The position numbers were made by a program, and so were the translations under genes. Under the pieces are notes generated by a model. It made no database searches. It was given only the letters and a program-made list of their open reading frames with translations, and had not been told where the DNA came from. A stretch of DNA of 64,000 bases from an uncultured virus (IMG/VR IMGVR_UViG_3300027973_000046). Its lineage: Duplodnaviria; Heunggongvirae; Uroviricota; Caudoviricetes. The DNA is taken from positions 1-64,000 of IMG/VR virus record IMGVR_UViG_3300027973_000046; one strand, given 5' to 3'. Positions 1-64,000 of the stretch are shown here, one piece after another. Positions within the stretch are counted from its first letter, which is position 1. Each line of letters starts with the position of its first letter.

Positions 1-720
1 ATGAATGTCTGCCCCCAAATCTACCTGTTCAATCTTGTATCCCACATCTCTACCGTATACAATGTTGGTAATGTTGGGTAGTCTTAATACTAATGCGCCG
101 TCCATAAAGTCATCCTTGGCAATATATTCTTTTACCTGATCAAATGTTAGAGGATCCTTTTCGCTAGTCTTGTATGTGTTTCTTACGCCTAACAGTACTT
201 GCTTTGTTCTATTGCCCGCCTCTTTATAAAGCGCATGATGTCCCTCATGCCAAGGCTGGTATCTTCCGAGCATCAATGTTGTTGGTGCAGACCAATCATG
301 CAAATTAAAGTAATTAATAATTACGGTAGCCTTTTGATCTTGGTCCAGCTTATGGTCTTCAAAAGTTGCATCAAATTCTGTTGGGCGCTCAAACATTTTG
401 TTTGTATCTTCAAAACGTCCCGCTTCAATTGTATCCATAAAAATAAGAATGTCTGGCTTTCCAAATGCTGAACGTGTTAATTCTGTTGGGCATACAAAGT
501 CAACAATGACTGGTGCTACGCCCTGCTTGGAAATTAAACGTGCCATCTCGCCCATGCGTCTTGATTGCTCTAGTCTATCTTCTGGACTAAAACCAAGGTC
601 GGAATTTACCGTTGCACGTACTTCATCTGCATTTAAATGAATTGCATTAATTCTTTCTTTTAAAGCTTTTGCTAATTCTGTTTTACCAGAACCTGGAAGT
701 CCAATTATTTGAATAATCAT
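1..720 (-). CDS. Adenylylsulfate (APS) kinase-like P-loop domain fused to an HxGH nucleotidyltransferase domain (3'-partial, runs off the window)
   Basis: Not in the ORF track; translated by hand from ATG at 720, which overlaps the upstream stop as ATGA. Reads MIIQIIGLPGSGKTELAKAL..HLNADEVR..DLGFSPEDRLEQSRRMG..VIVDFVCP (CysC-like), then MLGRYQPWHEGH (cytidylyltransferase/NMNAT-type HxGH). Confidence 0.8.
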   Translation of the reverse strand, partial: MIIQIIGLPGSGKTELAKALKERINAIHLNADEVRATVNSDLGFSPEDRLEQSRRMGEMARLISKQGVAPVIVDFVCPTELTRSAFGKPDILIFMDTIEAGRFEDTNKMFERPTEFDATFEDHKLDQDQKATVIINYFNLHDWSAPTTLMLGRYQPWHEGHHALYKEAGNRTKQVLLGVRNTYKTSEKDPLTFDQVKEYIAKDDFMDGALVLRLPNITNIVYGRDVGYKIEQVDLGADIH

Positions 721-1463
721 GTAGAAATCTCTCTTACTAATTGATGAATGGCCTGGTCGCTATTATCATTATATGTTGACGAAAACATAAGTTCAAAATT
801 TTTAAACCTATTTAATTCTTTTGATACTGTTTCTTTTGTCCCGTAAATGCAATTTTTTATTTGTCTTTCATTTTTCAAATCATTAAATATTTTTTCAGCT
901 TCTGCATATGTATCTTTAATAATTAAAAATATTTTTAATATCTTTCTTCCAGTAATTATATCAAATCTATTTGAATTATTCAAGTGGTCTTCTAGTAAAT
1001 AAATAATGCCATCGCCATAATTAAATGAATTATGAATTGTTTGATCTGATCCGCCGCTAAAAAATATCGCTGGGAGGTTATCATTTATTTTTCTTAGATT
1101 TAATATAAACTTACCAGACTCTATTTTTCTATCATGTATTGATGTAATATTTTCAAATAAAGACTGTTCCTCGTCTGTTGTTCCAGAAACAACGTTTAAT
1201 ATTAATTTGTTAGCTGAAATTTGATCAAAGCCTTTTATCATCATTGATAAATAAGCTGGGGTAAGTGCATATGGTCTAATTGCAACCATATATTTTGTTT
1301 TTTGCTCTTCAAATAAAGCATTAGCTGCCTTTATAAAATAATCTTCTTCGTCTGAATGAAATGTTGTTAATATTGAATCATAGCCCACATCATCTATTGA
1401 TTTAATAAAAGAATGAAGCTCCCTTGGATCCAAATTATATTTTAGCATCCAGTGGAACTTCAT
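717..1463 (-). CDS. Luciferase-like (LLM) flavin-dependent monooxygenase, SsuD-like
   Basis: Motifs DDVGYDSIL, MVAIRPYALTPAY, FDQIS..KLILNVVSG, PAIFFSGGS, CIYGT..V are typical of the LLM TIM barrel. Confidence 0.75.
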   Translation of the reverse strand: MKFHWMLKYNLDPRELHSFIKSIDDVGYDSILTTFHSDEEDYFIKAANALFEEQKTKYMVAIRPYALTPAYLSMMIKGFDQISANKLILNVVSGTTDEEQSLFENITSIHDRKIESGKFILNLRKINDNLPAIFFSGGSDQTIHNSFNYGDGIIYLLEDHLNNSNRFDIITGRKILKIFLIIKDTYAEAEKIFNDLKNERQIKNCIYGTKETVSKELNRFKNFELMFSSTYNDNSDQAIHQLVREIST

Positions 1464-1480
1464 CTTAATTATCTATTATT

Positions 1481-1888
1481 TTACTTTTTAGACTTTGCTC
1501 TTGCTTTTGCAAGTGCTTCAAAATCTTTTACTTTGGTGTCACCAAGGTATCCCCAAGCATATCCATCGGATATCATTTGATCATTAATAGAGACATCTTG
1601 TTCGTCTACGAATAGCCAACCAAGTATTCTTCCATATTTTTCTGAGGAATCCATCTTCTCTGTTTTAATTTTTACAGACTTGGCATCTTTTAATTTATAC
1701 TTTAAATATTCTTTTGCTTCAAGCCCCAATTTCTTTTCTGATAAGTCTTTTGTTCTTGATTCAGGCGTGTCTATTCCAGCAAGTCTTACTCGTGATGCAA
1801 AAAGAATATCAAAGCCTAGGTCAATAAGTACATCAATTGTGTCACCATCGACTACGGCCTCTACTTTTTTGACATAATACTCGTACAT
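1481..1888 (-). CDS. Thermonuclease (SNase-like)
   Basis: VVDGDTID, VRLAGIDTPE, EKYGRILG. Confidence 0.92.
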   Translation of the reverse strand: MYEYYVKKVEAVVDGDTIDVLIDLGFDILFASRVRLAGIDTPESRTKDLSEKKLGLEAKEYLKYKLKDAKSVKIKTEKMDSSEKYGRILGWLFVDEQDVSINDQMISDGYAWGYLGDTKVKDFEALAKARAKSKK

Positions 1889-2430
1889 TATTTAACCTTA
1901 TTAAGTAGCGGAGTATTTTCTTCCCCAGCATAGACTGGTCGGCCCCAACCTACAACTGCGTTGATTAGCTTCTTTTTATTATTTTTTACATAGCCACGAG
2001 TTTTTTCAACACACATTCCGCCGTTGCGCTGATCTCCTTTTGCGGTTCCTGAAGTGTTTCCTTCAATAACTTGAATTGTTCCATCACCATTATTTTTAAT
2101 ACAAAGACCAACATGAGAAATTCTATTAACACCATCATCTGGAAAATCAAAATAAATCCAGTCTCCAGCTTGTGGGTCATCATTACGTGCATCTGACCAA
2201 CGTCCTTCTTTCTTGAACTGGTCTGATGCTGCAACTGTTGACGCTGACTTAGGGAACTTTGCAACCCCCGCTGTCATTGCACACCAAGAAACAAATGACT
2301 GGCACCATGGTTGGAAGTTGGCCTTCATCCATGCCCCATACTTTGTTTCATTATCTTTTGGGCCTTCAATTGTCCCAACTTCTTTTTTTGCAACCTCAAT
2401 GATTGCCTTTAAACTTCCTTTTTCTGCCAT
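1888..2430 (-). CDS. CHAP-domain peptidoglycan hydrolase (endolysin candidate)
   Basis: PWCQSFVSW (Cys), SHVG (His), IEGN. Confidence 0.88.
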   Translation of the reverse strand: MAEKGSLKAIIEVAKKEVGTIEGPKDNETKYGAWMKANFQPWCQSFVSWCAMTAGVAKFPKSASTVAASDQFKKEGRWSDARNDDPQAGDWIYFDFPDDGVNRISHVGLCIKNNGDGTIQVIEGNTSGTAKGDQRNGGMCVEKTRGYVKNNKKKLINAVVGWGRPVYAGEENTPLLNKVK

Positions 2431-2485
2431 TTTATTCCCCTGTCTTATTATAATTAAGTTAACGCCATCCTAGTATACCAAAAAA

Positions 2486-3238
2486 TTATTTAACATTGCC
2501 GTATATATACTCAAGTATTTTAGTATAGTATTCTGGCTTTAGGTGGTCATTTAAAAAATAGGTTATGGGAGTCTTGGGCTGCATTGTAGTCTCTATCATG
2601 TCTGTCCCAAGTATCTCGGCTATACTTATTGGATTATCTAGGCCTCTTTCATTACACTGTTTGCGTAACTCTGAAACAAATTTAAGCTGGAACTCATGTC
2701 TGTCCTCGAACTCTATGGCTGGGTCTGTGTGGTTATGTCTAAACCTACTGGTAACTATACATATGAACTGCGGCATGGGCTCAATAAATATAACCCTTGC
2801 CTTACTAAATTTACTTGTAGCGTTATCAATGTATGTCTTTACCACATTCTCAACATTTACATAGCCATTTAGTTTTGTTTGCGGGAGCCAATTCCTTACA
2901 TCAATATATCCAAGCCACGGCATTATTATTCTGTCTTCTGAGTTCCACAAATCTAATTCTTCTTTCTGCGTACCACTGGCGAAGTTTTCAAAATCATAAT
3001 GTAACGCTGACCTTCCTGGGTGATTAGATATAAAAAATTTAATATGTTCGTCTTGATATTTAACAAGACCATCTTCCATCCAAACTTCATGACCAGTTTT
3101 GTCTAAATATTTGGTTCTGTATTGGTGATCAGACTCTTTTCTAAATGTTGATTTAATTTTTGATGACAATGTTTTACCCATGTTAAAAGCTAATTTGCCT
3201 GAGTGTGAGTCGCCAATTATTAATATATTTCTATTCAT
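2486..3238 (-). CDS. SGNH/GDSL-like hypothetical protein
   Basis: N-terminal ILIIGDSH, GYIDVR and C-terminal NDHL. Confidence 0.55.
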   Translation of the reverse strand: MNRNILIIGDSHSGKLAFNMGKTLSSKIKSTFRKESDHQYRTKYLDKTGHEVWMEDGLVKYQDEHIKFFISNHPGRSALHYDFENFASGTQKEELDLWNSEDRIIMPWLGYIDVRNWLPQTKLNGYVNVENVVKTYIDNATSKFSKARVIFIEPMPQFICIVTSRFRHNHTDPAIEFEDRHEFQLKFVSELRKQCNERGLDNPISIAEILGTDMIETTMQPKTPITYFLNDHLKPEYYTKILEYIYGNVK

Positions 3239-3257
3239 GTATATATTCTATCACAAG

Positions 3258-3330
3258 TGCCCCCAGATGGTTTCGAACCATCGACCCGCAGATTAAAAGT
3301 CTGCTGCTCTACCAGCTGAGCTATAGGAAC
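3258..3330 (-). tRNA. tRNA-Lys(UUU)
   Basis: Minus strand GTTCCTATAGCTCAGCTGGTAGAGCAGCAGACTTTTAATCTGCGGGTCGATGGTTCGAAACCATCTGGGGGCA forms a cloverleaf with anticodon TTT. CCA is not encoded. Confidence 0.93.
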
Positions 3331-3365
3331 TTGTGGCAGTTTATTCTCTTGCCAAGGAGATTTTT

Positions 3366-3881
3366 TTATGCGCTAAGTATTTTTGCTAGGGCATTAACTG
3401 TTGCTGCAATTCTTCCGATATCACGCAACTGCTCGTATGTGTAGCCTTCATTTCTTAGAACGTCAAAATGACCAGCAACACAATAATCACATTTACCAAT
3501 AATTGATGCTGCTAGTGCGTAGGATTCAAACTTAGCTTTAGTCGTTCCTCCATGAGTGCCCATGATATTCATTCTTAATTGCCCATTGACTCTTTTAAAT
3601 TCTTCATCATGTGATTTTCTTGAGTATGGATACCATATGTTATTTTGAGCCATTATAGCGCCTGCTCCAAGTGCTGCATCTCTTTCCAACTCATTAGTTG
3701 AGCTTCCAACTAAAAATGCCAATAGCTTTGAGTTTCCAGTAGCAAATGCTGATGCTATTGCGAGATGCAATGCATAGTCTGGATCAATTTCTGATCTATT
3801 TACTACAGCATCTAAATTAAGTTTAATGTCTTTTGCGTATTCTGGAATAGATTCCTGAAGTTGAGATACCCAATTTGTCAT
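3366..3881 (-). CDS. ahpD: Alkyl hydroperoxide reductase AhpD
   Basis: IPEYAKDIKLNL, IMAQNNIWY, ASIIGKCDYCVAGH (CxxC..H); adjacent to ahpC. Confidence 0.9.
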   Translation of the reverse strand: MTNWVSQLQESIPEYAKDIKLNLDAVVNRSEIDPDYALHLAIASAFATGNSKLLAFLVGSSTNELERDAALGAGAIMAQNNIWYPYSRKSHDEEFKRVNGQLRMNIMGTHGGTTKAKFESYALAASIIGKCDYCVAGHFDVLRNEGYTYEQLRDIGRIAATVNALAKILSA

Positions 3882-4414
3882 AGAGTTTCTCCTCCCAATT
3901 GTCTATTGCATGCACATAACTCTCCTGTTTGAAGTGCATCTAGTACACGTAATGCTTCATCTGCATTTCTTCCGACATCAAGATTATTGCATGTTACATG
4001 CTGAATAACATTGTCTGGGTCAATGATGAATGTTGCACGGTACGCAACACCACTTGGATGATGTACTCCAAGATCATTTGCAAGTTGATGTGCCGAGTCA
4101 GCAAACGACCATGAGTTTGTCTTCTTTAAATCTTCATGTGCATTTCTCCATGCAATTTTACAAAATTCATTATCTACAGAACCAGTCATAAGAACGGCAT
4201 CTCTGTCATTAAAATCATTGACTAATGCGTCATATGCAACAATTTCTGTTGGACAAACAAAGGTAAAATCCTTTGGATAAAACGCAATAATTTTCCATTT
4301 GCCTGGAAAAGAGTCTTGCGTTAGAACTTCAAATGAGCTTTCTTCATAAGATAAAGCTCCAGGTTTAACTCCAGTAACGGCAAAGTTACCAAGTTTATCT
4401 CCTACGGTTTTCAT
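3878..4414 (-). CDS. ahpC: Peroxiredoxin AhpC (actinobacterial three-Cys type)
   Basis: FYPKDFTFVCPTE; C-terminal LDALQTGELCAC. Confidence 0.95.
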   Translation of the reverse strand: MKTVGDKLGNFAVTGVKPGALSYEESSFEVLTQDSFPGKWKIIAFYPKDFTFVCPTEIVAYDALVNDFNDRDAVLMTGSVDNEFCKIAWRNAHEDLKKTNSWSFADSAHQLANDLGVHHPSGVAYRATFIIDPDNVIQHVTCNNLDVGRNADEALRVLDALQTGELCACNRQLGGETL

Positions 4415-4450
4415 TTTTCTCCTTATATATAAGCGATACTTTTTGTATCG

Positions 4451-4522
4451 TACCCCTGGCTGGGATCGAACCAGCGACCTACAGATTAGAAGTCTGTTGC
4501 TCTTCCGCTGAGCTACAAAGGT
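4451..4522 (-). tRNA. tRNA-Arg(UCU)
   Basis: Minus strand ACCTTTGTAGCTCAGCGGAAGAGCAACAGACTTCTAATCTGTAGGTCGCTGGTTCGATCCCAGCCAGGGGTA; anticodon TCT. Confidence 0.93.
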
Positions 4523-4523
4523 G

Positions 4524-4597
4524 TGCGGCAGGTAGGACTCGAACCTACGATTACCGAATTATGAGTTCGGGGCTTTAACCAACTAAGCTACTGACGC
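4524..4597 (-). tRNA. tRNA with CAU anticodon (Ile2 or elongator Met)
   Basis: Minus strand GCGTCAGTAGCTTAGTTGGTTAAAGCCCCGAACTCATAATTCGGTAATCGTAGGTTCGAGTCCTACCTGCCGCA; one T:C mismatch in the acceptor stem. Confidence 0.85.
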
Positions 4598-6020
4598 CAG
4601 TTAGTATATTATATCCATAATGAGCCTGCCAGTCAATAGCGTCTTGCTCATCATTTAACAATGGCTGCCCTTTTATATTAAGGCTTGTATTCAATAATAT
4701 TGGTACGCCTGTTTGTAAATAAAATTTATTTATCGCTACCCATAGCCCACGATGCTGTTCTCTGTTTATTGTTTGAACTCTTGATGTGCCGTCATGATGT
4801 ACAACCGATGGTATTAAATCTGGTTTCAAACACTTGACAGTATACTGCATATATGGGCTAGCAAAATTCATATCAAACCATTTGCTGGCGTGTTCTTCTA
4901 AAACAACTGGTGCAAATGGCCTAAATAATTCTCTTTGCTTAATTAAATTTACTTTATTTTTAATGTTTGGATCTCTTGGGTCTGCCAATATACTTCTATT
5001 TCCTAAAGCTCTTGGTCCATACTCTGCCCTACCAGATGCAACTGCAACTATTCCATCTTTTAATATTGCGTCAACAATTTGTTGTGAAGGATATTGTCCT
5101 CCAAGATCATATCCAAGATATGGGTCTTTCCATTCTATATGCTTCCCATACATTGCTGCTGCTGCTCCCAAAGAACTACCAGCGTCTCCAGGATTTGGCA
5201 TAATCCATATGTCTTTAAATATGTTCCATAGCAATGTATTGGCTTTGCTATTTAATGCACAACCACCCATAAATACTAAATTATTCTTGCCAGTAAGATG
5301 TTGCGCCATACGCATAAAATCATTAAGCCTTTGCTCGTATACCATTTGAGCTGCTGCTGCTATATCAAATTTATCTTGCTCCGAGACCCAGCCCCAGTCT
5401 GTAATGCCTTTGTGAAAATTATATTTTTGTTGATCATACTTTGGGAAATATGCATCAACTTTTCTGTAATATTTTGTCCAGTCCCCATACGCTGCCATTC
5501 CCATCATAATATATTCTTCTTGATTTGGCATTAGACCTATTAGTTGTGTAAATGCTGAGTAGAACAATCCAAAACTAACTGGGTAGTTTTGCTTATATTT
5601 TAACTTTATGTTTTCTCCTTCACCAACCCATATTGTTGATGTGTTGTATTCTCCTATTGCATCAAGGACTACAATTACTGCGTCATCAAATGAGCTTGTA
5701 TAGTAGCCAGCGCATGCATGTGAATAATGATGTTTAAATGATTTTCTTGGTATTCCATCAATATTAAACTTTGGCTTCCAGTCTCCAGAGCCACCCTTTA
5801 TAAATAGCCTGGAGGCCTTTAGAAGGGGTTTCTCGTAGTATGCTATAGCATCAGGTACCCCGTAAGACAAAGCATCATTAACTAAACTATCATTGATATA
5901 CCAATCATTTTTTTGCTTGCTATATCTTTCTGCGTGGCCAGCAAATAATATTTCTCCATCTTTAATTAAAGATAAAGAGGCGTCATGGGATGTCTCATTA
6001 ACCCCCAATATTATAGTCAT
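4575..6020 (-). CDS. O-carbamoyltransferase (NodU/CmcH/TobZ family)
   Basis: HDAS, ERYSKQK, HHYSHA, VLDAIGE, EYIMMGMAAYG, GGCALN, GDAGSSLG, EYGPRALGNRSIL, RPFAP, HHDGTSRVQT, LNTSLN. Confidence 0.95.
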   Translation of the reverse strand: MTIILGVNETSHDASLSLIKDGEILFAGHAERYSKQKNDWYINDSLVNDALSYGVPDAIAYYEKPLLKASRLFIKGGSGDWKPKFNIDGIPRKSFKHHYSHACAGYYTSSFDDAVIVVLDAIGEYNTSTIWVGEGENIKLKYKQNYPVSFGLFYSAFTQLIGLMPNQEEYIMMGMAAYGDWTKYYRKVDAYFPKYDQQKYNFHKGITDWGWVSEQDKFDIAAAAQMVYEQRLNDFMRMAQHLTGKNNLVFMGGCALNSKANTLLWNIFKDIWIMPNPGDAGSSLGAAAAMYGKHIEWKDPYLGYDLGGQYPSQQIVDAILKDGIVAVASGRAEYGPRALGNRSILADPRDPNIKNKVNLIKQRELFRPFAPVVLEEHASKWFDMNFASPYMQYTVKCLKPDLIPSVVHHDGTSRVQTINREQHRGLWVAINKFYLQTGVPILLNTSLNIKGQPLLNDEQDAIDWQAHYGYNILTGVSSLVG

Positions 6021-6975
6021 TAATTTCCTTTATAAAAAATTCTGCCCAGTGCATGTGTTTATGAACACCAGAATGGCCATTCAGTGTTGCCGTTCTAGAT
6101 ATCTTAACATCTGAGGCTATATCAAAGTTTAGTCCGTATTTATCACGATAATCTTGATGACATAAAAATTCTGTATCACATTCAGTTCCTTTTTTATGAA
6201 ATTTATGACACAGAATATCTTTACCTAGATCTTCAACTCTTTGATGCCACTCATTTTCATTAAAATGATGATAGTTTTTAAAATATCCATTACCCTTATT
6301 ATTATCAAGCCATTTATTTTGTGGAATGAACCACGTTGTCCAAATTAGTTTTATATTGTTTGAGTTGCAATATGCTTCAAGCATTTTTATATATTGAATA
6401 GAAAGCATTTGTGCTGTTTCTAATGGCATTATTTCTTCTGCAAGTACTGGCAGCTTTAAATACTTTGGCCTTCCATCATATGTATCCCGCGGAGTTATGT
6501 GATATGTTATAATCTCTTCGTCCTGATCAACAGATGGAATTTTTCCATTATTTTTATAGTCTTTTTCTGGCCTCATTTGATGTGATCTAGATGCGATTTC
6601 CATTCTTGTAAACTCTGGAAAAAGGCATAGAACTATCTTTGGGTTTCCAAAATGCTTTACGTATTCAAAAAAACAATTTATTTCAAATGGAACTCCCTTA
6701 CCGCTTGAGCCTAAGTTATGTTTAGTCAAATTAAGCTCTTTTGAAACAAAGTCTGACCAGGTTGCACCTTTAGGAACCCCCTCGCCATAAGTAAACGAGC
6801 ATCCAAGAGCAACTATGTCTGCAGCAGATTCAATCTCTTCTCCTATAAAACCTTTTGAGTTTACTCCTTCCATTTTTCTGCCTTTTAGTCCACCAGCTAA
6901 CCCTTCTTTTGCATATTTCCAAATATAAGGTTCATTATCTGAGTGGTAAAATGACGGATGTAATTCTTTTGTCAT
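5998..6975 (-). CDS. SGNH-like hypothetical protein (paralog of 6972-7823)
   Basis: ALGCSFTYGEGV, HNLGSSG, GNPKIVLCLFPEFTRME, C-terminal GHSGVHKH. Confidence 0.7.
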   Translation of the reverse strand: MTKELHPSFYHSDNEPYIWKYAKEGLAGGLKGRKMEGVNSKGFIGEEIESAADIVALGCSFTYGEGVPKGATWSDFVSKELNLTKHNLGSSGKGVPFEINCFFEYVKHFGNPKIVLCLFPEFTRMEIASRSHQMRPEKDYKNNGKIPSVDQDEEIITYHITPRDTYDGRPKYLKLPVLAEEIMPLETAQMLSIQYIKMLEAYCNSNNIKLIWTTWFIPQNKWLDNNKGNGYFKNYHHFNENEWHQRVEDLGKDILCHKFHKKGTECDTEFLCHQDYRDKYGLNFDIASDVKISRTATLNGHSGVHKHMHWAEFFIKEINDYNIGG

Positions 6976-7823
6976 AACAATATCTCCTTTTTAAAACTTT
7001 CATATATATGAATATTTCTATGTAGTCCAAAATGTGGTGTTGGTGCAGTGGATGCATCCTTGGAGTAATAAAAATTTTTAAGTTCAGAATGCTCTAGGTG
7101 GCAGTTTTCTTTGTAAACTTCTTTCATGCCATCCTCTTTTTTGAATTTCCAATCATTCATCCCCAAGCTAATATAGTTTTTAAATTGAGTTAAATTTATA
7201 TTTTTATCAAGCCATAAAGATTCTTTTTCCGACCATGTTCCCCATAATAATTTAATATTATTTGTATTGCAGTACATTTCAAGCATTTTAATATATTGTA
7301 TTGATATGTCAAAGGATAGTTCAGATGGAATAGAATCTTCTGCAATAAAAACACCTCTGCCAGTATTAAATTTATTTTTTTGATTCCATATTCCATATCG
7401 TATTATCTTGTCATTATTAAGTTCGTGCCTTGGAAACTGGTTGTATCTTGGAGTCATGTGAGAAGTCTTTGAAGCAACTTCTATTCTTGTAAACTCTGGG
7501 AATAGGCACACCAATACTTTTGGATTGCCAAACTTATTTACATAGGAAAAAAATTTATTTATACTCCACATTATGGATTTACCACAACCAGCAAGATTAT
7601 GAACTGACATTCCAAGATCTTTTGCCAGAAGATCAGGCCATGCATCACCAGCCTCTACACCTAAACCAAATGTCATTGAGCACCCAAGAGAAACAATGTC
7701 GGAGCATGAGTCAAATTCATTTGTCCTGTAGCCGTAATTGTTACACTCATTAGACCAGTCAGATATTTCTGATTCCAGTGGGTAGGATGACTCATACCAA
7801 AGGCTGTCTGAGCTTAATTGCAT
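6972..7823 (-). CDS. SGNH-like hypothetical protein
   Basis: NNYGYRTNEF, SLGCSMTFGLGV, HNLAGCG, GNPKVLVCLFPEFTRIE, PHFGLHRN. Confidence 0.7.
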   Translation of the reverse strand: MQLSSDSLWYESSYPLESEISDWSNECNNYGYRTNEFDSCSDIVSLGCSMTFGLGVEAGDAWPDLLAKDLGMSVHNLAGCGKSIMWSINKFFSYVNKFGNPKVLVCLFPEFTRIEVASKTSHMTPRYNQFPRHELNNDKIIRYGIWNQKNKFNTGRGVFIAEDSIPSELSFDISIQYIKMLEMYCNTNNIKLLWGTWSEKESLWLDKNINLTQFKNYISLGMNDWKFKKEDGMKEVYKENCHLEHSELKNFYYSKDASTAPTPHFGLHRNIHIYESFKKEILL

Positions 7824-7909
7824 TAGTATATAAACCTATCCCTATCTTTATTTTTTCTTTTCTTAAACGATCTAAAAAATTTTGATATATAGTATTTAAT
7901 GTATATCAT
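7823..7909 (-). CDS. 28-aa basic peptide ending in RFIY
   Basis: Hand translation MIYIKYYISKFFRSFKKRKNKDRDRFIY*. It fills the gap exactly and has a TAATG overlap with the next gene. Confidence 0.65.
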   Translation of the reverse strand: MIYIKYYISKFFRSFKKRKNKDRDRFIY

Positions 7910-7911
7910 TT

Positions 7912-8136
7912 TTAAATGCTTCCTTCTACTAGTTGTTGAACGTACTCTGAAAAATGTTTTCTAATGGACCCCATTGGTCTTGATCCATAAGAGTCCCATA
8001 TTCTTTTATACTCTAATACATTTGCAAATGTTGTTGGGCACACCACTATGCCATTGTACTCTCTTAGTACAGTTGGAAGTGGAACATGCTTGCTGCAGCA
8101 TTTGCAATCTTTTGCTCTATCCTGATATTCGCTCAT
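7912..8136 (-). CDS. Small Cys-containing hypothetical protein
   Basis: CKCC...VCPTT; ATGA coupling to the terL stop. Confidence 0.65.
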   Translation of the reverse strand: MSEYQDRAKDCKCCSKHVPLPTVLREYNGIVVCPTTFANVLEYKRIWDSYGSRPMGSIRKHFSEYVQQLVEGSI

Positions 8137-9935
8137 ATTATCTGCATCCTGTCCATTGCTTCTCTTAAGTCTTCAGGCATTCTTGGTGCCCTAATCATAT
8201 TATAAGATGTCGTATCTGGGTCATCTTTGGTCCCAAAATCATTGTCGTAATTCATAGATTCGTATGTATGAATATTAATTTCTTGATTGCCGTCAAACCT
8301 AGTTCTGCTGATAGAATTGAATATAGCGCCACAAGTAGCGTCCGCCAAGTCTTTAGAGCCTTTTCTAGGGTGGTCAACCTTATCTCTCATAATTCTGAGC
8401 TGGCATAGCTCATCTATAAGTAGCGGTATGTGGGGGCCAATTAATCTTTCTTCAGCAACAACCATTGCCATGTCATCATAATGTTTTTTTGCAACCGACA
8501 AAATCTCTGTGTTAATTCCATATTGCTTTAGCTGCTGCATCATATCGTGGGAGTTCCATCTATCAAATGTGCATATTGCAATATTAAATCCTCTTGTTTT
8601 AAGAGAAAGAATATAATCTTTAACTTCCGTGAAGTCTACGGATTTATCTGGTGTTGGGGTCCAATATCTAACTGCATCAACCTCTACAATTGGAGCGGGC
8701 TGGGAGTAGGTGTCTGTGACTTTTACATTAACCCACTTATTAATATGAGCCATTGTTACTGCACAATGGTCATGCTTTTGAGCTAAGTCTACGTGTATGT
8801 AGTATTTTTTATCTGGGTCTGGGAGGAACCATTCCTCTAGTCTTCCAAAATTATCTACAGCTATCTGACCAACATTGAAAGCTTTCTCTACCTTTTCTCT
8901 TGACTTAAAGAATGCGTCAACTGCGTCTGGTGGCATGCAAGCAAATCTGGATAGTGCATCTGTTGGGTTTGTATAAAATGCAGTTTTAAAATCATCAATC
9001 TTTCTTACTGGGTTTATCTCCCATGTTGGCCTTTTTATTGCATAAACTTTTGGAATCTTATAAGATATTATATGATCTTCTTCCCATTGTATTTCAAACT
9101 CATTGCCCTCTGTTCCGTCTGGGAGCTCTTCATACATCTTAAATTTATGGTCTCTAATTACTGTTTCTTTTTCTCCAATGACAGCATCATATCTTTGCTG
9201 AATATAGTCGTTCTTAAATCTTGGAAAAGAAAGCAATATGACTTTACCAAAGTCTGGGAATCTTGAGTCTACGGATGCCCTATACATATCATAGACTGCG
9301 CTACCAGTTTTTGCTTGATCGTGACCAGTTGTATTTTCAATTGCAAAACCAGAAATCTCATCTAGGATTACAACAATAACGTTATAACCTTCCCACGCTT
9401 CTCTTTCTGAGTGACCTGAGTGTACTGTGATCGCTTTTTGAAACTGTATCTCAGAGGCTTTGGCATAGTATTTACCAATGAACCATGGAGACTTATCTAT
9501 GCGGCTTCTAAAGCCTTTAAAGAATACGTTGCTTGCCTGTTGTGAGTTAATTGCAATATTAATGATATCAATTGAATCGCCAGGTGGCTTTCCATAATAT
9601 GTTGCTGGGTCTTTTAGGCACAATAGCAAATATACTATATACGCAACTGCAATTGTTGAACAATAGTCTTTGCCAGACCCTTTTCCTAACTGTGCAACAA
9701 CTTCATTTGCCGTTTGCTTAAACCTAATTGATCCTTCTTCTTCACCAAATAATTTTTTTAATGTTGATTCTTTATATATTTGCGAGCTTTTCTCTATGAG
9801 GGTATACTGATAATCAGATAAAAGTGGAAGCCCCAGGTAATTTGGGTCATTGACAAATGTTCTTAGGTCTACTGGCTTTTCTTCGAACTCTTCACCATCA
9901 AGAATATCAATTAGATCTGAAAAATCAAACGACAC
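8133..9935 (-). CDS. terL: Terminase large subunit
   Basis: Walker A GKGSGKD, Walker B VVILDE, coupling motif LLSFP, nuclease HVDLAQKHD, DHPRKGSKDLADA. Confidence 0.95.
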   Translation of the reverse strand: MSFDFSDLIDILDGEEFEEKPVDLRTFVNDPNYLGLPLLSDYQYTLIEKSSQIYKESTLKKLFGEEEGSIRFKQTANEVVAQLGKGSGKDYCSTIAVAYIVYLLLCLKDPATYYGKPPGDSIDIINIAINSQQASNVFFKGFRSRIDKSPWFIGKYYAKASEIQFQKAITVHSGHSEREAWEGYNVIVVILDEISGFAIENTTGHDQAKTGSAVYDMYRASVDSRFPDFGKVILLSFPRFKNDYIQQRYDAVIGEKETVIRDHKFKMYEELPDGTEGNEFEIQWEEDHIISYKIPKVYAIKRPTWEINPVRKIDDFKTAFYTNPTDALSRFACMPPDAVDAFFKSREKVEKAFNVGQIAVDNFGRLEEWFLPDPDKKYYIHVDLAQKHDHCAVTMAHINKWVNVKVTDTYSQPAPIVEVDAVRYWTPTPDKSVDFTEVKDYILSLKTRGFNIAICTFDRWNSHDMMQQLKQYGINTEILSVAKKHYDDMAMVVAEERLIGPHIPLLIDELCQLRIMRDKVDHPRKGSKDLADATCGAIFNSISRTRFDGNQEINIHTYESMNYDNDFGTKDDPDTTSYNMIRAPRMPEDLREAMDRMQII

Positions 9936-9938
9936 TGA

Positions 9939-10565
9939 CTACCCCCTGAGATTTTCTAGCGGTGTCTTTCTAAAATTATGCCCCTTAGAAACTTTAACAT
10001 GTTTAAAAAAATGTCCTACTGAAAAATATCTTACATCGCTTAATACTTCGTCTACCCCATGTTTGCATTTTTGTTCTGCACCGTGAATAACAAGGTCGCC
10101 CTTTTCTGGCTTGTACCGCAGGTCATTTTGTTCTGGGTAATAGACTTCCCCGCCTTCAAAATCATTAAAATAAATTATAGTTCCATGAGTAATTAAATCA
10201 GCCAAGTCAAAGTCATCACCTTCTTTATAGATTCCAGCCTCAAGCCGAACTTCTTTAAACTGATCTATGTCTGAATGTGGCCTTCTGCTAGCACCTTTTA
10301 AAAGCTTTGAAGCTCTGCCACCAGGAGTTGCATAACAACCATCTAACATTATTGATGCAATTCTTTTTTTAACTGCTCTTATTGATTCTGTCTGCTCATG
10401 GCTTATAAAATAATCTTTTGCAGTTGCAAGAAAGGGTGGCTGCCAGACATCTTCTGGCAATGAGAGTATATCTTTCATAATTGATTCGCACTCTTCATCT
10501 GACATGAAGTGTTTATAAACAAATATTTCATCGCCTATTTCTATAAAGCCATCTTTATTGAACAT
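9939..10565 (-). CDS. 2OG-Fe(II) oxygenase (prolyl 4-hydroxylase-like)
   Basis: PHSD, IIYFNDFEGGE, P.KGDLVIH, HGV, RY. Confidence 0.88.
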   Translation of the reverse strand: MFNKDGFIEIGDEIFVYKHFMSDEECESIMKDILSLPEDVWQPPFLATAKDYFISHEQTESIRAVKKRIASIMLDGCYATPGGRASKLLKGASRRPHSDIDQFKEVRLEAGIYKEGDDFDLADLITHGTIIYFNDFEGGEVYYPEQNDLRYKPEKGDLVIHGAEQKCKHGVDEVLSDVRYFSVGHFFKHVKVSKGHNFRKTPLENLRG

Positions 10566-11103
10566 TAGTTATAACCTCTGCATCATTTATATTAACCGCT
10601 TCAACGATACCAGTAATCTGAGATAGGCGTTTTGCTACATCCATCTTACATTTTGGACAACCAGAAGTCACTTCTTTTAATATACCAACAAGTAGCTCTT
10701 GCTTTCTTTCTGTCTCTGCAATCTGTGAGGCTATTTGTGAGTTTTCCAATACCCCAACAGACTGTAGCATTGCTATTCTTTTTGTCTCTATATCTGCAAT
10801 TAGCTTAAGAGATGCTGCTTTTATATTTAACTGACCCTGAGTATCTGCATCCTCTACTGTCTTCCACGCTTCTTTGATTAGCATTGCGTAGTGTTGATCA
10901 GCTCCAGAAATTGCCTCTCTTGCACGGTCACGAATATTGCTATCGTTATGTACAACGGACTTCCACTCGTCTAGGTATTCTAGGACTTCTTTTCTTGAGT
11001 ATCCAGTAAGTGTTGCTATCTGGGTTGCTGAATTGCCCTTTAAAAGCTCTTCTACGACCTTATTCATGCGGTCAAAATGTACTGCTGGCTCTAATTCGCT
11101 CAT
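10555..11103 (-). CDS. Putative terminase small subunit (N-terminal HTH, helical)
   Basis: HTH LLKGNSATQIATLTGYSRKEV, coiled helices, CPKC; lies upstream of terL. Confidence 0.6.
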   Translation of the reverse strand: MSELEPAVHFDRMNKVVEELLKGNSATQIATLTGYSRKEVLEYLDEWKSVVHNDSNIRDRAREAISGADQHYAMLIKEAWKTVEDADTQGQLNIKAASLKLIADIETKRIAMLQSVGVLENSQIASQIAETERKQELLVGILKEVTSGCPKCKMDVAKRLSQITGIVEAVNINDAEVITNVQ

Positions 11104-11130
11104 ATGTAAATTATACCACGTTTTAGTTGA

Positions 11131-11457
11131 CTAAGACTTATTGGCTATTTTAAGAAGAATTAAATATCCAATTAGATCATCAATATCATTATCTCCAGGG
11201 AATGCCTTATCATTTTGAATTCTATTTAGCTTGTCATCAATACGTACACGGATCTGTTCTTTTGAGTCCGCCTTTGAAAATATACGAATGGGATCAAGTG
11301 CTGAGTTTCCATATGATATATTTTTCTTTATAAGCATCTCTGCTGTTTCAAGGCACTCCACTATAATCTTAGGGCCTGACGGTGCATCGGTTGCAATTAA
11401 TTGAAGGTCTGTTATCCATGCTTGGTATCCGCCATCTTTATTTGGGTATTCGCTCAT
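11131..11457 (-). CDS. DUF1599 / nucleotide-modification-associated domain protein
   Basis: LIKKNISYGNS, IRVRIDDKLNRI, DDLIGYLIL; start placed at MSEYP (ATGA overlap). Confidence 0.7.
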   Translation of the reverse strand: MSEYPNKDGGYQAWITDLQLIATDAPSGPKIIVECLETAEMLIKKNISYGNSALDPIRIFSKADSKEQIRVRIDDKLNRIQNDKAFPGDNDIDDLIGYLILLKIANKS

Positions 11458-11600
11458 TTTTTTCTTAACAATCCAAACTCTTGTAAATATCTCTGTATGG
11501 TCATAGCAGAGACTCCGCACTCTTTACCTATTTCTGTGACTGTTTTCTTTTGTACTACGTACCTTCTATATAGCCAATCCTTACTCTGATAAAGCTTCAT
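11454..11600 (-). CDS. Small HTH DNA-binding protein (48 aa)
   Basis: Hand translation MKLYQSKDWLYRRYVVQKKTVTEIGKECGVSAMTIQRYLQEFGLLRKK*; ATGA overlaps on both sides. Confidence 0.8.
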   Translation of the reverse strand: MKLYQSKDWLYRRYVVQKKTVTEIGKECGVSAMTIQRYLQEFGLLRKK

Positions 11601-12163
11601 CGCTTAGTAAGCACCTGGTTACTATAATGTGCAATACCAAAACTATCTGCAACATCAAAATCCACAATTTCTAAACCATATTTCTTATTAAAGTAGTCAG
11701 CAGTTCTTTGCTTCCTCATATTTCTTAATTGATTTTTATACCATGAATCTGCGTACCCTGGATTAAGTAATCTTATTGAAGACTTCTCATCTTTTGTAGG
11801 GTTCTTGTTGCCAATGTACGCCTGCCACGAGGATGGGCTAATAGTGATAACCTTAGCACCAGTAGACATAAGCTCAGCAATAACAACTCCATATACATAG
11901 GACAATTTTATCACAGCGTCTGGTGATCTGACAAGTATCGCACCTTCTACAGCAATATAATCACTCTTAAGTTCATCTAACATCATTGCCATTTTATTTT
12001 TTGCATCGTAAATTTTTTCATATATATCTTCGCCAACTAAATTTATTTTTCCCCATTTTAATGGTATGTCGTTTTCCATTAAGCAAAAAGCAATAGAGTT
12101 AGTAGATGCATCTATACCAAGAACCCTATAAGCCTTAGTTTTTACAAGACTAGCTAATTTCAT
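11597..12163 (-). CDS. RuvC-like Holliday junction resolvase
   Basis: VLGIDASTNS, IAVE, ISPSSW, ADSFGIA. Confidence 0.82.
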   Translation of the reverse strand: MKLASLVKTKAYRVLGIDASTNSIAFCLMENDIPLKWGKINLVGEDIYEKIYDAKNKMAMMLDELKSDYIAVEGAILVRSPDAVIKLSYVYGVVIAELMSTGAKVITISPSSWQAYIGNKNPTKDEKSSIRLLNPGYADSWYKNQLRNMRKQRTADYFNKKYGLEIVDFDVADSFGIAHYSNQVLTKR

Positions 12164-12428
12164 CGACTATCCCTTGCAGTAGATTTTTTAGCTTAGCACT
12201 TGATTTTTTAATACAGGATGAGCAAACATCATCTGAGTTGTATCTGCTTAGCTGGGACTTGCATTTTTTGCATAACCTGACGGCACCCTTTTTAATAGCT
12301 TTTTTCTCATAGTATTTTTCCATGATCCTTTTGTTGGTAGCAATTCGACAGCACTCATCTGTGCAATATTTTTGATTGTGTGTCTTTGCTTCAAAATTTT
12401 TTTTACAATCCTCGTTGAAGCAAATCAT
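12150..12428 (-). CDS. Cys-rich zinc-finger protein
   Basis: CFNEDC..QKYCTDECC, CKKC, CSSC. Confidence 0.7.
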   Translation of the reverse strand: MICFNEDCKKNFEAKTHNQKYCTDECCRIATNKRIMEKYYEKKAIKKGAVRLCKKCKSQLSRYNSDDVCSSCIKKSSAKLKNLLQGIVDEIS

Positions 12429-13216
12429 ATTTTAGGCACCTGATACAATTCTATCTGTACAGTTCCAACTGGGCCAGATTTGTCATAACAAGCTTTCTTG
12501 ACTGGGCAATATGTGCAAGGCATCTTAGACTTGGTTGATCCTGCTGGCCTTACTGGAAGATCTCCGTTTTGAAAGTTATCCCAAACTTGCTCCATCCAAG
12601 CAAATGCTTCTTCAATAATTGCTTTATTCTTTTCATTCATTGAAATTGGAATAATCAATATCTCTTGAGTGTTCTTGTTTTCATACAGGAAGAATCCTTC
12701 TTTGGCATTCTTCAACTTCATGTATGTCAATAGCTGAAGCATATGGTTTGCTGATGACTTCATCTCTGACTGTCTTGTATCCCATACTTCTTGTTTTGCC
12801 GTCTTAATTTCACCTATGACAGTTTCACCATCATACTCCATAATTAAATCTATAAAACCCCTAATTGGAGGGTATTCATTTATAATTTCTTCTTCTTCAG
12901 ATTTCCACTCTGGCATTGTTTTAATAAGCTTTTGAAGTCTTTCGTGAGCTTGGGTTCCTTGTGCCATATTAGCTACAGCAACTGCATCATTATCATCAAT
13001 AAATACTGCCCCAGAAAAAGCCATATACCAATATCTTGGACAAGTCCCATGTCCGTATCCCAGAGAACTTGGGCTAAAAGATTTCTTTGTCATTTCGCCA
13101 TCTGCTCTTTTTGTATTTCGGTATGACTCATCTAGCAAAGATGCAAATTTTTCTGGATCAAAAAACTTTCCTGTATGCTTCTTAAACTTAAGATTCTTTA
13201 CAATATCTCTAGCCAT
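12425..13216 (-). CDS. Cas4-like PD-(D/E)XK exonuclease
   Basis: SPSSL..CPRYWY, GTQAHE, RGFID, GEIKT, QLLTY, CTYCPVKKAC (four Cys). Confidence 0.85.
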   Translation of the reverse strand: MARDIVKNLKFKKHTGKFFDPEKFASLLDESYRNTKRADGEMTKKSFSPSSLGYGHGTCPRYWYMAFSGAVFIDDNDAVAVANMAQGTQAHERLQKLIKTMPEWKSEEEEIINEYPPIRGFIDLIMEYDGETVIGEIKTAKQEVWDTRQSEMKSSANHMLQLLTYMKLKNAKEGFFLYENKNTQEILIIPISMNEKNKAIIEEAFAWMEQVWDNFQNGDLPVRPAGSTKSKMPCTYCPVKKACYDKSGPVGTVQIELYQVPKI

Positions 13217-13555
13217 TTATGAGTTGTACCTAACGACATACTTAAGTGCATCTACAAGTTTGTCTATGGACTCCTTTACTGAATAGTAAACATTCTTCTT
13301 ATTGTTATTTACAGTCCCCGCTTTATCTTTAGCAATAGTTGAATACACAGAAGACATTACCGCAAACTTAGTAGACATTGCCTGTAGCTCCATAATAAGC
13401 ATGGGGGCTTTTGCTGAAGGAACATCTGGTGTCATCAATAGCTTTACAACAATAGCCAACGCTTTGTCTAAATGCTCATCTTGCATATACTCATGCAGAT
13501 CATTGAATTCTGTTATATCGCTAATTAATTGAAGTGTGTTCTTATCTTCCGCCAT
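13217..13555 (-). CDS. Hypothetical helical protein
   Basis: Packed in-strand ORF; start placed at MAEDK. Confidence 0.65.
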   Translation of the reverse strand: MAEDKNTLQLISDITEFNDLHEYMQDEHLDKALAIVVKLLMTPDVPSAKAPMLIMELQAMSTKFAVMSSVYSTIAKDKAGTVNNNKKNVYYSVKESIDKLVDALKYVVRYNS

Positions 13556-13646
13556 TTTTAATCCTTTTGTCCCATTTATCAATGAATAATCCAAGCGGAT
13601 ACCCAATAGTAAATCCTAGCATTAATCCTAATAAAAAGATAGTCAT
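13542..13646 (-). CDS. 34-aa single-pass membrane peptide
   Basis: Hand translation MTIFLLGLMLGFTIGYPLGLFIDKWDKRIKNGGR*; ATGA overlap. Confidence 0.6.
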   Translation of the reverse strand: MTIFLLGLMLGFTIGYPLGLFIDKWDKRIKNGGR

Positions 13647-14344
13647 TTATTATCTTCCCTGTAAGTGACACTCATCTTGACATTATCAGACTCATGATAA
13701 CCTAAACTATTTCCTTTTTCATCAACAGCCTTTTTATACATTTTTAGTCTTGGTTTACCCGCTGCAACTGCTGCTTGAATTACATCTAAGTATTCTTGTC
13801 GATCTTGAACTCTTTTATCTGGCGGATATATGTCTGAAAAGATTTCTACATTAGAGTCTTTAAATTGTGATATTGATATGGGAAGAACACATGCAACGTT
13901 TGTCCCAGCTGGTACAAAATACTCTCTGTTTGCCTCATGTAGTTTCCATACAATAGGAAAACTACCAGTAAATACAGATGTTGAGAGTACTGTTGTTATA
14001 ACCTCTGCTCCGTCTATAAACTCATTTGGCACTGGCATGGTAAGCATGCTTACCTCTGGCTCTGTTCTTAATATTAAATTTGTATTGAAGCTAACTGTTC
14101 CTTCTCCACGGCCTGACCAAACATACTGCTTTCCTAAAATTGCTTCTGCTGGGTTTTTTCTGTCTCCGTCCCAAGAGAATGATATGTCTTCATCAAAATA
14201 AATTCCGTATCCTAATGAATTTGCAACTGTTATAGGAGTGCAATTGTATGTCATAGAATGCATCCAGTCACGCTTTGGACCAAGCGGCCTTATTTTTGCA
14301 GATACCAGTCTTTCATTATCCTTATATCCCTCTACCTTATACAT
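13643..14344 (-). CDS. DUF6065-like protein
   Basis: RDWM..TYNCTPITVANSLGYG, MPVPNEF, YKKAVDEKGNSLGYH; paralogous to 61570-62980. Confidence 0.65.
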   Translation of the reverse strand: MYKVEGYKDNERLVSAKIRPLGPKRDWMHSMTYNCTPITVANSLGYGIYFDEDISFSWDGDRKNPAEAILGKQYVWSGRGEGTVSFNTNLILRTEPEVSMLTMPVPNEFIDGAEVITTVLSTSVFTGSFPIVWKLHEANREYFVPAGTNVACVLPISISQFKDSNVEIFSDIYPPDKRVQDRQEYLDVIQAAVAAGKPRLKMYKKAVDEKGNSLGYHESDNVKMSVTYREDNK

Positions 14345-14654
14345 TATTTGCCTCCCAAAACTCAATAAGTTCTTCTAAAATTGCCCACTCTATAACTCCA
14401 AGCCTTACCTTTGACTCTGTTCCTATAATAATCTTTAGCGCTGGATACATATCTCTATTCACCTTAAATGTGTCAGTGCATATTTTTGACCAAACATCTT
14501 TATTAAGAGTAAATGATTTTGAAGCCTCTTTATAATCAACAAGGAACTGATTCCACTGTGCATCTCCTTTTTGATAGTCTCCCCTGCCACTATTTTTTTG
14601 AGCTTTAGCGCCGTCTCTTTTAACTTCTGATCTTTCTGACAAGTCAATCACCAA
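14337..14654 (-). CDS. Restriction-endonuclease-fold (Hjc-like) resolvase
   Basis: KNSGRG..KGDA..LVDYKE..SFTL. Confidence 0.65.
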   Translation of the reverse strand: MVIDLSERSEVKRDGAKAQKNSGRGDYQKGDAQWNQFLVDYKEASKSFTLNKDVWSKICTDTFKVNRDMYPALKIIIGTESKVRLGVIEWAILEELIEFWEANNV

Positions 14655-15444
14655 CTATAACTTCTTCTGCAGAGGAAACTGTTATCATCTGTAAATCATT
14701 TGAAACATAATCGTCTTCATGCTGCTGTACTTCTTTGTCTCTGCCAGCATAACTTAGTCTATATTTAGAAACCCATTCCTCTTCGGAATCCATTCTATAA
14801 TCTATGAATGATCTTAGGAAGTATCTATCGGAGCCCTCAAATCCTTTTACCGCATGATAGAAAGGCTCTGTAGATGGCATTACAACTGCATCTCCTGGCT
14901 GTGGCTTATACGTGTAGCTTTTATTTGATATAGAGTCATATGCAGAGATCTCTCCACCGCTATATTCATTGTTTAGATAAAAGTTAATTGTCAAAACATG
15001 TCTTCTTGTCTTAGCCTCATTCACTACTGGGAACTCGTCTACGTGGTATTCCATTAGTAGATTTTTATCAGAGTAATGGTTTTGCTCCTTTACGTACCTA
15101 AAATAGTCTAGATAGAATACGTCCTGTGGCTTTTTTAAGTCCTCCCAGTTATTAATAAAACTAGGCCAGACTCCTTTGTCTTTTTCAAAATCATCAAAGT
15201 AATCTTTTCTTATAAAATTTACAATATCGCAAACATCTTTTAGATACAAGGATTCTTGTGTGTCTGTGTATTTTTTATTTAAATCAAAGACTACATCTTT
15301 TCTAAATCCCTGCTGGTACCACTGTCTCCATGGATCAAAAATAGAATCTTCTTTGTCTACTTCAAGAAGATCTATAAGCTCTTGAGAATTTTTAAAAATG
15401 TTTTTATAGACAACAATTTGAGGAGCAACAATAATCTTATCCAT
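14644..15444 (-). CDS. 2OG-Fe(II) oxygenase (P4H-like)
   Basis: YHVD, FYLNNEYSGGEI, PGDAVVMPS, YHAV, DRY. Confidence 0.88.
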   Translation of the reverse strand: MDKIIVAPQIVVYKNIFKNSQELIDLLEVDKEDSIFDPWRQWYQQGFRKDVVFDLNKKYTDTQESLYLKDVCDIVNFIRKDYFDDFEKDKGVWPSFINNWEDLKKPQDVFYLDYFRYVKEQNHYSDKNLLMEYHVDEFPVVNEAKTRRHVLTINFYLNNEYSGGEISAYDSISNKSYTYKPQPGDAVVMPSTEPFYHAVKGFEGSDRYFLRSFIDYRMDSEEEWVSKYRLSYAGRDKEVQQHEDDYVSNDLQMITVSSAEEVIVGD

Positions 15445-15451
15445 TTTTATA

Positions 15452-15643
15452 TCATCCAATCCTATGAACTGTCTCATGCCCAGACGGGCATGTCCACTTC
15501 ATTATTAAATTTTCAGGATCCCACAACCCACCATCTACATCAATATCACACTTAGAGCATGGCCTTAAACCAGGAAGGTTTTCAAATGTAGAATTGATTT
15601 CCTTTGGCTCTTCTTTATTTAAAAATTCATTAAGATTTGGCAC
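15452..15643 (-). CDS. Zinc-ribbon protein
   Basis: CSKC...WTCPSGH. Confidence 0.65.
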   Translation of the reverse strand: MPNLNEFLNKEEPKEINSTFENLPGLRPCSKCDIDVDGGLWDPENLIMKWTCPSGHETVHRIG

Positions 15644-16634
15644 TGATATCCTCGATTAGCTTTTTAACAACATCTGGATTATCTCTTAGATAGGATACAG
15701 CCTTTGCACGACCTTGAAGTCTTTCTCCATTAACAGTATACCAAGCTCCACCTTTTTCAATTGCTCCAACCATCTCTGCAACATCCAGGGTCTCTCCAAC
15801 TAAATCTACTCCAAGTGATTCTCCTTGATAGTAGAAGTCGTATTGTCCAGATAAGTTAGGGGGGCCGAGCTTGTTGTAATCAATAATCCAATTGACTGGT
15901 CTGCCAACCCTTTGTTCAATAATCTTGTCACCAACTTTAATGCCAGCTTTGATAGCATTAGCTTCAGCCTCAGAAGACCAAAGCTTAATGACGGTGGAAG
16001 AGAAGAACTTGACTGCCATTCCTCCTGTCGGTATGTGGGAGGCATGCATAGATCCAAACTGATTTCTCTGTTGTGAGATGAGTACCAATAATGTGTTCTT
16101 GTTTGCATAGTTTAACATCTTGACTGCGTGAGTCATATCCTTTGCTTCTGCGCCGATTTGCTTTGTGTCTTGCAAATCTTTCATTTCATTTCCATCTTTT
16201 TCAAAATAAATAGCTGGAAGCAGGGCGGATATAGAATCAACTACAATAATATCAACACCAGCATCCATCAATTTAGTAGCAACATCAACCATATCATTAA
16301 CTGTTTTGGCTGGTGAATAGATAAGGGAAGAAGAATCTACTCCTAGCATCTCTGCCCAAGCCTGATCGTAAGACGCCTCAGCATCAATCCACGCACAAGT
16401 CTTTCCTTCTTTTTGTGCAAGAGCAATCATCTGTAAACAAAACGAAGATTTTCCTGCCGACTTATTGCCCCAAACAAGAACCTGTCTACCATAACCAAGT
16501 CCACCTTTTAATGCCATGTTAAGGCCTATGCTAGGTGTCTTTTGCTTTTCAACTTTTACATCTTGTGCAGCTTTTACTCTTGCTCTTGTTTTTGGATCTA
16601 ATGCAGCTAAGATATCATCTATTGCTATAGTCAT
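15630..16634 (-). CDS. recA: RecA-like recombinase
   Basis: GNKSAGKS, WIDAE, IIVVDSI, ISQ, PTGG.A.KF, KGGAWY..QGR. Confidence 0.95.
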   Translation of the reverse strand: MTIAIDDILAALDPKTRARVKAAQDVKVEKQKTPSIGLNMALKGGLGYGRQVLVWGNKSAGKSSFCLQMIALAQKEGKTCAWIDAEASYDQAWAEMLGVDSSSLIYSPAKTVNDMVDVATKLMDAGVDIIVVDSISALLPAIYFEKDGNEMKDLQDTKQIGAEAKDMTHAVKMLNYANKNTLLVLISQQRNQFGSMHASHIPTGGMAVKFFSSTVIKLWSSEAEANAIKAGIKVGDKIIEQRVGRPVNWIIDYNKLGPPNLSGQYDFYYQGESLGVDLVGETLDVAEMVGAIEKGGAWYTVNGERLQGRAKAVSYLRDNPDVVKKLIEDISAKS

Positions 16635-16664
16635 TTATTCTCTTTCTTTTATACAATTATATCA

Positions 16665-17054
16665 TTAAAATAAATTGCCGTGAAGCCTTGGTCTTTCTTT
16701 ATTTTTTTCCATTTTATTAAATAAGACTTCATCCAAGCTATGTTCTACAAAACCACCATTACGCATTGATGCATATAAATCAAGAGTTCTAATTAATATG
16801 TCAACCATTTCTTCTACAATTTCTTCCGAGCCTTTGTTTTTTCTCATTGCCTCAAGAACTTCGGTTACTTCGGAATGAATTAATGCCAACTTGTTTCCAA
16901 AGACATCAAAGTTTTTTGGCTTATCCCAAAAACCCTTTTCAATAGCAGTTTCATGTAGCAGTGCGGAAAGAACATCTAGCCCATAATCTGTTGCTAATTC
17001 TACGTCTTTATTCAAAGCTTTCAATGAGCTGGTCGTTATTAAAACCTGATTCAT
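16665..17054 (-). CDS. MazG-like NTP pyrophosphohydrolase
   Basis: LALIHSEVTEVLE, EEMVDILIR, KMEKNKERP. Confidence 0.85.
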   Translation of the reverse strand: MNQVLITTSSLKALNKDVELATDYGLDVLSALLHETAIEKGFWDKPKNFDVFGNKLALIHSEVTEVLEAMRKNKGSEEIVEEMVDILIRTLDLYASMRNGGFVEHSLDEVLFNKMEKNKERPRLHGNLF

Positions 17055-17259
17055 TTTTTCCTTTTAGTGAAAATGTAAATGTCTGATTATCTGAATTGTA
17101 ATCAACCTTTAGCTCTTGATCTTCTGTAGCAGCATTTAAGAATAAATCTGTTGATACTGTTATGGTACCAAGAGTTTCAAGAGATGCTATTAAAATTTTA
17201 GGTACGCTTAAAGCACCAAATACTTCTTCTGCTGTACTTACTTTAATCTCTTCTGTCAT
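17008..17259 (-). CDS. Hypothetical protein
   Basis: In-strand ORF with ATGA coupling to the dnaE stop. Confidence 0.6.
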   Translation of the reverse strand: MTEEIKVSTAEEVFGALSVPKILIASLETLGTITVSTDLFLNAATEDQELKVDYNSDNQTFTFSLKGKNESGFNNDQLIESFE

Positions 17260-20200
17260 TTTATCTCCTTGATATTTAATGTTCCGTCATCTAATTTAGA
17301 TAACGTAACCTTACACTTCATTCCTTCTCGCATTTTTGCCAAAGTCATTTTATACATTGCTGGGAAGGCAATTGCTCTTGTTAACTTCTTATCTTTATCT
17401 GATAATACTAAGTGACTCATTTGCTTGCCAGCTTTAGTTGTATAAGGTGTAAAGTTTACCACAATGTGCTCGTCCTCTTCAAGATCATATTGTTTCCTAT
17501 ATAAGTAATCAACAAATAAATCGTTGGAGTCTGGATTTATGTCAGATACCTTTACGTACCTAGATATTCTATTATCGCCCACTAAAATAAAATACATCTG
17601 GCCTGTTTCTATTTGTGTCTGCTCGGTATGGAATAAACCAACAGAACCAGTTTCATCAACTAGCTCGACTCTAGCCCATCCATTTCCACGCTTGATTGAT
17701 TTAACCATTCCAAACATTACAAATGAACCAAGATCATCAAATTCTTCAATGGGTCTGGCTTGGGCTTTAATTCTTGGGGGGACCCCCTCTAGATTAAATG
17801 TTGGAATATTTAAATATTCGTAGTAATTGTCTTTTTCATTTCCTTGCCTTTTGTTATCAGAGAACGCAGCACCGCCGATGGAGTTAAGAGCAGCAATAGC
17901 ACGGCTATTAATGCCAGAACCTTTTTTCGATGCTTTATCAATAAAGTCAGCATAGTCATTGAAGGGTCTTCTTTCTATTATTTTATTAGCAATATTGTCT
18001 GAAATAAACTTTACTTCAGCTAAACCAAATCTGATTGCATTGTCTTGTAGAGAAAAATATACTTGAGATTCATTAATGTGCGGCAATAAAACTTTTAGCC
18101 CAAGACGCTTTGCCTCAATTAAATATTCAGTTCTTGCGTCTTTGTCATTTTCATTTTTAAGAATTGAAAACATGAACTCAAGCGGATAATAAAACTTAAG
18201 CCAAGCAGCATAATAACTAAGCATAGAGTAAGCAACAGCATGGGAGCGGTTAAAAGAATAACCAGCATGCGCCTCAAAATCATGCCATAACGCCTCTGCC
18301 TTTTTCTTAGTAATGTGTTCTGAAGCCCCAGTAACAAATTTATCTTTGAACTGGTCAAATTCTTTTGCATCTTTTTTCTTTCCAATAATCTTGCGGACCT
18401 TATCAGCCTCTGCCCAAGTCATGCCACCCAAGTGTACACACGCCTGCATAACTTGCTCTTGATATATAATAACACCATATGTGTTCTCGGTAAAAGGCTT
18501 CATGATTGTATGTATATAGTCTACGGCTTCTTTGCCATTCTTACGAGCAATATATGCAGCACCTACAGTATTCATTGCTCCAGGGCGAACTAGGGCGTTA
18601 GAGGCGGCAAGATCTTCAAACTTATCTATACCCATTTTAATTAAAAGATTTGTGTAAGGAGTTGCTTCTGCCTGGAATACACCCTTTGTATACCCATCGT
18701 TCAGCATCTTGTAAATATTAGCATCATCCATAGTCATTTCAGAAAGATTAATTGCCTTTCCATGCCTATCTTTAATTGACTTAAGGGTGTCAGAAATTAC
18801 AGATAAGGTCTTAAGACCTAGTGCATCTAGTTTTATAAGACCTATATCCGCAACCGTATCCATATCGTATGCGACGACTGGAATTCTTCCTGATACTTTA
18901 TCTTGTGCATCTTCACGAGATTCTACTGGGGCAAACTTTCTTAAATCATCCTTAGCTACTACAACTCCAGCAGCATGCACTCCAACCGATCTGATTCTTC
19001 CCCTTAGCCTGTCTGCAAGCCAAACAACTTCTGGGTACCTCAATCTAAATTCTTTTGTGTTTGGAGAGTCCATAAAATCTTCAAAGGTGTCCACAGACTT
19101 TAGTGCACGGTTAACTTCTTGAAGTGGAACCATAAATACACGAGAAGCATCCCTAATGACACCCTTGTCTTTAAAGTATGTGTATGTAGATATAGAAGCA
19201 ACATGCTTAAATTTTTTCTTTAAATAATCTTTAACTTCTTTTCTACGGCGGTCTTCAAAATCTGTATCGATATCTGGGAAGTCGTTGCGCTCTTCATTAA
19301 TAAATCTAAAGAACAAGAGGTCGTATTTAATTGGATCCACATCTGTAATTCCTAATGTATAACAAACTAACGATCCAGCGGCAGATCCACGTCCAGGACC
19401 AACCATAATGTCATTTTCTTTAGCCCAATTAATCATATCCCCAACAACAAGGAAGTATGAAGCAAAATTTTTCTTGGCAATAATAGCAAGCTCTTCGTTA
19501 AGCCTGTCTATATAAATAGGCTCTGAAGCCTTCTGCAGGCGTTCTAAGCCCTTTTCAGCCAACTCTCTTAGTCTTTCATCAGCATCAGTCTTTGGGACTG
19601 GTAGGAGGTCTAGGCCCTGATAGAAGTCATAGTCTCCAACCTTATCAGCAATTTCCATGGTATTTTCATATATATCTGTGCGCTGGATACCAGTTTTATT
19701 AAAGTCTGCCTCTATCTCAGAACGACTTTGAATAAATAGGTTCATGTCTTGAAATGAAATTCTACGGTCAGGATAAAGATAGTTAAATCTATCTAACATA
19801 TCCTTCATGTTTCTGGACATATCGAAGTCCGTGTCTTTGTCAGCTTTTGGAGATGTGGATAGGATTAGCAATGCTTCTTCTAATATTCTATCTTCTTCTT
19901 TAGCAAAGTGAGCATCTCCTGTTGCCACCGCTTTAATTCCAAGCTTGTCTGCTAATTCTAAAAGGGCAGAGTTGATCTCCATAGGGTTATGTGATTGCAC
20001 TTCCACGTAAAAATCTTGTCCGAAAGTTTGTTTAAAGCCTTTGAGAAGAAGTTCTGCTTCCTCCATGTTACCTTTATCGATAGCCTTACTAATGAGTCCA
20101 TTAAGACATCCGCTGAGAACGATAATACCTTCGCTATAATCATTTAAAACCTCTCTATCAATACGTGGCTTATGATAAAAGCCTTCGTTCCAAGCAAGCT

Positions 20201-20525
20201 CTTGTAGAATATTTATATTCTCCAGCCCCTTTTTATTTTTCGCTAGCAAAATAATATGGTTGTAGGCCTGAATAGACTTATCTGTTTTAGATGATCTGTC
20301 AAACCTATCGGTTGGAGAAATGTACGCCTCAACACCAAGAATTGGCTTAATGCCAGTTTCCTTTGCGGCAATTTGCATATCTCTGTGTGACGAGAGAGTA
20401 CCATGGTCTGTAATTGCAATCGCAGTTTGCCCAGCATCTAACGCTGCTTGGCATAATTCTTTAGGTGAATTTAGTCCATCCATTAATGAATAGTATGAAT
20501 GAACATGTAGGTGTGTAAAACTCAT
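17256..20525 (-). CDS. dnaE: DNA polymerase III alpha subunit (family C)
   Basis: PHP domain HLHVH..DG, TDHG, GVEAY; GPGRGSAAGS; FPDIDTD; KLDALGL; YSFNRSHA; C-terminal OB folds; no intein seen. Confidence 0.97.
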   Translation of the reverse strand: MSFTHLHVHSYYSLMDGLNSPKELCQAALDAGQTAIAITDHGTLSSHRDMQIAAKETGIKPILGVEAYISPTDRFDRSSKTDKSIQAYNHIILLAKNKKGLENINILQELAWNEGFYHKPRIDREVLNDYSEGIIVLSGCLNGLISKAIDKGNMEEAELLLKGFKQTFGQDFYVEVQSHNPMEINSALLELADKLGIKAVATGDAHFAKEEDRILEEALLILSTSPKADKDTDFDMSRNMKDMLDRFNYLYPDRRISFQDMNLFIQSRSEIEADFNKTGIQRTDIYENTMEIADKVGDYDFYQGLDLLPVPKTDADERLRELAEKGLERLQKASEPIYIDRLNEELAIIAKKNFASYFLVVGDMINWAKENDIMVGPGRGSAAGSLVCYTLGITDVDPIKYDLLFFRFINEERNDFPDIDTDFEDRRRKEVKDYLKKKFKHVASISTYTYFKDKGVIRDASRVFMVPLQEVNRALKSVDTFEDFMDSPNTKEFRLRYPEVVWLADRLRGRIRSVGVHAAGVVVAKDDLRKFAPVESREDAQDKVSGRIPVVAYDMDTVADIGLIKLDALGLKTLSVISDTLKSIKDRHGKAINLSEMTMDDANIYKMLNDGYTKGVFQAEATPYTNLLIKMGIDKFEDLAASNALVRPGAMNTVGAAYIARKNGKEAVDYIHTIMKPFTENTYGVIIYQEQVMQACVHLGGMTWAEADKVRKIIGKKKDAKEFDQFKDKFVTGASEHITKKKAEALWHDFEAHAGYSFNRSHAVAYSMLSYYAAWLKFYYPLEFMFSILKNENDKDARTEYLIEAKRLGLKVLLPHINESQVYFSLQDNAIRFGLAEVKFISDNIANKIIERRPFNDYADFIDKASKKGSGINSRAIAALNSIGGAAFSDNKRQGNEKDNYYEYLNIPTFNLEGVPPRIKAQARPIEEFDDLGSFVMFGMVKSIKRGNGWARVELVDETGSVGLFHTEQTQIETGQMYFILVGDNRISRYVKVSDINPDSNDLFVDYLYRKQYDLEEDEHIVVNFTPYTTKAGKQMSHLVLSDKDKKLTRAIAFPAMYKMTLAKMREGMKCKVTLSKLDDGTLNIKEIK

Positions 20526-20731
20526 TAATATCCGCCCATGCATTCGTTTCTAGTATGATAAAGTCTAATCTTTGTCATTGTTTTTTTATTTGGTGCATAT
20601 AAATCTTCGCCACAACAAGCTGCCTTTAAATGCCATTCTTTTGCAAAGAAATCATATAGCATTCCCTTGTAGTCCTTATATTTGTGCGCCACAAAAGTAT
20701 CGAAAGGATCTGGTATCTCGTATGTGTTCAT
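20525..20731 (-). CDS. Hypothetical protein
   Basis: ORF with its own -10 box; TAATG coupling to dnaE. Confidence 0.6.
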   Translation of the reverse strand: MNTYEIPDPFDTFVAHKYKDYKGMLYDFFAKEWHLKAACCGEDLYAPNKKTMTKIRLYHTRNECMGGY

Positions 20732-20744
20732 ATAAGCATTCTAC

Positions 20745-20779
20745 TAAATAACACAGGGGCAGTCAATAGACTGCCCCTG
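20745..20779 (-). terminator. Putative intrinsic terminator after the SSB gene
   Basis: Perfect 11-bp stem CAGGGGCAGTC-N4-GACTGCCCCTG (20754-20779), followed on the minus strand by TGTTATTT. Confidence 0.7.
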
Positions 20780-20791
20780 GTATTTAATTAT

Positions 20792-21460
20792 TTACCAGTC
20801 TAAGTTGCTACTTGTTGCCGAAGGCTCATCTGCATGAGTACTTTCTCCAGCAAAGAAAGCTTCTTGTTCTGTGTAAGGCATGTCACGAACTGCAGATGTT
20901 TCAAGATCAAACAGTTCTAGTGTTGAAGCATCAAATGGTGCTTCATCTTTTGCCAATGGAATGATTGTGTAACTTGTGTCTGTCTTTGTTCCAGAACGCT
21001 TTACACGCCACATCAAATTAGTGATGCTTCCCATTTCGCCAGCATATTCAATTAATGTTGGGGTAATTGTTTTACCGCTTGAACCTTGAGAAAGAATAGC
21101 CACGTATGGGTCTTCTTTGCCATCATCAACAAGAACATTAATGTAAAGTCGTGAACGACCCTTCCATCCAGCCTTGTAGTCCTTGCGGTGCTGTTCACAC
21201 CCGTAGCACTTGCCTTGATCTTCCATTATGCAAAGACCTTTTCGGCGGTAATCTTTTGGATTAGTATGCTCTACGGCAATAAATCCAAGACCAGCTTTTT
21301 CATTGTATGTAGGTGAGTCGGGATCAAGCTCTTGCAAGAAACGAATCTTAACGCTTTCTGCATCCTCTAGCTTTACCCAACGACCTTTTGCTCCATCGCC
21401 ATTTGATTGAGGCTTGTCCATAACCTTATTAAGGTCTTTCAGACCCTTTACTATTCCCAT
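20792..21460 (-). CDS. Single-stranded DNA-binding protein (gp32-like)
   Basis: KIRFL, EH..C..CYGC zinc site, KRSGTKTDTSY, acidic tail ending LDW. Confidence 0.75.
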   Translation of the reverse strand: MGIVKGLKDLNKVMDKPQSNGDGAKGRWVKLEDAESVKIRFLQELDPDSPTYNEKAGLGFIAVEHTNPKDYRRKGLCIMEDQGKCYGCEQHRKDYKAGWKGRSRLYINVLVDDGKEDPYVAILSQGSSGKTITPTLIEYAGEMGSITNLMWRVKRSGTKTDTSYTIIPLAKDEAPFDASTLELFDLETSAVRDMPYTEQEAFFAGESTHADEPSATSSNLDW

Positions 21461-21502
21461 ATGCTTCTCCTTTGTAGTTGATGGTATACATCCATCTGTT
21501 TA

Positions 21503-22507
21503 TTATTTATCATGGGCCCAAGATTGATATTCAATATTGGAAACTGCGTTTTTAATACAGGCTTTAATTTCCTCTTCGGTCATGTCGCCAGCATCTTTTG
21601 CATCATGTGGATATATCTTACCATATTCATACGAAGCCCACAAGAGGTCTTTATTCTTTAATCTGGAGGCTATGCTGTTGGCAAGCTCACGGCCAGCGTG
21701 ATCAGAATCAGTCATAAAAGTAACTTTATTAAAATATCTATTTATTAATGCAATATTTTCTGTTGATACATTGCCACCGAGTGTTGCAATTACATTGGGG
21801 AATCCAGCCTGATGCACACGGATTGCATCAAAGCTAGACTCTACAATAATAACATTGTCACCTATTTTTTTAGCACGGTGAATGTTAAACATAGTTTTAC
21901 TTCTTGGTAAATTGGTACTGTTCTTAAATTTCTTTTCTGATATTGATCTGCCAACAATACCAACTGCAAGGCCGTCTGGGCTATGCACTGGCACTGTAAC
22001 CATGTCCTGCTTTGGCGAATAGCCTAAAGAGAAGTGGGACATCGAAGACATATCAATCCCTCTAGACTTAAAATAATTTTGTGCCTCTGGGCTGGAAACC
22101 AGATCGTTATATAAATTCTTTAGTATCTCTTCTGGGAACTCTACAAAGTCTGGTTTGTCTTCTAGCATATCGTTTAGAAGATCATCAAAGTTTTCTAGTG
22201 TCTCTGCCTCTTTTGAATAGACATATCTCATAGCTTCAAAATCATTCTTATGCAAAACTCTTTTAACTATCTCTATCAGAGATCCAGTTTCACCGCAGGA
22301 TGGATTAAAGCATAGCCATGCACCAGTTGTTTTACTTATGCTGCAGCTAGCACTATGTCTATTGGAATGAAATGGGCAGTAGAAAGAGATCTCTATATCT
22401 GTTTCACCCGCTACCTGTAAGCCAAGGCTTTTTACAATCGCCTTTATATGCTGCTTAGAGTATTGCGTGGTATCAGCTTTCCTTGCGTAATTGCTTCGTG
22501 CTGCCAT
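21503..22507 (-). CDS. dnaG: DNA primase (CHC2 zinc finger + TOPRIM)
   Basis: CPFH..C..CFNPSC, IVESSFDAI, ATLG, TDSDHAG, KDAGD. Confidence 0.9.
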   Translation of the reverse strand: MAARSNYARKADTTQYSKQHIKAIVKSLGLQVAGETDIEISFYCPFHSNRHSASCSISKTTGAWLCFNPSCGETGSLIEIVKRVLHKNDFEAMRYVYSKEAETLENFDDLLNDMLEDKPDFVEFPEEILKNLYNDLVSSPEAQNYFKSRGIDMSSMSHFSLGYSPKQDMVTVPVHSPDGLAVGIVGRSISEKKFKNSTNLPRSKTMFNIHRAKKIGDNVIIVESSFDAIRVHQAGFPNVIATLGGNVSTENIALINRYFNKVTFMTDSDHAGRELANSIASRLKNKDLLWASYEYGKIYPHDAKDAGDMTEEEIKACIKNAVSNIEYQSWAHDK

Positions 22508-22734
22508 GCCGTCTTCTTTCCTACATAAGTGCCATAGAGTGTCATTAAGAACATCCATGTTGTGCCATCAAATTCTACCGAAAAGTTAGTGTCTATGTCA
22601 AGTACCCTAAGATACCCTCTGTCTCTCATCTGGTGCGTAAGCATACTTTCATATTGATACTTAATGCGAACCATATCAGAGTCATCTAAAAATTCAACTC
22701 TAACCTGGAATCTTTTTATCGGTTTGTGATTCAT
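22444..22734 (-). CDS. Hypothetical protein
   Basis: In-strand ORF between helicase and primase. Confidence 0.6.
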   Translation of the reverse strand: MNHKPIKRFQVRVEFLDDSDMVRIKYQYESMLTHQMRDRGYLRVLDIDTNFSVEFDGTTWMFLMTLYGTYVGKKTAWQHEAITQGKLIPRNTLSSI

Positions 22735-23962
22735 TATTTTGGAACGGATTCTCATAAATTTCTTTGACGATACCCCTGTTGATATCCCAATCTAAGTATA
22801 AACCAAATTCATGTCCATGTCGATTCTTACGTGATACAATCTCAATCATATTTGTTCCTGGATATCTGTGGACTGCCATCGCCATATCAGCATCATATTC
22901 AATAGCCTTTGACCAAGCTACCTGAGACATCATGGGTGGATTATCTTGATCTGAAACATCGTCTGCAGTTGCTGCAGTAATATCAATAATAGGAATATTG
23001 TTTGATACTGCAAGCATCTTAAATTCACGGGAAACATTTCGGTTTCTTTCAACTTCAGAGTTGCTTCGCTTGTTGTCATTAAATAGCTGGTGATAATCAA
23101 GGATAACCAAGTCTGGCTTGTGCTGGTCGATCTTCCCTTGAATAGTTGCTGGAGTTACCTCAGTGTTACCCTCATTTGAAATAAGAATAAAGCTATTCTT
23201 GTCAGCAAATTTCTTTGTTGACCATGAGCGGAAGTTATCAATGTTAATGTCTCCCCTTGAAAAATCAGAAGCCTTAAATAATCCAGAGCCAAGCATTGTA
23301 TAAATACGATCACGCATATTCTCTGGTGACATTTCAAGGGATACAATCATAGGCTTAAACCCTTGCTCCCACGCTTTACAAGCAAGGTAGGATGTAAACC
23401 ACGTCTTACCACGCCCTGGCCAGCCGATAGCGACGATAAGGTGGCCTGGAGCCATACCTGTTGGGTATGCCAAATCTATAGCCTCAAAACCAGTCTTGAT
23501 GCCTGGAGAACCACCCATCTCTGCAGAGCGTACCTTAAGCAATTCCATATATCTAATTGCTGCATCTGCATCCGTGATGTCTAGATCTCGAACATTGTTT
23601 GTGAACCTGCTGAGGCCAGCTAATTGAGACTGCATGTTCTCAAGAACTCTTGAGGCAGCATCTTCTTTAAGTGATGATCCAGCACGGAGAATAATAGTCT
23701 TAAGTTTGTTTGAAATAAATTCATTCTTAAGTGTGTCTAGGTAGTATCCTGTCTGGCCTTTAACATCTACTGGCTCAAAGTCTTTAAACTTTTCTTGAAG
23801 AATTCCTGCTTCTGGAACGGCTTTAAACTTATAGTAGTATGACTTTAGACCGTCCCAAATATCTTTATGTGATGTAAATAGATCATCTACGTTATCCGCA
23901 AGGAGTGTACTAATGTCTTTATTTTTGCATACCGCTGAGATTAACTCTGCTTCTGTATTCAC
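22700..23962 (-). CDS. dnaB: DnaB-like replicative helicase
   Basis: GWPGRGKT, SLEM, VILDYHQL, IEYDAD, KNRHG. Confidence 0.93.
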   Translation of the reverse strand: MNTEAELISAVCKNKDISTLLADNVDDLFTSHKDIWDGLKSYYYKFKAVPEAGILQEKFKDFEPVDVKGQTGYYLDTLKNEFISNKLKTIILRAGSSLKEDAASRVLENMQSQLAGLSRFTNNVRDLDITDADAAIRYMELLKVRSAEMGGSPGIKTGFEAIDLAYPTGMAPGHLIVAIGWPGRGKTWFTSYLACKAWEQGFKPMIVSLEMSPENMRDRIYTMLGSGLFKASDFSRGDINIDNFRSWSTKKFADKNSFILISNEGNTEVTPATIQGKIDQHKPDLVILDYHQLFNDNKRSNSEVERNRNVSREFKMLAVSNNIPIIDITAATADDVSDQDNPPMMSQVAWSKAIEYDADMAMAVHRYPGTNMIEIVSRKNRHGHEFGLYLDWDINRGIVKEIYENPFQNNESQTDKKIPG

Positions 23963-24282
23963 TCTAGTCCGCCTTGCTCTACCATCTTCTTCGTTTCCTC
24001 TAGTAACAAACGACGCTTTGCCTTATCCTTTTCAATCTCAGTCCTGACTGTATCCATCTTGTCAAAGTTGTATAAAAAGAACTGGATAGTATGTCCGTGC
24101 TTTGTTAGATTGAAATAGTATTCAAGCAACTCTTTAGCACGATCAAATCCTACACTATCAATCACATCTTGCATAGCCCATTTTTCACGGAACTTGTTTA
24201 TTGATGGGGCCTTACCATACTTCTCTTTGTAAAGGTTTTGATAGAGAGAGAGAAGGATATATGGCTCTTTGCTATTTGCCAC
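23959..24282 (-). CDS. Hypothetical protein (possible helicase partner)
   Basis: Coupled directly upstream of dnaB. Confidence 0.6.
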   Translation of the reverse strand: MANSKEPYILLSLYQNLYKEKYGKAPSINKFREKWAMQDVIDSVGFDRAKELLEYYFNLTKHGHTIQFFLYNFDKMDTVRTEIEKDKAKRRLLLEETKKMVEQGGLE

Positions 24283-24475
24283 GCTTTAGCTCTTCCTCAA
24301 CCTCTTCTGTTTTTTGAATTAGTTTGTTCTCAACAAAAGTATATACTCGCTCTGTTGCAGCTTCTACTGTCTCGCCTTGCCTTACATCATCTTCAATGCC
24401 TACACCAATCTTAATGCTTTCATAGTTACCAAGATTTCTAGTAAAGGAAAGATCTACTTTTACTCTCGTTGTCAT
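24272..24475 (-). CDS. Hypothetical phage protein
   Basis: TRNLGNYESIKI motif; packed ORF. Confidence 0.65.
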   Translation of the reverse strand: MTTRVKVDLSFTRNLGNYESIKIGVGIEDDVRQGETVEAATERVYTFVENKLIQKTEEVEEELKRGK

Positions 24476-24585
24476 TTGTGTTCCGCCTTCTTATGTCTAC
24501 TAAGTGTATCGCTAGCAAATATGCCCCAACGAACTTCTATTTCCCGCTTACAGATATCGCAAGTCACTGCTCTACTTTTTTCCAT
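24472..24585 (-). CDS. 37-aa C2H2-like zinc-finger peptide
   Basis: Hand translation MEKSRAVTCDICKREIEVRWGIFASDTLSRHKKAEHK*; its stop overlaps the next ATG. Confidence 0.6.
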   Translation of the reverse strand: MEKSRAVTCDICKREIEVRWGIFASDTLSRHKKAEHK

Positions 24586-24703
24586 CTTCAGCCTTTTTTA
24601 CTATCACAGGGCCGTTCTTAGAATTCCAGTATTCAACTTCTGCTTCACGCTTGCGTTTTTTTGCAGCTCCAGTTTCAAGTGTGTATCGTACCATTTCAGC
24701 CAT
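24572..24703 (-). CDS. 43-aa hypothetical protein
   Basis: Hand translation MAEMVRYTLETGAAKKRKREAEVEYWNSKNGPVIVKKAEDGKK*; TAATG coupling. Confidence 0.55.
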   Translation of the reverse strand: MAEMVRYTLETGAAKKRKREAEVEYWNSKNGPVIVKKAEDGKK

Positions 24704-25188
24704 TACTCCGCCTTCCATACTGGGACAAACTTTCCGTCTTCTGTCTTAGTATACAATACTAAGTTGTTTTTGAGAAGGGCTTGGACCTCTGCCTTTGAAG
24801 GAATTTCTTTTGAGTGTCCTGAATCTAATATGTGTTGGTGTATATCTAATATGTTCTTTTGATTAAACATATACTGAGACCAATTTTCGCTATCTGGTTG
24901 TCCTATTGGATATATCTTTTGAGGGGTAGCAACCTTTTCATTTAATATATATTCTTGTATAGTTACCCTATGCTTGTTAAGCATAGAGGCAACTTCTACA
25001 ACAGTATAAGCAGTCTCCATATTCTTTTTAACCTGGGAATATGAATACATAACTCTCTTCTTGTCTGGGTAGCACCAAGCAATCATTTCATCTTTTGATC
25101 TGGATGCTTTTAAAACCTTATGTATCTTATCGTTTAAGAAGAAATACCGTAAGCTTTTTGATTTGCCGTCTCTTTTGATTCCAGCCAT
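24703..25188 (-). CDS. MerR-like HTH DNA-binding protein
   Basis: AYTVVEVASMLNKHRVTIQEYI. Confidence 0.65.
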   Translation of the reverse strand: MAGIKRDGKSKSLRYFFLNDKIHKVLKASRSKDEMIAWCYPDKKRVMYSYSQVKKNMETAYTVVEVASMLNKHRVTIQEYILNEKVATPQKIYPIGQPDSENWSQYMFNQKNILDIHQHILDSGHSKEIPSKAEVQALLKNNLVLYTKTEDGKFVPVWKAE

Positions 25189-25319
25189 TTTCCGAAAGCA
25201 CTCGTTTCTTTATTGCACATCCAGCGTTTGCCGCACATGATACAGAATAATTCCATATGTAGTTTTTGTGAGAACACTCTGTCTACAAAAACTCTTCCAT
25301 TACATTTTCCGCACCACAT
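25134..25319 (-). CDS. Zinc-ribbon protein
   Basis: CGKC...CIMCG. Confidence 0.7.
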   Translation of the reverse strand: MWCGKCNGRVFVDRVFSQKLHMELFCIMCGKRWMCNKETSAFGKWLESKETANQKAYGISS

Positions 25320-26119
25320 TATAAAGTAAACAGCTTCCCGTCAACGACACATGAATAATCAGGGGCTACGTGGATCATCTGAATATGCGGGTAGTCATTA
25401 ACAATGTGAGCAATTGCAAAACCCTTTTGCCAATCGTGGTGCTGCATGTATTTCATTCCTGGACCTTTTTCATCACACATGTGGCCAAGCTCATAGCCTC
25501 GAAGTGTTTCTCCTTCTCCGCCGTTTCTTAATTCATAAGTAACTAGGTGTGATGCAATTCTGTGAGAGTGGCCTCTAATTAAAGATACCTGAAGATCTTC
25601 CATGTCTTTTCGTACTGAGCCTGTTGCTGCAATTGAAAGACCGTGGTGTACGTGAATGTCTCCAAATCTGCGCTTTGGCAATTCGTTATAATGAATGTAT
25701 TCGTATCCCAATGAATCAAGTCCCCACAAAGCTTCTGGTGTAACTTCTGAAATATAATCAGGAAGTTTTGCATCTACGTAATTAAAAATTCTAACGTCGT
25801 GGTTTCCTAACGCTGAAAATAGCTGTGCGTCTGGAAGCATGTCTCTAGTCTTGGCATAAAAATCTCTTGCGCCCTTTGCTTCATGGCGCATCATTGGAAC
25901 AATCAGATCTCTGCTATCTGTCTTATGAAGGTTTAAAAACTCTGCTGATCTACCTTCTGTGTACTTGCTGTAGCATGCCTGATCGTCTGTATCACCTAGG
26001 TAGTCAACGACATCTGGCTTAAACCACTTCATTACTTTAAACCAAAGTGCAATCATCTTATCATCCTGATATGGGAATTGCTGGTCGGATGAAATCATCC
26101 ACTTTAAATCGTTGCTCAT
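25319..26119 (-). CDS. Calcineurin-like metallophosphoesterase
   Basis: SDQQ, GDTDD, GNHD, HHG, GHSHR. Confidence 0.85.
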   Translation of the reverse strand: MSNDLKWMISSDQQFPYQDDKMIALWFKVMKWFKPDVVDYLGDTDDQACYSKYTEGRSAEFLNLHKTDSRDLIVPMMRHEAKGARDFYAKTRDMLPDAQLFSALGNHDVRIFNYVDAKLPDYISEVTPEALWGLDSLGYEYIHYNELPKRRFGDIHVHHGLSIAATGSVRKDMEDLQVSLIRGHSHRIASHLVTYELRNGGEGETLRGYELGHMCDEKGPGMKYMQHHDWQKGFAIAHIVNDYPHIQMIHVAPDYSCVVDGKLFTL

Positions 26120-26136
26120 TGTCTACCTTAATATGT

Positions 26137-26161
26137 AAAAAAGTCACGGGTACGTGACTTT
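26137..26161 (-). terminator. Hairpin plus U-tract (terminator or attenuator)
   Basis: AAAGTCACG-N4-CGTGACTTT running into TTTTTT on the minus strand. Confidence 0.55.
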
Positions 26162-26162
26162 G

Positions 26163-26201
26163 ATGTTACAGTAATTGTAACATATTGGTACGAATTGTCA
26201 A
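26163..26201 (-). promoter_or_regulatory. Sigma70-type promoter with an overlapping palindromic operator
   Basis: Minus strand TTGACA-N16-TACAAT with a TG extension; ATGTTACA-N5-TGTAACAT palindrome (26163-26183) over the -10 box. Confidence 0.7.
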
Positions 26202-26207
26202 TAGGTT

Positions 26208-26648
26208 TTATATGGAGTCTGTTGCAAAAACATCAAAATATAATGTTGCTTTTGTTCCGCCAGAACCACTTCTCATATAAAAAACAGCCTTGTCTTTGGT
26301 TACAGAAAAAGTTGTTGGGTGAATTCTAAGCTGTGCTTGATCTAGTTTTTGCTTGTTAACATTTACTTGTAACCAAACTCTAGGAGCTTTTGTAAATAGG
26401 CCAGTTGGGAACGTTACTTCAATTTTTCCAGATGGGTAATTTGTAGGAATAATGTCACATTTTACAAGTCCTTGGCTCCAGATTCTACCTGAAACGGATT
26501 GATCTTTTCCTTCTTCTTCAGCATTTTGCAATATAATGCTTTGTGCTGTGCTTTGTTTATTAACTGTCTCTAAATCTATAATAAGATTATTAATGATCTC
26601 TGCTGTTACTGGGTCTCCCGCAGTTATAGCCCTTGACTTTATTGCCAT
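26208..26648 (-). CDS. Minor tail / tail-tip associated protein
   Basis: ITAGDPVTAEIIN; VTFPTGLFTKAPRVW beta domain; end of the tail cluster. Confidence 0.5.
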   Translation of the reverse strand: MAIKSRAITAGDPVTAEIINNLIIDLETVNKQSTAQSIILQNAEEEGKDQSVSGRIWSQGLVKCDIIPTNYPSGKIEVTFPTGLFTKAPRVWLQVNVNKQKLDQAQLRIHPTTFSVTKDKAVFYMRSGSGGTKATLYFDVFATDSI

Positions 26649-26650
26649 TA

Positions 26651-26803
26651 TTACTCCTTTATTGGTTCCGCTGGAACTTCTTGTTTTGCTTCTGTAAGCT
26701 GTGTTATCTCAGCACGAAGAATTGCAATATGGGTCTCATATTGTGAGACAATCTCTCCAATGCGTTGCTGTAACGCAGTTATAACTAGTTCTGTTTTATC
26801 CAT
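26651..26803 (-). CDS. 50-aa coiled-coil protein
   Basis: Hand translation MDKTELVITALQQRIGEIVSQYETHIAILRAEITQLTEAKQEVPAEPIKE*; AAGGAG RBS. Confidence 0.75.
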   Translation of the reverse strand: MDKTELVITALQQRIGEIVSQYETHIAILRAEITQLTEAKQEVPAEPIKE

Positions 26804-26831
26804 TATATCTCCTTGATAGATTTAAAGTATA

Positions 26832-29831
26832 TCATTTTGCTTCTAGGGCGTCAAGCCTGTCTAACACTCTTTTTACTACGCTGATTATTATAGGGGCAAG
26901 ACTGTTGTAGTTAATATTTTCTGGGGTTGAGTCATCATTATATTCAACTATGTTTTCTAAACCGACTATGTCTGCTACCTCTTCAGCAATTAAACCTACT
27001 CTGTATGTAGTGTCACCTCTTTCTGAATCTGCTATACCCTGAAACTTAACTGGCCTCAAAGCTCTTAACTGATCGTCAGTAAAATCTACACTTTCAATAT
27101 TAGTTTTATATCTTCTTGAAGACGTAGATCTTGCAATAAGCCCACTCGAAGAGTTTAGGTATGCGTTAGCTCCAGCTGTTGTTGTGCTTGCTAAAGTGCC
27201 TAAAGTTGTAGTGGTTCTTTGAAAATAAACTTGTCCTCGATCTTGTCCAATTGAGGCATTAAATACAACTCCATTTGCTCCAGCATCTATGGCAAATTGA
27301 TCACCCTTCATTTGAACTTGGGTTGTGCTACATATAAGATAATTTGAATTGTCTGCTGCCATAGTAACACCATTAGCGTAAGCATGAAATAGTCCATAAG
27401 TTGTAGCATTTGCATTTGCTGTTGCTCCTGCATGCATTATTATTCCAGTGCTTGCTGTAGCAAGCACGTGGCCTCTTACTACGCTTCCATAAATAACCTG
27501 CAATGAATCTGTTGTAGAATCAATTAGTTGAACTCTGTTTCCTGAAGTACTAGTTTGAACTTTAGATCCAATAATTGTTCCGCCAGATATTGTATTACCA
27601 GTAATTGTATTTCCTTCAATTGTTGTACCAGAAATTCTTCCTCCAGTAATTGATCCGTTCCATCCGTCAAGAGTAATTTGGGTGTACCCGTCAGCATAAT
27701 AACTTCTAGACTTTATGTATCTATTACCAACAGTCCAACCGTTGGTAGTATCTCCTAAAGATATAGTTCCATCTGATTCTATATTTATAGTTTGGCTTGA
27801 TCCCTTGTATGCCCTTATTCCAAGACCATCTACAACAAAGCCATTTACTCCCGCTGTTCCACCTGCAATGTTTAGACGTGCCACGTCAATTGTTCCAGTT
27901 GTAATTCTATTACCATTAATTATGGTGGTGTTGTAAGCCAGTACAGTATTTATATCTGCAGCTGCCATCTTAAGGTCTGCCGCTTCTTTTGCAATCCTAG
28001 CTTTTTCTGCTGCTGCGGCAGCACTATCGCCTGCTGCAACAGCTTTATCGTATGCCTCTACACCCTTTAATCTTGCTGTTTCTGCTTTTTCCGCAGCGGC
28101 AGTTGCAGAGCCAATTGCAGCAACTGCATTTGCTCTAGTTTGATCTAATGTTGTTCCGTCAGATAGCTTTGCCCCTATAGTTAAAGTTCCAGTAAAATAT
28201 GCGTCACCATCAATGACTGCACCCGTTGCATAAACAATTCCGTCTATTCCAACCTTAAACTTAGCACTTGTTCCTATTTGGCTTCCCACCCAAATTCTAT
28301 ATGTGGGATCAGTAGAGCTTAATTTAACAATTGATGGAAGTGTTCCTGTAGTGTCTCCTAGAACTATGCTTCCGTCGCTACCAAGTATGGTGCCATTTTT
28401 TGAAATAGTTCCTACGGTTTGAGAAGTACCTTCAATTGTCCATCCGCCAATAAACCCTAGACGTGCATCAATTTTCCCGTCTGCTGCTGTTAGTGCAAAA
28501 GTTTGTCCCGTTGTATTACTTGTGCTTGTTGAGTTATATCCAAACAAACCTGCGCTATCAAATCTAACTCTTGCGCCAGTTAAAGGTGTTGGACCAGTAT
28601 ATAGAGTTCCGCCATTTAATCTGACATCTCCCGTAAATGATCCGCCAGTTGCATTTATTTTTCCAGTTGTGTATACATCAGACCCATCCCAATAAAAAAA
28701 CGCTGACGCACTTCCTACTCTAAACTGACCAGTATTTAACCAATAGTTGTGACCATAGTTTGTCGTTGATCTATCTAAAATTATTCCATTATAGGTTCCA
28801 AGGGTTTGAGATGGAGTAATTGTTGTTGATGTATTTATTGTTTGTGTAATTCCTGTTCCTATTTTAAATAGGTCTGCTGTTTTGCCACCGATAGAAATAA
28901 TGGATCTTAATTGAATATTTCCTGCTGGGGCATTGGGATCTGATATCGGGCCAAACTGACCAGAAGCAACTTGCCCAGTCACCGATTTATCCCAAGAGAT
29001 TGCATTGAAAGGGCTCTTTGCTGTAACCTGCCAATAATAAACTGTATTGGGGGTTAAGCCTGTTATAGAAAATTTGTTTGTTGCTCTACCGTCTACCTGG
29101 CCATATTCCCACAATGGGTTTGCAACAGTTGAGGGATCGTTTGCAGACCATCTTATTACATAGCCGTTTGTATTAGAATCAGTGCTTGCGGTCCAAGAAA
29201 CATCCATCTGTATGCTAAATCCGCTTTTATCTTCTGGGTCAATTACTCCACTAACAGAGACGCCAGTTGGTGCTTTTGGAGGAGTTGAAGTATCTGGGTC
29301 GTTTGCTAAAATATTAACAGGGCCAGCAGTTACTGAAGACCTGTTTGCATCTAGCCAGTTATCTCTTACTGTAACCTTTACCCATCTTGGAGCAAAGCTA
29401 TCTACCTGCACAGTTATATTTGTTGAAGTTCCAGTATAAACTATGTACTCTTCACCAGTAAACGACCCAGTAAGACTTTCAAATATTAAGATATCTGTTT
29501 GTACGCTTGCTGGATTTACATTAAACTTTACTCCATATGATTTAATTCCAGGAGTTAAAACTAAATCTGTTACTGGTAAGGTCTCATTAGGAATTGTAAA
29601 TGAGGTTGAAAATATAGGAGAGTTTGCACTTTCTGTTACCTGTTTAGTTTCTGGATCTTCGTATAAGTAAGTAAACCAAAACTTATATGTTTTTCCAACA
29701 ACAGGAACCATCTTTATAACTTTTGTATATGATTGTGCAGACGTAGTGGCTGCCGATGCTGCGGCTGCTACTGGATCTTTTTCAAAATCTGCGGGGATTC
29801 CTCCTCCGTCGTGCATCATATTTTCTCTCAT
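26832..29831 (-). CDS. Tail fibre/spike with FN3 domain and C-terminal S74 intramolecular chaperone
   Basis: FN3 (PPKAPTGV..VSW..GYVIRW..ITGLTPNTVYYWQV), Gly/Thr-rich beta repeats, SSRRYKTNI..LRPVKF..GLIAEEV. Confidence 0.85.
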   Translation of the reverse strand: MRENMMHDGGGIPADFEKDPVAAAASAATTSAQSYTKVIKMVPVVGKTYKFWFTYLYEDPETKQVTESANSPIFSTSFTIPNETLPVTDLVLTPGIKSYGVKFNVNPASVQTDILIFESLTGSFTGEEYIVYTGTSTNITVQVDSFAPRWVKVTVRDNWLDANRSSVTAGPVNILANDPDTSTPPKAPTGVSVSGVIDPEDKSGFSIQMDVSWTASTDSNTNGYVIRWSANDPSTVANPLWEYGQVDGRATNKFSITGLTPNTVYYWQVTAKSPFNAISWDKSVTGQVASGQFGPISDPNAPAGNIQLRSIISIGGKTADLFKIGTGITQTINTSTTITPSQTLGTYNGIILDRSTTNYGHNYWLNTGQFRVGSASAFFYWDGSDVYTTGKINATGGSFTGDVRLNGGTLYTGPTPLTGARVRFDSAGLFGYNSTSTSNTTGQTFALTAADGKIDARLGFIGGWTIEGTSQTVGTISKNGTILGSDGSIVLGDTTGTLPSIVKLSSTDPTYRIWVGSQIGTSAKFKVGIDGIVYATGAVIDGDAYFTGTLTIGAKLSDGTTLDQTRANAVAAIGSATAAAEKAETARLKGVEAYDKAVAAGDSAAAAAEKARIAKEAADLKMAAADINTVLAYNTTIINGNRITTGTIDVARLNIAGGTAGVNGFVVDGLGIRAYKGSSQTINIESDGTISLGDTTNGWTVGNRYIKSRSYYADGYTQITLDGWNGSITGGRISGTTIEGNTITGNTISGGTIIGSKVQTSTSGNRVQLIDSTTDSLQVIYGSVVRGHVLATASTGIIMHAGATANANATTYGLFHAYANGVTMAADNSNYLICSTTQVQMKGDQFAIDAGANGVVFNASIGQDRGQVYFQRTTTTLGTLASTTTAGANAYLNSSSGLIARSTSSRRYKTNIESVDFTDDQLRALRPVKFQGIADSERGDTTYRVGLIAEEVADIVGLENIVEYNDDSTPENINYNSLAPIIISVVKRVLDRLDALEAK

Positions 29832-30788
29832 TTAAAATGAAAGTCCTAATCTATACTCAATATCCATTTGCTTTCCTAGAGACTTAGTAATTAAATTGCT
29901 TGGCGAAAGTACTGACCTGCTTATCATTCCATAGTCTACTCTAAATGTATCTTCGTCATTTATTCTAAGACCATCCAGTAAAACTGTTGTTGCGCCAGAA
30001 CTTTTTGCTTTAGCTCCGACTGATATCTTTACAATAGAATTTTTATCTGGTGTGCCAGATGTAAATCCGCTGCTATATAGGCTGCTTAGATTCAACGATT
30101 TTACCTTATAGCCTACAGTAGCTTCTGACGGATACCTTATTTCATAGTAATTATTATTTGAGTCATATGCTCTAAGGAACACGTAGTCTAGATTTAGATC
30201 GCTTTGATAGTAGGCCATCGTCATACTGTCATTTGCGCTATATCCAGAAATGTCTAGATTAAAATCATAGAAATAATTTTTTGATTGTGAAGACGCAGCT
30301 ACTACTGACATGTAGTATGGTCCTATTTTAGGAGACGAGACAGTAACTAGGGCTGGGTAGTTACCTTCGCTATCTAGCCAAGACTGATTGTCTTCAAAAG
30401 AAGATATAGATCTACTTCCAAAATCAGTTGTACCAAGAGTTATGCTTGGGAACAGGCCAATCTCATTTATTATTCCAGAGACATCTACTGGTATGGTTGT
30501 TTTATATACAACGCCATATGTAGTCAATCCAGTTGAGGTACTTGTTTGTATATCTACGCTTGTAATATTTACTTCCGACCTATAAAATTCAAAATTTAAT
30601 TGAGTGTCATTTACCGTGGCTGGGGTTGAACCTATTCCCAAAGCAATATCTTTTGATGAGGTGTTGGACTGGCCAGCTAAGAACTGGGTTATATATCTTT
30701 TACCAAACTTGGTTAAAATATTTTTAGATCTTGCAATCTCTTTGCCATCTTCATAAAAAATATATTCTCCGTAAATTTTATTTTCCAT
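29832..30788 (-). CDS. Minor tail/baseplate protein
   Basis: SKNILTKFG, IALGIG..DTQL.FE, INEIGLF; tail cluster position. Confidence 0.6.
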   Translation of the reverse strand: MENKIYGEYIFYEDGKEIARSKNILTKFGKRYITQFLAGQSNTSSKDIALGIGSTPATVNDTQLNFEFYRSEVNITSVDIQTSTSTGLTTYGVVYKTTIPVDVSGIINEIGLFPSITLGTTDFGSRSISSFEDNQSWLDSEGNYPALVTVSSPKIGPYYMSVVAASSQSKNYFYDFNLDISGYSANDSMTMAYYQSDLNLDYVFLRAYDSNNNYYEIRYPSEATVGYKVKSLNLSSLYSSGFTSGTPDKNSIVKISVGAKAKSSGATTVLLDGLRINDEDTFRVDYGMISRSVLSPSNLITKSLGKQMDIEYRLGLSF

Positions 30789-31119
30789 ATCCTCTTACCC
30801 CCACAACTTCATCCCCTACGTGATTTTTAATATTAAAAACAAATTCAACGTATTGATTTTTATCTTTGTCCGTAATAAGTTTCTTGCTTACTAAAGTAAT
30901 GTCTTCAAGATTTGGAGGTCCGAATTCTCCTGGTGGTGGTGGAGGCGGCTCTTCCCCACCGTCATCCCCAGATACAACTCCGCTTTGCTGAAAAGAATAT
31001 GGAGATACCACTACGTAGTAGTCTGGCTTTAAAATTTTAATTAACGGGTCGCCTGGAAAAAGGAAAAGCTTTTGGGGCTTTGCATTTGAGGACGAAGGCT
31101 GTCTTGGGTTATAGGTCAT
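30778..31119 (-). CDS. Hypothetical virion protein with a polyproline tract
   Basis: EEPPPPPPGEFGPP; has its own extended -10 promoter. Confidence 0.55.
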   Translation of the reverse strand: MTYNPRQPSSSNAKPQKLFLFPGDPLIKILKPDYYVVVSPYSFQQSGVVSGDDGGEEPPPPPPGEFGPPNLEDITLVSKKLITDKDKNQYVEFVFNIKNHVGDEVVGVRGYGK

Positions 31120-31136
31120 ATTTACATTCTACCATT

Positions 31137-34100
31137 TCATCCAGTATAAATCGATCTGCAGACTATACTTGTAGTTGGCGGGGAAGCGGAATCATAAGTG
31201 TTGTCTAATGACAATATAACAAATTTACTAGCAGAATATCCTGTAGGAATCCCAACGTCCTCTGTTGAATATATCTTATTCTCTGGGTAAGATACCTGAA
31301 TTACATCTCCAACCTGCAAGAGTGGGTTAATAAAAGTTTGAAGAGTCAAAACCTTTTGTTGTTTTGACCACTGGTTTGTCATCCATTTTGCAAGAGACTT
31401 TGCTTCATCTTCTCTTTGAATCCAGGTAGAATCAAATGCAACCTGTTCTTTTTTGTCTTCGTCTGTGAGGTCAGGGTCAATATATTCAAATTGATCAGAA
31501 GGAGTTATAAAGTCTCCAACTACAATAAATTGTTTTTCTTCTCCGTTGGCAAGCGATGTAAAGGCACCAGTATTATTTAATACAAATGTGTCCATGGTAA
31601 ATGGATCCAGGGCTGTTCCAACAATTGTTACATCGTCATTGTTTACTAGCTGTGCATACCTTGGAAAGCCTGGTGTTGTATATCTAGCCTTGATTCTTCT
31701 TAGCTCTCTAGCTACTGGCCCAAATTCTTTTAGCCACGACACGGTTGATACCGTCTCGCCTTTATTAAATATAAAGTCTCCAAAAGTTTTTATTACAGAG
31801 GATGTACCTCCTACAAAACCTTTATATAAATCATATTCGTCTTTTGCAAGAAATTCTTCTTTTGCAATTGATGTTGTATATACATAGTCAAATGCTGATA
31901 TTCCCTGGAGGGATAGCAAACCAATTTTTTCTACTATTGTTAATGGGTCTGTATCAAGCACAGCAATAACTGCATTGTTAATTGATATCTTAAGAGCTAA
32001 AGCTTTTTTTGTTCCACCCGCTGGCTTTGACCAGTTCCCCTTTATGTCAATTCTATAAAGTTCTCCTCCATTAATGTTTGTTATAATTGTTCCATCTGAT
32101 TCTTTTTGTGATGTTGTCATTTTAACAATCTTGCCTGCTACTATTTTATAAAAATTAACATCTCTGTAATTTTTATCTACAGTGGCATTTTGAGAAGTTC
32201 CTATTGTAAGTAGGTATCCACTGGTGTTGTCGGCACTTAAAGAGAATGCAATCCCAGATATTGTTTTTTGGTTTCCTGTTGCCTTTTGAGACACATCGTC
32301 TACTAATAATGGGAAATACATATTTGTTCCTATTGCAAAGCTGTTGTTACTATCTGCAGTTACTTCTCCTAAAAATTTAGGACTATCGTGTGTGACTATT
32401 GAGTATATCTCATTTGGGGTAATAATCTTTGGTTTTGATGGATCTTCGTTATCTTTTTCTGTGTGCAGTGGTGCATAGATTGTCATCATTGATCTTGGTA
32501 TAGAGTTTAAAAGGTTATCTTTATTTTTTATAAGATTTCCTTTCTCGTCTTTTTCTACTTTTACCTGGTCTAATGTAAATAGAGAAGGCTTTTCTGCACC
32601 GAACGTTCCTGCTTTATGAGTCCATTCTCTTGCTTTCCACTCAGTAGTAAGGCTATCTAGTTTTACTTTGTGAGTTAAAGACTCTGTATCTGTAGGCTTT
32701 ACTACCTCAAAAACATTTCTAGATTTTATTCTATACACACCAGTTGGTTTAAATGAGTTTGGCATCGCTAACCCTTGATATTTTTGAATATCGGCTTCAG
32801 ATGTTACCCATTTCCACTCTGGGATTCCTGGAGATGTTTCAGATTTAGTTCCAATTTTAATAAATTCATACAGTATTGCATCGTATTCAATAATTTCTTT
32901 TTCTACAACTAGATACCCCGTAAATGAATAAAATTGTTTTTCGTATCCCGATATAACAACTGGCTCTAACTTAATTACTCCTTGAGGGTTGCTTAGGTCT
33001 GGCCTTTCAGGCTTCCAGTTTTCTGGCGCAACTGGGTCCAGATCATGTGTTAAAGCCGCAGCTCCTAGTGTTACTACTGGAGATGTGTATAGGTTGTCTG
33101 CATTTACTAAATAAGATGAGCTTAGCTGCGGGCTATATAAAACTTTAATTGCTTTCACTGAAGGAACGTTGTCAATAGACAAAGAAGATATGTTTGCTAG
33201 GTTTGTAACGGTACCATTAATTTTTGAAGAGTACCTAAAAGAAGCATTAATGGGATTATCTTTTGCAAATATTTTATCTCTAGGATAAAACTGCAGTACG
33301 TCATTATGGTCAAATATTGCTATCATTTGTGTGTCTTTGCATAAGTCCTGTATGTGTTGCCAGACTGTTTTTTCTTTATCCGTATACCAATGGAAGGGTG
33401 TTATCGTTGAATCATCTTCATCGGCTAAATTAAAAATATAGTTTGTAAATCCAACTGAATCTAAAAGCCTTCTAATTATTGCAACCGAAGACATGTCTGT
33501 TGTAACTATGTCTGGCGGCTTGATGTACTGCAACTCTTTGGCCCCATCTAATGACATTATGTCAACTAGACCAAACTCATCAGCGCTGTAGGAGTCTATA
33601 TAAAATGTTCCAAGCTTGACAATTTCCATATCTACTCTTACATACGGCCTTGCAATAACGTTTTTGTATAAATTAATTTTGTTTTTATTAAATGAATTTA
33701 CCTTGTCATAATTTTCATAAGCTTTATCGTATGCGTTTATTGACATTCTCATTGAGTTTGCTGTTACGTCTCCGACTGGAACTAGGCCGTCAACCTTGTC
33801 AGACGAGTTTGCCGATATATTAAATGACTCTACTCTATCGCTTACATCAATAACATATCTTGCCGATAGCTCTACCATACCAAGAAATCCTAATTTAGGA
33901 GCAGTGCTTGTATCTGGCTTGGTTGATATAGGTACGCTAATTTTCTTTACTTGTAATTTTAACTTATGTATATCAATAGATTTTTCGGTGTCTAAATCTG
34001 CTTCAACGGTTGTCCATAGAGGAAGACCCTTGTAGTATAGGTTTATTACTCCATTAACTATGCCAGCAGAAGTTCCATTATATATTACTGTTTCTGCTCC

Positions 34101-34673
34101 AAGTTTATCTGTTGTAGTTAAAGTCCATTCTGTTGGGGTTGAATGTGATGTTTCAAATTTAACAACTATCTTATTGGTTGCCGCTGTTTTTAAAATAGGA
34201 TACTCAACAGTTAATATGCAATTAGTCAGAGTGGTGTCTCCAGTGGCACTTAGAACAACAGCAGGTGAAACCCAATATTTATATGGTAGCTGCAAGCTTG
34301 AGAAGTATAATCTTTTGCTAAAAGAAGCTGACGATGAGTAAGACTGCTTTGATCCTATTCCGCTTTCTAGGTTTGCTCTTACGCTTCTGTCTCCATCAAT
34401 CATATACTGAATGCCAGCCAACTTTGGTCTTCTTGGATCAATTATGCTGGTTATTGGAAATAGCTTTTCAAATGGCTTGTATGTATTACCAAAAGAATCT
34501 GTTTTTGTTACCTGTAGGTCTCCTGCAGGATTTGTGGCTGTTCCATTTGGCCCACGCATAGTAACCCCATCAATTAATTCATTCATGTTGTATTCTAATG
34601 TGCAACCATTAGTCATCTTAAATGACTGTGATGTATTAATGTAGCTAAGCAGCCCTGGCGATCCTGTAATCAT
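31137..34673 (-). CDS. Large minor tail (hub/Tal-like) protein
   Basis: Second gene after the TMP; C-terminal WIQRE..A..LAKW, NPLLQVGDVIQV. Confidence 0.7.
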   Translation of the reverse strand: MITGSPGLLSYINTSQSFKMTNGCTLEYNMNELIDGVTMRGPNGTATNPAGDLQVTKTDSFGNTYKPFEKLFPITSIIDPRRPKLAGIQYMIDGDRSVRANLESGIGSKQSYSSSASFSKRLYFSSLQLPYKYWVSPAVVLSATGDTTLTNCILTVEYPILKTAATNKIVVKFETSHSTPTEWTLTTTDKLGAETVIYNGTSAGIVNGVINLYYKGLPLWTTVEADLDTEKSIDIHKLKLQVKKISVPISTKPDTSTAPKLGFLGMVELSARYVIDVSDRVESFNISANSSDKVDGLVPVGDVTANSMRMSINAYDKAYENYDKVNSFNKNKINLYKNVIARPYVRVDMEIVKLGTFYIDSYSADEFGLVDIMSLDGAKELQYIKPPDIVTTDMSSVAIIRRLLDSVGFTNYIFNLADEDDSTITPFHWYTDKEKTVWQHIQDLCKDTQMIAIFDHNDVLQFYPRDKIFAKDNPINASFRYSSKINGTVTNLANISSLSIDNVPSVKAIKVLYSPQLSSSYLVNADNLYTSPVVTLGAAALTHDLDPVAPENWKPERPDLSNPQGVIKLEPVVISGYEKQFYSFTGYLVVEKEIIEYDAILYEFIKIGTKSETSPGIPEWKWVTSEADIQKYQGLAMPNSFKPTGVYRIKSRNVFEVVKPTDTESLTHKVKLDSLTTEWKAREWTHKAGTFGAEKPSLFTLDQVKVEKDEKGNLIKNKDNLLNSIPRSMMTIYAPLHTEKDNEDPSKPKIITPNEIYSIVTHDSPKFLGEVTADSNNSFAIGTNMYFPLLVDDVSQKATGNQKTISGIAFSLSADNTSGYLLTIGTSQNATVDKNYRDVNFYKIVAGKIVKMTTSQKESDGTIITNINGGELYRIDIKGNWSKPAGGTKKALALKISINNAVIAVLDTDPLTIVEKIGLLSLQGISAFDYVYTTSIAKEEFLAKDEYDLYKGFVGGTSSVIKTFGDFIFNKGETVSTVSWLKEFGPVARELRRIKARYTTPGFPRYAQLVNNDDVTIVGTALDPFTMDTFVLNNTGAFTSLANGEEKQFIVVGDFITPSDQFEYIDPDLTDEDKKEQVAFDSTWIQREDEAKSLAKWMTNQWSKQQKVLTLQTFINPLLQVGDVIQVSYPENKIYSTEDVGIPTGYSASKFVILSLDNTYDSASPPTTSIVCRSIYTG

Positions 34674-35359
34674 TAAACTTCTTCCAGTGCTATAGATACA
34701 TCCCAAAATTCTTGCGGTTCTGGCAATACCGTGATGGCGGATGCTGTTGATGAAGTAGGTGTTCCAGCTATAGTCCCTGCAACAGTAAATGATGTTGGGG
34801 TAGCTGCGGTAACAGTAAATACTCCGTTATATGCTGCAAATGTTGCTCCAGATATGCTAACTTTATTTCCAACCGCAAAACTATTTTTACCAGTATATGT
34901 TGTTACTGCGCTGGCGTATGATATTGCAGTTATACTTGAATTTTTAAATACCCCGCCTGTTCTTAAATTTCTTTTTGTAACGGTAAAAGTGCAAGAGGTA
35001 AATGACATCATCATTGTTTTCTCTCTTGAAGCCACTCCATTTGGAGAAACCTTTACATTAAATGCACCTTGTCCAGCAGTTGATTCATAAAACTCTTTAA
35101 TGTTCATAGCTCCCCAAGCCCCATCTACTGTCATAGAGGCATAGGTTGGTAAGCCTGTCCAGCTGACCGAGAGCATGTCTTTGTCAGCAATAAATATTTT
35201 TCTTAATGTTCCATTTGACATTCTCTGGGTTTTTTCAATTCTCTGTATATCTAATGTGGCGCTTGCTCTATTGTGTTCACTTAATGGCTGCCAGACTGCA
35301 GGGGTAACTGATGAGTTTTCAAATGTTATAAGGGATCCAAGCGGAAGTGTCATTGCCAT
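34673..35359 (-). CDS. Distal-tail (Dit-like) protein with an inserted beta-rich domain
   Basis: First gene after the TMP; RMSNGTLRK..SVSWTGLP core ending WDVSIALEEV. Confidence 0.6.
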   Translation of the reverse strand: MAMTLPLGSLITFENSSVTPAVWQPLSEHNRASATLDIQRIEKTQRMSNGTLRKIFIADKDMLSVSWTGLPTYASMTVDGAWGAMNIKEFYESTAGQGAFNVKVSPNGVASREKTMMMSFTSCTFTVTKRNLRTGGVFKNSSITAISYASAVTTYTGKNSFAVGNKVSISGATFAAYNGVFTVTAATPTSFTVAGTIAGTPTSSTASAITVLPEPQEFWDVSIALEEV

Positions 35360-38300
35360 TATTTAGCTCCTACAGTAAATGATGGGCCAGCCATTTTAGC
35401 GTTACGTGAATCAAGGCTCTTAATTGCTGTAATTGTTTTCTGAGTTACCATGCTAGACAATTGCTCCAAGTTTCCATCATATCCATTAATATTATTTGTA
35501 ATATTATATACGCCTCCACCCATTGTAGCATTATTAGCGTTTGGATTAAAGGGGTTCATGTTAGCAGGAACGACTGCTTCATTCTTATGAAGCATAGCAA
35601 GCATATCAGCTGGCACGTTATTCACTCCAGTTTTTAATTGAGGTATGCCATATGTAGATCCTATGCCATTACCACTATATTCAAGAATTTTCTTAAAACC
35701 AGCAACTAATTTTTCTGGGTCCAGCATCGCTAGAACATTGTGAAGTTCTGCCCCTGGATTTACCTGCATTCCTCCAGTGTGAAGTATTGAATCAAGCTTT
35801 GATCTAATTAAAGCCTCTGCAGTTTCAGTTCCCTGGCTAAAAGCTTGTGCTCTTGCATCGGAAGCAGTGCTACCAATCTTTCTTAATTCGGATCCACCTT
35901 CTTGCAAAAGGAATTCAAATGCTTCTCTATTTTTTCCAGCTTTTAATAATGTCTTTATATAAGTTCTCAAGAATTTAGGATTTGATATAGATAGTGCAGG
36001 TATTCCATGTCTAATATCTAAAGGCTTGGCAGATTTTATTCTTAAGGCTAACTCAAATAAACTAGACAATGGGTTGGTTTCTAAATTTTTCTGTCTATAA
36101 GCTTTTCCAACGCTCTGGCTGGATGTAGTGAAGAGGTCTAAGCCAAACCAGTTTTTAGCTGGATTGATTGCTTGCCCTTTAAATAATTTGCCAGCTTCAC
36201 CTACTGGTCCAGAACTTAAAACTCTATTTGCTATCTCTGACAGTGCGCCTCCATGGAAAGAGGTTGTTCCTAATGCGTCTTGAATTGAAGACATTGGTAG
36301 ACCTGCAGGAAATACTCCCTTTACATCATCACTGGCATTTTTTACCATAAAATCTGTAAGCTTTTTACCAAAGAATCTGTTAACCATAAGTCTTGATACT
36401 ATTGGGTTTGATTTTATAGCCTTGCTTTTAAGGAACTTCATGATTCGGTCTTCTATATTTTTTACTTTTGCTCCAACAGCGCTTCCATAGTAATACCTTC
36501 CTCTTCCATGAACTATTGGATTAAAATCATACATACCTCTATTTAGCTGACCTAAGATGTCATACAACGTACCATCTCTCTCGCTCAAAAAGTCGCTGGT
36601 CTTTGGATGCTGGGGGTCAGTGCCTTTTCTTACCCAACCACTTCCATAATCATTAGGTTCATATCCAGCTTCGTCTAATATTTTAATAAGCGGTGCTTCA
36701 TAGTCTTTTCTTGCTTTTAATTGTTTTGGATCTAGTAGTAAGTCTGTCTGTGCTTGACCAGACTTTCTTCCGTACTGATAGCCATGTTTTAAAGTTTCGT
36801 TTTCAAGTTTATTCGGAAGGCGTAGTTCTTTTATTCTGGCTGGGATTCCTGTAACGCCACTCTTAATCTTAGAAAGCAGTCCCTTTGCCTTAGCAAGTAT
36901 TCCCTTAGCGGCAAAAGGAATTTTTCCTAAATCATTTTTTAATCCAAATCCTGGGTATCCTACGTTCCAATTTGTTACAATGCCATCTTCTGTTTTATAG
37001 CCAGAGTATCCTCTTTTGCGAAGGTAATTAGCGAAATCGTCACTTATGTATGTCGGCTGAGAGACTCCAAATTTATTGGCATAGCGTAATTTTTCCGCTG
37101 CCATTTCTGGGCCATCTGTTATTGCGCCTTTTCCAAATGCAGTTTTAAGCCAAGCAAGAGGGGATAGGCTAAGCTTGTGTGCGTTAGTTGAAAATTGATC
37201 ACTTGCATACGTGGTGCTGTCAAGGGCGCCATAGGTACCAGGTCCATAAGTATGCATTGCATCTGTTCGTCTTCCTATGTTAGGAGTTAGAGCATCTGGT
37301 GAATTATGTGCAAAGTGCGTCCAGGCTTTTGCATCCTTTACCCTTTGTACTATTTTACTTATATGAGGAGCTATTTTATTTCCAGCAAATCCAAATGGTA
37401 CTGACAGTCCTGCTGTTAATGCAACATTTTGTGCGGACTTAGAGAAGCTCATATTCTTTAATTCTTTATTGGCATTAAATCCCTTAACTCCAGACTGAGT
37501 TCCGCCCTTTACTCCATACTGAGATCCGTCTTTAATTAGGCCAGCCAGTCCTTCAACTAGCCCTATTCCAACGCCACCAAGTCCTCCTGCGCCACCGAAT
37601 GTAAGTCCTGAAAGACCACCTTGCGCCGTGTTGAATGCGACTCTACCTAGTGCTCTACCCCATTTAGATAGCCCAGATGCATTTTCATTTGCACCCCATT
37701 TTAATGAAAGTCTTTTTTCAATTTCTTCCATTGATTGCCAGATTGCAGCAGAGCCCATAATCTGTGGCATCTTTTTAAATCCAGATTTAACCCATCCGCC
37801 AAAACCAAATTTTGGTATTCCGCCCACGTGTCCGCCTTTATGGAAGCCTAAACCAGATTTGATTTTCTTAAATAGCTTACCCCAGTTAATAGTTGACTGC
37901 ATAGATCCGCCAGAAACTAATGTTCCATTAGTACCAATCAGTTGGCCATTTGTGCCAAGAATTTCTCCTCCACCTTCAATTCGGCCCTTACTTAAAAAGT
38001 ATTCATGTTTTTCGGGAACATACTCTGGATAAATTGTTTTATATTTATCAGGCAGGAATAATTCTGCTCTTCTGTTTCTGGCTCTGTTCTCAGCAGTTGT
38101 ATTTGGAACAAGAGGTCTGTACTCCCCGTATCCCACTGGAGTAAATGCTGTACCAGGAACAAATTTTGACATATACTCCGCAATAGATTTTGCTCTATTC
38201 TGTGAAAGAATCTCATTGTCTTTTCCTTTACCTACAGAGTCTGTGTGCCCCTGAACAACTATTGATGCTAGCTTATGCTTAATAAGATCTTTAGCAATTG

Positions 38301-41300
38301 CTTGAAGTTCTAGTCTTTGCTCTTTATTTAATGTGTAAGAGTTTGTAGCAAAATTAGCTGTGATTGGCGGAACTTCAATTTTAATAATCTGCTTATTAGC
38401 ATCTTGCCATGCTTCTATTGGGCCCATCAATTTTCCACCTTGATGGTTTACGTTTACAGTTGTTGACCCATTTCCAAATGAGCTCTTGTGATCAGACTGA
38501 GCAGTTGGAGTTATTGGTCCGCCTGCTGCAAATCTACCAGCATTTAGTGCATCAAAATGATCTACTCCATATTTAGCTACGGAGTCTGCTTTAATTACAT
38601 ATTCACCATTTGATAAGTAGGCTGGGATGGAATCAGATGTTGCAGTTCCCGCTCCTCTAATATATCCACCGTCTGCTTTTTTGTAAGGATCAGTCACTTC
38701 AATTATCTGGCCCCTGTTATCCATCTTGTATACAAATATTTTTCCATCGTTATCAGTTAATGAGAAAAATTGTCCAGGCAAAATTCCTCTTTCTTCTGCA
38801 ACGTCCTTAACCTTTTGTCTAGTTCCTAACTTACCAAACCCGCCAAGACCTGACCAATCTGCCAAAGTTGTTTTACTGATCGTGTTTGTTCCGACACCAG
38901 CTTTTCCTAAATCATAAGGAGCATCTTTTGTTCCAGATCCTCTTCCACCAATTTCAAACTTTTTGCCATCGACATAGATGCTAACATTTCCTTTAACATC
39001 TATAGTGCTCATTGCGCCTAATTTATTTTGAAGTCCATCTGTAAGGGCCTTTGCTAGGTCAAGATCTTTTAATCCATTAAGTTTAATTCCTGCAGCCTTA
39101 GCTGCATCTGCAACAGCGCCAAGCATTTTTTCAGATTCCTTACCTGCTTTCCACTTTGCTCTTTCTGCTTCTGGCTGCTTTAATAATTCAATTTCCCAGT
39201 TTAGCATTGCAGAATTAACTGAGCTGATTGCGCTTTCTTGGTTAGTAATTGTTTTAGAAAGGTCTCCTAATTTTTCACCTGCAAGTTGTGCTTTGTCTGC
39301 TATGCCCTGCTGCTTACCCTGAATTGCTTCAATTAGTTTTTGAAGCGGTAAGTTCTTTAAAGTATTTGAGTCTTCAAGGGATTTCTTTTGTGAATTATAT
39401 TGAAGCTCGCTTTGGTATCCTTGAATGTCTAGGCTAGCCTGTTGTGCGCCAGCAATGTTTCCAGTTGCAAGTGCTGCATCATATTCTGCCTGCTTCTTTG
39501 CAATTTCTCTACCGATATCGCCTTCTTGTTTTGCGGCATCAAGAGCTTTTAATCTTGACTCTGTTAGCTTGTTGTTGGCATCTATTTGTTTTTGAATAGA
39601 GTTTATCTTATCTCTATCTGATATTTGCTGTGCAACTGACTGGCCTCTTGCTGCTTTTTCATACGCCGCCTGTAGTTTTTTATTTGCATCCAAGGCTTTG
39701 TATTGCTTTTCTAGCGCACCACCAGGAGCTCTATTTGCAGCCTCTATTGATTTTCCTAAAGCTATCTGTAAGTTATAAAGGTCATTTGTCTGTTGATCAT
39801 TTAGCGCTCTCAGATCTCCAGTGTATCCCTTAACTTGAATTCTTGTTTTTTGCCATAAAGACAAAGCCGTTTCTTGCTCATTAACAATTTGTCTAATTGC
39901 TGGGTCTATCTTAGACATTTCGTCTACAACCTCTTTAGTCAAATATCCTTGATTTTGTACTTTAGAATTAATCTCATCAATTGCAGCTTGTTCTTGATCA
40001 AGCATTATTTGTTTTTCGTCACCCGTTGAAAGATAAGTTCCATCTTTGTTGGCTTGTTTACGTGCTTCTTTTAATGCCTTTGCCTGCCTAGACTCTACGT
40101 CAGTAGATAATGCCATCATGGCTGTGTTGAGTTGGTTTGCCTGCTCTGTTGCATCACGATTAGTTTCCATTGCAGTAGTTAAACTATCTATTGCACTGGC
40201 TGCAGCAGATGCCGTGTCTTTTATATCATTAAAGCCTTGTGAGCGAACTGTGTAGGCTGCGGCATTAGGTGCGAGATCCGATGCTGCATACATTGTGTAT
40301 ATCTTTTTAGCTGCATCTTCTGCTGACATTCCCATAGCAATTAATTGTTCTTTAAGTCTTATAGCTAAAGCCTTCTGATCTTCTGCGTTGTCTCCAGTTT
40401 GATTGATAAGAGCAACCTGATCAGAATAGTTTTCTTTGACTTCTTTTTTTAATTTCTTGTATTCTTCAATTGTAATCTTTAAAGGAGTGCCAGATCCCTT
40501 CATGCTTTCATAAAGAAGAGTATTCTTTTCTCTTAATGCTTTTGCATTATTAATTGCTTCTTTAATCTTGTCATTAAAGTTTGTAAATTTAAGTCCTGCT
40601 TTTGATGCGGCTTCTGCTGTCATACCATAACCCAGAGCATTTAATCTTAAGGCTTCTTTATGTTCCTGCCATTTTTTCCATGCAAACTGTACGCCAATTG
40701 CAGTTATTCCAAGCGCAAGATTAAATCTTGTAAATATTTTTAATGCTGCCCCTAATGATTTGCTTAAAAGATTTGCGCTGCCGCTTAACTTAGTAAGTTG
40801 AGTTCCATATTTTGTATCAACCAAAAGAGGCTTTCCATTACGGAAAACACCCTCTACTGCTGTTTTGGCTCCAATAGGCTGCGTGGCTTTAGGGAACATA
40901 TTGCTAATTCCTTTGCCACCGCCCTTTGGCATTGCGTTACCCATCAGTAAGAATGGAAGGAATGATCCCATTGTGGTCATTACGTTTCCAGGAGTTCCTC
41001 CAATCTTTTCACCAGCATACTTTGAACCTTCGCTTATACCCATAATTAAAAGCAATTGTTTAAGCATTGGAATGAGGCCGCCTGGATTAAACCCATTAAT
41101 AGGTCCGCCAGCCTTATATCCATTTGGAATTATGCCGCCAGCATTTCTTGGAACAAATAGCTCTGGTCCTTTTTCTCCAACAATGTATGGCTGCCCTGAA
41201 TTAACTGGCCCACCCATTTCTCTTTTTTCTATTCCAAATACTAACTGCTTTAAGGTTTCTGTTAATGGTGTGTCTTTTTTAGATTCCCAGTTTGCAAACT

Positions 41301-44300
41301 TTTTTCTAAGAATTTCTCTATCTATAGCAGAAAGAACTTTTCTTCCTTCTGGTGCAGACAATGTTGAGGAGGCCGCAGATCTTATTACAGAATCCATAAC
41401 ATCTGGCTCTACTGCTCTTATTAAGTGGCCCTGTGCGTTCTTGGTATATCCATATGGCATTTCTTTGGCAAGGGATGCAGCAAATTTATCATATAGAATT
41501 TTTTGCGTTCTCTTTGTTAAGCCAGTAGATCCAAAAAGTTTTTCAGCCATTCCTATCTGTAATGATGTTACTCCCCATGGGGCTGACTCATACGTGCTTG
41601 GTTTAGGTGCACCTGTTGGCCCAAATCCTGCGCCAATTCTATGCATTGCTTTGCTCTTTGTAATTGCTTCAAGCAATCCACCAAATCTAAATCCGTTTGC
41701 ATCAGTTTTAAATGCATTATCTGACAGGCTTGCTGAATGGCCAGTTTGTCTGCGCTTTAGTTCGTCTGCCGCTACCATCTTTGCTATAGCCGCTGGCGTC
41801 ATTTGTTTTTCTGGTGACATCTGTAAACCAGAGTGAATTCCATGAAGCTCTTTCCAATTTACGCCTCTTGCATCAGATAGCCTTTTAATCATTGCTTCAT
41901 AAACAACTTTTTCTTCTGGGTTTAAATCAAATCTTGAAACTGTCTGCTTAAGCTTTGGTAAAGCGCTTTCAATCTCTTTAAGCATACGGCTATGATATTC
42001 ATCTGCGGTCATGCCTTTTGGTATTTGATGAGTTGACTCAGCAAAGAATTTCTTAGCTCCGCTGCCTTTTTTTCCTAATAGATTTATATAAGCCTGATCT
42101 TTTACTGAGGGCATAACTGATGCGTAGCCTCTAAGCCCAGATGCTGCTGAGAATACTCCAGCTGGTCCTACGTCTGAAAGAACGTTTCCAGATAAATTAC
42201 CTCTTGCCAAATCTTTGTCTCCACGTAAAGCTGATGCGACTAGCTGTCTAAAATATTCGTCTGTAGTAAATTTAGCATCTGTCGCTGCAACTTTGGGATC
42301 AAATTTAGACTCAAGTGCTAATAGCTTTCTTCTACCAGTTGGATCGGTAGGGTCTCTCATTACAACAACTTTTTGTGTTGGAGCATGTAATCCATGAACC
42401 TCACGAGCAATTTGTGTTGCTCTCATTTCTGCAACTGCTGCTCTCTCGTCTAACACTGGCTTTACAAATACTTTTTCATCGCCCTTCATATAAAGTCCGC
42501 CAACTCCTGGAACAGGGAAGCTACGGCCTGAAGTAGGAGAGAGAAGTTCTCCGTATTGAGTTACTGGGGTCTTTGCAAATCTAGAATCAGTAACTGCCTG
42601 GTTTGCTTTTTCCATGGCAACTCTTTTTGCTCTTTGTTCTTCAACTTGTTTTATAGTTTTAGGCATGCCAATAAAGAAAGGCTTACCGTATCCATATCTT
42701 CCTCGCTCTACAGCTCCTCCAGGAATAGATCCTCCAGCATTTCTTTTAAGAAATGCTCTTGACATCATTATGGCAAGTCTTTGTCTGCTTGCATTAAATG
42801 AGCTTCCGCTGAATGTTCCAAGCATTCCTTTTGCAAGGCCAGCCAACTTTGAATTTTCAATTGTAGTTAAACCATTTCTGGATTTAACAAGTGTTTCTAA
42901 TGCCGCAATAGGCTTTCCGTCTCTTGGTCCCATAGGTTGAAGTACTGAATTGAATATTGATTTAAATGATCTATCTCCAACTCTTATGTCCTTAAATGAC
43001 TTAGAGCCAATTACTTCTTTTTCAAACCATTTTTCAAATGTCATTACTCCATTTTTACCACCAAATACTCTTGTATCTTTTTCAAGATTTTTCAGCATTT
43101 CATTAAACACTTTATTAAATTGAGTATTATTTCTTGGGTCTCCGCCAAGACCTTGTGCTGCAGTCATCCATGGCTCAAATGGATGTCTTCCTGCTGCAAT
43201 TGCTTTTCTAAATTCTTTTGCTAGCTGTGGACCAGTCATTCCGCTGCCGACTGATCGAGTTTGTTGATTTGCATCTCTGCTCATCCAAATTGGAATTCCT
43301 CTACCAACACTTACAGAGTTAGCATATCCTCTTGTTGCCCGCACCCTTTTAAGATCAGCAGCAGATGCTTCAGATACGTGGCTTCTTTCAAAAGCTGTCT
43401 CTCCGCCAAATTCGTGCATACCGCTTCCAGATGTATTTCCAGGTCCGCCATTTAATTCATACATCAAAGGCATATTTCTTTTTGCAATATTCGCTGGTAT
43501 GACTGCTTCTCCAGGTGTTAATACAACTGGGACTTGTCCGCCTTCTTGTGCATAATAAGACTTGCCTCCAAGTATATTTGTTATTAACGGAAGATGCTTT
43601 TCAGTTGCAGCTTTATTAATTACAAATGCGCCAGGCTCTGCTGTGGTGTGGTAGGTATCCGTGTCACCAGTTCCTGGGACAAAGCCTCCTTTTGCAAACC
43701 TTGGCTTTGTTGTTTCAATGTTATATCCAGCACCTGATGTTCTTACGCCACCGAGAGCTCTTGCAATTCTATCAACCATTGCTTTTGTAGGTCCCTTATG
43801 AAACATTTCTTTCATATTAGATTTGCCTGTGACTGGATCTACTACTGGCTGGGAAGTGAGTGGTACTGTAGTAAGGTTTGCTGTTCTTCCCATTCCTGCT
43901 GCAGTTAATCTTGTTGTTTCTGCAAGCATTGCTTCAACAGTTGCATTCAATGAAATAATTCTTGCTCTACCTTGTTCTACAGTTATTTTACTTTGTTGAA
44001 CTTGCTGTACGATTGCTGCAGTTTCTTTTGCGGCAAGGTCTGTTATCTGACTAAACTCTGGGAGTAGTGCTTGATATGAATCGGATAAACTTGATGTAAC
44101 AGTTCCTGTTGCCATAACTTCTGCTTTTAATATTTTAAGTTCTGCTTCAGATTGCATAGCAATAGCGGCTGTCATTGCATGCCATTTTGCAGCCTCTGCG
44201 GCGACAATTCCTGTTGATGCTCCTCCAACTGATGTTAGTCCAGGAATTTTTGGAAGATCTGCATCCATGTAGGCTTGTGGATTTCTGCCAACTCTTATGT

Positions 44301-46401
44301 TTACTGGCTTTGCTCCTGGAACTGTTCCAAATATTGTTCCATCCTGTGGGTTACCAGAAGGAATTAAATGTGACATGTCTCTTGAATATGGTTTACCGAC
44401 TAGTGGATTATTTTTATCCACCATTCTTCCAGCTGGGCCAGCTGCCATTATTACTCCGCCTGCTACTGTTGATACTGCTGGCTGGACTGAAACTTTGGCC
44501 GCATTTGCTTTTGCTTCTAGATTTATAAATGACTCTGCAAGTGTATTTACTGCATTTGATAAAACAATTGTTGCTTCTGTATCAGAGTAAAATGATGTTG
44601 CGAGTCCCTTGGCGGCTGCATCTGCGGCCATGATCTCTGGTGTTAATAATTTAAAACCTTGTCCGCCTTTTGCCAGCTGCCTTAGATGAAATATTCCCTT
44701 AATAACATAGCCAATAAAGTTGCCCATAACACCAGCCAACATAATAAGAGGTCCAGCAATTGCTGTAAAGCCTCCTAATACATTTAATAATGTTTTAACT
44801 GGCTCTGGAAGCTTTTGGAAAAACTTTATAATTGCGTCAACAACTTTTAATACCTTAGTGCTTATTCTTAAGAACTGCTCTCCTGCTCCAGCTAGATCTG
44901 CTTGAACTGATGCCCAAGCTCTTTTAAATTGACCAGAGGCTGACTCTGTCATCATCTTTAATTCTCGATCTGAAATCGCTGCTAAGTCTGTTACACTTGC
45001 CTTCATTAAGTCCATTACCTGGAGTGTCTGTGAACCAGATTTCCCTAAGTTTTCAAAGAGGGCCGACATTCTTGCAAACTGAAACTTACCGAATAGTTGT
45101 TCAATTGCTCTTGATTTGTCTAAAGGATTAAGATTATCTAAAGCGGCCTGTAATTCTAATATTGTTGCAGTAAGGTCTCCAGCATTACTATTTACAATTC
45201 CCTTTAGATCAATTCCAAATCCAGCGAACTGCTCTGTTGCAACCTTGGTTGGGTTGATAAGTGATGCCATTGCTGACTTAATTGCGTTTGCGCCTTCTGA
45301 TGCATTTACTCCACCTTCTTTCATTGCTGTAAGGTATAGTGCTAAATCTTTTACATCTCCGCCGAGTGCTTTAATTACTGGACCAGCTTTTGGAATCGCT
45401 TCAGTTAAATCTGCAAGGCTTGTTGAAGTTTGGTTTTCAACTGCGTTGAGGAAGTCAATTGATTGTGCAAGCTCGTCTGTGTTTTGTTTAAATGCATTTT
45501 GAATAGCAAGAGTTGCTTTCATAGCATCTTGTCTGTCAACTTCACCAAGGACTGCAAGTCTTGTTGTTTGCTGTGTAGCTGCAATTAGTTCATTGCCCTG
45601 TTGTCCAGTTGCTGCTAAGTCTGCCGCAAGTGCAATTGTTTCTTTATAAGCAACACCATACGACCCAGCAATCTCTCTTGCTGTAGCTGTAACATCTTTT
45701 CTTACCTGCGCCAAGTCTGCAGATGAAGTTGCTGCAAGTCCGCCGTAGACCTTTGTTAATCTTACTAGCTCTGCATCCGCTTCTCTAAATGCTTTTTGTG
45801 CTGCTGCTCCAAACATAACCAAAGGAACTGTTAGTCCTACTGTTAGCTGACGACCTGCCCACTGGGTATTTTTACCCCAGTTAATAAGACCAGTAGATCC
45901 ATCAAGCATTACCTTGTTCATTATTGCGGCTTCTTGTCTAGCAATAGCCATCTTATTCTTTATTTCATCAAGGCCCTTTGCAACCATAACATTGTACTGC
46001 ATTTGGCCTTGTGCATTTTTACCTACAGGCTGAACTATAGCTTGCTGAAGCATTACTTGCTGCTTAGCAAGGTCTCTAATTAAATTGCTTGTTTTCTTTG
46101 TATGACCGTTCCAAGCATTATAATAATCGTTGAGCTTGAGGCGACCTCTATCTAAGTTCTTACCGAACTTGTCTACGTCTGAAGATAGTGATACAAAGTG
46201 TTGAGAGAACTGGCCTGTTGATGTAAGCGTTGTAGCAAACGACTTGTTCATCACTGCAATTTGGTTTGCAAGCTTTGCGTTTGTTCCCGCTGTTGTTTCT
46301 TGTAACTTTACGAGTTGGGCAGTAACCGCAGCTAGTTGAGCTCTTAGGCTCGTGAAGTCTGCGTGGGCGGTAATATTGGTAGTTATTATATTATCTGCCA
46401 T
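35359..46401 (-). CDS. Tape measure protein (TP901-type core), 3680 aa, with multiple accessory domains
   Basis: Follows the tail chaperones; GRQLTVGLTVPL, TRLAVLGEVD, FLNAVEN, LFGK; hydrophobic segments; repeated FAxGG..GExV motifs. Confidence 0.93.
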   Translation of the reverse strand: MADNIITTNITAHADFTSLRAQLAAVTAQLVKLQETTAGTNAKLANQIAVMNKSFATTLTSTGQFSQHFVSLSSDVDKFGKNLDRGRLKLNDYYNAWNGHTKKTSNLIRDLAKQQVMLQQAIVQPVGKNAQGQMQYNVMVAKGLDEIKNKMAIARQEAAIMNKVMLDGSTGLINWGKNTQWAGRQLTVGLTVPLVMFGAAAQKAFREADAELVRLTKVYGGLAATSSADLAQVRKDVTATAREIAGSYGVAYKETIALAADLAATGQQGNELIAATQQTTRLAVLGEVDRQDAMKATLAIQNAFKQNTDELAQSIDFLNAVENQTSTSLADLTEAIPKAGPVIKALGGDVKDLALYLTAMKEGGVNASEGANAIKSAMASLINPTKVATEQFAGFGIDLKGIVNSNAGDLTATILELQAALDNLNPLDKSRAIEQLFGKFQFARMSALFENLGKSGSQTLQVMDLMKASVTDLAAISDRELKMMTESASGQFKRAWASVQADLAGAGEQFLRISTKVLKVVDAIIKFFQKLPEPVKTLLNVLGGFTAIAGPLIMLAGVMGNFIGYVIKGIFHLRQLAKGGQGFKLLTPEIMAADAAAKGLATSFYSDTEATIVLSNAVNTLAESFINLEAKANAAKVSVQPAVSTVAGGVIMAAGPAGRMVDKNNPLVGKPYSRDMSHLIPSGNPQDGTIFGTVPGAKPVNIRVGRNPQAYMDADLPKIPGLTSVGGASTGIVAAEAAKWHAMTAAIAMQSEAELKILKAEVMATGTVTSSLSDSYQALLPEFSQITDLAAKETAAIVQQVQQSKITVEQGRARIISLNATVEAMLAETTRLTAAGMGRTANLTTVPLTSQPVVDPVTGKSNMKEMFHKGPTKAMVDRIARALGGVRTSGAGYNIETTKPRFAKGGFVPGTGDTDTYHTTAEPGAFVINKAATEKHLPLITNILGGKSYYAQEGGQVPVVLTPGEAVIPANIAKRNMPLMYELNGGPGNTSGSGMHEFGGETAFERSHVSEASAADLKRVRATRGYANSVSVGRGIPIWMSRDANQQTRSVGSGMTGPQLAKEFRKAIAAGRHPFEPWMTAAQGLGGDPRNNTQFNKVFNEMLKNLEKDTRVFGGKNGVMTFEKWFEKEVIGSKSFKDIRVGDRSFKSIFNSVLQPMGPRDGKPIAALETLVKSRNGLTTIENSKLAGLAKGMLGTFSGSSFNASRQRLAIMMSRAFLKRNAGGSIPGGAVERGRYGYGKPFFIGMPKTIKQVEEQRAKRVAMEKANQAVTDSRFAKTPVTQYGELLSPTSGRSFPVPGVGGLYMKGDEKVFVKPVLDERAAVAEMRATQIAREVHGLHAPTQKVVVMRDPTDPTGRRKLLALESKFDPKVAATDAKFTTDEYFRQLVASALRGDKDLARGNLSGNVLSDVGPAGVFSAASGLRGYASVMPSVKDQAYINLLGKKGSGAKKFFAESTHQIPKGMTADEYHSRMLKEIESALPKLKQTVSRFDLNPEEKVVYEAMIKRLSDARGVNWKELHGIHSGLQMSPEKQMTPAAIAKMVAADELKRRQTGHSASLSDNAFKTDANGFRFGGLLEAITKSKAMHRIGAGFGPTGAPKPSTYESAPWGVTSLQIGMAEKLFGSTGLTKRTQKILYDKFAASLAKEMPYGYTKNAQGHLIRAVEPDVMDSVIRSAASSTLSAPEGRKVLSAIDREILRKKFANWESKKDTPLTETLKQLVFGIEKREMGGPVNSGQPYIVGEKGPELFVPRNAGGIIPNGYKAGGPINGFNPGGLIPMLKQLLLIMGISEGSKYAGEKIGGTPGNVMTTMGSFLPFLLMGNAMPKGGGKGISNMFPKATQPIGAKTAVEGVFRNGKPLLVDTKYGTQLTKLSGSANLLSKSLGAALKIFTRFNLALGITAIGVQFAWKKWQEHKEALRLNALGYGMTAEAASKAGLKFTNFNDKIKEAINNAKALREKNTLLYESMKGSGTPLKITIEEYKKLKKEVKENYSDQVALINQTGDNAEDQKALAIRLKEQLIAMGMSAEDAAKKIYTMYAASDLAPNAAAYTVRSQGFNDIKDTASAAASAIDSLTTAMETNRDATEQANQLNTAMMALSTDVESRQAKALKEARKQANKDGTYLSTGDEKQIMLDQEQAAIDEINSKVQNQGYLTKEVVDEMSKIDPAIRQIVNEQETALSLWQKTRIQVKGYTGDLRALNDQQTNDLYNLQIALGKSIEAANRAPGGALEKQYKALDANKKLQAAYEKAARGQSVAQQISDRDKINSIQKQIDANNKLTESRLKALDAAKQEGDIGREIAKKQAEYDAALATGNIAGAQQASLDIQGYQSELQYNSQKKSLEDSNTLKNLPLQKLIEAIQGKQQGIADKAQLAGEKLGDLSKTITNQESAISSVNSAMLNWEIELLKQPEAERAKWKAGKESEKMLGAVADAAKAAGIKLNGLKDLDLAKALTDGLQNKLGAMSTIDVKGNVSIYVDGKKFEIGGRGSGTKDAPYDLGKAGVGTNTISKTTLADWSGLGGFGKLGTRQKVKDVAEERGILPGQFFSLTDNDGKIFVYKMDNRGQIIEVTDPYKKADGGYIRGAGTATSDSIPAYLSNGEYVIKADSVAKYGVDHFDALNAGRFAAGGPITPTAQSDHKSSFGNGSTTVNVNHQGGKLMGPIEAWQDANKQIIKIEVPPITANFATNSYTLNKEQRLELQAIAKDLIKHKLASIVVQGHTDSVGKGKDNEILSQNRAKSIAEYMSKFVPGTAFTPVGYGEYRPLVPNTTAENRARNRRAELFLPDKYKTIYPEYVPEKHEYFLSKGRIEGGGEILGTNGQLIGTNGTLVSGGSMQSTINWGKLFKKIKSGLGFHKGGHVGGIPKFGFGGWVKSGFKKMPQIMGSAAIWQSMEEIEKRLSLKWGANENASGLSKWGRALGRVAFNTAQGGLSGLTFGGAGGLGGVGIGLVEGLAGLIKDGSQYGVKGGTQSGVKGFNANKELKNMSFSKSAQNVALTAGLSVPFGFAGNKIAPHISKIVQRVKDAKAWTHFAHNSPDALTPNIGRRTDAMHTYGPGTYGALDSTTYASDQFSTNAHKLSLSPLAWLKTAFGKGAITDGPEMAAEKLRYANKFGVSQPTYISDDFANYLRKRGYSGYKTEDGIVTNWNVGYPGFGLKNDLGKIPFAAKGILAKAKGLLSKIKSGVTGIPARIKELRLPNKLENETLKHGYQYGRKSGQAQTDLLLDPKQLKARKDYEAPLIKILDEAGYEPNDYGSGWVRKGTDPQHPKTSDFLSERDGTLYDILGQLNRGMYDFNPIVHGRGRYYYGSAVGAKVKNIEDRIMKFLKSKAIKSNPIVSRLMVNRFFGKKLTDFMVKNASDDVKGVFPAGLPMSSIQDALGTTSFHGGALSEIANRVLSSGPVGEAGKLFKGQAINPAKNWFGLDLFTTSSQSVGKAYRQKNLETNPLSSLFELALRIKSAKPLDIRHGIPALSISNPKFLRTYIKTLLKAGKNREAFEFLLQEGGSELRKIGSTASDARAQAFSQGTETAEALIRSKLDSILHTGGMQVNPGAELHNVLAMLDPEKLVAGFKKILEYSGNGIGSTYGIPQLKTGVNNVPADMLAMLHKNEAVVPANMNPFNPNANNATMGGGVYNITNNINGYDGNLEQLSSMVTQKTITAIKSLDSRNAKMAGPSFTVGAK

Positions 46402-46410
46402 ATATATATG

Positions 46411-47075
46411 TTACTCTATAGAGTATCCTAATCCCGCTCCGACACCGAATCCAGCTTCCGCTGCTAAGCCACCTTGTAATGAAACAACATCGTCTGCTGA
46501 TGCATTTATACCAAGTGCTCTTCTTCTAATGTCTTCGAAGGATGACCCCTCCTTATTTTCATTACTGCTTTCATTTAACTCAACGCCCTGTATTAAAGCT
46601 AAGAACTTTCTTTTCTCTTCTTCAGTTTTTTGCATTGATTTAAAAGTCTGGACCATCTCTGGCATCGAAAGACTATCTTCTAATTCTTCGTAATTTTTCC
46701 AATTACCTAGAAGAAAGACTTCCCCTTCTAAAGCGGCTAAATCTAGTTCTGCCCAGCCAGTACCGTTGCCGCTAGAAGGTTTGGGTCGTCCATCTTAATT
46801 CCACCGCATACTTCAAGAATGCGATTGATTGTTGGAACGTCAAGTGTGTCTTCAAATGCGTCAATGTCTTTAACTAGCTCTGGTAGTTGCTTTTCTAAAG
46901 CCACTGCACATGCTTCGATTAAAATTGTTAGTGTTTCATCTTCTGATGAAACTTCTGCTGTCTTCTGAATGACGACCATAAACTTGCGAAGCTCTTTAAT
47001 TGTTAAAGGCTTAAGCTTAACTGTTGCGCCATTTGCTAGTTGAATTTCTTCAACATCATATACCGTACTTGCCAT
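46411..47075 (-). CDS. Tail assembly chaperone, -1 frameshift fusion product (gpGT-like)
   Basis: Slippery C CCA AAC at 46779-46785. The -1 frame is open (PSSGNGTGWAELDLAALEGEVFLLGNWKNYEELEDSLSMPEM...) and in frame with ORF 46411-46665. Confidence 0.8.
46743..47075 (-). CDS. Tail assembly chaperone (gpG-like)
   Basis: Between the major tail gene and the TMP; LKPLTIKELRKF; GGAGG RBS. Confidence 0.85.
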   Translation of the reverse strand: MASTVYDVEEIQLANGATVKLKPLTIKELRKFMVVIQKTAEVSSEDETLTILIEACAVALEKQLPELVKDIDAFEDTLDVPTINRILEVCGGIKMDDPNLLAATVLAGQN

Positions 47076-47104
47076 TTTAATCCTCCTAGGATCTTGTCTT
47101 AATT

Positions 47105-47133
47105 ATTGTATCATATTCAAAATACAAGAGCAA
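47105..47133 (-). promoter_or_regulatory. Sigma70-like promoter for the chaperone/TMP genes
   Basis: Minus strand TTGCTC-N17-TACAAT with a TG extension. Confidence 0.55.
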
Positions 47134-47161
47134 TAGAAAGCCCCCCAATTTCTTGGGGGGC
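47133..47161 (-). terminator. Intrinsic terminator after the major tail gene
   Basis: GCCCCCCAA-N4-TTGGGGGGC stem (47140-47161), then TTTCTATT on the minus strand. Confidence 0.75.
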
Positions 47162-47185
47162 AATCTATTAATTAATTAATATTAA

Positions 47186-47884
47186 TTATGCTACTAGGAC
47201 ACGGTCAACAATAATGCCGTATTCCCTGCCTTGCTTTGCTTCTACTGGAAGCAAACGGAAGGTTACTGGGAATGTTGTTGCTGCGTTACGTGATAGTGAG
47301 AACTGTGACTGTTGTACAGAAAGAACACGACGAGCATAATATACACGCTCTGTCTTTGTTGCAGATTCTGTAGGTGCCTGTCCAACTGCTACTAGCTGAC
47401 GCTCTGTTGGTGCAATACCAAGAGCTCCTGCCTCTAGACCAATTGTGTCTGTCTTATTTTCTGCTACAGCTGTTCCAGTTGTTACTGCTGAACCTGCCTG
47501 TCCAAATACTGCAAGAACGTTCTCAAGAGTACCTTCTGCAAGCTCTGTTGCAATCATAACTTCCATTGACTCTTTGAAAAGTTTTGCTGAGTCAAGAAGC
47601 TGATCTACTGTTACTGAACCGTATGATGGGTTGTAAGTAATTTGAAGACCGTTATTTGTAAATCCAACGTTTCTCCACTTTGCTTGGTTTCCTACCGCGT
47701 TAAGTGTGTCTGCGTATGAAGCTGTTTTTAGTACTGGTGGGGTTGCTGCTGCATTTTTTACAACAAAAGCTACACCGTCGGTTGAACCTGGCTCCATGTC
47801 ATCCTTGTAGCCTGCTGATGTTGAATCAAGTGCTGACAAGAATAGTGGAGAAGCTCCAACTAGAATATTTTTGGCTGATGCCAT
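47186..47884 (-). CDS. Major tail (tube) protein
   Basis: NILVGASPLF, VGFTNNG, VDQLLD, ELAEGTLEN, FPVTFRLLP; GGAGG RBS. Confidence 0.85.
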   Translation of the reverse strand: MASAKNILVGASPLFLSALDSTSAGYKDDMEPGSTDGVAFVVKNAAATPPVLKTASYADTLNAVGNQAKWRNVGFTNNGLQITYNPSYGSVTVDQLLDSAKLFKESMEVMIATELAEGTLENVLAVFGQAGSAVTTGTAVAENKTDTIGLEAGALGIAPTERQLVAVGQAPTESATKTERVYYARRVLSVQQSQFSLSRNAATTFPVTFRLLPVEAKQGREYGIIVDRVLVA

Positions 47885-47973
47885 TTGTATTACCTCCATT
47901 AAATAAATATATATATTGACTTACTTTTAAATCTAAATCAAAGCTGGCTAGGCTCTCTTTTTCCTCTTGCCTA

Positions 47974-48002
47974 ATTTTACTGGATAACTATACTAAAAGC
48001 AA
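47974..48002 (-). promoter_or_regulatory. Promoter for the major tail gene
   Basis: Minus strand TTGCTT-N17-TAAAAT. Confidence 0.5.
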
Positions 48003-48512
48003 CTAGTTGAATCTGCCGCTTTTGTCTGTGGTCCTTGAATACTTGACTTCTAGGATCACATCTGTGGACATAAAGCCCTTTAGCTCCATGGACGGATCTA
48101 TGGGGGATGTTTCTACAATATGGATGCTGTGAAACTTTAGCTTGCTAGGCCTATTTTGATCATTTACATCTACTGCCGATTCGTCCATTCTTCTAAATAG
48201 ATCAGTCATGAGGTTTCTAATCTCATATATTTCCGTGACGTCTGTGGAGTATATTGTAAATAAGATCTTCTCGCAGCATATTAACCAGTTCTCTTCATAT
48301 GACATCCCTATCTTGTCATAGATTATATGCTTCTTGCCGTTTAAAAATTGATCCATTTCTGGGGATTGCTGTACTGGGATGATTGGAATTATCTCTTTTC
48401 CGAGATTATCTGAATAGTAGTCATAGGCATCAAATATAAAAGAATCTTTTAGTTCTTTCCACAAAAATTTACGAAGCTCGAACATTGCGTCTATTTTATA
48501 GTCTACGGTCAT
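48003..48512 (-). CDS. Tail terminator / tail completion protein
   Basis: Position directly upstream of the major tail gene; size. Confidence 0.55.
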   Translation of the reverse strand: MTVDYKIDAMFELRKFLWKELKDSFIFDAYDYYSDNLGKEIIPIIPVQQSPEMDQFLNGKKHIIYDKIGMSYEENWLICCEKILFTIYSTDVTEIYEIRNLMTDLFRRMDESAVDVNDQNRPSKLKFHSIHIVETSPIDPSMELKGFMSTDVILEVKYSRTTDKSGRFN

Positions 48513-49297
48513 AGTGAGCCTCCAAATGCTGCATCCAAGGATGCGTCTGCCTGTATCCTTATTTTACCAGGGGTAAAGCTATATTGCACCTTTTTAATAT
48601 TCATTGGTACGTCCAAAGCCTTTGCCATTTTTAAATTAAATATTCTTTGTAGGCCTGATGATTTTATTGAAGAGTTTACTAATTGCCCACCAAAAAATCT
48701 TCCATAAGATAGTGAGAACTGGTGGGATGCTTGTGCTCCACCAGGCTTCCTAACGGTCACTGAGGTGCCTTTGGGCATAAAGACTGTTTCACCATCCATC
48801 TCGAATACAAGTCGCTCAGCGGACCTTGGGCGGATTACTATGGGCATTCCAGCCTCCATCACGTCAGCCTTGTTTCCAAATACATATTTTTTCTTTTGTT
48901 TTTTATTTTTAGTGGGCACAGATGATTTTGATAATTTAAAATTATAGTTTATTCTAAATGATAAGCCTTCCATCTCAATTGCATAAAGATTAAATAATCT
49001 AGAAGATGGTATGCCTGTTTTATTCCATTCGTAAACATGGTGTAATGATCGGGGCTTTGTTCTTGCCTGGGAATCTATATATAGCCCAAAATCTTTTTCT
49101 ATCTGATTAAAGATAGTTGTTTTAAATAGATTCTTAAATGATTCGTTTGTAGTTAATTTTGAAAGGACTGCAGCCTCATAGTATAAGAATGCTGATATTT
49201 GTGCAACCGTGCTGTCCTTAATAACTCCTGGGACTGAGCCTGCCATTAGTCTTTCTAGGCCGCTTGCTGTTTGAATTAAAGCTACGCTAGAATCCAA
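48509..49297 (-). CDS. Neck / tail completion protein
   Basis: LHHVYEW, KADVME.G; head-tail cluster; TTG start assumed. Confidence 0.55.
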   Translation of the reverse strand: MDSSVALIQTASGLERLMAGSVPGVIKDSTVAQISAFLYYEAAVLSKLTTNESFKNLFKTTIFNQIEKDFGLYIDSQARTKPRSLHHVYEWNKTGIPSSRLFNLYAIEMEGLSFRINYNFKLSKSSVPTKNKKQKKKYVFGNKADVMEAGMPIVIRPRSAERLVFEMDGETVFMPKGTSVTVRKPGGAQASHQFSLSYGRFFGGQLVNSSIKSSGLQRIFNLKMAKALDVPMNIKKVQYSFTPGKIRIQADASLDAAFGGSL

Positions 49298-49712
49298 TTT
49301 CCTGATTCTCCGATCTCTTTGCAATAGAGTTGTATGCAAGGACATTACCAAATGGATCGGTAATCGGGGTAGAGCTTATAACTTCAAATACTGTTGGAGT
49401 GTTATTTGGATAGTTTATTTCTTTCCATACCACGTTGCCATTCATATCTCTAACGTTAGTAATTTTTTCTCTATACGTTATTTGGTCTGGCGTTCTTATC
49501 TCAAGCATCTGCTCATTCATATACTTGTTGTTAAACGTTTGTTTGTCTCCGCCTCTTCCTGTGCCAGAATTTGAAATCATTCCTTTTGCAGAACATGGAA
49601 CAGACCTAGTAAATATCCATTCTTTTTTAATAGCACCAGTATTTTCATCTTGAGTGTCTAATTGAAGATAGATGTCTAGCTTCATTGGCATTAATGAAGT
49701 TGCCAGGCTCAT
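49287..49712 (-). CDS. Head-tail stopper
   Basis: QDENTGAIKKEW; beta-rich; position. Confidence 0.6.
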   Translation of the reverse strand: MSLATSLMPMKLDIYLQLDTQDENTGAIKKEWIFTRSVPCSAKGMISNSGTGRGGDKQTFNNKYMNEQMLEIRTPDQITYREKITNVRDMNGNVVWKEINYPNNTPTVFEVISSTPITDPFGNVLAYNSIAKRSENQEIGF

Positions 49713-50681
49713 TTAGAATACGACCATGCCATTTGTTACATATGGCGCAAGCAGTTGATCCGCGTATAAGTTTCCAGTTCCTCTGTGTGCGTCTTCCATG
49801 AACTCAAACTTCCAGTCAAATGTGCTTATGTTTTTTACGTATTTATCTTTCCATGCACGGTCTTGCTCGAAGTATTGTTTCATTAAAATTTTACAGGCTT
49901 CTTTAACATTGTCTGGCACATAGTTCCAGCCAAATAAACCTTCAACCTGATATCTCAGGTCTTTCTTAAATGTTCCAGAATGACCCCTACTATTAACTGA
50001 TGGGGTAACCATTCCGTTTGCCGAGTATATTGTGTCGTCTTGAAGATCTTGTAGGTTAACTCTGACTCCATAATTTGATTCAGAAACTATTGGTATATAG
50101 AACCAGTTGTTTACGGAAAGCGCAGAATCAAATACTTTAACGTCTTGCTCATAAAGTTTTGTAATTTGCTCTATTCTAATTGGAAGCGGAAGAATGTCTG
50201 ATCCGTGACCTTGTGCAACTTGTGTGCCTATATAGCTATGAAAAAATTGATTTGTATACGCTTCAATTAATTTTCTAGCATATTTCTCTGCTTGCTGTAA
50301 ATCATTATATGTTTTATGATTTGGGTCAGAAGGGTCCGTACCAATATTTAAATCGTCAATTACATCGTATATATTTACATACGGCGTAACAATATCTACC
50401 ATTTGAATGTTTGAAGAAGATACACCAGAGACTGAATAAGTCCATTCAATTCTAAGCTTTTTAGGTTGGCTTGCGATTGTATGTGGAATTATAATTTCAT
50501 ACGTTCCAATATCTGTATCTAGTTTTGTGGCAGTATAAGTTGCTATTGTAGCGCTTAGAGTACCAGATGGCAATGCTTCTTTTACTACTGCAGTTACATT
50601 GCCAGTTGCATCTGTTATTTCTCCACCCCAGTATAATTTAAATCTTACTGGTGAAGCTTGCTTTACATATATTTCTGCCAT
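49713..50681 (-). CDS. Head-tail adaptor with an N-terminal Ig-like domain
   Basis: ARKLIEAYTNQFF, FGWNYVPDNVKEA, ADQLLAPY. Confidence 0.7.
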   Translation of the reverse strand: MAEIYVKQASPVRFKLYWGGEITDATGNVTAVVKEALPSGTLSATIATYTATKLDTDIGTYEIIIPHTIASQPKKLRIEWTYSVSGVSSSNIQMVDIVTPYVNIYDVIDDLNIGTDPSDPNHKTYNDLQQAEKYARKLIEAYTNQFFHSYIGTQVAQGHGSDILPLPIRIEQITKLYEQDVKVFDSALSVNNWFYIPIVSESNYGVRVNLQDLQDDTIYSANGMVTPSVNSRGHSGTFKKDLRYQVEGLFGWNYVPDNVKEACKILMKQYFEQDRAWKDKYVKNISTFDWKFEFMEDAHRGTGNLYADQLLAPYVTNGMVVF

Positions 50682-50697
50682 TAACTTATGTTAACGT

Positions 50698-51090
50698 TTA
50701 GTTATAGAAGTCTTGAACTTCCTTTGGTGTCGCTAAACGAAAACCCTCCTCTGTATCAAAGATTTTTTGAGCGTCATCTTCAGACATTGCTATAAAAGGA
50801 TGATCTTTTGTAAAGGTATATCCGTGGATATCGTATCTGTGATTATCTCTTGTCATTCTTACAAGCAGGGTATCTTCTGGTTGCGCTTTTGGATCAAACT
50901 TTGGAAGAATTTCAATTTCTTCTGTGTCTCTTTCAATTGCCTCTACCGTACTTTGATATACACTCCAGGTAACGCCTTCTTCTGCTAGAGCTGCAATAAT
51001 GTCTTTTTTGTTCTTTAGGCCTTCTGTATCAACTGCAAAATCTGTTGCAATTACTTTTAATTCAGCCACCTTTAATGTGTCAAACGACAT
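50698..51090 (-). CDS. Head-associated hypothetical protein (N-terminal Rho-N/HeH-like)
   Basis: LKVAELKVIA..GLKNKKDII; follows the major capsid gene. Confidence 0.55.
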   Translation of the reverse strand: MSFDTLKVAELKVIATDFAVDTEGLKNKKDIIAALAEEGVTWSVYQSTVEAIERDTEEIEILPKFDPKAQPEDTLLVRMTRDNHRYDIHGYTFTKDHPFIAMSEDDAQKIFDTEEGFRLATPKEVQDFYN

Positions 51091-51144
51091 ATTTTATTTC
51101 TCCTTTTTCTAGGTCCTTTAATTATAGCATTGTTAAATTTAAAT

Positions 51145-51176
51145 GAAAAGCCCCCAAAATTAATTGGGGGCCTTTC
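51145..51176 (-). terminator. Intrinsic terminator after the major capsid gene
   Basis: GCCCCCAA-N6-TTGGGGGC stem, then TTTTCATTT on the minus strand. Confidence 0.75.
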
Positions 51177-51197
51177 TGTGGTCTAATTCCTAATTAA

Positions 51198-52247
51198 TTA
51201 AGAAGCAACCTTAACGTTCTTTACAACGACCCAAGCGTCTGCCTGCTCGATTTGAACGCCAACACGAGTATACATTGTGTACTCGATTGTGTCTTTACGT
51301 GGCTGGAAGAAACGGTAAACAGTTACATCACGCTTGATACCAATAACTACGTTATTTGGGAATGTCAAGTGGACGTCTCCGTGTGAACCTGATGGGGTTG
51401 CGTATGTACCTGTCTGTGTCTCAGGTAGCAATGGAACTTCAACGATTGGAATACCAAATGCGTATGGAGCTACATATCCTGCTGGACCTCCAAGAACTGG
51501 AACATCACCACGGATAATGCCAGAGGCAATATCTTGTGGAGTAACGTTCTGAATGTTCTGTGAGTTAGAGAACAAGTAATCCTGGATCAAGTTTGATCCA
51601 GCAAGGAAGCGAAGGTCTGTGCGACGTTGCTTGTACTTACGTGGCATAGCCTTTAGTGCTGAGTTAAATACGTTACGGGAAATTCCCGCACCTGCTGCAT
51701 CTACTACGCGACCATGTGTCTTTGCCTTCTTAACTGCACCGTCAAATGACTTGTACAGAGCATCGCTTGAAAGTGATGTATCACCGTTAAGAATAAGATC
51801 TTCGATGTCATTTCCAGCTTGTGTTGCCATCATACGTGCAATATGATCTTCAAGATCTGCACCTTCGATGTTGTCTTCTAGAGACTCAGTTGAAAGTTCC
51901 CAGTCCATGCGGAGCTTCTTTGTTGTTAGAGAAATTTTTGAGAAAGTAACACCCTGGTTTATAGCTGTGTTTTCGCCTTCGGATGCAAGTTTTACAAGCT
52001 TCTCTCCTACTGACATACGATCAATTTCTGTTGTGTCGGATTTCATACGGACCGTACGTGCAACTTTACCAATTACGGTAGCATCGAACATATAGTCCAA
52101 GAATCGTGCTGATTGTTCTGGGTTTAGAAGTCCACCGTTGCCATTTTCTGAAGCAACATGAACGCCTGAACCACCTGTTGAGGAACCGAATCCAGTTGAT
52201 ACTGTTGTACCAGCTGCTGCGGCCTTTTCTAATAATTCATTACTCAT
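51198..52247 (-). CDS. Major capsid protein (HK97 fold)
   Basis: GGLLNPEQSARF, ELSTESLEDNIE, DIEDLILNGD, AFGIPIVEVP. Confidence 0.92.
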   Translation of the reverse strand: MSNELLEKAAAAGTTVSTGFGSSTGGSGVHVASENGNGGLLNPEQSARFLDYMFDATVIGKVARTVRMKSDTTEIDRMSVGEKLVKLASEGENTAINQGVTFSKISLTTKKLRMDWELSTESLEDNIEGADLEDHIARMMATQAGNDIEDLILNGDTSLSSDALYKSFDGAVKKAKTHGRVVDAAGAGISRNVFNSALKAMPRKYKQRRTDLRFLAGSNLIQDYLFSNSQNIQNVTPQDIASGIIRGDVPVLGGPAGYVAPYAFGIPIVEVPLLPETQTGTYATPSGSHGDVHLTFPNNVVIGIKRDVTVYRFFQPRKDTIEYTMYTRVGVQIEQADAWVVVKNVKVAS

Positions 52248-52268
52248 TTTTATTTCACCTACCTTATT

Positions 52269-53594
52269 TTAGTTAAAGATTTCATTTACGGAACCGAGGA
52301 AAGCTCCAGACCATTTTGATTTTGATTTGGTAAATACCTCAGACCCGCCAAGGTCAGAGGACTTCTTAATTGCGGTATCGCCTTCTACGGCATCAACCTG
52401 CTTTTGAACACCATCAATGGTGCCCTTTATTTCTGTCACAGCAGCACTAAGTGCGCTGTGCTTTTCTGCCAACTCAGAAATTCTATCATCTACGCTTTTG
52501 CTGAAAGCTTCAACAGATGTTTTAATCTCTGTGACCTGTGCAGCATTCGCTTCTGTAGCCTTTGTGAGTGTCTCTGCGAAAAAGCCTTTTAGATCGCCTA
52601 ACATCTTTGCAAAATCAGGTTCATCAACCATGACCTCAGCATTATCGAGTTCGGCTGCTTTTTCAACGGAGTCGGCAGGAGCTGTATCTTCTGCTGTTTC
52701 TTCAACAATTACATCTGTAATTGGGGCTTCTACAACATCGACAGACTTTTCAATAATTGTTTCTGCTTCTACGGCTTCGACAACTACATCATTTGTTACG
52801 TCTGACATCTCATTACCTCCTTCTACGTTTGCCTGTTTTGCTAATTGTGTTTCAGGCAACGGTAATCTTGACTTCTTAAATGAAGCAAGAATCTTATCTA
52901 TTTCTTTTGACTTATTTATATCTGAACTTTCTACCCAGCCTATTAGCGAAGCTGGCTTTCCAGATATTGGTGAATCAAAAGTTTTTTCTGTGGACATGAA
53001 AACTGAGTCGCTGTCTTCGCAATAAAAAATATTTTCTGTTACTACATTTGCAGCAAGGCCTTTGTAAATCATTTGTCCGTTAACTTTTTCTATTGACAAA
53101 ATATTACATAGCTCGTTTGCTGGTGAATCAACAATTGAAAGTTCAACTAAATCGTAGTCCTTGATAAATCTAACCGCTTCTCCCGTTGCTTTGTTAACTT
53201 CGTTGTCTGACTCTTTAATTTTTCCGCCAATTGAAAAACCAGAAAGAGTGCCATCAAGAACTTTTTCCCAAGTATCTTGTGCACCCTTTGAAATGTATGA
53301 AGTTACATAAACTCCATTGTAAAAAGTTTGAGACTTTTGATCGTAATATGTTTCTGGCTTAAATGAAACAACTTTACCTACTGCATTTGACTGATGCATC
53401 TCACGAAGATTTCCTCTGAAGTTTTCAAAAGCTTTTACGCTTGCTTCTGCCGTGACTACATCGCCTGTCTGGTCAACATTATCTAATGTTGCAAAACCAG
53501 ATACAGTTCTATTTTCTCGATTGACCTTAGTAAACGGAATCGACAAATGTAGCTTGTCGCCATTACTAGACCAATGGCCTTTTTCAATGTTCAT
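52269..53594 (-). CDS. Prohead protease fused to an acidic/coiled-coil scaffold
   Basis: VDQTGD, REMH, GFSIGG, ELSIVDSPAN; E/A-rich linker; C-terminal coiled coil. Confidence 0.88.
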   Translation of the reverse strand: MNIEKGHWSSNGDKLHLSIPFTKVNRENRTVSGFATLDNVDQTGDVVTAEASVKAFENFRGNLREMHQSNAVGKVVSFKPETYYDQKSQTFYNGVYVTSYISKGAQDTWEKVLDGTLSGFSIGGKIKESDNEVNKATGEAVRFIKDYDLVELSIVDSPANELCNILSIEKVNGQMIYKGLAANVVTENIFYCEDSDSVFMSTEKTFDSPISGKPASLIGWVESSDINKSKEIDKILASFKKSRLPLPETQLAKQANVEGGNEMSDVTNDVVVEAVEAETIIEKSVDVVEAPITDVIVEETAEDTAPADSVEKAAELDNAEVMVDEPDFAKMLGDLKGFFAETLTKATEANAAQVTEIKTSVEAFSKSVDDRISELAEKHSALSAAVTEIKGTIDGVQKQVDAVEGDTAIKKSSDLGGSEVFTKSKSKWSGAFLGSVNEIFN

Positions 53595-53601
53595 ATGCTT
53601 A

Positions 53602-53630
53602 ATTTTAGTGGTTTATCTACTATAACGCAA
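53602..53630 (-). promoter_or_regulatory. Promoter for protease/capsid genes (probably leaderless)
   Basis: Minus strand TTGCGT-N17-TAAAAT-N7-ATG. Confidence 0.55.
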
Positions 53631-53647
53631 ATAACAGTTGATTAAAC

Positions 53648-55237
53648 TTATTTGACTTTTGGACCATCGCCTTTGGGGTTTCTGGCTTCTCCGCTTTTAT
53701 CTGGGGCATTGGCTGATCTTTGCTGATCTCGCTTTTTATTTCCAGTAGATTTTGCCTTCTGGTCAGCCACCTGCTGTGGCTTTAAATCTACCATTTCGTC
53801 CCCTCCTTCAACCGTTGTCATATTCTTTCTAATACGAACTTCGTTTGGAGTTATTACCTGCATTCTTAAATAAATTTCGTCAATACGGCTTTGGGTTTCT
53901 TCATCAGTAAGGCTTAATTCATTAAATTTTAATTGTACAACGTCTGTCTTTTCTGCAATTAAATAATTTAATTTCTTTTCAAGTCTATCTTGTGAAGGTC
54001 TGCAAACCTGCTCTTTAAATGTTTTGTCTGCGTCTCTGGCAGCCGCTAAGTTGATTCCTTCTGGGATACCTATCTTGCTAATTGGAACACGGTGAGCTAA
54101 AAGAATTTCATCTCTATTAGACTTACGATAGATATTAAATGAAGACTCTTGCTCTCCTGCTTCAATTGGCTCCATTTTAAATTCTGTTTTTGAGTCTGGT
54201 GTATCCGCTGGAAGTGGGATGTATAGGGATCTGTGATTCTTACCTTTAAGTCCAACTTGAAAAAACTCAAGCAATTTTCTTTCTGACTCTGGGGAAAGCT
54301 TTGCTCCCTTTACTGTAATAATATATCTTGGGACCGCTTTATTTTCAAAGTAGTCTAGGTTATATCTGCCAGCAAATTCATTTCCTGCCAGCGCTTGTTG
54401 TGCTGCAATAATGTCTGGGACTCCGTAGTAGTTATTCATTGGAGTATATTTCTTTAAATGGATAATTTCATTTGGTCGATCTTCTTGAGCGGCAATTGGG
54501 CTTGGTGTTTCCAGATCTCCAAAATTGCGGAAGTAGACTGCCTTGCCGTAAAGTAATTGAATAAACCCGTCACGGAACCTACGCACACGCATTGTTTTGG
54601 CTGGTATATGGCCGATGTAGCCTATGTCTCCAGCGGTTGTACGTCCAACCTCTATGTAACCGTTTCCAGTTGCCTCAAGGTCCGTGTAGGCCTTTATAAG
54701 GGTCTCTGTAAATGATTCCTCTTCGTTGCAATCATCAAGCCAGCGATCTAGCTGTGTTTTAATTCTATCAATTTTTGCACGTGCTCTGTCCACCTGCTTC
54801 TGATCGGTGATGGCGTCCATGGCGTCTTTGGCTTTTGATGTTTCTGTAAACATGTATCCGAGACCAACAATATTTGAAACCTTGGCGTTAATTGCTGCGT
54901 AGTTATATGTTGAAACCTCATAAATTTTTGAAAGGTATTCTAGGTTATAAGTTGGTTCTACAAGATCAAATAATGCATATCCGCTAATAGCTTGTTGCAA
55001 AAGATTTTGCTGTGTTTCGGCTCCGTCTTTACCAACAAATGCTTTTGAAAAATCACGGTTGATTTTACGTTTAAAGTTTGTTCCTAGGCCTCTAAGCTTT
55101 TTAATTTCTTCTAGGCCCATTTTAAATGGGTCTTCGGAGTCTTCCGCTTTTTGGAAATGAAACCAGTCGGATGTGTTTGAAATATCAATTGTATTAGATG
55201 ACTCATCGTCTTCTAAAACTTCTATATTGCGTGTCAT
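53648..55237 (-). CDS. Portal protein
   Basis: DLEATGNGYIE, EIIHLK..YYGVP, YFENKAVP, ILLAHRVP, ITPNEVR. Confidence 0.93.
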   Translation of the reverse strand: MTRNIEVLEDDESSNTIDISNTSDWFHFQKAEDSEDPFKMGLEEIKKLRGLGTNFKRKINRDFSKAFVGKDGAETQQNLLQQAISGYALFDLVEPTYNLEYLSKIYEVSTYNYAAINAKVSNIVGLGYMFTETSKAKDAMDAITDQKQVDRARAKIDRIKTQLDRWLDDCNEEESFTETLIKAYTDLEATGNGYIEVGRTTAGDIGYIGHIPAKTMRVRRFRDGFIQLLYGKAVYFRNFGDLETPSPIAAQEDRPNEIIHLKKYTPMNNYYGVPDIIAAQQALAGNEFAGRYNLDYFENKAVPRYIITVKGAKLSPESERKLLEFFQVGLKGKNHRSLYIPLPADTPDSKTEFKMEPIEAGEQESSFNIYRKSNRDEILLAHRVPISKIGIPEGINLAAARDADKTFKEQVCRPSQDRLEKKLNYLIAEKTDVVQLKFNELSLTDEETQSRIDEIYLRMQVITPNEVRIRKNMTTVEGGDEMVDLKPQQVADQKAKSTGNKKRDQQRSANAPDKSGEARNPKGDGPKVK

Positions 55238-55572
55238 TGTACTTTACCGCCTCTTGATACAGAGTCCTTGTAAACCCCTATGTCGTATGGATCTGGGGGG
55301 AGTCCCCATCTAAGTCTTTGTTCTTGCTCTTCAAGCTCTTCGTTGTTAATTTTTCTGCGCCCTGAAAGGAATTTAGGTTGGCCCTCATGAATACCGTATG
55401 AGCGAACCTCTCTAGCCAAAGCATCGATTTTGGATCTATTGCCTTTGATTGCCGTGATCGAAAGAAAATTGCCATCATCATCTCCAATCCATCTGCCATC
55501 AGGCATTTCCCAGACATATATGCCAAGGGTTGTCTCTTCGACAATTTTAGTGTTTTTCTTTAAGATATCCAT
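55234..55572 (-). CDS. Conserved hypothetical phage protein
   Basis: GIYVWEMPDG..GDDDGNFLSI, GLPPDPYD; ATGA coupling to the portal gene. Confidence 0.65.
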   Translation of the reverse strand: MDILKKNTKIVEETTLGIYVWEMPDGRWIGDDDGNFLSITAIKGNRSKIDALAREVRSYGIHEGQPKFLSGRRKINNEELEEQEQRLRWGLPPDPYDIGVYKDSVSRGGKVQ

Positions 55573-55634
55573 AGACCACAATCATACCATTATCTGAGAC
55601 CAAAGTCCAGATTTATGCCATACCTTTGCAAATA

Positions 55635-57440
55635 TTAAAGACTTACTGACAGGGGCTCTACAGAAGTCAATGTGAATGAAGTAGAGTCATTCCCGCTTGT
55701 TGCCTCAGATATAGTCATATTGGTGTCATCTATACGGTTTACAATATTTCCAGTATATAGCAAATAGTGTTGGGCTATTTTGGCCTGTGTGAGTGCCTCT
55801 TGATATATAGCCAAATTGTTATACATGCTTCCAATTCCTGATTTTGAATCTGTCTGGTTTTGATTAAATTTTAAGTTAGATGCAGCCGAGGTAAAGGTTA
55901 TAACAACATGGTGGGGAAGCCCTACTGACATAAAGTCAAAAACATTTGTCTCGGCTGTCCTATTTATGCCATTTACATATATTGAAGAAATTGCTGTTTT
56001 AGATATAGCCCCAGAAGATGACCATTCATATATTTTTGAAGAAGCAGATACCAATACATTTTCTCCCAATTCTGGGGTAAATATCATTTCAACTGATCTA
56101 ACATCTGGTATGTTGTTTAAGCTAAACCCATGCCCATTATGCATCTTTAATCCATTGTTCTTATTGTAAGATAGAATTCTTTCATTGTTTCTTGGCAAAG
56201 CATAGTCAAAATTTGATGATACATAATACCCAGAGTTGTCGCTATAAAAATTTTTTGAACTATAAAACAATATCTCTAGATTTCTTAATATAGGCTGATA
56301 CTTGCTTGTGTCATCTGATGACATGGTGACTCTTAACTCTAATATATCTGCTATCTGATTATCATTTTTATTATAGTATGGGAGGGGGCTTCCGTTTTTA
56401 CACTCTTTCCATTCCGCCCCATCTATTTTTACCTCGACCTTAATTCCTTTTACATTATTAGACCAGTATATTTGACTGGTGGATATGTCTAAGTAATTAG
56501 GGACAATAAAATAATCTGTAAAGGAATGGCTTACTGCAACTGGCTCGGTGGTTTCTGGTAAATATAAATAAGATCCATCATTAGATAAAGACATTCCGCT
56601 TGCAAATACGTCTGCCCAGGATCTTGATTCTGGATAGGAGAACTTAAACTTTGGTTTAATTGCAGAGGAGTTCATACTAAACATGTACCCGCCATCTGAA
56701 TCAACTATCTGAGATGAATTAATTTCTTTTATTCCTTCAAGGTAATGCTGCTTGATTTGATTTGGGGAAAGATTAAATTTATAAAACCCTACACAGTCAA
56801 TAACAAATTTTCCATCCGCTGGACCTGTTTTAAAGTTAATAGTTGCGTTAGAGAATCTATATCCTTCTACTGAAGCCGTGTCAACAATATATCCGTTTAC
56901 ATAAAGAGAGATTGATGAATTTTGAAATATACCAACTACATACAAAGACTCTGCGTTTGATGCAGTATAATGAGCTTCGGCTGAGCCAACCCTAAAAACA
57001 ATATTTCCATTTTTATAAAAAATACCTGCATTAATAGATGTGTCTGCGACTATTGTTATATCGCTTTCAATTGGTGGAAGGGAGCACCAAGCTTCAAGCG
57101 TAAAAGAATCATCGCTATTGTATTCATTTGCAATACCCTGACAAATATAATTAATAGATGTATAAGGAAGAACCTGAGTGCCTCTTATTCCACCAGAAAT
57201 TAATGGCATTAACTCTTTTGTTGAAGAGTTTACTGCATATCCATTGTTTAAATTTCCAGAGTAATCATATACAGGCAAACCGCTTAATGCAGAGTATGTT
57301 AACCCGCTGTCCTTTAGTTGCTGATATGTTGCAAATTGAGAAATTAGTCCCGAGTAAGATGCTATGTTGCCTGATATAACTTCGTCTAACAAATAAAATG
57401 ATGTTGGATGGTCATTTAAGACTACGCTTTTGTATGACAT
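55635..57440 (-). CDS. LamG/concanavalin A-like virion protein
   Basis: MSY..VLNDHP..FYLLDE, DYSGN, FTLEAW, LYVNG, L..NQIKQHY (repeated at the C-terminus). Confidence 0.75.
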   Translation of the reverse strand: MSYKSVVLNDHPTSFYLLDEVISGNIASYSGLISQFATYQQLKDSGLTYSALSGLPVYDYSGNLNNGYAVNSSTKELMPLISGGIRGTQVLPYTSINYICQGIANEYNSDDSFTLEAWCSLPPIESDITIVADTSINAGIFYKNGNIVFRVGSAEAHYTASNAESLYVVGIFQNSSISLYVNGYIVDTASVEGYRFSNATINFKTGPADGKFVIDCVGFYKFNLSPNQIKQHYLEGIKEINSSQIVDSDGGYMFSMNSSAIKPKFKFSYPESRSWADVFASGMSLSNDGSYLYLPETTEPVAVSHSFTDYFIVPNYLDISTSQIYWSNNVKGIKVEVKIDGAEWKECKNGSPLPYYNKNDNQIADILELRVTMSSDDTSKYQPILRNLEILFYSSKNFYSDNSGYYVSSNFDYALPRNNERILSYNKNNGLKMHNGHGFSLNNIPDVRSVEMIFTPELGENVLVSASSKIYEWSSSGAISKTAISSIYVNGINRTAETNVFDFMSVGLPHHVVITFTSAASNLKFNQNQTDSKSGIGSMYNNLAIYQEALTQAKIAQHYLLYTGNIVNRIDDTNMTISEATSGNDSTSFTLTSVEPLSVSL

Positions 57441-57447
57441 CCCAAGC

Positions 57448-58605
57448 CTACTTTTCTTCTAGTGATTTTACTCTTGCCGTAAGCTCTTGTACCGCTTTAA
57501 TTAAAGGAGAAATAAACTCTTCATATCTTAATGCTTGTTGGCCTTCTGGATCTGCAATATCGGATATAACCCATCCACCAAAATCTGAAACATTTGCTTG
57601 ATCTAAAACAGATTTAACCTGCTGGGCAATTAATCCGTAGTGAGTTCTATTTCCATCAATTTTATTATACTTTACTGGCTCAAGACTATTTATAAAAGAT
57701 AGCCCAAGGTCAGAAGGCAAAATATTTTCTTTTGTTCTTTGATCTGATATAACAGTAGCTGCTGAATTTAAATATATATTTTTCCAGCCTCTTGTTACGT
57801 TATCTGGGCCAGAGTTTATTGGTCCAAGTAAACCTAAACTAAAGCTGTTAGTTACAAACGGATACCAAGAAGAGTTAACACCAGTAGACGAAGTGGCCGT
57901 GGCTACCAATGAAATTCTTGTTGCAATTGGATCTATGCTAGGAGATGGGCCTGTTGCGCCTGTTGCGCCAGGAGCGCCAGCAGCGCCAGGAGCGCCATCT
58001 GCGCCTCTTGGAATAGTAAAGTTTAAAACAACATCATTAGCTGTTCCAGAATTTGTTACTGCAGCTTGGGAACCAGCAGCACCTGTTGTGACTGTCGGGG
58101 ATATTGCAATTGTTGCCGCAGGAAATCCCTGTAAGCCTCTTTCGCCAGTATCTCCCTTAGCTCCGTTTGTTCCATTTGTTCCATTTGTTCCTGGGGTTCC
58201 AGGTTCGCCTTTGTCACCTTTGGGAAGTATTAGGTTTAAAATTTGTGACGGAGAGGATCCAGTAATTGTTGCAGATGCGGTTAATCCTGAATCTACTGTT
58301 CCTATTGATAAAATATTAGAGGGTCCTGGTCCGCCTAAAATTCCGTCTTGACCTCTTGGTATATTAAATGTCAAAGATTGTGTAGGTGATGTTCCGCTAA
58401 TTGTTACTGAGGCACTCTGTCCAGCATTAAGTGTATTTGTTGCGGCTACGCTTAGTGTATTGGATGGACCAGTTAGGCCTTGTGGTCCAGGATTTGCTGC
58501 AATAAAAGCAGCGATGTCTGTTCCTAAAATACCAAGATCTCTAGGTACGTCGGGTGAGTCCGAGTAACTTGGGAAACGCCATCCATTAACGCCTGTAGTT
58601 GCCAT
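57448..58605 (-). CDS. Collagen-like fibre protein with C-terminal S74 chaperone
   Basis: Gly-X-Y tracts alternating with three 'xGTV..ASxTIxG..LNFxIPRG' units; SDQRTKENI..GLIAQQV..LRYEEFI. Confidence 0.85.
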   Translation of the reverse strand: MATTGVNGWRFPSYSDSPDVPRDLGILGTDIAAFIAANPGPQGLTGPSNTLSVAATNTLNAGQSASVTISGTSPTQSLTFNIPRGQDGILGGPGPSNILSIGTVDSGLTASATITGSSPSQILNLILPKGDKGEPGTPGTNGTNGTNGAKGDTGERGLQGFPAATIAISPTVTTGAAGSQAAVTNSGTANDVVLNFTIPRGADGAPGAAGAPGATGATGPSPSIDPIATRISLVATATSSTGVNSSWYPFVTNSFSLGLLGPINSGPDNVTRGWKNIYLNSAATVISDQRTKENILPSDLGLSFINSLEPVKYNKIDGNRTHYGLIAQQVKSVLDQANVSDFGGWVISDIADPEGQQALRYEEFISPLIKAVQELTARVKSLEEK

Positions 58606-58622
58606 TTTTTAATTATACCACC

Positions 58623-59285
58623 TTAGATCTTATATGCAGATAAGTGTGAAGTATATCTTTCGCCAGACACAACTTCTTTAACTTCATGAAGATACGGCTC
58701 TTGGCTTGGAAAAATAACAAGACTTCCTGGTGCTGGCTTTAACGATATGTTATGGTTTGGGAAGCTTATTTCTCCACCTTCATATTCATCGTTTATGTAA
58801 GTTATCATAGAAAATGCTAGGTCTGTGTCTCCGTCGTAGCTATCGCAATGTGGACCCATTGCAGATCCTTTTACCCAGCGCCTTAATGGAATGCTTTGCA
58901 TCTTAAGGCTATATGAATTCTTGTCTAGCTGGTGCGAAGCCAAATACATTTCAAAAGACATCTGTGCTGCCATTTCAAAACTGTTTTTAATATAAAGTAT
59001 TTTTTGGTTTAGCTTTTCATCATCTGTTTTATTCAATACATTTTCTGTTAAAATATTTTTGTTGTTTCCATAAATAAGAGAAGCGTCATTGCTTGCTGTC
59101 CAGTCTTCCCACTTTGTAATTGCCTGGTGGCTTCGTTCGTCTGCATCCACAAGGTGTATAAACTTTAATAGCTCTTCTGGGTAGCTTAAAACATTTTTAA
59201 AGTACCATATGTCTTTTTCAAGAATTTGTACGTCAAACATGTGATACATGTCGTTTGGGTTAAATGTTTCTTTTGATATTTCCAT
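58623..59285 (-). CDS. 2OG-Fe(II) oxygenase (P4H-like)
   Basis: PHCD, YINDEYEGGEI, HEV, ERY. Confidence 0.9.
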   Translation of the reverse strand: MEISKETFNPNDMYHMFDVQILEKDIWYFKNVLSYPEELLKFIHLVDADERSHQAITKWEDWTASNDASLIYGNNKNILTENVLNKTDDEKLNQKILYIKNSFEMAAQMSFEMYLASHQLDKNSYSLKMQSIPLRRWVKGSAMGPHCDSYDGDTDLAFSMITYINDEYEGGEISFPNHNISLKPAPGSLVIFPSQEPYLHEVKEVVSGERYTSHLSAYKI

Positions 59286-60043
59286 TAAATATTCTCCACT
59301 TCAGACGCTGGGATATTGTACCCATCGGGGGTTAATCTTAAACCTTTTTCACGAACTTTTTTCCAGTCTTCTTGTTCGCCTTTTTGCATTGCCCTAACTT
59401 CTGCTAATTCTTTTGCCCATTCGTCACGGACTTCTTGTGGGTAATCTGATTCTTCTCTGTCGTCCCAGAATGATCCAAGTGTATATCTTGGACTACCTTT
59501 TACTACTGTTACCTCGTGCATATTTTTATGCCCGCCGTGAAAAATTAAAAATGATCCAGCTTTTGGAACAATTTCCATTGGAAGGTTTCCGTGATCAGCG
59601 TCAAATTTTAATGTCCCTCCTTCAAAGTCATCATTCAGGTATAAGAATCCAGCATATCTACTTCTAGTAAATGCTCCCATCTTACCTTTATTGTCACTGT
59701 TGTCGGAATGCTTTGGGGCAAATGCTCCTGGCAACCATCTCTGCACGTGAAAACTTATTTTTGACATATCTGAAACATTTTTATTTGCAACTTCAGATGC
59801 AGCTACTTTAAATTTTTCTTGTATATCTGTAAACCAAGTATTTGATAAATTAAATTTTTCTAGTATTGGCTCTCCGTCGTAAGGATACCTAGCAGAATAA
59901 GATTCATAAAAAGAAATTCCTTTCCAGTAATCCTCATCAGTTTCCTCTAATTCTTTTAAAACATTAATTACAGAAGTGCATTCCTCTGGTGTAATAAAAC
60001 CTTCATATAAAAATATATCATCAGATAGCTTTATTAGATTCAT
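59285..60043 (-). CDS. 2OG-Fe(II) oxygenase (P4H-like)
   Basis: KHSD, LYLNDDFEGG, HEV, PRY. Confidence 0.9.
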   Translation of the reverse strand: MNLIKLSDDIFLYEGFITPEECTSVINVLKELEETDEDYWKGISFYESYSARYPYDGEPILEKFNLSNTWFTDIQEKFKVAASEVANKNVSDMSKISFHVQRWLPGAFAPKHSDNSDNKGKMGAFTRSRYAGFLYLNDDFEGGTLKFDADHGNLPMEIVPKAGSFLIFHGGHKNMHEVTVVKGSPRYTLGSFWDDREESDYPQEVRDEWAKELAEVRAMQKGEQEDWKKVREKGLRLTPDGYNIPASEVENI

Positions 60044-60861
60044 TACATTGCACCAGGTCCCGATTTGTCTCCAACCAAATCGTCATACTCTACTGGCTTT
60101 CCGTCTTGCAAATATCTCATATTTCTTGGATCTTCAAAATCAATTCTTTTTGATTCTTTTTTCATCCAGTTGTATGCTCCAAAAGTAAGTTGGTTTTGTA
60201 GCCATTCTTTTGAGCCAGCATATCTGTGCATTACAAAGTTTCTAACAAAAAACTTTTCTCCATTGTAAATTGTTTTAACTCCATGAAAATATGGTTCGTC
60301 TGAAGGAAACACTAAAATGTCTCCAGCCTGTGGCTTGTGATTTACTATCTTGCCATCAACAACAAACTCAATGTCTCCGCCGTCATAATCATCATTGATA
60401 TACATTGTGCATGTAAGTAAGAATTTTGGTCCAGGCATTTCTCTTTGAGAAATAATATAGTCTGTGTGGTACTGCATTGTCATTTTGTTTTCTAAAACAT
60501 CAACCTGGTCGTTATATTTTGAGAATGAGGATCCAGTAAAATACCAGTCTTCTGGTAGCTCAACTCCGTGTCTGGTGATGTAGTCATTTAAAACTAGGTC
60601 GTAGGCATCTTGAACCTGTTTAGCAAAATCTTTTTCTTCGATAAACATTGGGTCCTGATTGTCTTGATTTATTTCAGCAGTATCTTTTATTTGTGTATAT
60701 GTTCCAAAAGATGCCCACTTGTCCCAATTTTTTAAATAATGCTTTCCTTCAGATGTTCTTTCTGATTTTTTCATTGTTTCGTATAAAGCTTTTGGGTCAC
60801 GCAAAACATTTCTGTATACATCTACTTTTGGGTATAACTCTACATATTCTAAATTACTCAT
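60043..60861 (-). CDS. 2OG-Fe(II) oxygenase (P4H-like)
   Basis: YHTD, YINDDYDGGDI, HGV, EKF. Confidence 0.9.
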   Translation of the reverse strand: MSNLEYVELYPKVDVYRNVLRDPKALYETMKKSERTSEGKHYLKNWDKWASFGTYTQIKDTAEINQDNQDPMFIEEKDFAKQVQDAYDLVLNDYITRHGVELPEDWYFTGSSFSKYNDQVDVLENKMTMQYHTDYIISQREMPGPKFLLTCTMYINDDYDGGDIEFVVDGKIVNHKPQAGDILVFPSDEPYFHGVKTIYNGEKFFVRNFVMHRYAGSKEWLQNQLTFGAYNWMKKESKRIDFEDPRNMRYLQDGKPVEYDDLVGDKSGPGAM

Positions 60862-61547
60862 GGTTGTTTGTCTCCAGTATGCTTTTGTATTGTCCAAAAA
60901 AACGGCGATGTAAATCTATTACCAGATTTTACTGGGCGGACTCCGTGTGTATAAAACCTATCTCCTGGGAAGAAATAAGCAGCTCCTGCTTTTGGCTTAA
61001 ACTCTATTCCGTGTTGCGGAAAATAAAGTTCTCCGCCTTCGTAATCATCATTAAAATAAAATAATCCCGATAAATCGTACCAAGGAAAATCATTTGCTCT
61101 TCCCTGTTCAATTCCTGTGTGGAATTCTTTATCGGCATGTGGCTCTTGTCTTGCACCTATTGGCCACCTTACAATTGCTGGGCCAGTTTCTTTTGCATCA
61201 ACATCAAAAAATTTGTCTACTTCAATTTTTAATCTTGCAATCATGCTATTTATTAACTCAAGAATTGTTGGGTCTGACGCCATGAGGGAATTGTATGTAC
61301 ATACCCTATCCTTCCAAATGTCCGCGTCGTATAAAACAAGACCATCTTCATCTTTATGGGTTTCTGTGTGGTCCCAAATTTTATTATTTAAAGCAAAATT
61401 AATAAGTCTTTCTCGCTCTTCTGTGGTTAAAAAATTCTCTAACTCTACGATGTTATCGGAAGAGTCTCCAAAAAAACCAGATGGAGTTATTGACTTGGGG
61501 GCGTTATGCTTATTCCAGTCGTTTGCTATTGCTTGATTATTATTCAT
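60858..61547 (-). CDS. 2OG-Fe(II) oxygenase (P4H-like)
   Basis: PHAD, YFNDDYEGGEL, HGV, NRF. Confidence 0.9.
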   Translation of the reverse strand: MNNNQAIANDWNKHNAPKSITPSGFFGDSSDNIVELENFLTTEERERLINFALNNKIWDHTETHKDEDGLVLYDADIWKDRVCTYNSLMASDPTILELINSMIARLKIEVDKFFDVDAKETGPAIVRWPIGARQEPHADKEFHTGIEQGRANDFPWYDLSGLFYFNDDYEGGELYFPQHGIEFKPKAGAAYFFPGDRFYTHGVRPVKSGNRFTSPFFWTIQKHTGDKQP

Positions 61548-61569
61548 ATTATCATTATACCATTTCTAT

Positions 61570-62280
61570 TTATTTACTAATATCACGAACATTTAGTATT
61601 ATTTTTTTGGCCTGGTGGGACCCAAGAGAATTTCCCTTATGATCAACAGCATTTTTATATAGGCCAGCCCAATCCCCATCTTTTTGTCTTCTAGTAACAT
61701 ACTCGGTATATTCTGGATCGTTCTGTACTTCATCTAGGGGCAAATCCAATCCGTTGCTTATTATGGCAGTAGAGTGATTTATTTGTGCTAGATCTATTGG
61801 TAATACTGAAACTACTGGGGTGCCCGCTTTTATTGTTATTGGAACATCTTTTTTTGAAATTTTCCACGCTGGGCTTAGCTGACCTTTTAAAAACGAAGCA
61901 TTTAATAAAACTTCTAAAACGTGAACCCCGTCTATAAACTGGTTTGGAACTCTTTTTACCCACAAGGTTAAATTCTCATCTGTTTTAAACATCAGCCCAG
62001 TGTTAAATGTAATTATATCATTTCTGCTATCAATGTATAGGTACTCTTCTCCAGAAATTACTTCTATATATTTTTGCTGTGGTTTTGGATTTGAGTTGCA
62101 AATAAAAGTTATATCTTTTGGAAAAGATATTCCCCATCCAAGATTATTTACTAGGCCAAGCGGAAAACATCTGTATGCGTGTTTTTCTGGCGTCTCGTCC
62201 ATCCAGTCTCTTTTAGTTTCCAATGTAGTTAAATTTCCTAGGCTATCTGAAAGCCTATATACATTAAATTCAATTGGCAT
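61570..62280 (-). CDS. DUF6065-like protein
   Basis: RDWMD..HAYRCFPLGLVNNLGWG, PNQF, YKNAVDHKGNSLGSH. Confidence 0.7.
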   Translation of the reverse strand: MPIEFNVYRLSDSLGNLTTLETKRDWMDETPEKHAYRCFPLGLVNNLGWGISFPKDITFICNSNPKPQQKYIEVISGEEYLYIDSRNDIITFNTGLMFKTDENLTLWVKRVPNQFIDGVHVLEVLLNASFLKGQLSPAWKISKKDVPITIKAGTPVVSVLPIDLAQINHSTAIISNGLDLPLDEVQNDPEYTEYVTRRQKDGDWAGLYKNAVDHKGNSLGSHQAKKIILNVRDISK

Positions 62281-62980
62281 CTGTACCGCCCTTTAATCTT
62301 ATTGATTTTAGTTGATGCTCTCCTATTTTGTTTCCAAGATTATCAACGGCGTCTCTGTAAAAATTTGACCATTCCCCAGACTGATTAATTTCTTCAAGCG
62401 CTATTGAATATGCTGGAGTAAGGAATTCTGTTTTTGGTACTTCATGAATATCTCGCAATTCCATTTCTGAATTTTGTAATTCCATTAAATTCATTGGTAT
62501 GACTGATATTATTGGGGTATTGGCTTTTATTGTTATTTCTACATTTGGCCTTGTAATTCTCCAAGCACAGGGAAGGTCTCCCCTAAAAAACGATGTTGAA
62601 ACAAGCGTTGTAAATGGAACAACACCATCAATAAATTGATTTGGCACTGGCATTGAAAGCAAAGTTTCTTCTGGGTCTGTGATAAACATTACTCCAGTAC
62701 GAAAGCTTACAGTAGCATTTGCACGATCTGGATAGGCGTATTTTTCACCTTTAAGAATTTTTACATGCTCTCCAGATGTATCAGAAATTCCGTCCCATAT
62801 AAAAGTTATGTCTTCTGGGAAAGATATACCCCAGCCAAGCTGATTAGTTAAGCTGACAGGAAAGCATTTATATGCATGGGCCTTCCAAGTATCATCCATC
62901 CAGTCTCTTTTAACAGACAATGGAGATACGTTTGCAAGACCATCTCTAGTTTTGTATACCTTTATGTTTTTCACGTTCAA
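62270..62980 (-). CDS. DUF6065-like protein
   Basis: RDWMD..HAYKCFPVSLTNQLGWG, PVPNQF, YRDAVDNLGNKIGEH. Confidence 0.7.
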   Translation of the reverse strand: MNVKNIKVYKTRDGLANVSPLSVKRDWMDDTWKAHAYKCFPVSLTNQLGWGISFPEDITFIWDGISDTSGEHVKILKGEKYAYPDRANATVSFRTGVMFITDPEETLLSMPVPNQFIDGVVPFTTLVSTSFFRGDLPCAWRITRPNVEITIKANTPIISVIPMNLMELQNSEMELRDIHEVPKTEFLTPAYSIALEEINQSGEWSNFYRDAVDNLGNKIGEHQLKSIRLKGGTDAN

Positions 62981-63635
62981 CCCTTTCGGCTCTCATTTGC
63001 ATAAACTCTTGGTTGTGTGCGTGATCATTATAATCAAGCATTGTTACAATTGAATATTTTCTACCAGAAGTTACTGGTGCGGCTAAGTGAGAGAAGAGAT
63101 AGGTTGATGGGAATATGTATAGGTCTCCAGCCTGTGGCTTAATGCTTAAGTTTAATTTTGGAAAAACAAGTTCTCCGCCTTCATACTCATCGTTTGGGTA
63201 AGCAACTAAGGAAACTGTGGCGCTGTAAGAAAATCCATGGTCTGCATGCTCTTGAAAATGTTGTCCTGGACCATACTGAATAAAGTTCATTACTTCCCAG
63301 TAATTCATTCTAACGTTATATGCAGCACAATAATCTTCAACCGCTGGTATCTGTGCATTGTAAGAGTCTTGCCAAATTGTAGCAAGTGTGGCTTGATCAT
63401 CGTTTATTGGATTAGTAATTTCTCCAATTTTAAAATCTCTGCAGTCTCTATAGCTTGGCTTCTTTTCCATGTATCCTACTGTGGCGTCCTGCCATGACAA
63501 GCCACTTGAATTATTTTCTAGCAAGACACTTACTCTGTTCATGATGTCAAGCTCTGGGGTAAATACGTTGCGGTATACCCACATGCCTGGAAATAGCATT
63601 TCTTTTGATGACCAATTTTGACTAATGTTACTCAT
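62946..63635 (-). CDS. 2OG-Fe(II) oxygenase (P4H-like)
   Basis: EHAD, YPNDEYEGGEL, FPS..SH, GRKYS. Confidence 0.9.
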   Translation of the reverse strand: MSNISQNWSSKEMLFPGMWVYRNVFTPELDIMNRVSVLLENNSSGLSWQDATVGYMEKKPSYRDCRDFKIGEITNPINDDQATLATIWQDSYNAQIPAVEDYCAAYNVRMNYWEVMNFIQYGPGQHFQEHADHGFSYSATVSLVAYPNDEYEGGELVFPKLNLSIKPQAGDLYIFPSTYLFSHLAAPVTSGRKYSIVTMLDYNDHAHNQEFMQMRAERVEREKHKGIQN

Positions 63636-64000
63636 TTATTCTCCTAGTTTAGTATAGTTTAACATATCATCAGGTAGTATGTCAATAATTAAATGGGTTC
63701 TGTCTTCACTGCTTTTATTGCTAACGGCATGCGGTAGCATATTATTTATTTCGTAGATACCAAACTCTTCCATATGAATGGTATTATTAAAGACCGTAAA
63801 GGTAACGTCTTTATTAGTAATGATTGGGATGTGGACTCTCCTAGAAAAATTTAATAGGGGGCCTGCATCAACATGCTTATGAACTTCTGAATTTGCGTGT
63901 AGCTTAATTATCTCACATCTAATTACTTTTCCGCAATAGTGTTCTTCCAGATAATTAAAAAGTTTATCTAATTCTTCTTGGGCTTCTTTTGTTTTTAGAG
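63636..64000 (-). CDS. Aspartyl/asparaginyl beta-hydroxylase-like 2OG oxygenase (5'-partial)
   Basis: Not in the ORF track. Hand translation ..IIKLHANSEVHKHVDAG..RRVHIPIITN..YEINNMLPHAVSN..DRTHLIIDI..*. Confidence 0.85.
   Translation of the reverse strand, partial: LKTKEAQEELDKLFNYLEEHYCGKVIRCEIIKLHANSEVHKHVDAGPLLNFSRRVHIPIITNKDVTFTVFNNTIHMEEFGIYEINNMLPHAVSNKSSEDRTHLIIDILPDDMLNYTKLGE

Follow-up and report, generated by a model that had tools for sequence, protein, structure and literature searches.

The tape measure protein (TMP) of an uncultured Caudoviricetes virus contains an internal cassette that almost certainly adopts a kinase-like fold and keeps its active site intact. This cassette is self-contained, optional and dispensable among related TMPs. 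Both its fold and its catalytic competence are well supported, and its conserved residues suggest that it is probably an ATP-dependent phosphotransferase. The fuller reading, in which a catalytically competent TMP kinase is carried by the virion and acts on a host target after ejection, seems to us about evenly balanced between right and wrong. The window analysed here is the stretch of 64,000 nucleotides taken from IMG/VR record IMGVR_UViG_3300027973_000046, and its main features are collected in the table.

The cassette lies in a single open reading frame of 3,680 aa (P0001), a length for which the rule of 1.5 A per residue predicts a tail of roughly 550 nm. This protein matches PF10145 at aa 239-438 (E 1.5e-26, 93.9 bits against a cut-off of 33.2) and TIGR01760 at aa 192-548 (E 2.1e-29, 102.6 bits against 28.8), as well as PHROG TMP families (best E 1.3e-115). 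Its gene is flanked by a major-tail-like/chaperone-like set (46743-47899) and by minor tail genes (29832-35359), and the gene order in the window is that annotated in Streptomyces phage StarPlatinum. P0001 is thus identified as a phage TMP both by profiles above their curated cut-offs and by its position between tail chaperone and distal-tail/minor-tail genes. Its first 600 residues are aligned by about 97-100 of the 112 representatives of at least 2,000 aa and share 33% identity with the TMPs of Streptomyces cluster BE phages. Whib (PF02467), sought as a host clue in the 78,928-base record, gave no match.

Further along the same protein, the OmpA-like domain is also recognized by NCBIfam models of the OmpA/Pal/MotB type, and among the relatives listed it is confined to the longer ones (about 3,000-4,200 aa). 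A Pfam search of P0001 in 400-aa tiles for further domains returned nothing beyond OmpA. Short junction peptides of the GEKGPELFVP type occur in five copies, two of which are matched by PHROG TMP families (phrog_23013 at aa 2577-2624 and phrog_1538 at aa 1726-1760). As a side observation, aa 3000-3215 form a candidate ADP-ribosyltransferase-like cassette with ESM Atlas scores of only 0.76-0.80 against ART-PolyVal clusters, only three related loci and an AF2 mean pLDDT of 42.6.

The original prediction had placed a kinase domain inside a TMP at 41840..42560. All six of its motif strings are present in the order claimed, in one minus-strand reading frame of the ORF that carries PF10145 and TIGR01760; on the plus strand, 41840-42560 is interrupted by many stop codons. 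The proposed interval lies within the domain and is too short, as the modelled core extends over aa 1247-1550 and the whole cassette over aa 1234-1568. Conservation was counted over 150 sequences that represent clusters at 50% identity and were aligned by HMM, gapped rows being excluded. The Gly-loop, candidate ATP-binding and helix-C residues are invariant (G1302 and K1314 in 135/135, E1325 in 139/139), and those of the catalytic and metal-binding loops are invariant or nearly so (N1402 and D1410 in 145/145, D1397 in 145/146, G1412 in 141/145). A family-specific stretch past the DxG motif is also highly conserved (A1420, S1421, R1424, Q1436, N1440, G1446, F1453 and T1457). In 77 of 96 representatives, conservation is higher in the kinase module than in the N-terminal module that defines the TMP, with median identities of 48% and 39%, respectively.

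Table. Features of the tape measure gene and its kinase-fold cassette in the window (residue numbers are those of P0001).
Feature	Position	Strand	Basis
TMP gene P0001	35359..46401	-	PF10145, TIGR01760, PHROG TMP families, gene order
N-terminal TMP core module, aa 1-600	44602..46401	-	common to nearly all relatives
Candidate membrane hairpin, strongly hydrophobic, aa 534-573	44683..44802	-	Kyte-Doolittle peak 1.94
Kinase-fold cassette, 335 residues, aa 1234-1568	41698..42702	-	gap in relative L121; AF2 core
Glycine-rich loop PGVGGLY, aa 1298-1304, G1302 invariant	42490..42510	-	before model strand 85-89
VFVKP, aa 1311-1315	42457-42471	-	motif string
K1314, candidate ATP-binding beta3 lysine	42460..42462	-	model strand 92-99; 135/135
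AVAEMRATQIAR, aa 1322-1333	42403-42438	-	helix C Glu motif string
E1325, candidate helix-C glutamate	42427..42429	-	model helix 102-119; 139/139
GLHAP, aa 1337-1341	42379-42393	-	motif string
Catalytic-loop-like LRGDKDLARGNL, aa 1392-1403, D1397 and N1402	42193..42228	-	right after model helix 163-176
LSDVG, aa 1408-1412, DxG (DFG-equivalent), D1410	42166..42180	-	motif string; conservation
Junction peptide, GEKGPELFVP type, short, downstream of cassette	41077..41256	-	regex scan
Other GEKGPELFVP-type copies	43543-43722, 43423-43602, 38518-38697, 35494-35673	-	regex scan
Moderately hydrophobic segments downstream of cassette, aa 1771-1825 and 1882-1908	40678..41091	-	hydropathy peaks 1.1-1.37
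OmpA-like peptidoglycan-binding domain, aa 2684-2777	38071..38352	-	PF00691 E 2.2e-18

The boundaries of the cassette are best seen in relative L121, a TMP of 3,361 aa which aligns with aa 1-1233 and 1569-2630 of P0001 and has only seven residues of its own between them. The cassette is flanked by RN[AS]GG upstream and F-x-x-GGLL downstream. It is present in 23 of 47 complete related TMPs, and the N-terminal modules of these related TMPs are 67-91% identical to that of P0001. The cassette and the TMP as a whole do not differ in GC content (0.413 and 0.400), which gives no sign of recent foreign origin. Relatives are numerous (554 at E<=0.001, with 166 representatives) and were found here only as giant TMPs or as fragments at contig ends. 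A search of the StarPlatinum TMP with the cassette profile (hmmsearch --max) returned nothing, and tblastn of the cassette against the INPHARED collection of 50,697 phage records gave no match. A scan of GTDB with one genome per species gave 74 pattern matches, of which one was confirmed as a locus, on an 85-kb MAG contig; we therefore see nothing that points to copies in prophages or cells.

The AF2 model has the bilobal protein kinase-like (PKL) architecture, with an N-lobe beta-sheet and helix C followed by a helical C-lobe. The core is mostly predicted at pLDDT 85-97; the segment past the DxG motif (model positions 196-245) is of lower confidence (65-85), and the C-lobe helices at 216-307 reach 97. 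The full PKL motif set (Gly-rich loop, beta3 Lys, helix-C Glu, Asp...Asn and metal-binding Asp) falls in the right secondary-structure elements. An all-against-all structure search returned kinase-like folds in all 50 matches listed, and both protein Ser/Thr/Tyr kinases and lipid kinases are represented among these neighbours.

This fold could not be tied to a known kinase family. Searches with aa 1218-1600 returned only DUF2434 and SNCAIP from Pfam at E<=10 (both E>0.1), no NCBIfam family and only noise in a phmmer search of the PDB (E>0.5); a PDB profile search with the cassette alignment gave no match either. When 41 alignment members were searched against Pfam, PF00454 appeared in one (E 0.008), the other families listed being scattered noise. 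HipA_C (PF07804) was not matched by the window domain at E<=10 and was absent from the best 25 of the 28 families found for the 41 members. The cassette alignment compared by hhalign with Escherichia coli HipA gave a non-significant probability of 0.46%. The value was 0.07%, likewise not significant, against a HipA alignment of 29 sequences (28 genome loci and E. coli HipA), although K, E and D..N were in register. The domain does not qualify as a PI3_PI4_kinase (PF00454) by family profile and DRH catalytic motif, nor as a CotH by profile (PF08757). The original prediction is thus partly supported: the motif order, the AF2 model and the structure search agree with a kinase-like fold, whereas the HipA and PI3/4K profiles are not matched. 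The lack of recognition in Pfam, NCBIfam and PDB sequence searches, together with the non-significant HipA profile, points to a kinase-like family that has not been filed so far.

Comparison with individual atypical kinases also emphasizes differences. PI3/4K-like and HipA-like atypical kinases carry a His in their DRH/DxH motif. This His is replaced by Leu or Ala in the cassette (D1397-L-A-R-G-N1402), and the Asn is only 8 residues from the metal-binding Asp, unlike in those kinases. The N-terminal domain and the antitoxin partner of HipA are absent here. CtkA of Helicobacter pylori, PI4K type II alpha/beta, Legionella MavQ, the LepB N-domain and HipA/HipT show no significant sequence or profile match. 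CotH, the atypical protein kinase of the Bacillus spore coat (PDB 5jd9/5jda), is 8-9% identical to the cassette; it is a free-standing cellular protein of coat assembly, whereas the window domain is a cassette within a phage TMP.

TMPs with embedded cell-wall enzymes are known, such as those of mycobacteriophage TM4 (Rpf-like motif) and of T5 (the pb2 peptidase). They resemble the present case in having an enzymatic module, used at entry, inside the tail ruler protein, but their target is peptidoglycan outside the membrane and they need no ATP. A precedent is gp96 of Thermus phage P23-45, a TMP of 5,002 aa fused to a virion RNA polymerase; the enzyme has been found in virions and is responsible for transcribing pre-early genes (PMC10770324). 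It was the first demonstration of a TMP carrying a cytoplasm-acting enzyme. Both are giant TMPs that combine a cytoplasm-acting enzyme, predicted in our case, with membrane and cell-wall-acting domains. P23-45 gp96 differs by its N-terminal two-barrel RNA polymerase of experimentally shown activity, whereas P0001 has an internal, optional and predicted kinase-fold cassette (PMC10770324).

Another precedent comes from the polyvalent proteins that phages and conjugative elements inject, in which kinase domains have been predicted (Iyer et al., 2017; PMC5512222). They resemble the cassette in concept, as protein-modifying enzymes in large multidomain virion proteins, with predicted host targets and the T7 kinase as analogue. 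The paper describes a clade that lacks the whole C-terminal subdomain, has a His...Asp insert and occurs in (pro)phages of Verrucomicrobia-Chlamydia and Bacteroidetes and in MuF-type proteins (PMC5512222). Judged against this description, the cassette falls outside the clade: it has modelled C-lobe helices (216-307), no His before the Asp and a location in a TMP. 'Tape measure' has no occurrence in the text of PMC5512222, and our literature searches, including those for PI4K, CotH and HipA, found no description of a kinase in a TMP in the portions of text they covered.

Of 107 representatives, 100 have a hydrophobic segment comparable to the candidate hairpin upstream of the kinase module, and 103 have one scoring >=1.3 downstream, at a median distance of 514 aa past the module. 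In the proposed fold, the N-lobe beta-sheet would carry the Gly-rich loop, and K1314 would anchor ATP and pair with helix-C E1325, while the catalytic loop D1397-x4-N1402, the metal-binding D1410-x-G and the helical C-lobe would complete the enzyme. The cassette would probably enter the virion as a part of the TMP. The lumen of a siphovirus tail tube should be too narrow for a folded domain of about 300 aa, and we therefore assume that the cassette would be stored there in a non-native, extended state and refold later. During infection, it would be expelled before the DNA and end up beside or spanning the cytoplasmic membrane, with a hydrophobic TMP segment on either side. There it could refold and use host ATP to phosphorylate a host target, possibly a protein at Ser/Thr/Tyr or a membrane lipid, so that take-over is favoured or a defence blocked. 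Phosphatidylinositol, a lipid of actinobacteria, would be one candidate if present in the host. That the cassette acts after ejection rather than before assembly is quite conceivable, if slightly short of an even chance. ATP is solely cytoplasmic, whereas the peptidoglycan-binding OmpA domain of the same TMP must remain outside the cytoplasm, which argues against this reading.

Alternatively, the kinase could do its work in the cell that makes the virions, while the tail is being assembled or earlier, with the TMP itself, tail proteins or late host proteins as targets, and then travel as passive virion cargo. The TMP is indeed made in an ATP-containing cytoplasm, and CotH offers a parallel by phosphorylating spore-coat proteins during coat assembly. 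The rank of CotH in the structure search has little weight, however, since the secreted or effector kinases CtkA, MavQ and LepB lie within about 2 Z units. The P23-45 polymerase is a TMP-borne enzyme able to work after entry (PMC10770324). A role in assembly is also difficult to reconcile with the clean dispensability of the cassette, which is missing from 24 of the 47 TMPs despite their closely similar N-terminal modules, and we consider it unlikely.

The fold might also serve something other than canonical phosphotransfer. As a nucleotide-binding switch or a pseudokinase, it could respond to ATP in the cytoplasm by causing the channel to open or the TMP to rearrange; or it could catalyse another ATP-dependent reaction such as AMPylation or glutamylation. 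SelO and SidJ are kinase-fold proteins with other ATP-dependent chemistry, and the cassette has no sequence-level tie to any characterised kinase family. The conserved stretch from A1420 to T1457 has no counterpart that could be named, and placement between hydrophobic segments would suit a sensor. Yet the five canonical phosphotransfer residues, among them the Asp and Asn of the catalytic loop, show essentially no variation, whereas in pseudokinases and enzymes with a different chemistry one or more of these residues is usually lost or displaced; this makes such a function rather improbable. Finally, short motifs are easily found in 3,680 residues and no Pfam, NCBIfam or PDB sequence match supports the domain, but a coincidence of motif order in a low-constraint helical TMP segment, with no kinase-like domain, has a negligible chance given motif residues invariant across 135-146 divergent representatives, a confident AF2 core, the uniformly kinase-like structure matches listed and a module better conserved than the TMP core.

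Returning to a kinase that acts after ejection, one may speculate, tentatively, that the tail lumen is an effector magazine in which the TMP lines up interchangeable cassettes that are kept unfolded and shot into the host before the DNA. The kinase among them would then refold at the inner membrane face between two membrane-inserted TMP segments and phosphorylate a host protein or membrane lipid within seconds of adsorption, before phage gene expression. If true, this would amount to an equivalent of the T7 kinase loaded in advance, and to the first known case of a kinase delivered by way of a phage tail. This also raises the biophysical question of how an enzyme of about 300 residues is stored in a narrow tube and refolds upon ejection.

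The present analysis defines a kinase-like family that Pfam and NCBIfam models miss. TMPs are usually regarded as rulers and channel formers. Here, a cassette with an intact active site is more strongly constrained than the ruler core, occurs in hundreds of uncultured phages and is cleanly absent from close relatives. These features suggest that delivery of host-modifying enzymes through the tail lumen may be a general and modular strategy, in which the virion may bring a ready-made predicted kinase to its host.

Our analysis shows that P0001, the tape measure protein (TMP) of this virus, contains a conserved, optional cassette with a predicted kinase fold and an intact canonical active site. 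The region originally predicted to encode a HipA/PI3K-like kinase domain (41840-42560) is enclosed by a single minus-strand ORF, and no open frame was found on its plus strand. The six strings on which the prediction was built all occur in the TMP frame, in the order proposed (see table). Judged by its sequence, P0001 is a TMP: it matches PF10145, TIGR01760 and PHROG TMP families (best E 1.3e-115), and its gene is flanked by a major-tail-like gene and small chaperone-like genes on one side and by minor tail genes on the other, the same order as in the annotation of Streptomyces phage StarPlatinum. The host is likely actinobacterial, since among cultured phages Streptomyces cluster BE siphoviruses (Stanwilliamsviridae) come closest, with 55-60% identity in the major capsid protein and 33% in the TMP N-terminus. 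The whole record (78,928 bases, estimated completeness 73%) contains no WhiB gene. Elsewhere in the window we noticed three tRNA genes, a Nol-like carbamoyltransferase gene of the auxiliary metabolic or modification kind, and a number of 2OG-Fe(II) oxygenase-like genes unusual for a single phage. An ORF crossing the window edge is annotated as a kinase, also has a weak 'ATPase' PHROG match, and bears no relation to the TMP cassette.

Features of the window and of P0001 (model numbering + 1217 = protein numbering; fractions are identical/aligned residues among 150 listed representatives aligned to the domain profile, with rows gapped at that column left out)
Feature	Residues	Window	Strand	Remark
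TMP (P0001)	3,680 aa	35359-46401	-	
TIGR01760 match	192-548			102.6 bits
PF10145 match	239-438			93.9 bits
Hydrophobic, strong	534-573			
Kinase module	1234-1568	41698-42702	-	
Model strands	model 69-72, 85-89			Gly loop ahead of 85-89
PGVGGLY	1298-1304		-	G1302 135/135; Y1304 131/135
VFVKP	1311-1315		-	K1314 135/135
Model strand	model 92-99			K97 = K1314
AVAEMRATQIAR	1322-1333		-	E1325 139/139
Model helix	model 102-119			E108 = E1325
GLHAP	1337-1341		-	
Model strands	model 126-132, 142-149			
Model helix, then loop	model 163-176			loop with D180, N185 = D1397, N1402
Gln	1386			Q1386 145/145
LRGDKDLARGNL	1392-1403		-	D1397 145/146; N1402 145/145
LSDVG	1408-1412		-	D1410 145/145; G1412 141/145
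Model short strands, then Asp	model 193			D193 = D1410
Model helical lobe	model 216-307			
Hydrophobic, weaker	1771-1825, 1882-1908			
OmpA/Pal/MotB-type domain	2684-2777	38071-38352	-	PF00691, E 2.2e-18
Small TMP cassette	3000-3215	36757-37404	-	KDAKAWTHFAHNSP...YGPGTYGA...GYKTEDGIVTNWNVGYPGFG
Junction peptide copies		43543-43722, 43423-43602, 41077-41256, 38518-38697, 35494-35673	-	e.g. SDSIPAYLSNGEYVIKA
Kinase-annotated ORF		1-720	-	phrog_10255 'kinase', E 2.4e-54
tRNA Lys-TTT		3257-3330	-	
tRNA Arg-TCT		4450-4522	-	
tRNA Met-CAT		4523-4597	-	
Nol-like carbamoyltransferase		4575-6020	-	phrog_1601, E 1e-99
2OG-Fe(II) oxygenase-like		9939-10565	-	apart from run
Oxygenase-like run, tandem paralogues		58623-63635	-	58623-59285, 59285-60043, 60858-61547, 62946-63635
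ORF within run		60043-60897		matches only related phrog_2297

The kinase module is an optional cassette. We followed the TMP frame through 80 loci, selected for 67-100% identity of their TMP N-module with that of P0001. The ORF is complete and no shorter than 2,000 aa in 47 of them, with the module present in 23 and absent from 24; in the remaining 33 it is truncated or falls short of that length, the module being visible in 16. The boundaries of the cassette are set by L121, a related TMP of 3,361 aa without the module, because it aligns up to both edges (aa 1-1233 of P0001, 75% identity, and 1569-2630, 47%) with just 7 residues of its own in between. The cassette flanks ...KRNAGGSIPGG... and ...NGFRFGGLLEA... 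correspond there to ...RRNSGGEISG...FGIGGLLGN.... In three other related TMPs (L125, L128 and L129), unrelated sequence replaces a larger block, aa 987-1726. In GC content the cassette (0.413) does not stand out from the TMP (0.400). Among 112 representatives no shorter than 2,000 aa, two parts alone are common to many, the N-module (aa 1-600) and the kinase module, with everything else being mosaic; as this set was picked via the kinase module, only co-occurrence with the N-module is informative. A short junction peptide of the GE-x-V-I/P type (…P/G-E/A-x-V/F-I/V-P/K/N…), present in five copies, splits P0001 into blocks, and block swaps in relatives fall near these peptides.

Searching with aa 1218-1600 retrieved 554 relatives (E<=0.001) from a set of length-matched proteins, and 166 representatives when 1.84 billion clusters at 50% identity were searched. 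The relatives among the matches listed are all about 2,000-4,500 aa long, or shorter with the look of contig-end or partial pieces, and no free-standing form of the domain is evident among them. The kinase module exceeds the N-terminal TMP module in identity to P0001 in 77 of the 96 representatives having both (medians 48% vs 39%). The only match in one-genome-per-species bacterial and archaeal genomes (L081, 48% identity) lies on a contig of 85,019 bases in a MAG labelled uncultured Bifidobacterium; given its size, this contig probably belongs to a phage and was binned together with the MAG.

The AlphaFold2 model of the domain (mean pLDDT 75.1, pTM 0.71; residues 30-330 mostly 85-97, tails 1-29 and 337-383 disordered) displays a kinase-like sequence of secondary-structure elements. 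In a Foldseek-independent search of 48,161 chains, all 50 listed rows carried kinase-type names, including CotH (5jda; Z 11.9, 214 residues aligned, r.m.s.d. 3.8), MavQ (7m7a; 10.3, 216, 4.1), PI4KII-alpha (4hnd; 10.0), CtkA (3akj; 9.8), HipA (4pu3; 9.5), Fam20C (8.8) and actin-fragmin kinase (8.0). Foldseek likewise returned kinases in all rows shown, though at E of only ~1e-3 and TM 0.2-0.3. When predicted viral structures were searched, large phage multidomain proteins ranked highest (E 4e-6 to 1e-3), some annotated as ADP-ribosyltransferase, portal-fused or PI3K/PI4K. Sequence searches of Pfam, NCBIfam and the PDB returned no known family. In a 41-sequence alignment, which combines the window with 30 loci from IMG/VR and 10 short fragments from databases, one member matched PF00454, at E 0.008. 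Profile comparison with HipA by hhalign was not significant (probability 0.46% and 0.07%); the 0.07% alignment sets the Lys, Glu and D..N loop in register with those of HipA and carries little weight. The nearest named ESM Atlas clusters (LepB_N, PI3_PI4_kinase and HipA_2, at 0.90-0.91) are classed as weak. From these fold matches and sequence-family nulls, the modelled domain belongs to the kinase-like fold class, but membership in HipA, PI3K/PI4K or CotH is not demonstrable, as sequence methods assign none. The observation behind the original prediction is confirmed, and its interpretation is supported in part: in fold and active site, with delivery and role being putative. HipA and PI3K/PI4K kinases carry the His of a DRH/DxH motif; the cassette lacks it and reads D1397-L-A-R-G-N1402.

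Five catalytic positions are invariant over deep divergence, which is hard to explain unless the cassette is, as it probably is, an active phosphotransferase. Its substrate could be a protein or a lipid: among its nearest fold neighbours, which lie within ~2 Z units of one another, are protein kinases (CotH, CtkA, HipA, Fam20C) as well as lipid kinases (PI4KII, MavQ, LepB). Being part of the TMP polypeptide, the cassette would probably reside in the virion, unless cleaved out. Of 107 representatives, 100 have a hydrophobic segment ahead of the module (median distance 162 aa) and 103 have one beyond it (median distance 514 aa). These segments, together with the precedent of P23-45, suggest that the cassette might act after ejection, a proposal that we hold tentatively, at a little under an even chance. 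The hydrophobic flanks could place it at the cytoplasmic face, with the OmpA-like peptidoglycan-binding domain, found only in the longer listed relatives (~3,000-4,200 aa), remaining in the wall, where it may anchor the ejected TMP. The small TMP cassette is almost unchanged in L086, a related locus with a different TMP context; by eye it has an H-Y-E ADP-ribosyltransferase look, with weak ART-PolyVal leads in the ESM Atlas (0.76-0.80) and a low-confidence AF2 model (pLDDT 42.6).

Several points count against the proposed chain of kinase activity, virion delivery and action after ejection. The tail-tube lumen should be too narrow for a folded domain of ~300 aa, and ATP is restricted to the cytoplasm. 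A tblastn search of INPHARED found the cassette in no cultured phage. The cassette is also dispensable, being absent from 24 of the 47 complete TMPs, and the StarPlatinum TMP (2,102 aa) shows no trace of it. Work in the producing cell or during assembly is the strongest alternative, which we consider unlikely. A nucleotide-binding switch or non-canonical chemistry appears less likely still beside the invariant catalytic positions. Coincidental resemblance to kinase motifs is highly improbable, the aligned motif pattern being more than chance.

Action of the phosphotransferase after ejection would have parallels. Published passages on P23-45 describe a TMP-fused RNA polymerase that is found in virions and transcribes pre-early genes, and present TMPs as metastable while inside the tail tube and as entering the envelope by injection (PMC10770324). 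Injected polyvalent proteins with kinase domains feature in Iyer et al. 2017 (PMC5512222), in whose text 'tape measure' does not occur; the kinase clade described there lacks the C-lobe and belongs to other phage groups, whereas our cassette model has a helical lobe. The consulted parts of a jumbo-phage review speak of TMPs in their role as conduits, and of polyvalent proteins that are injected, but mention no TMP kinase. Our literature search, with most subscription journals outside its reach, found no kinase in a TMP. By analogy, the cassette would join two known kinds of protein, virion-borne host-modifying enzymes and enzyme-bearing TMPs, with a putative role and a putative route of delivery.
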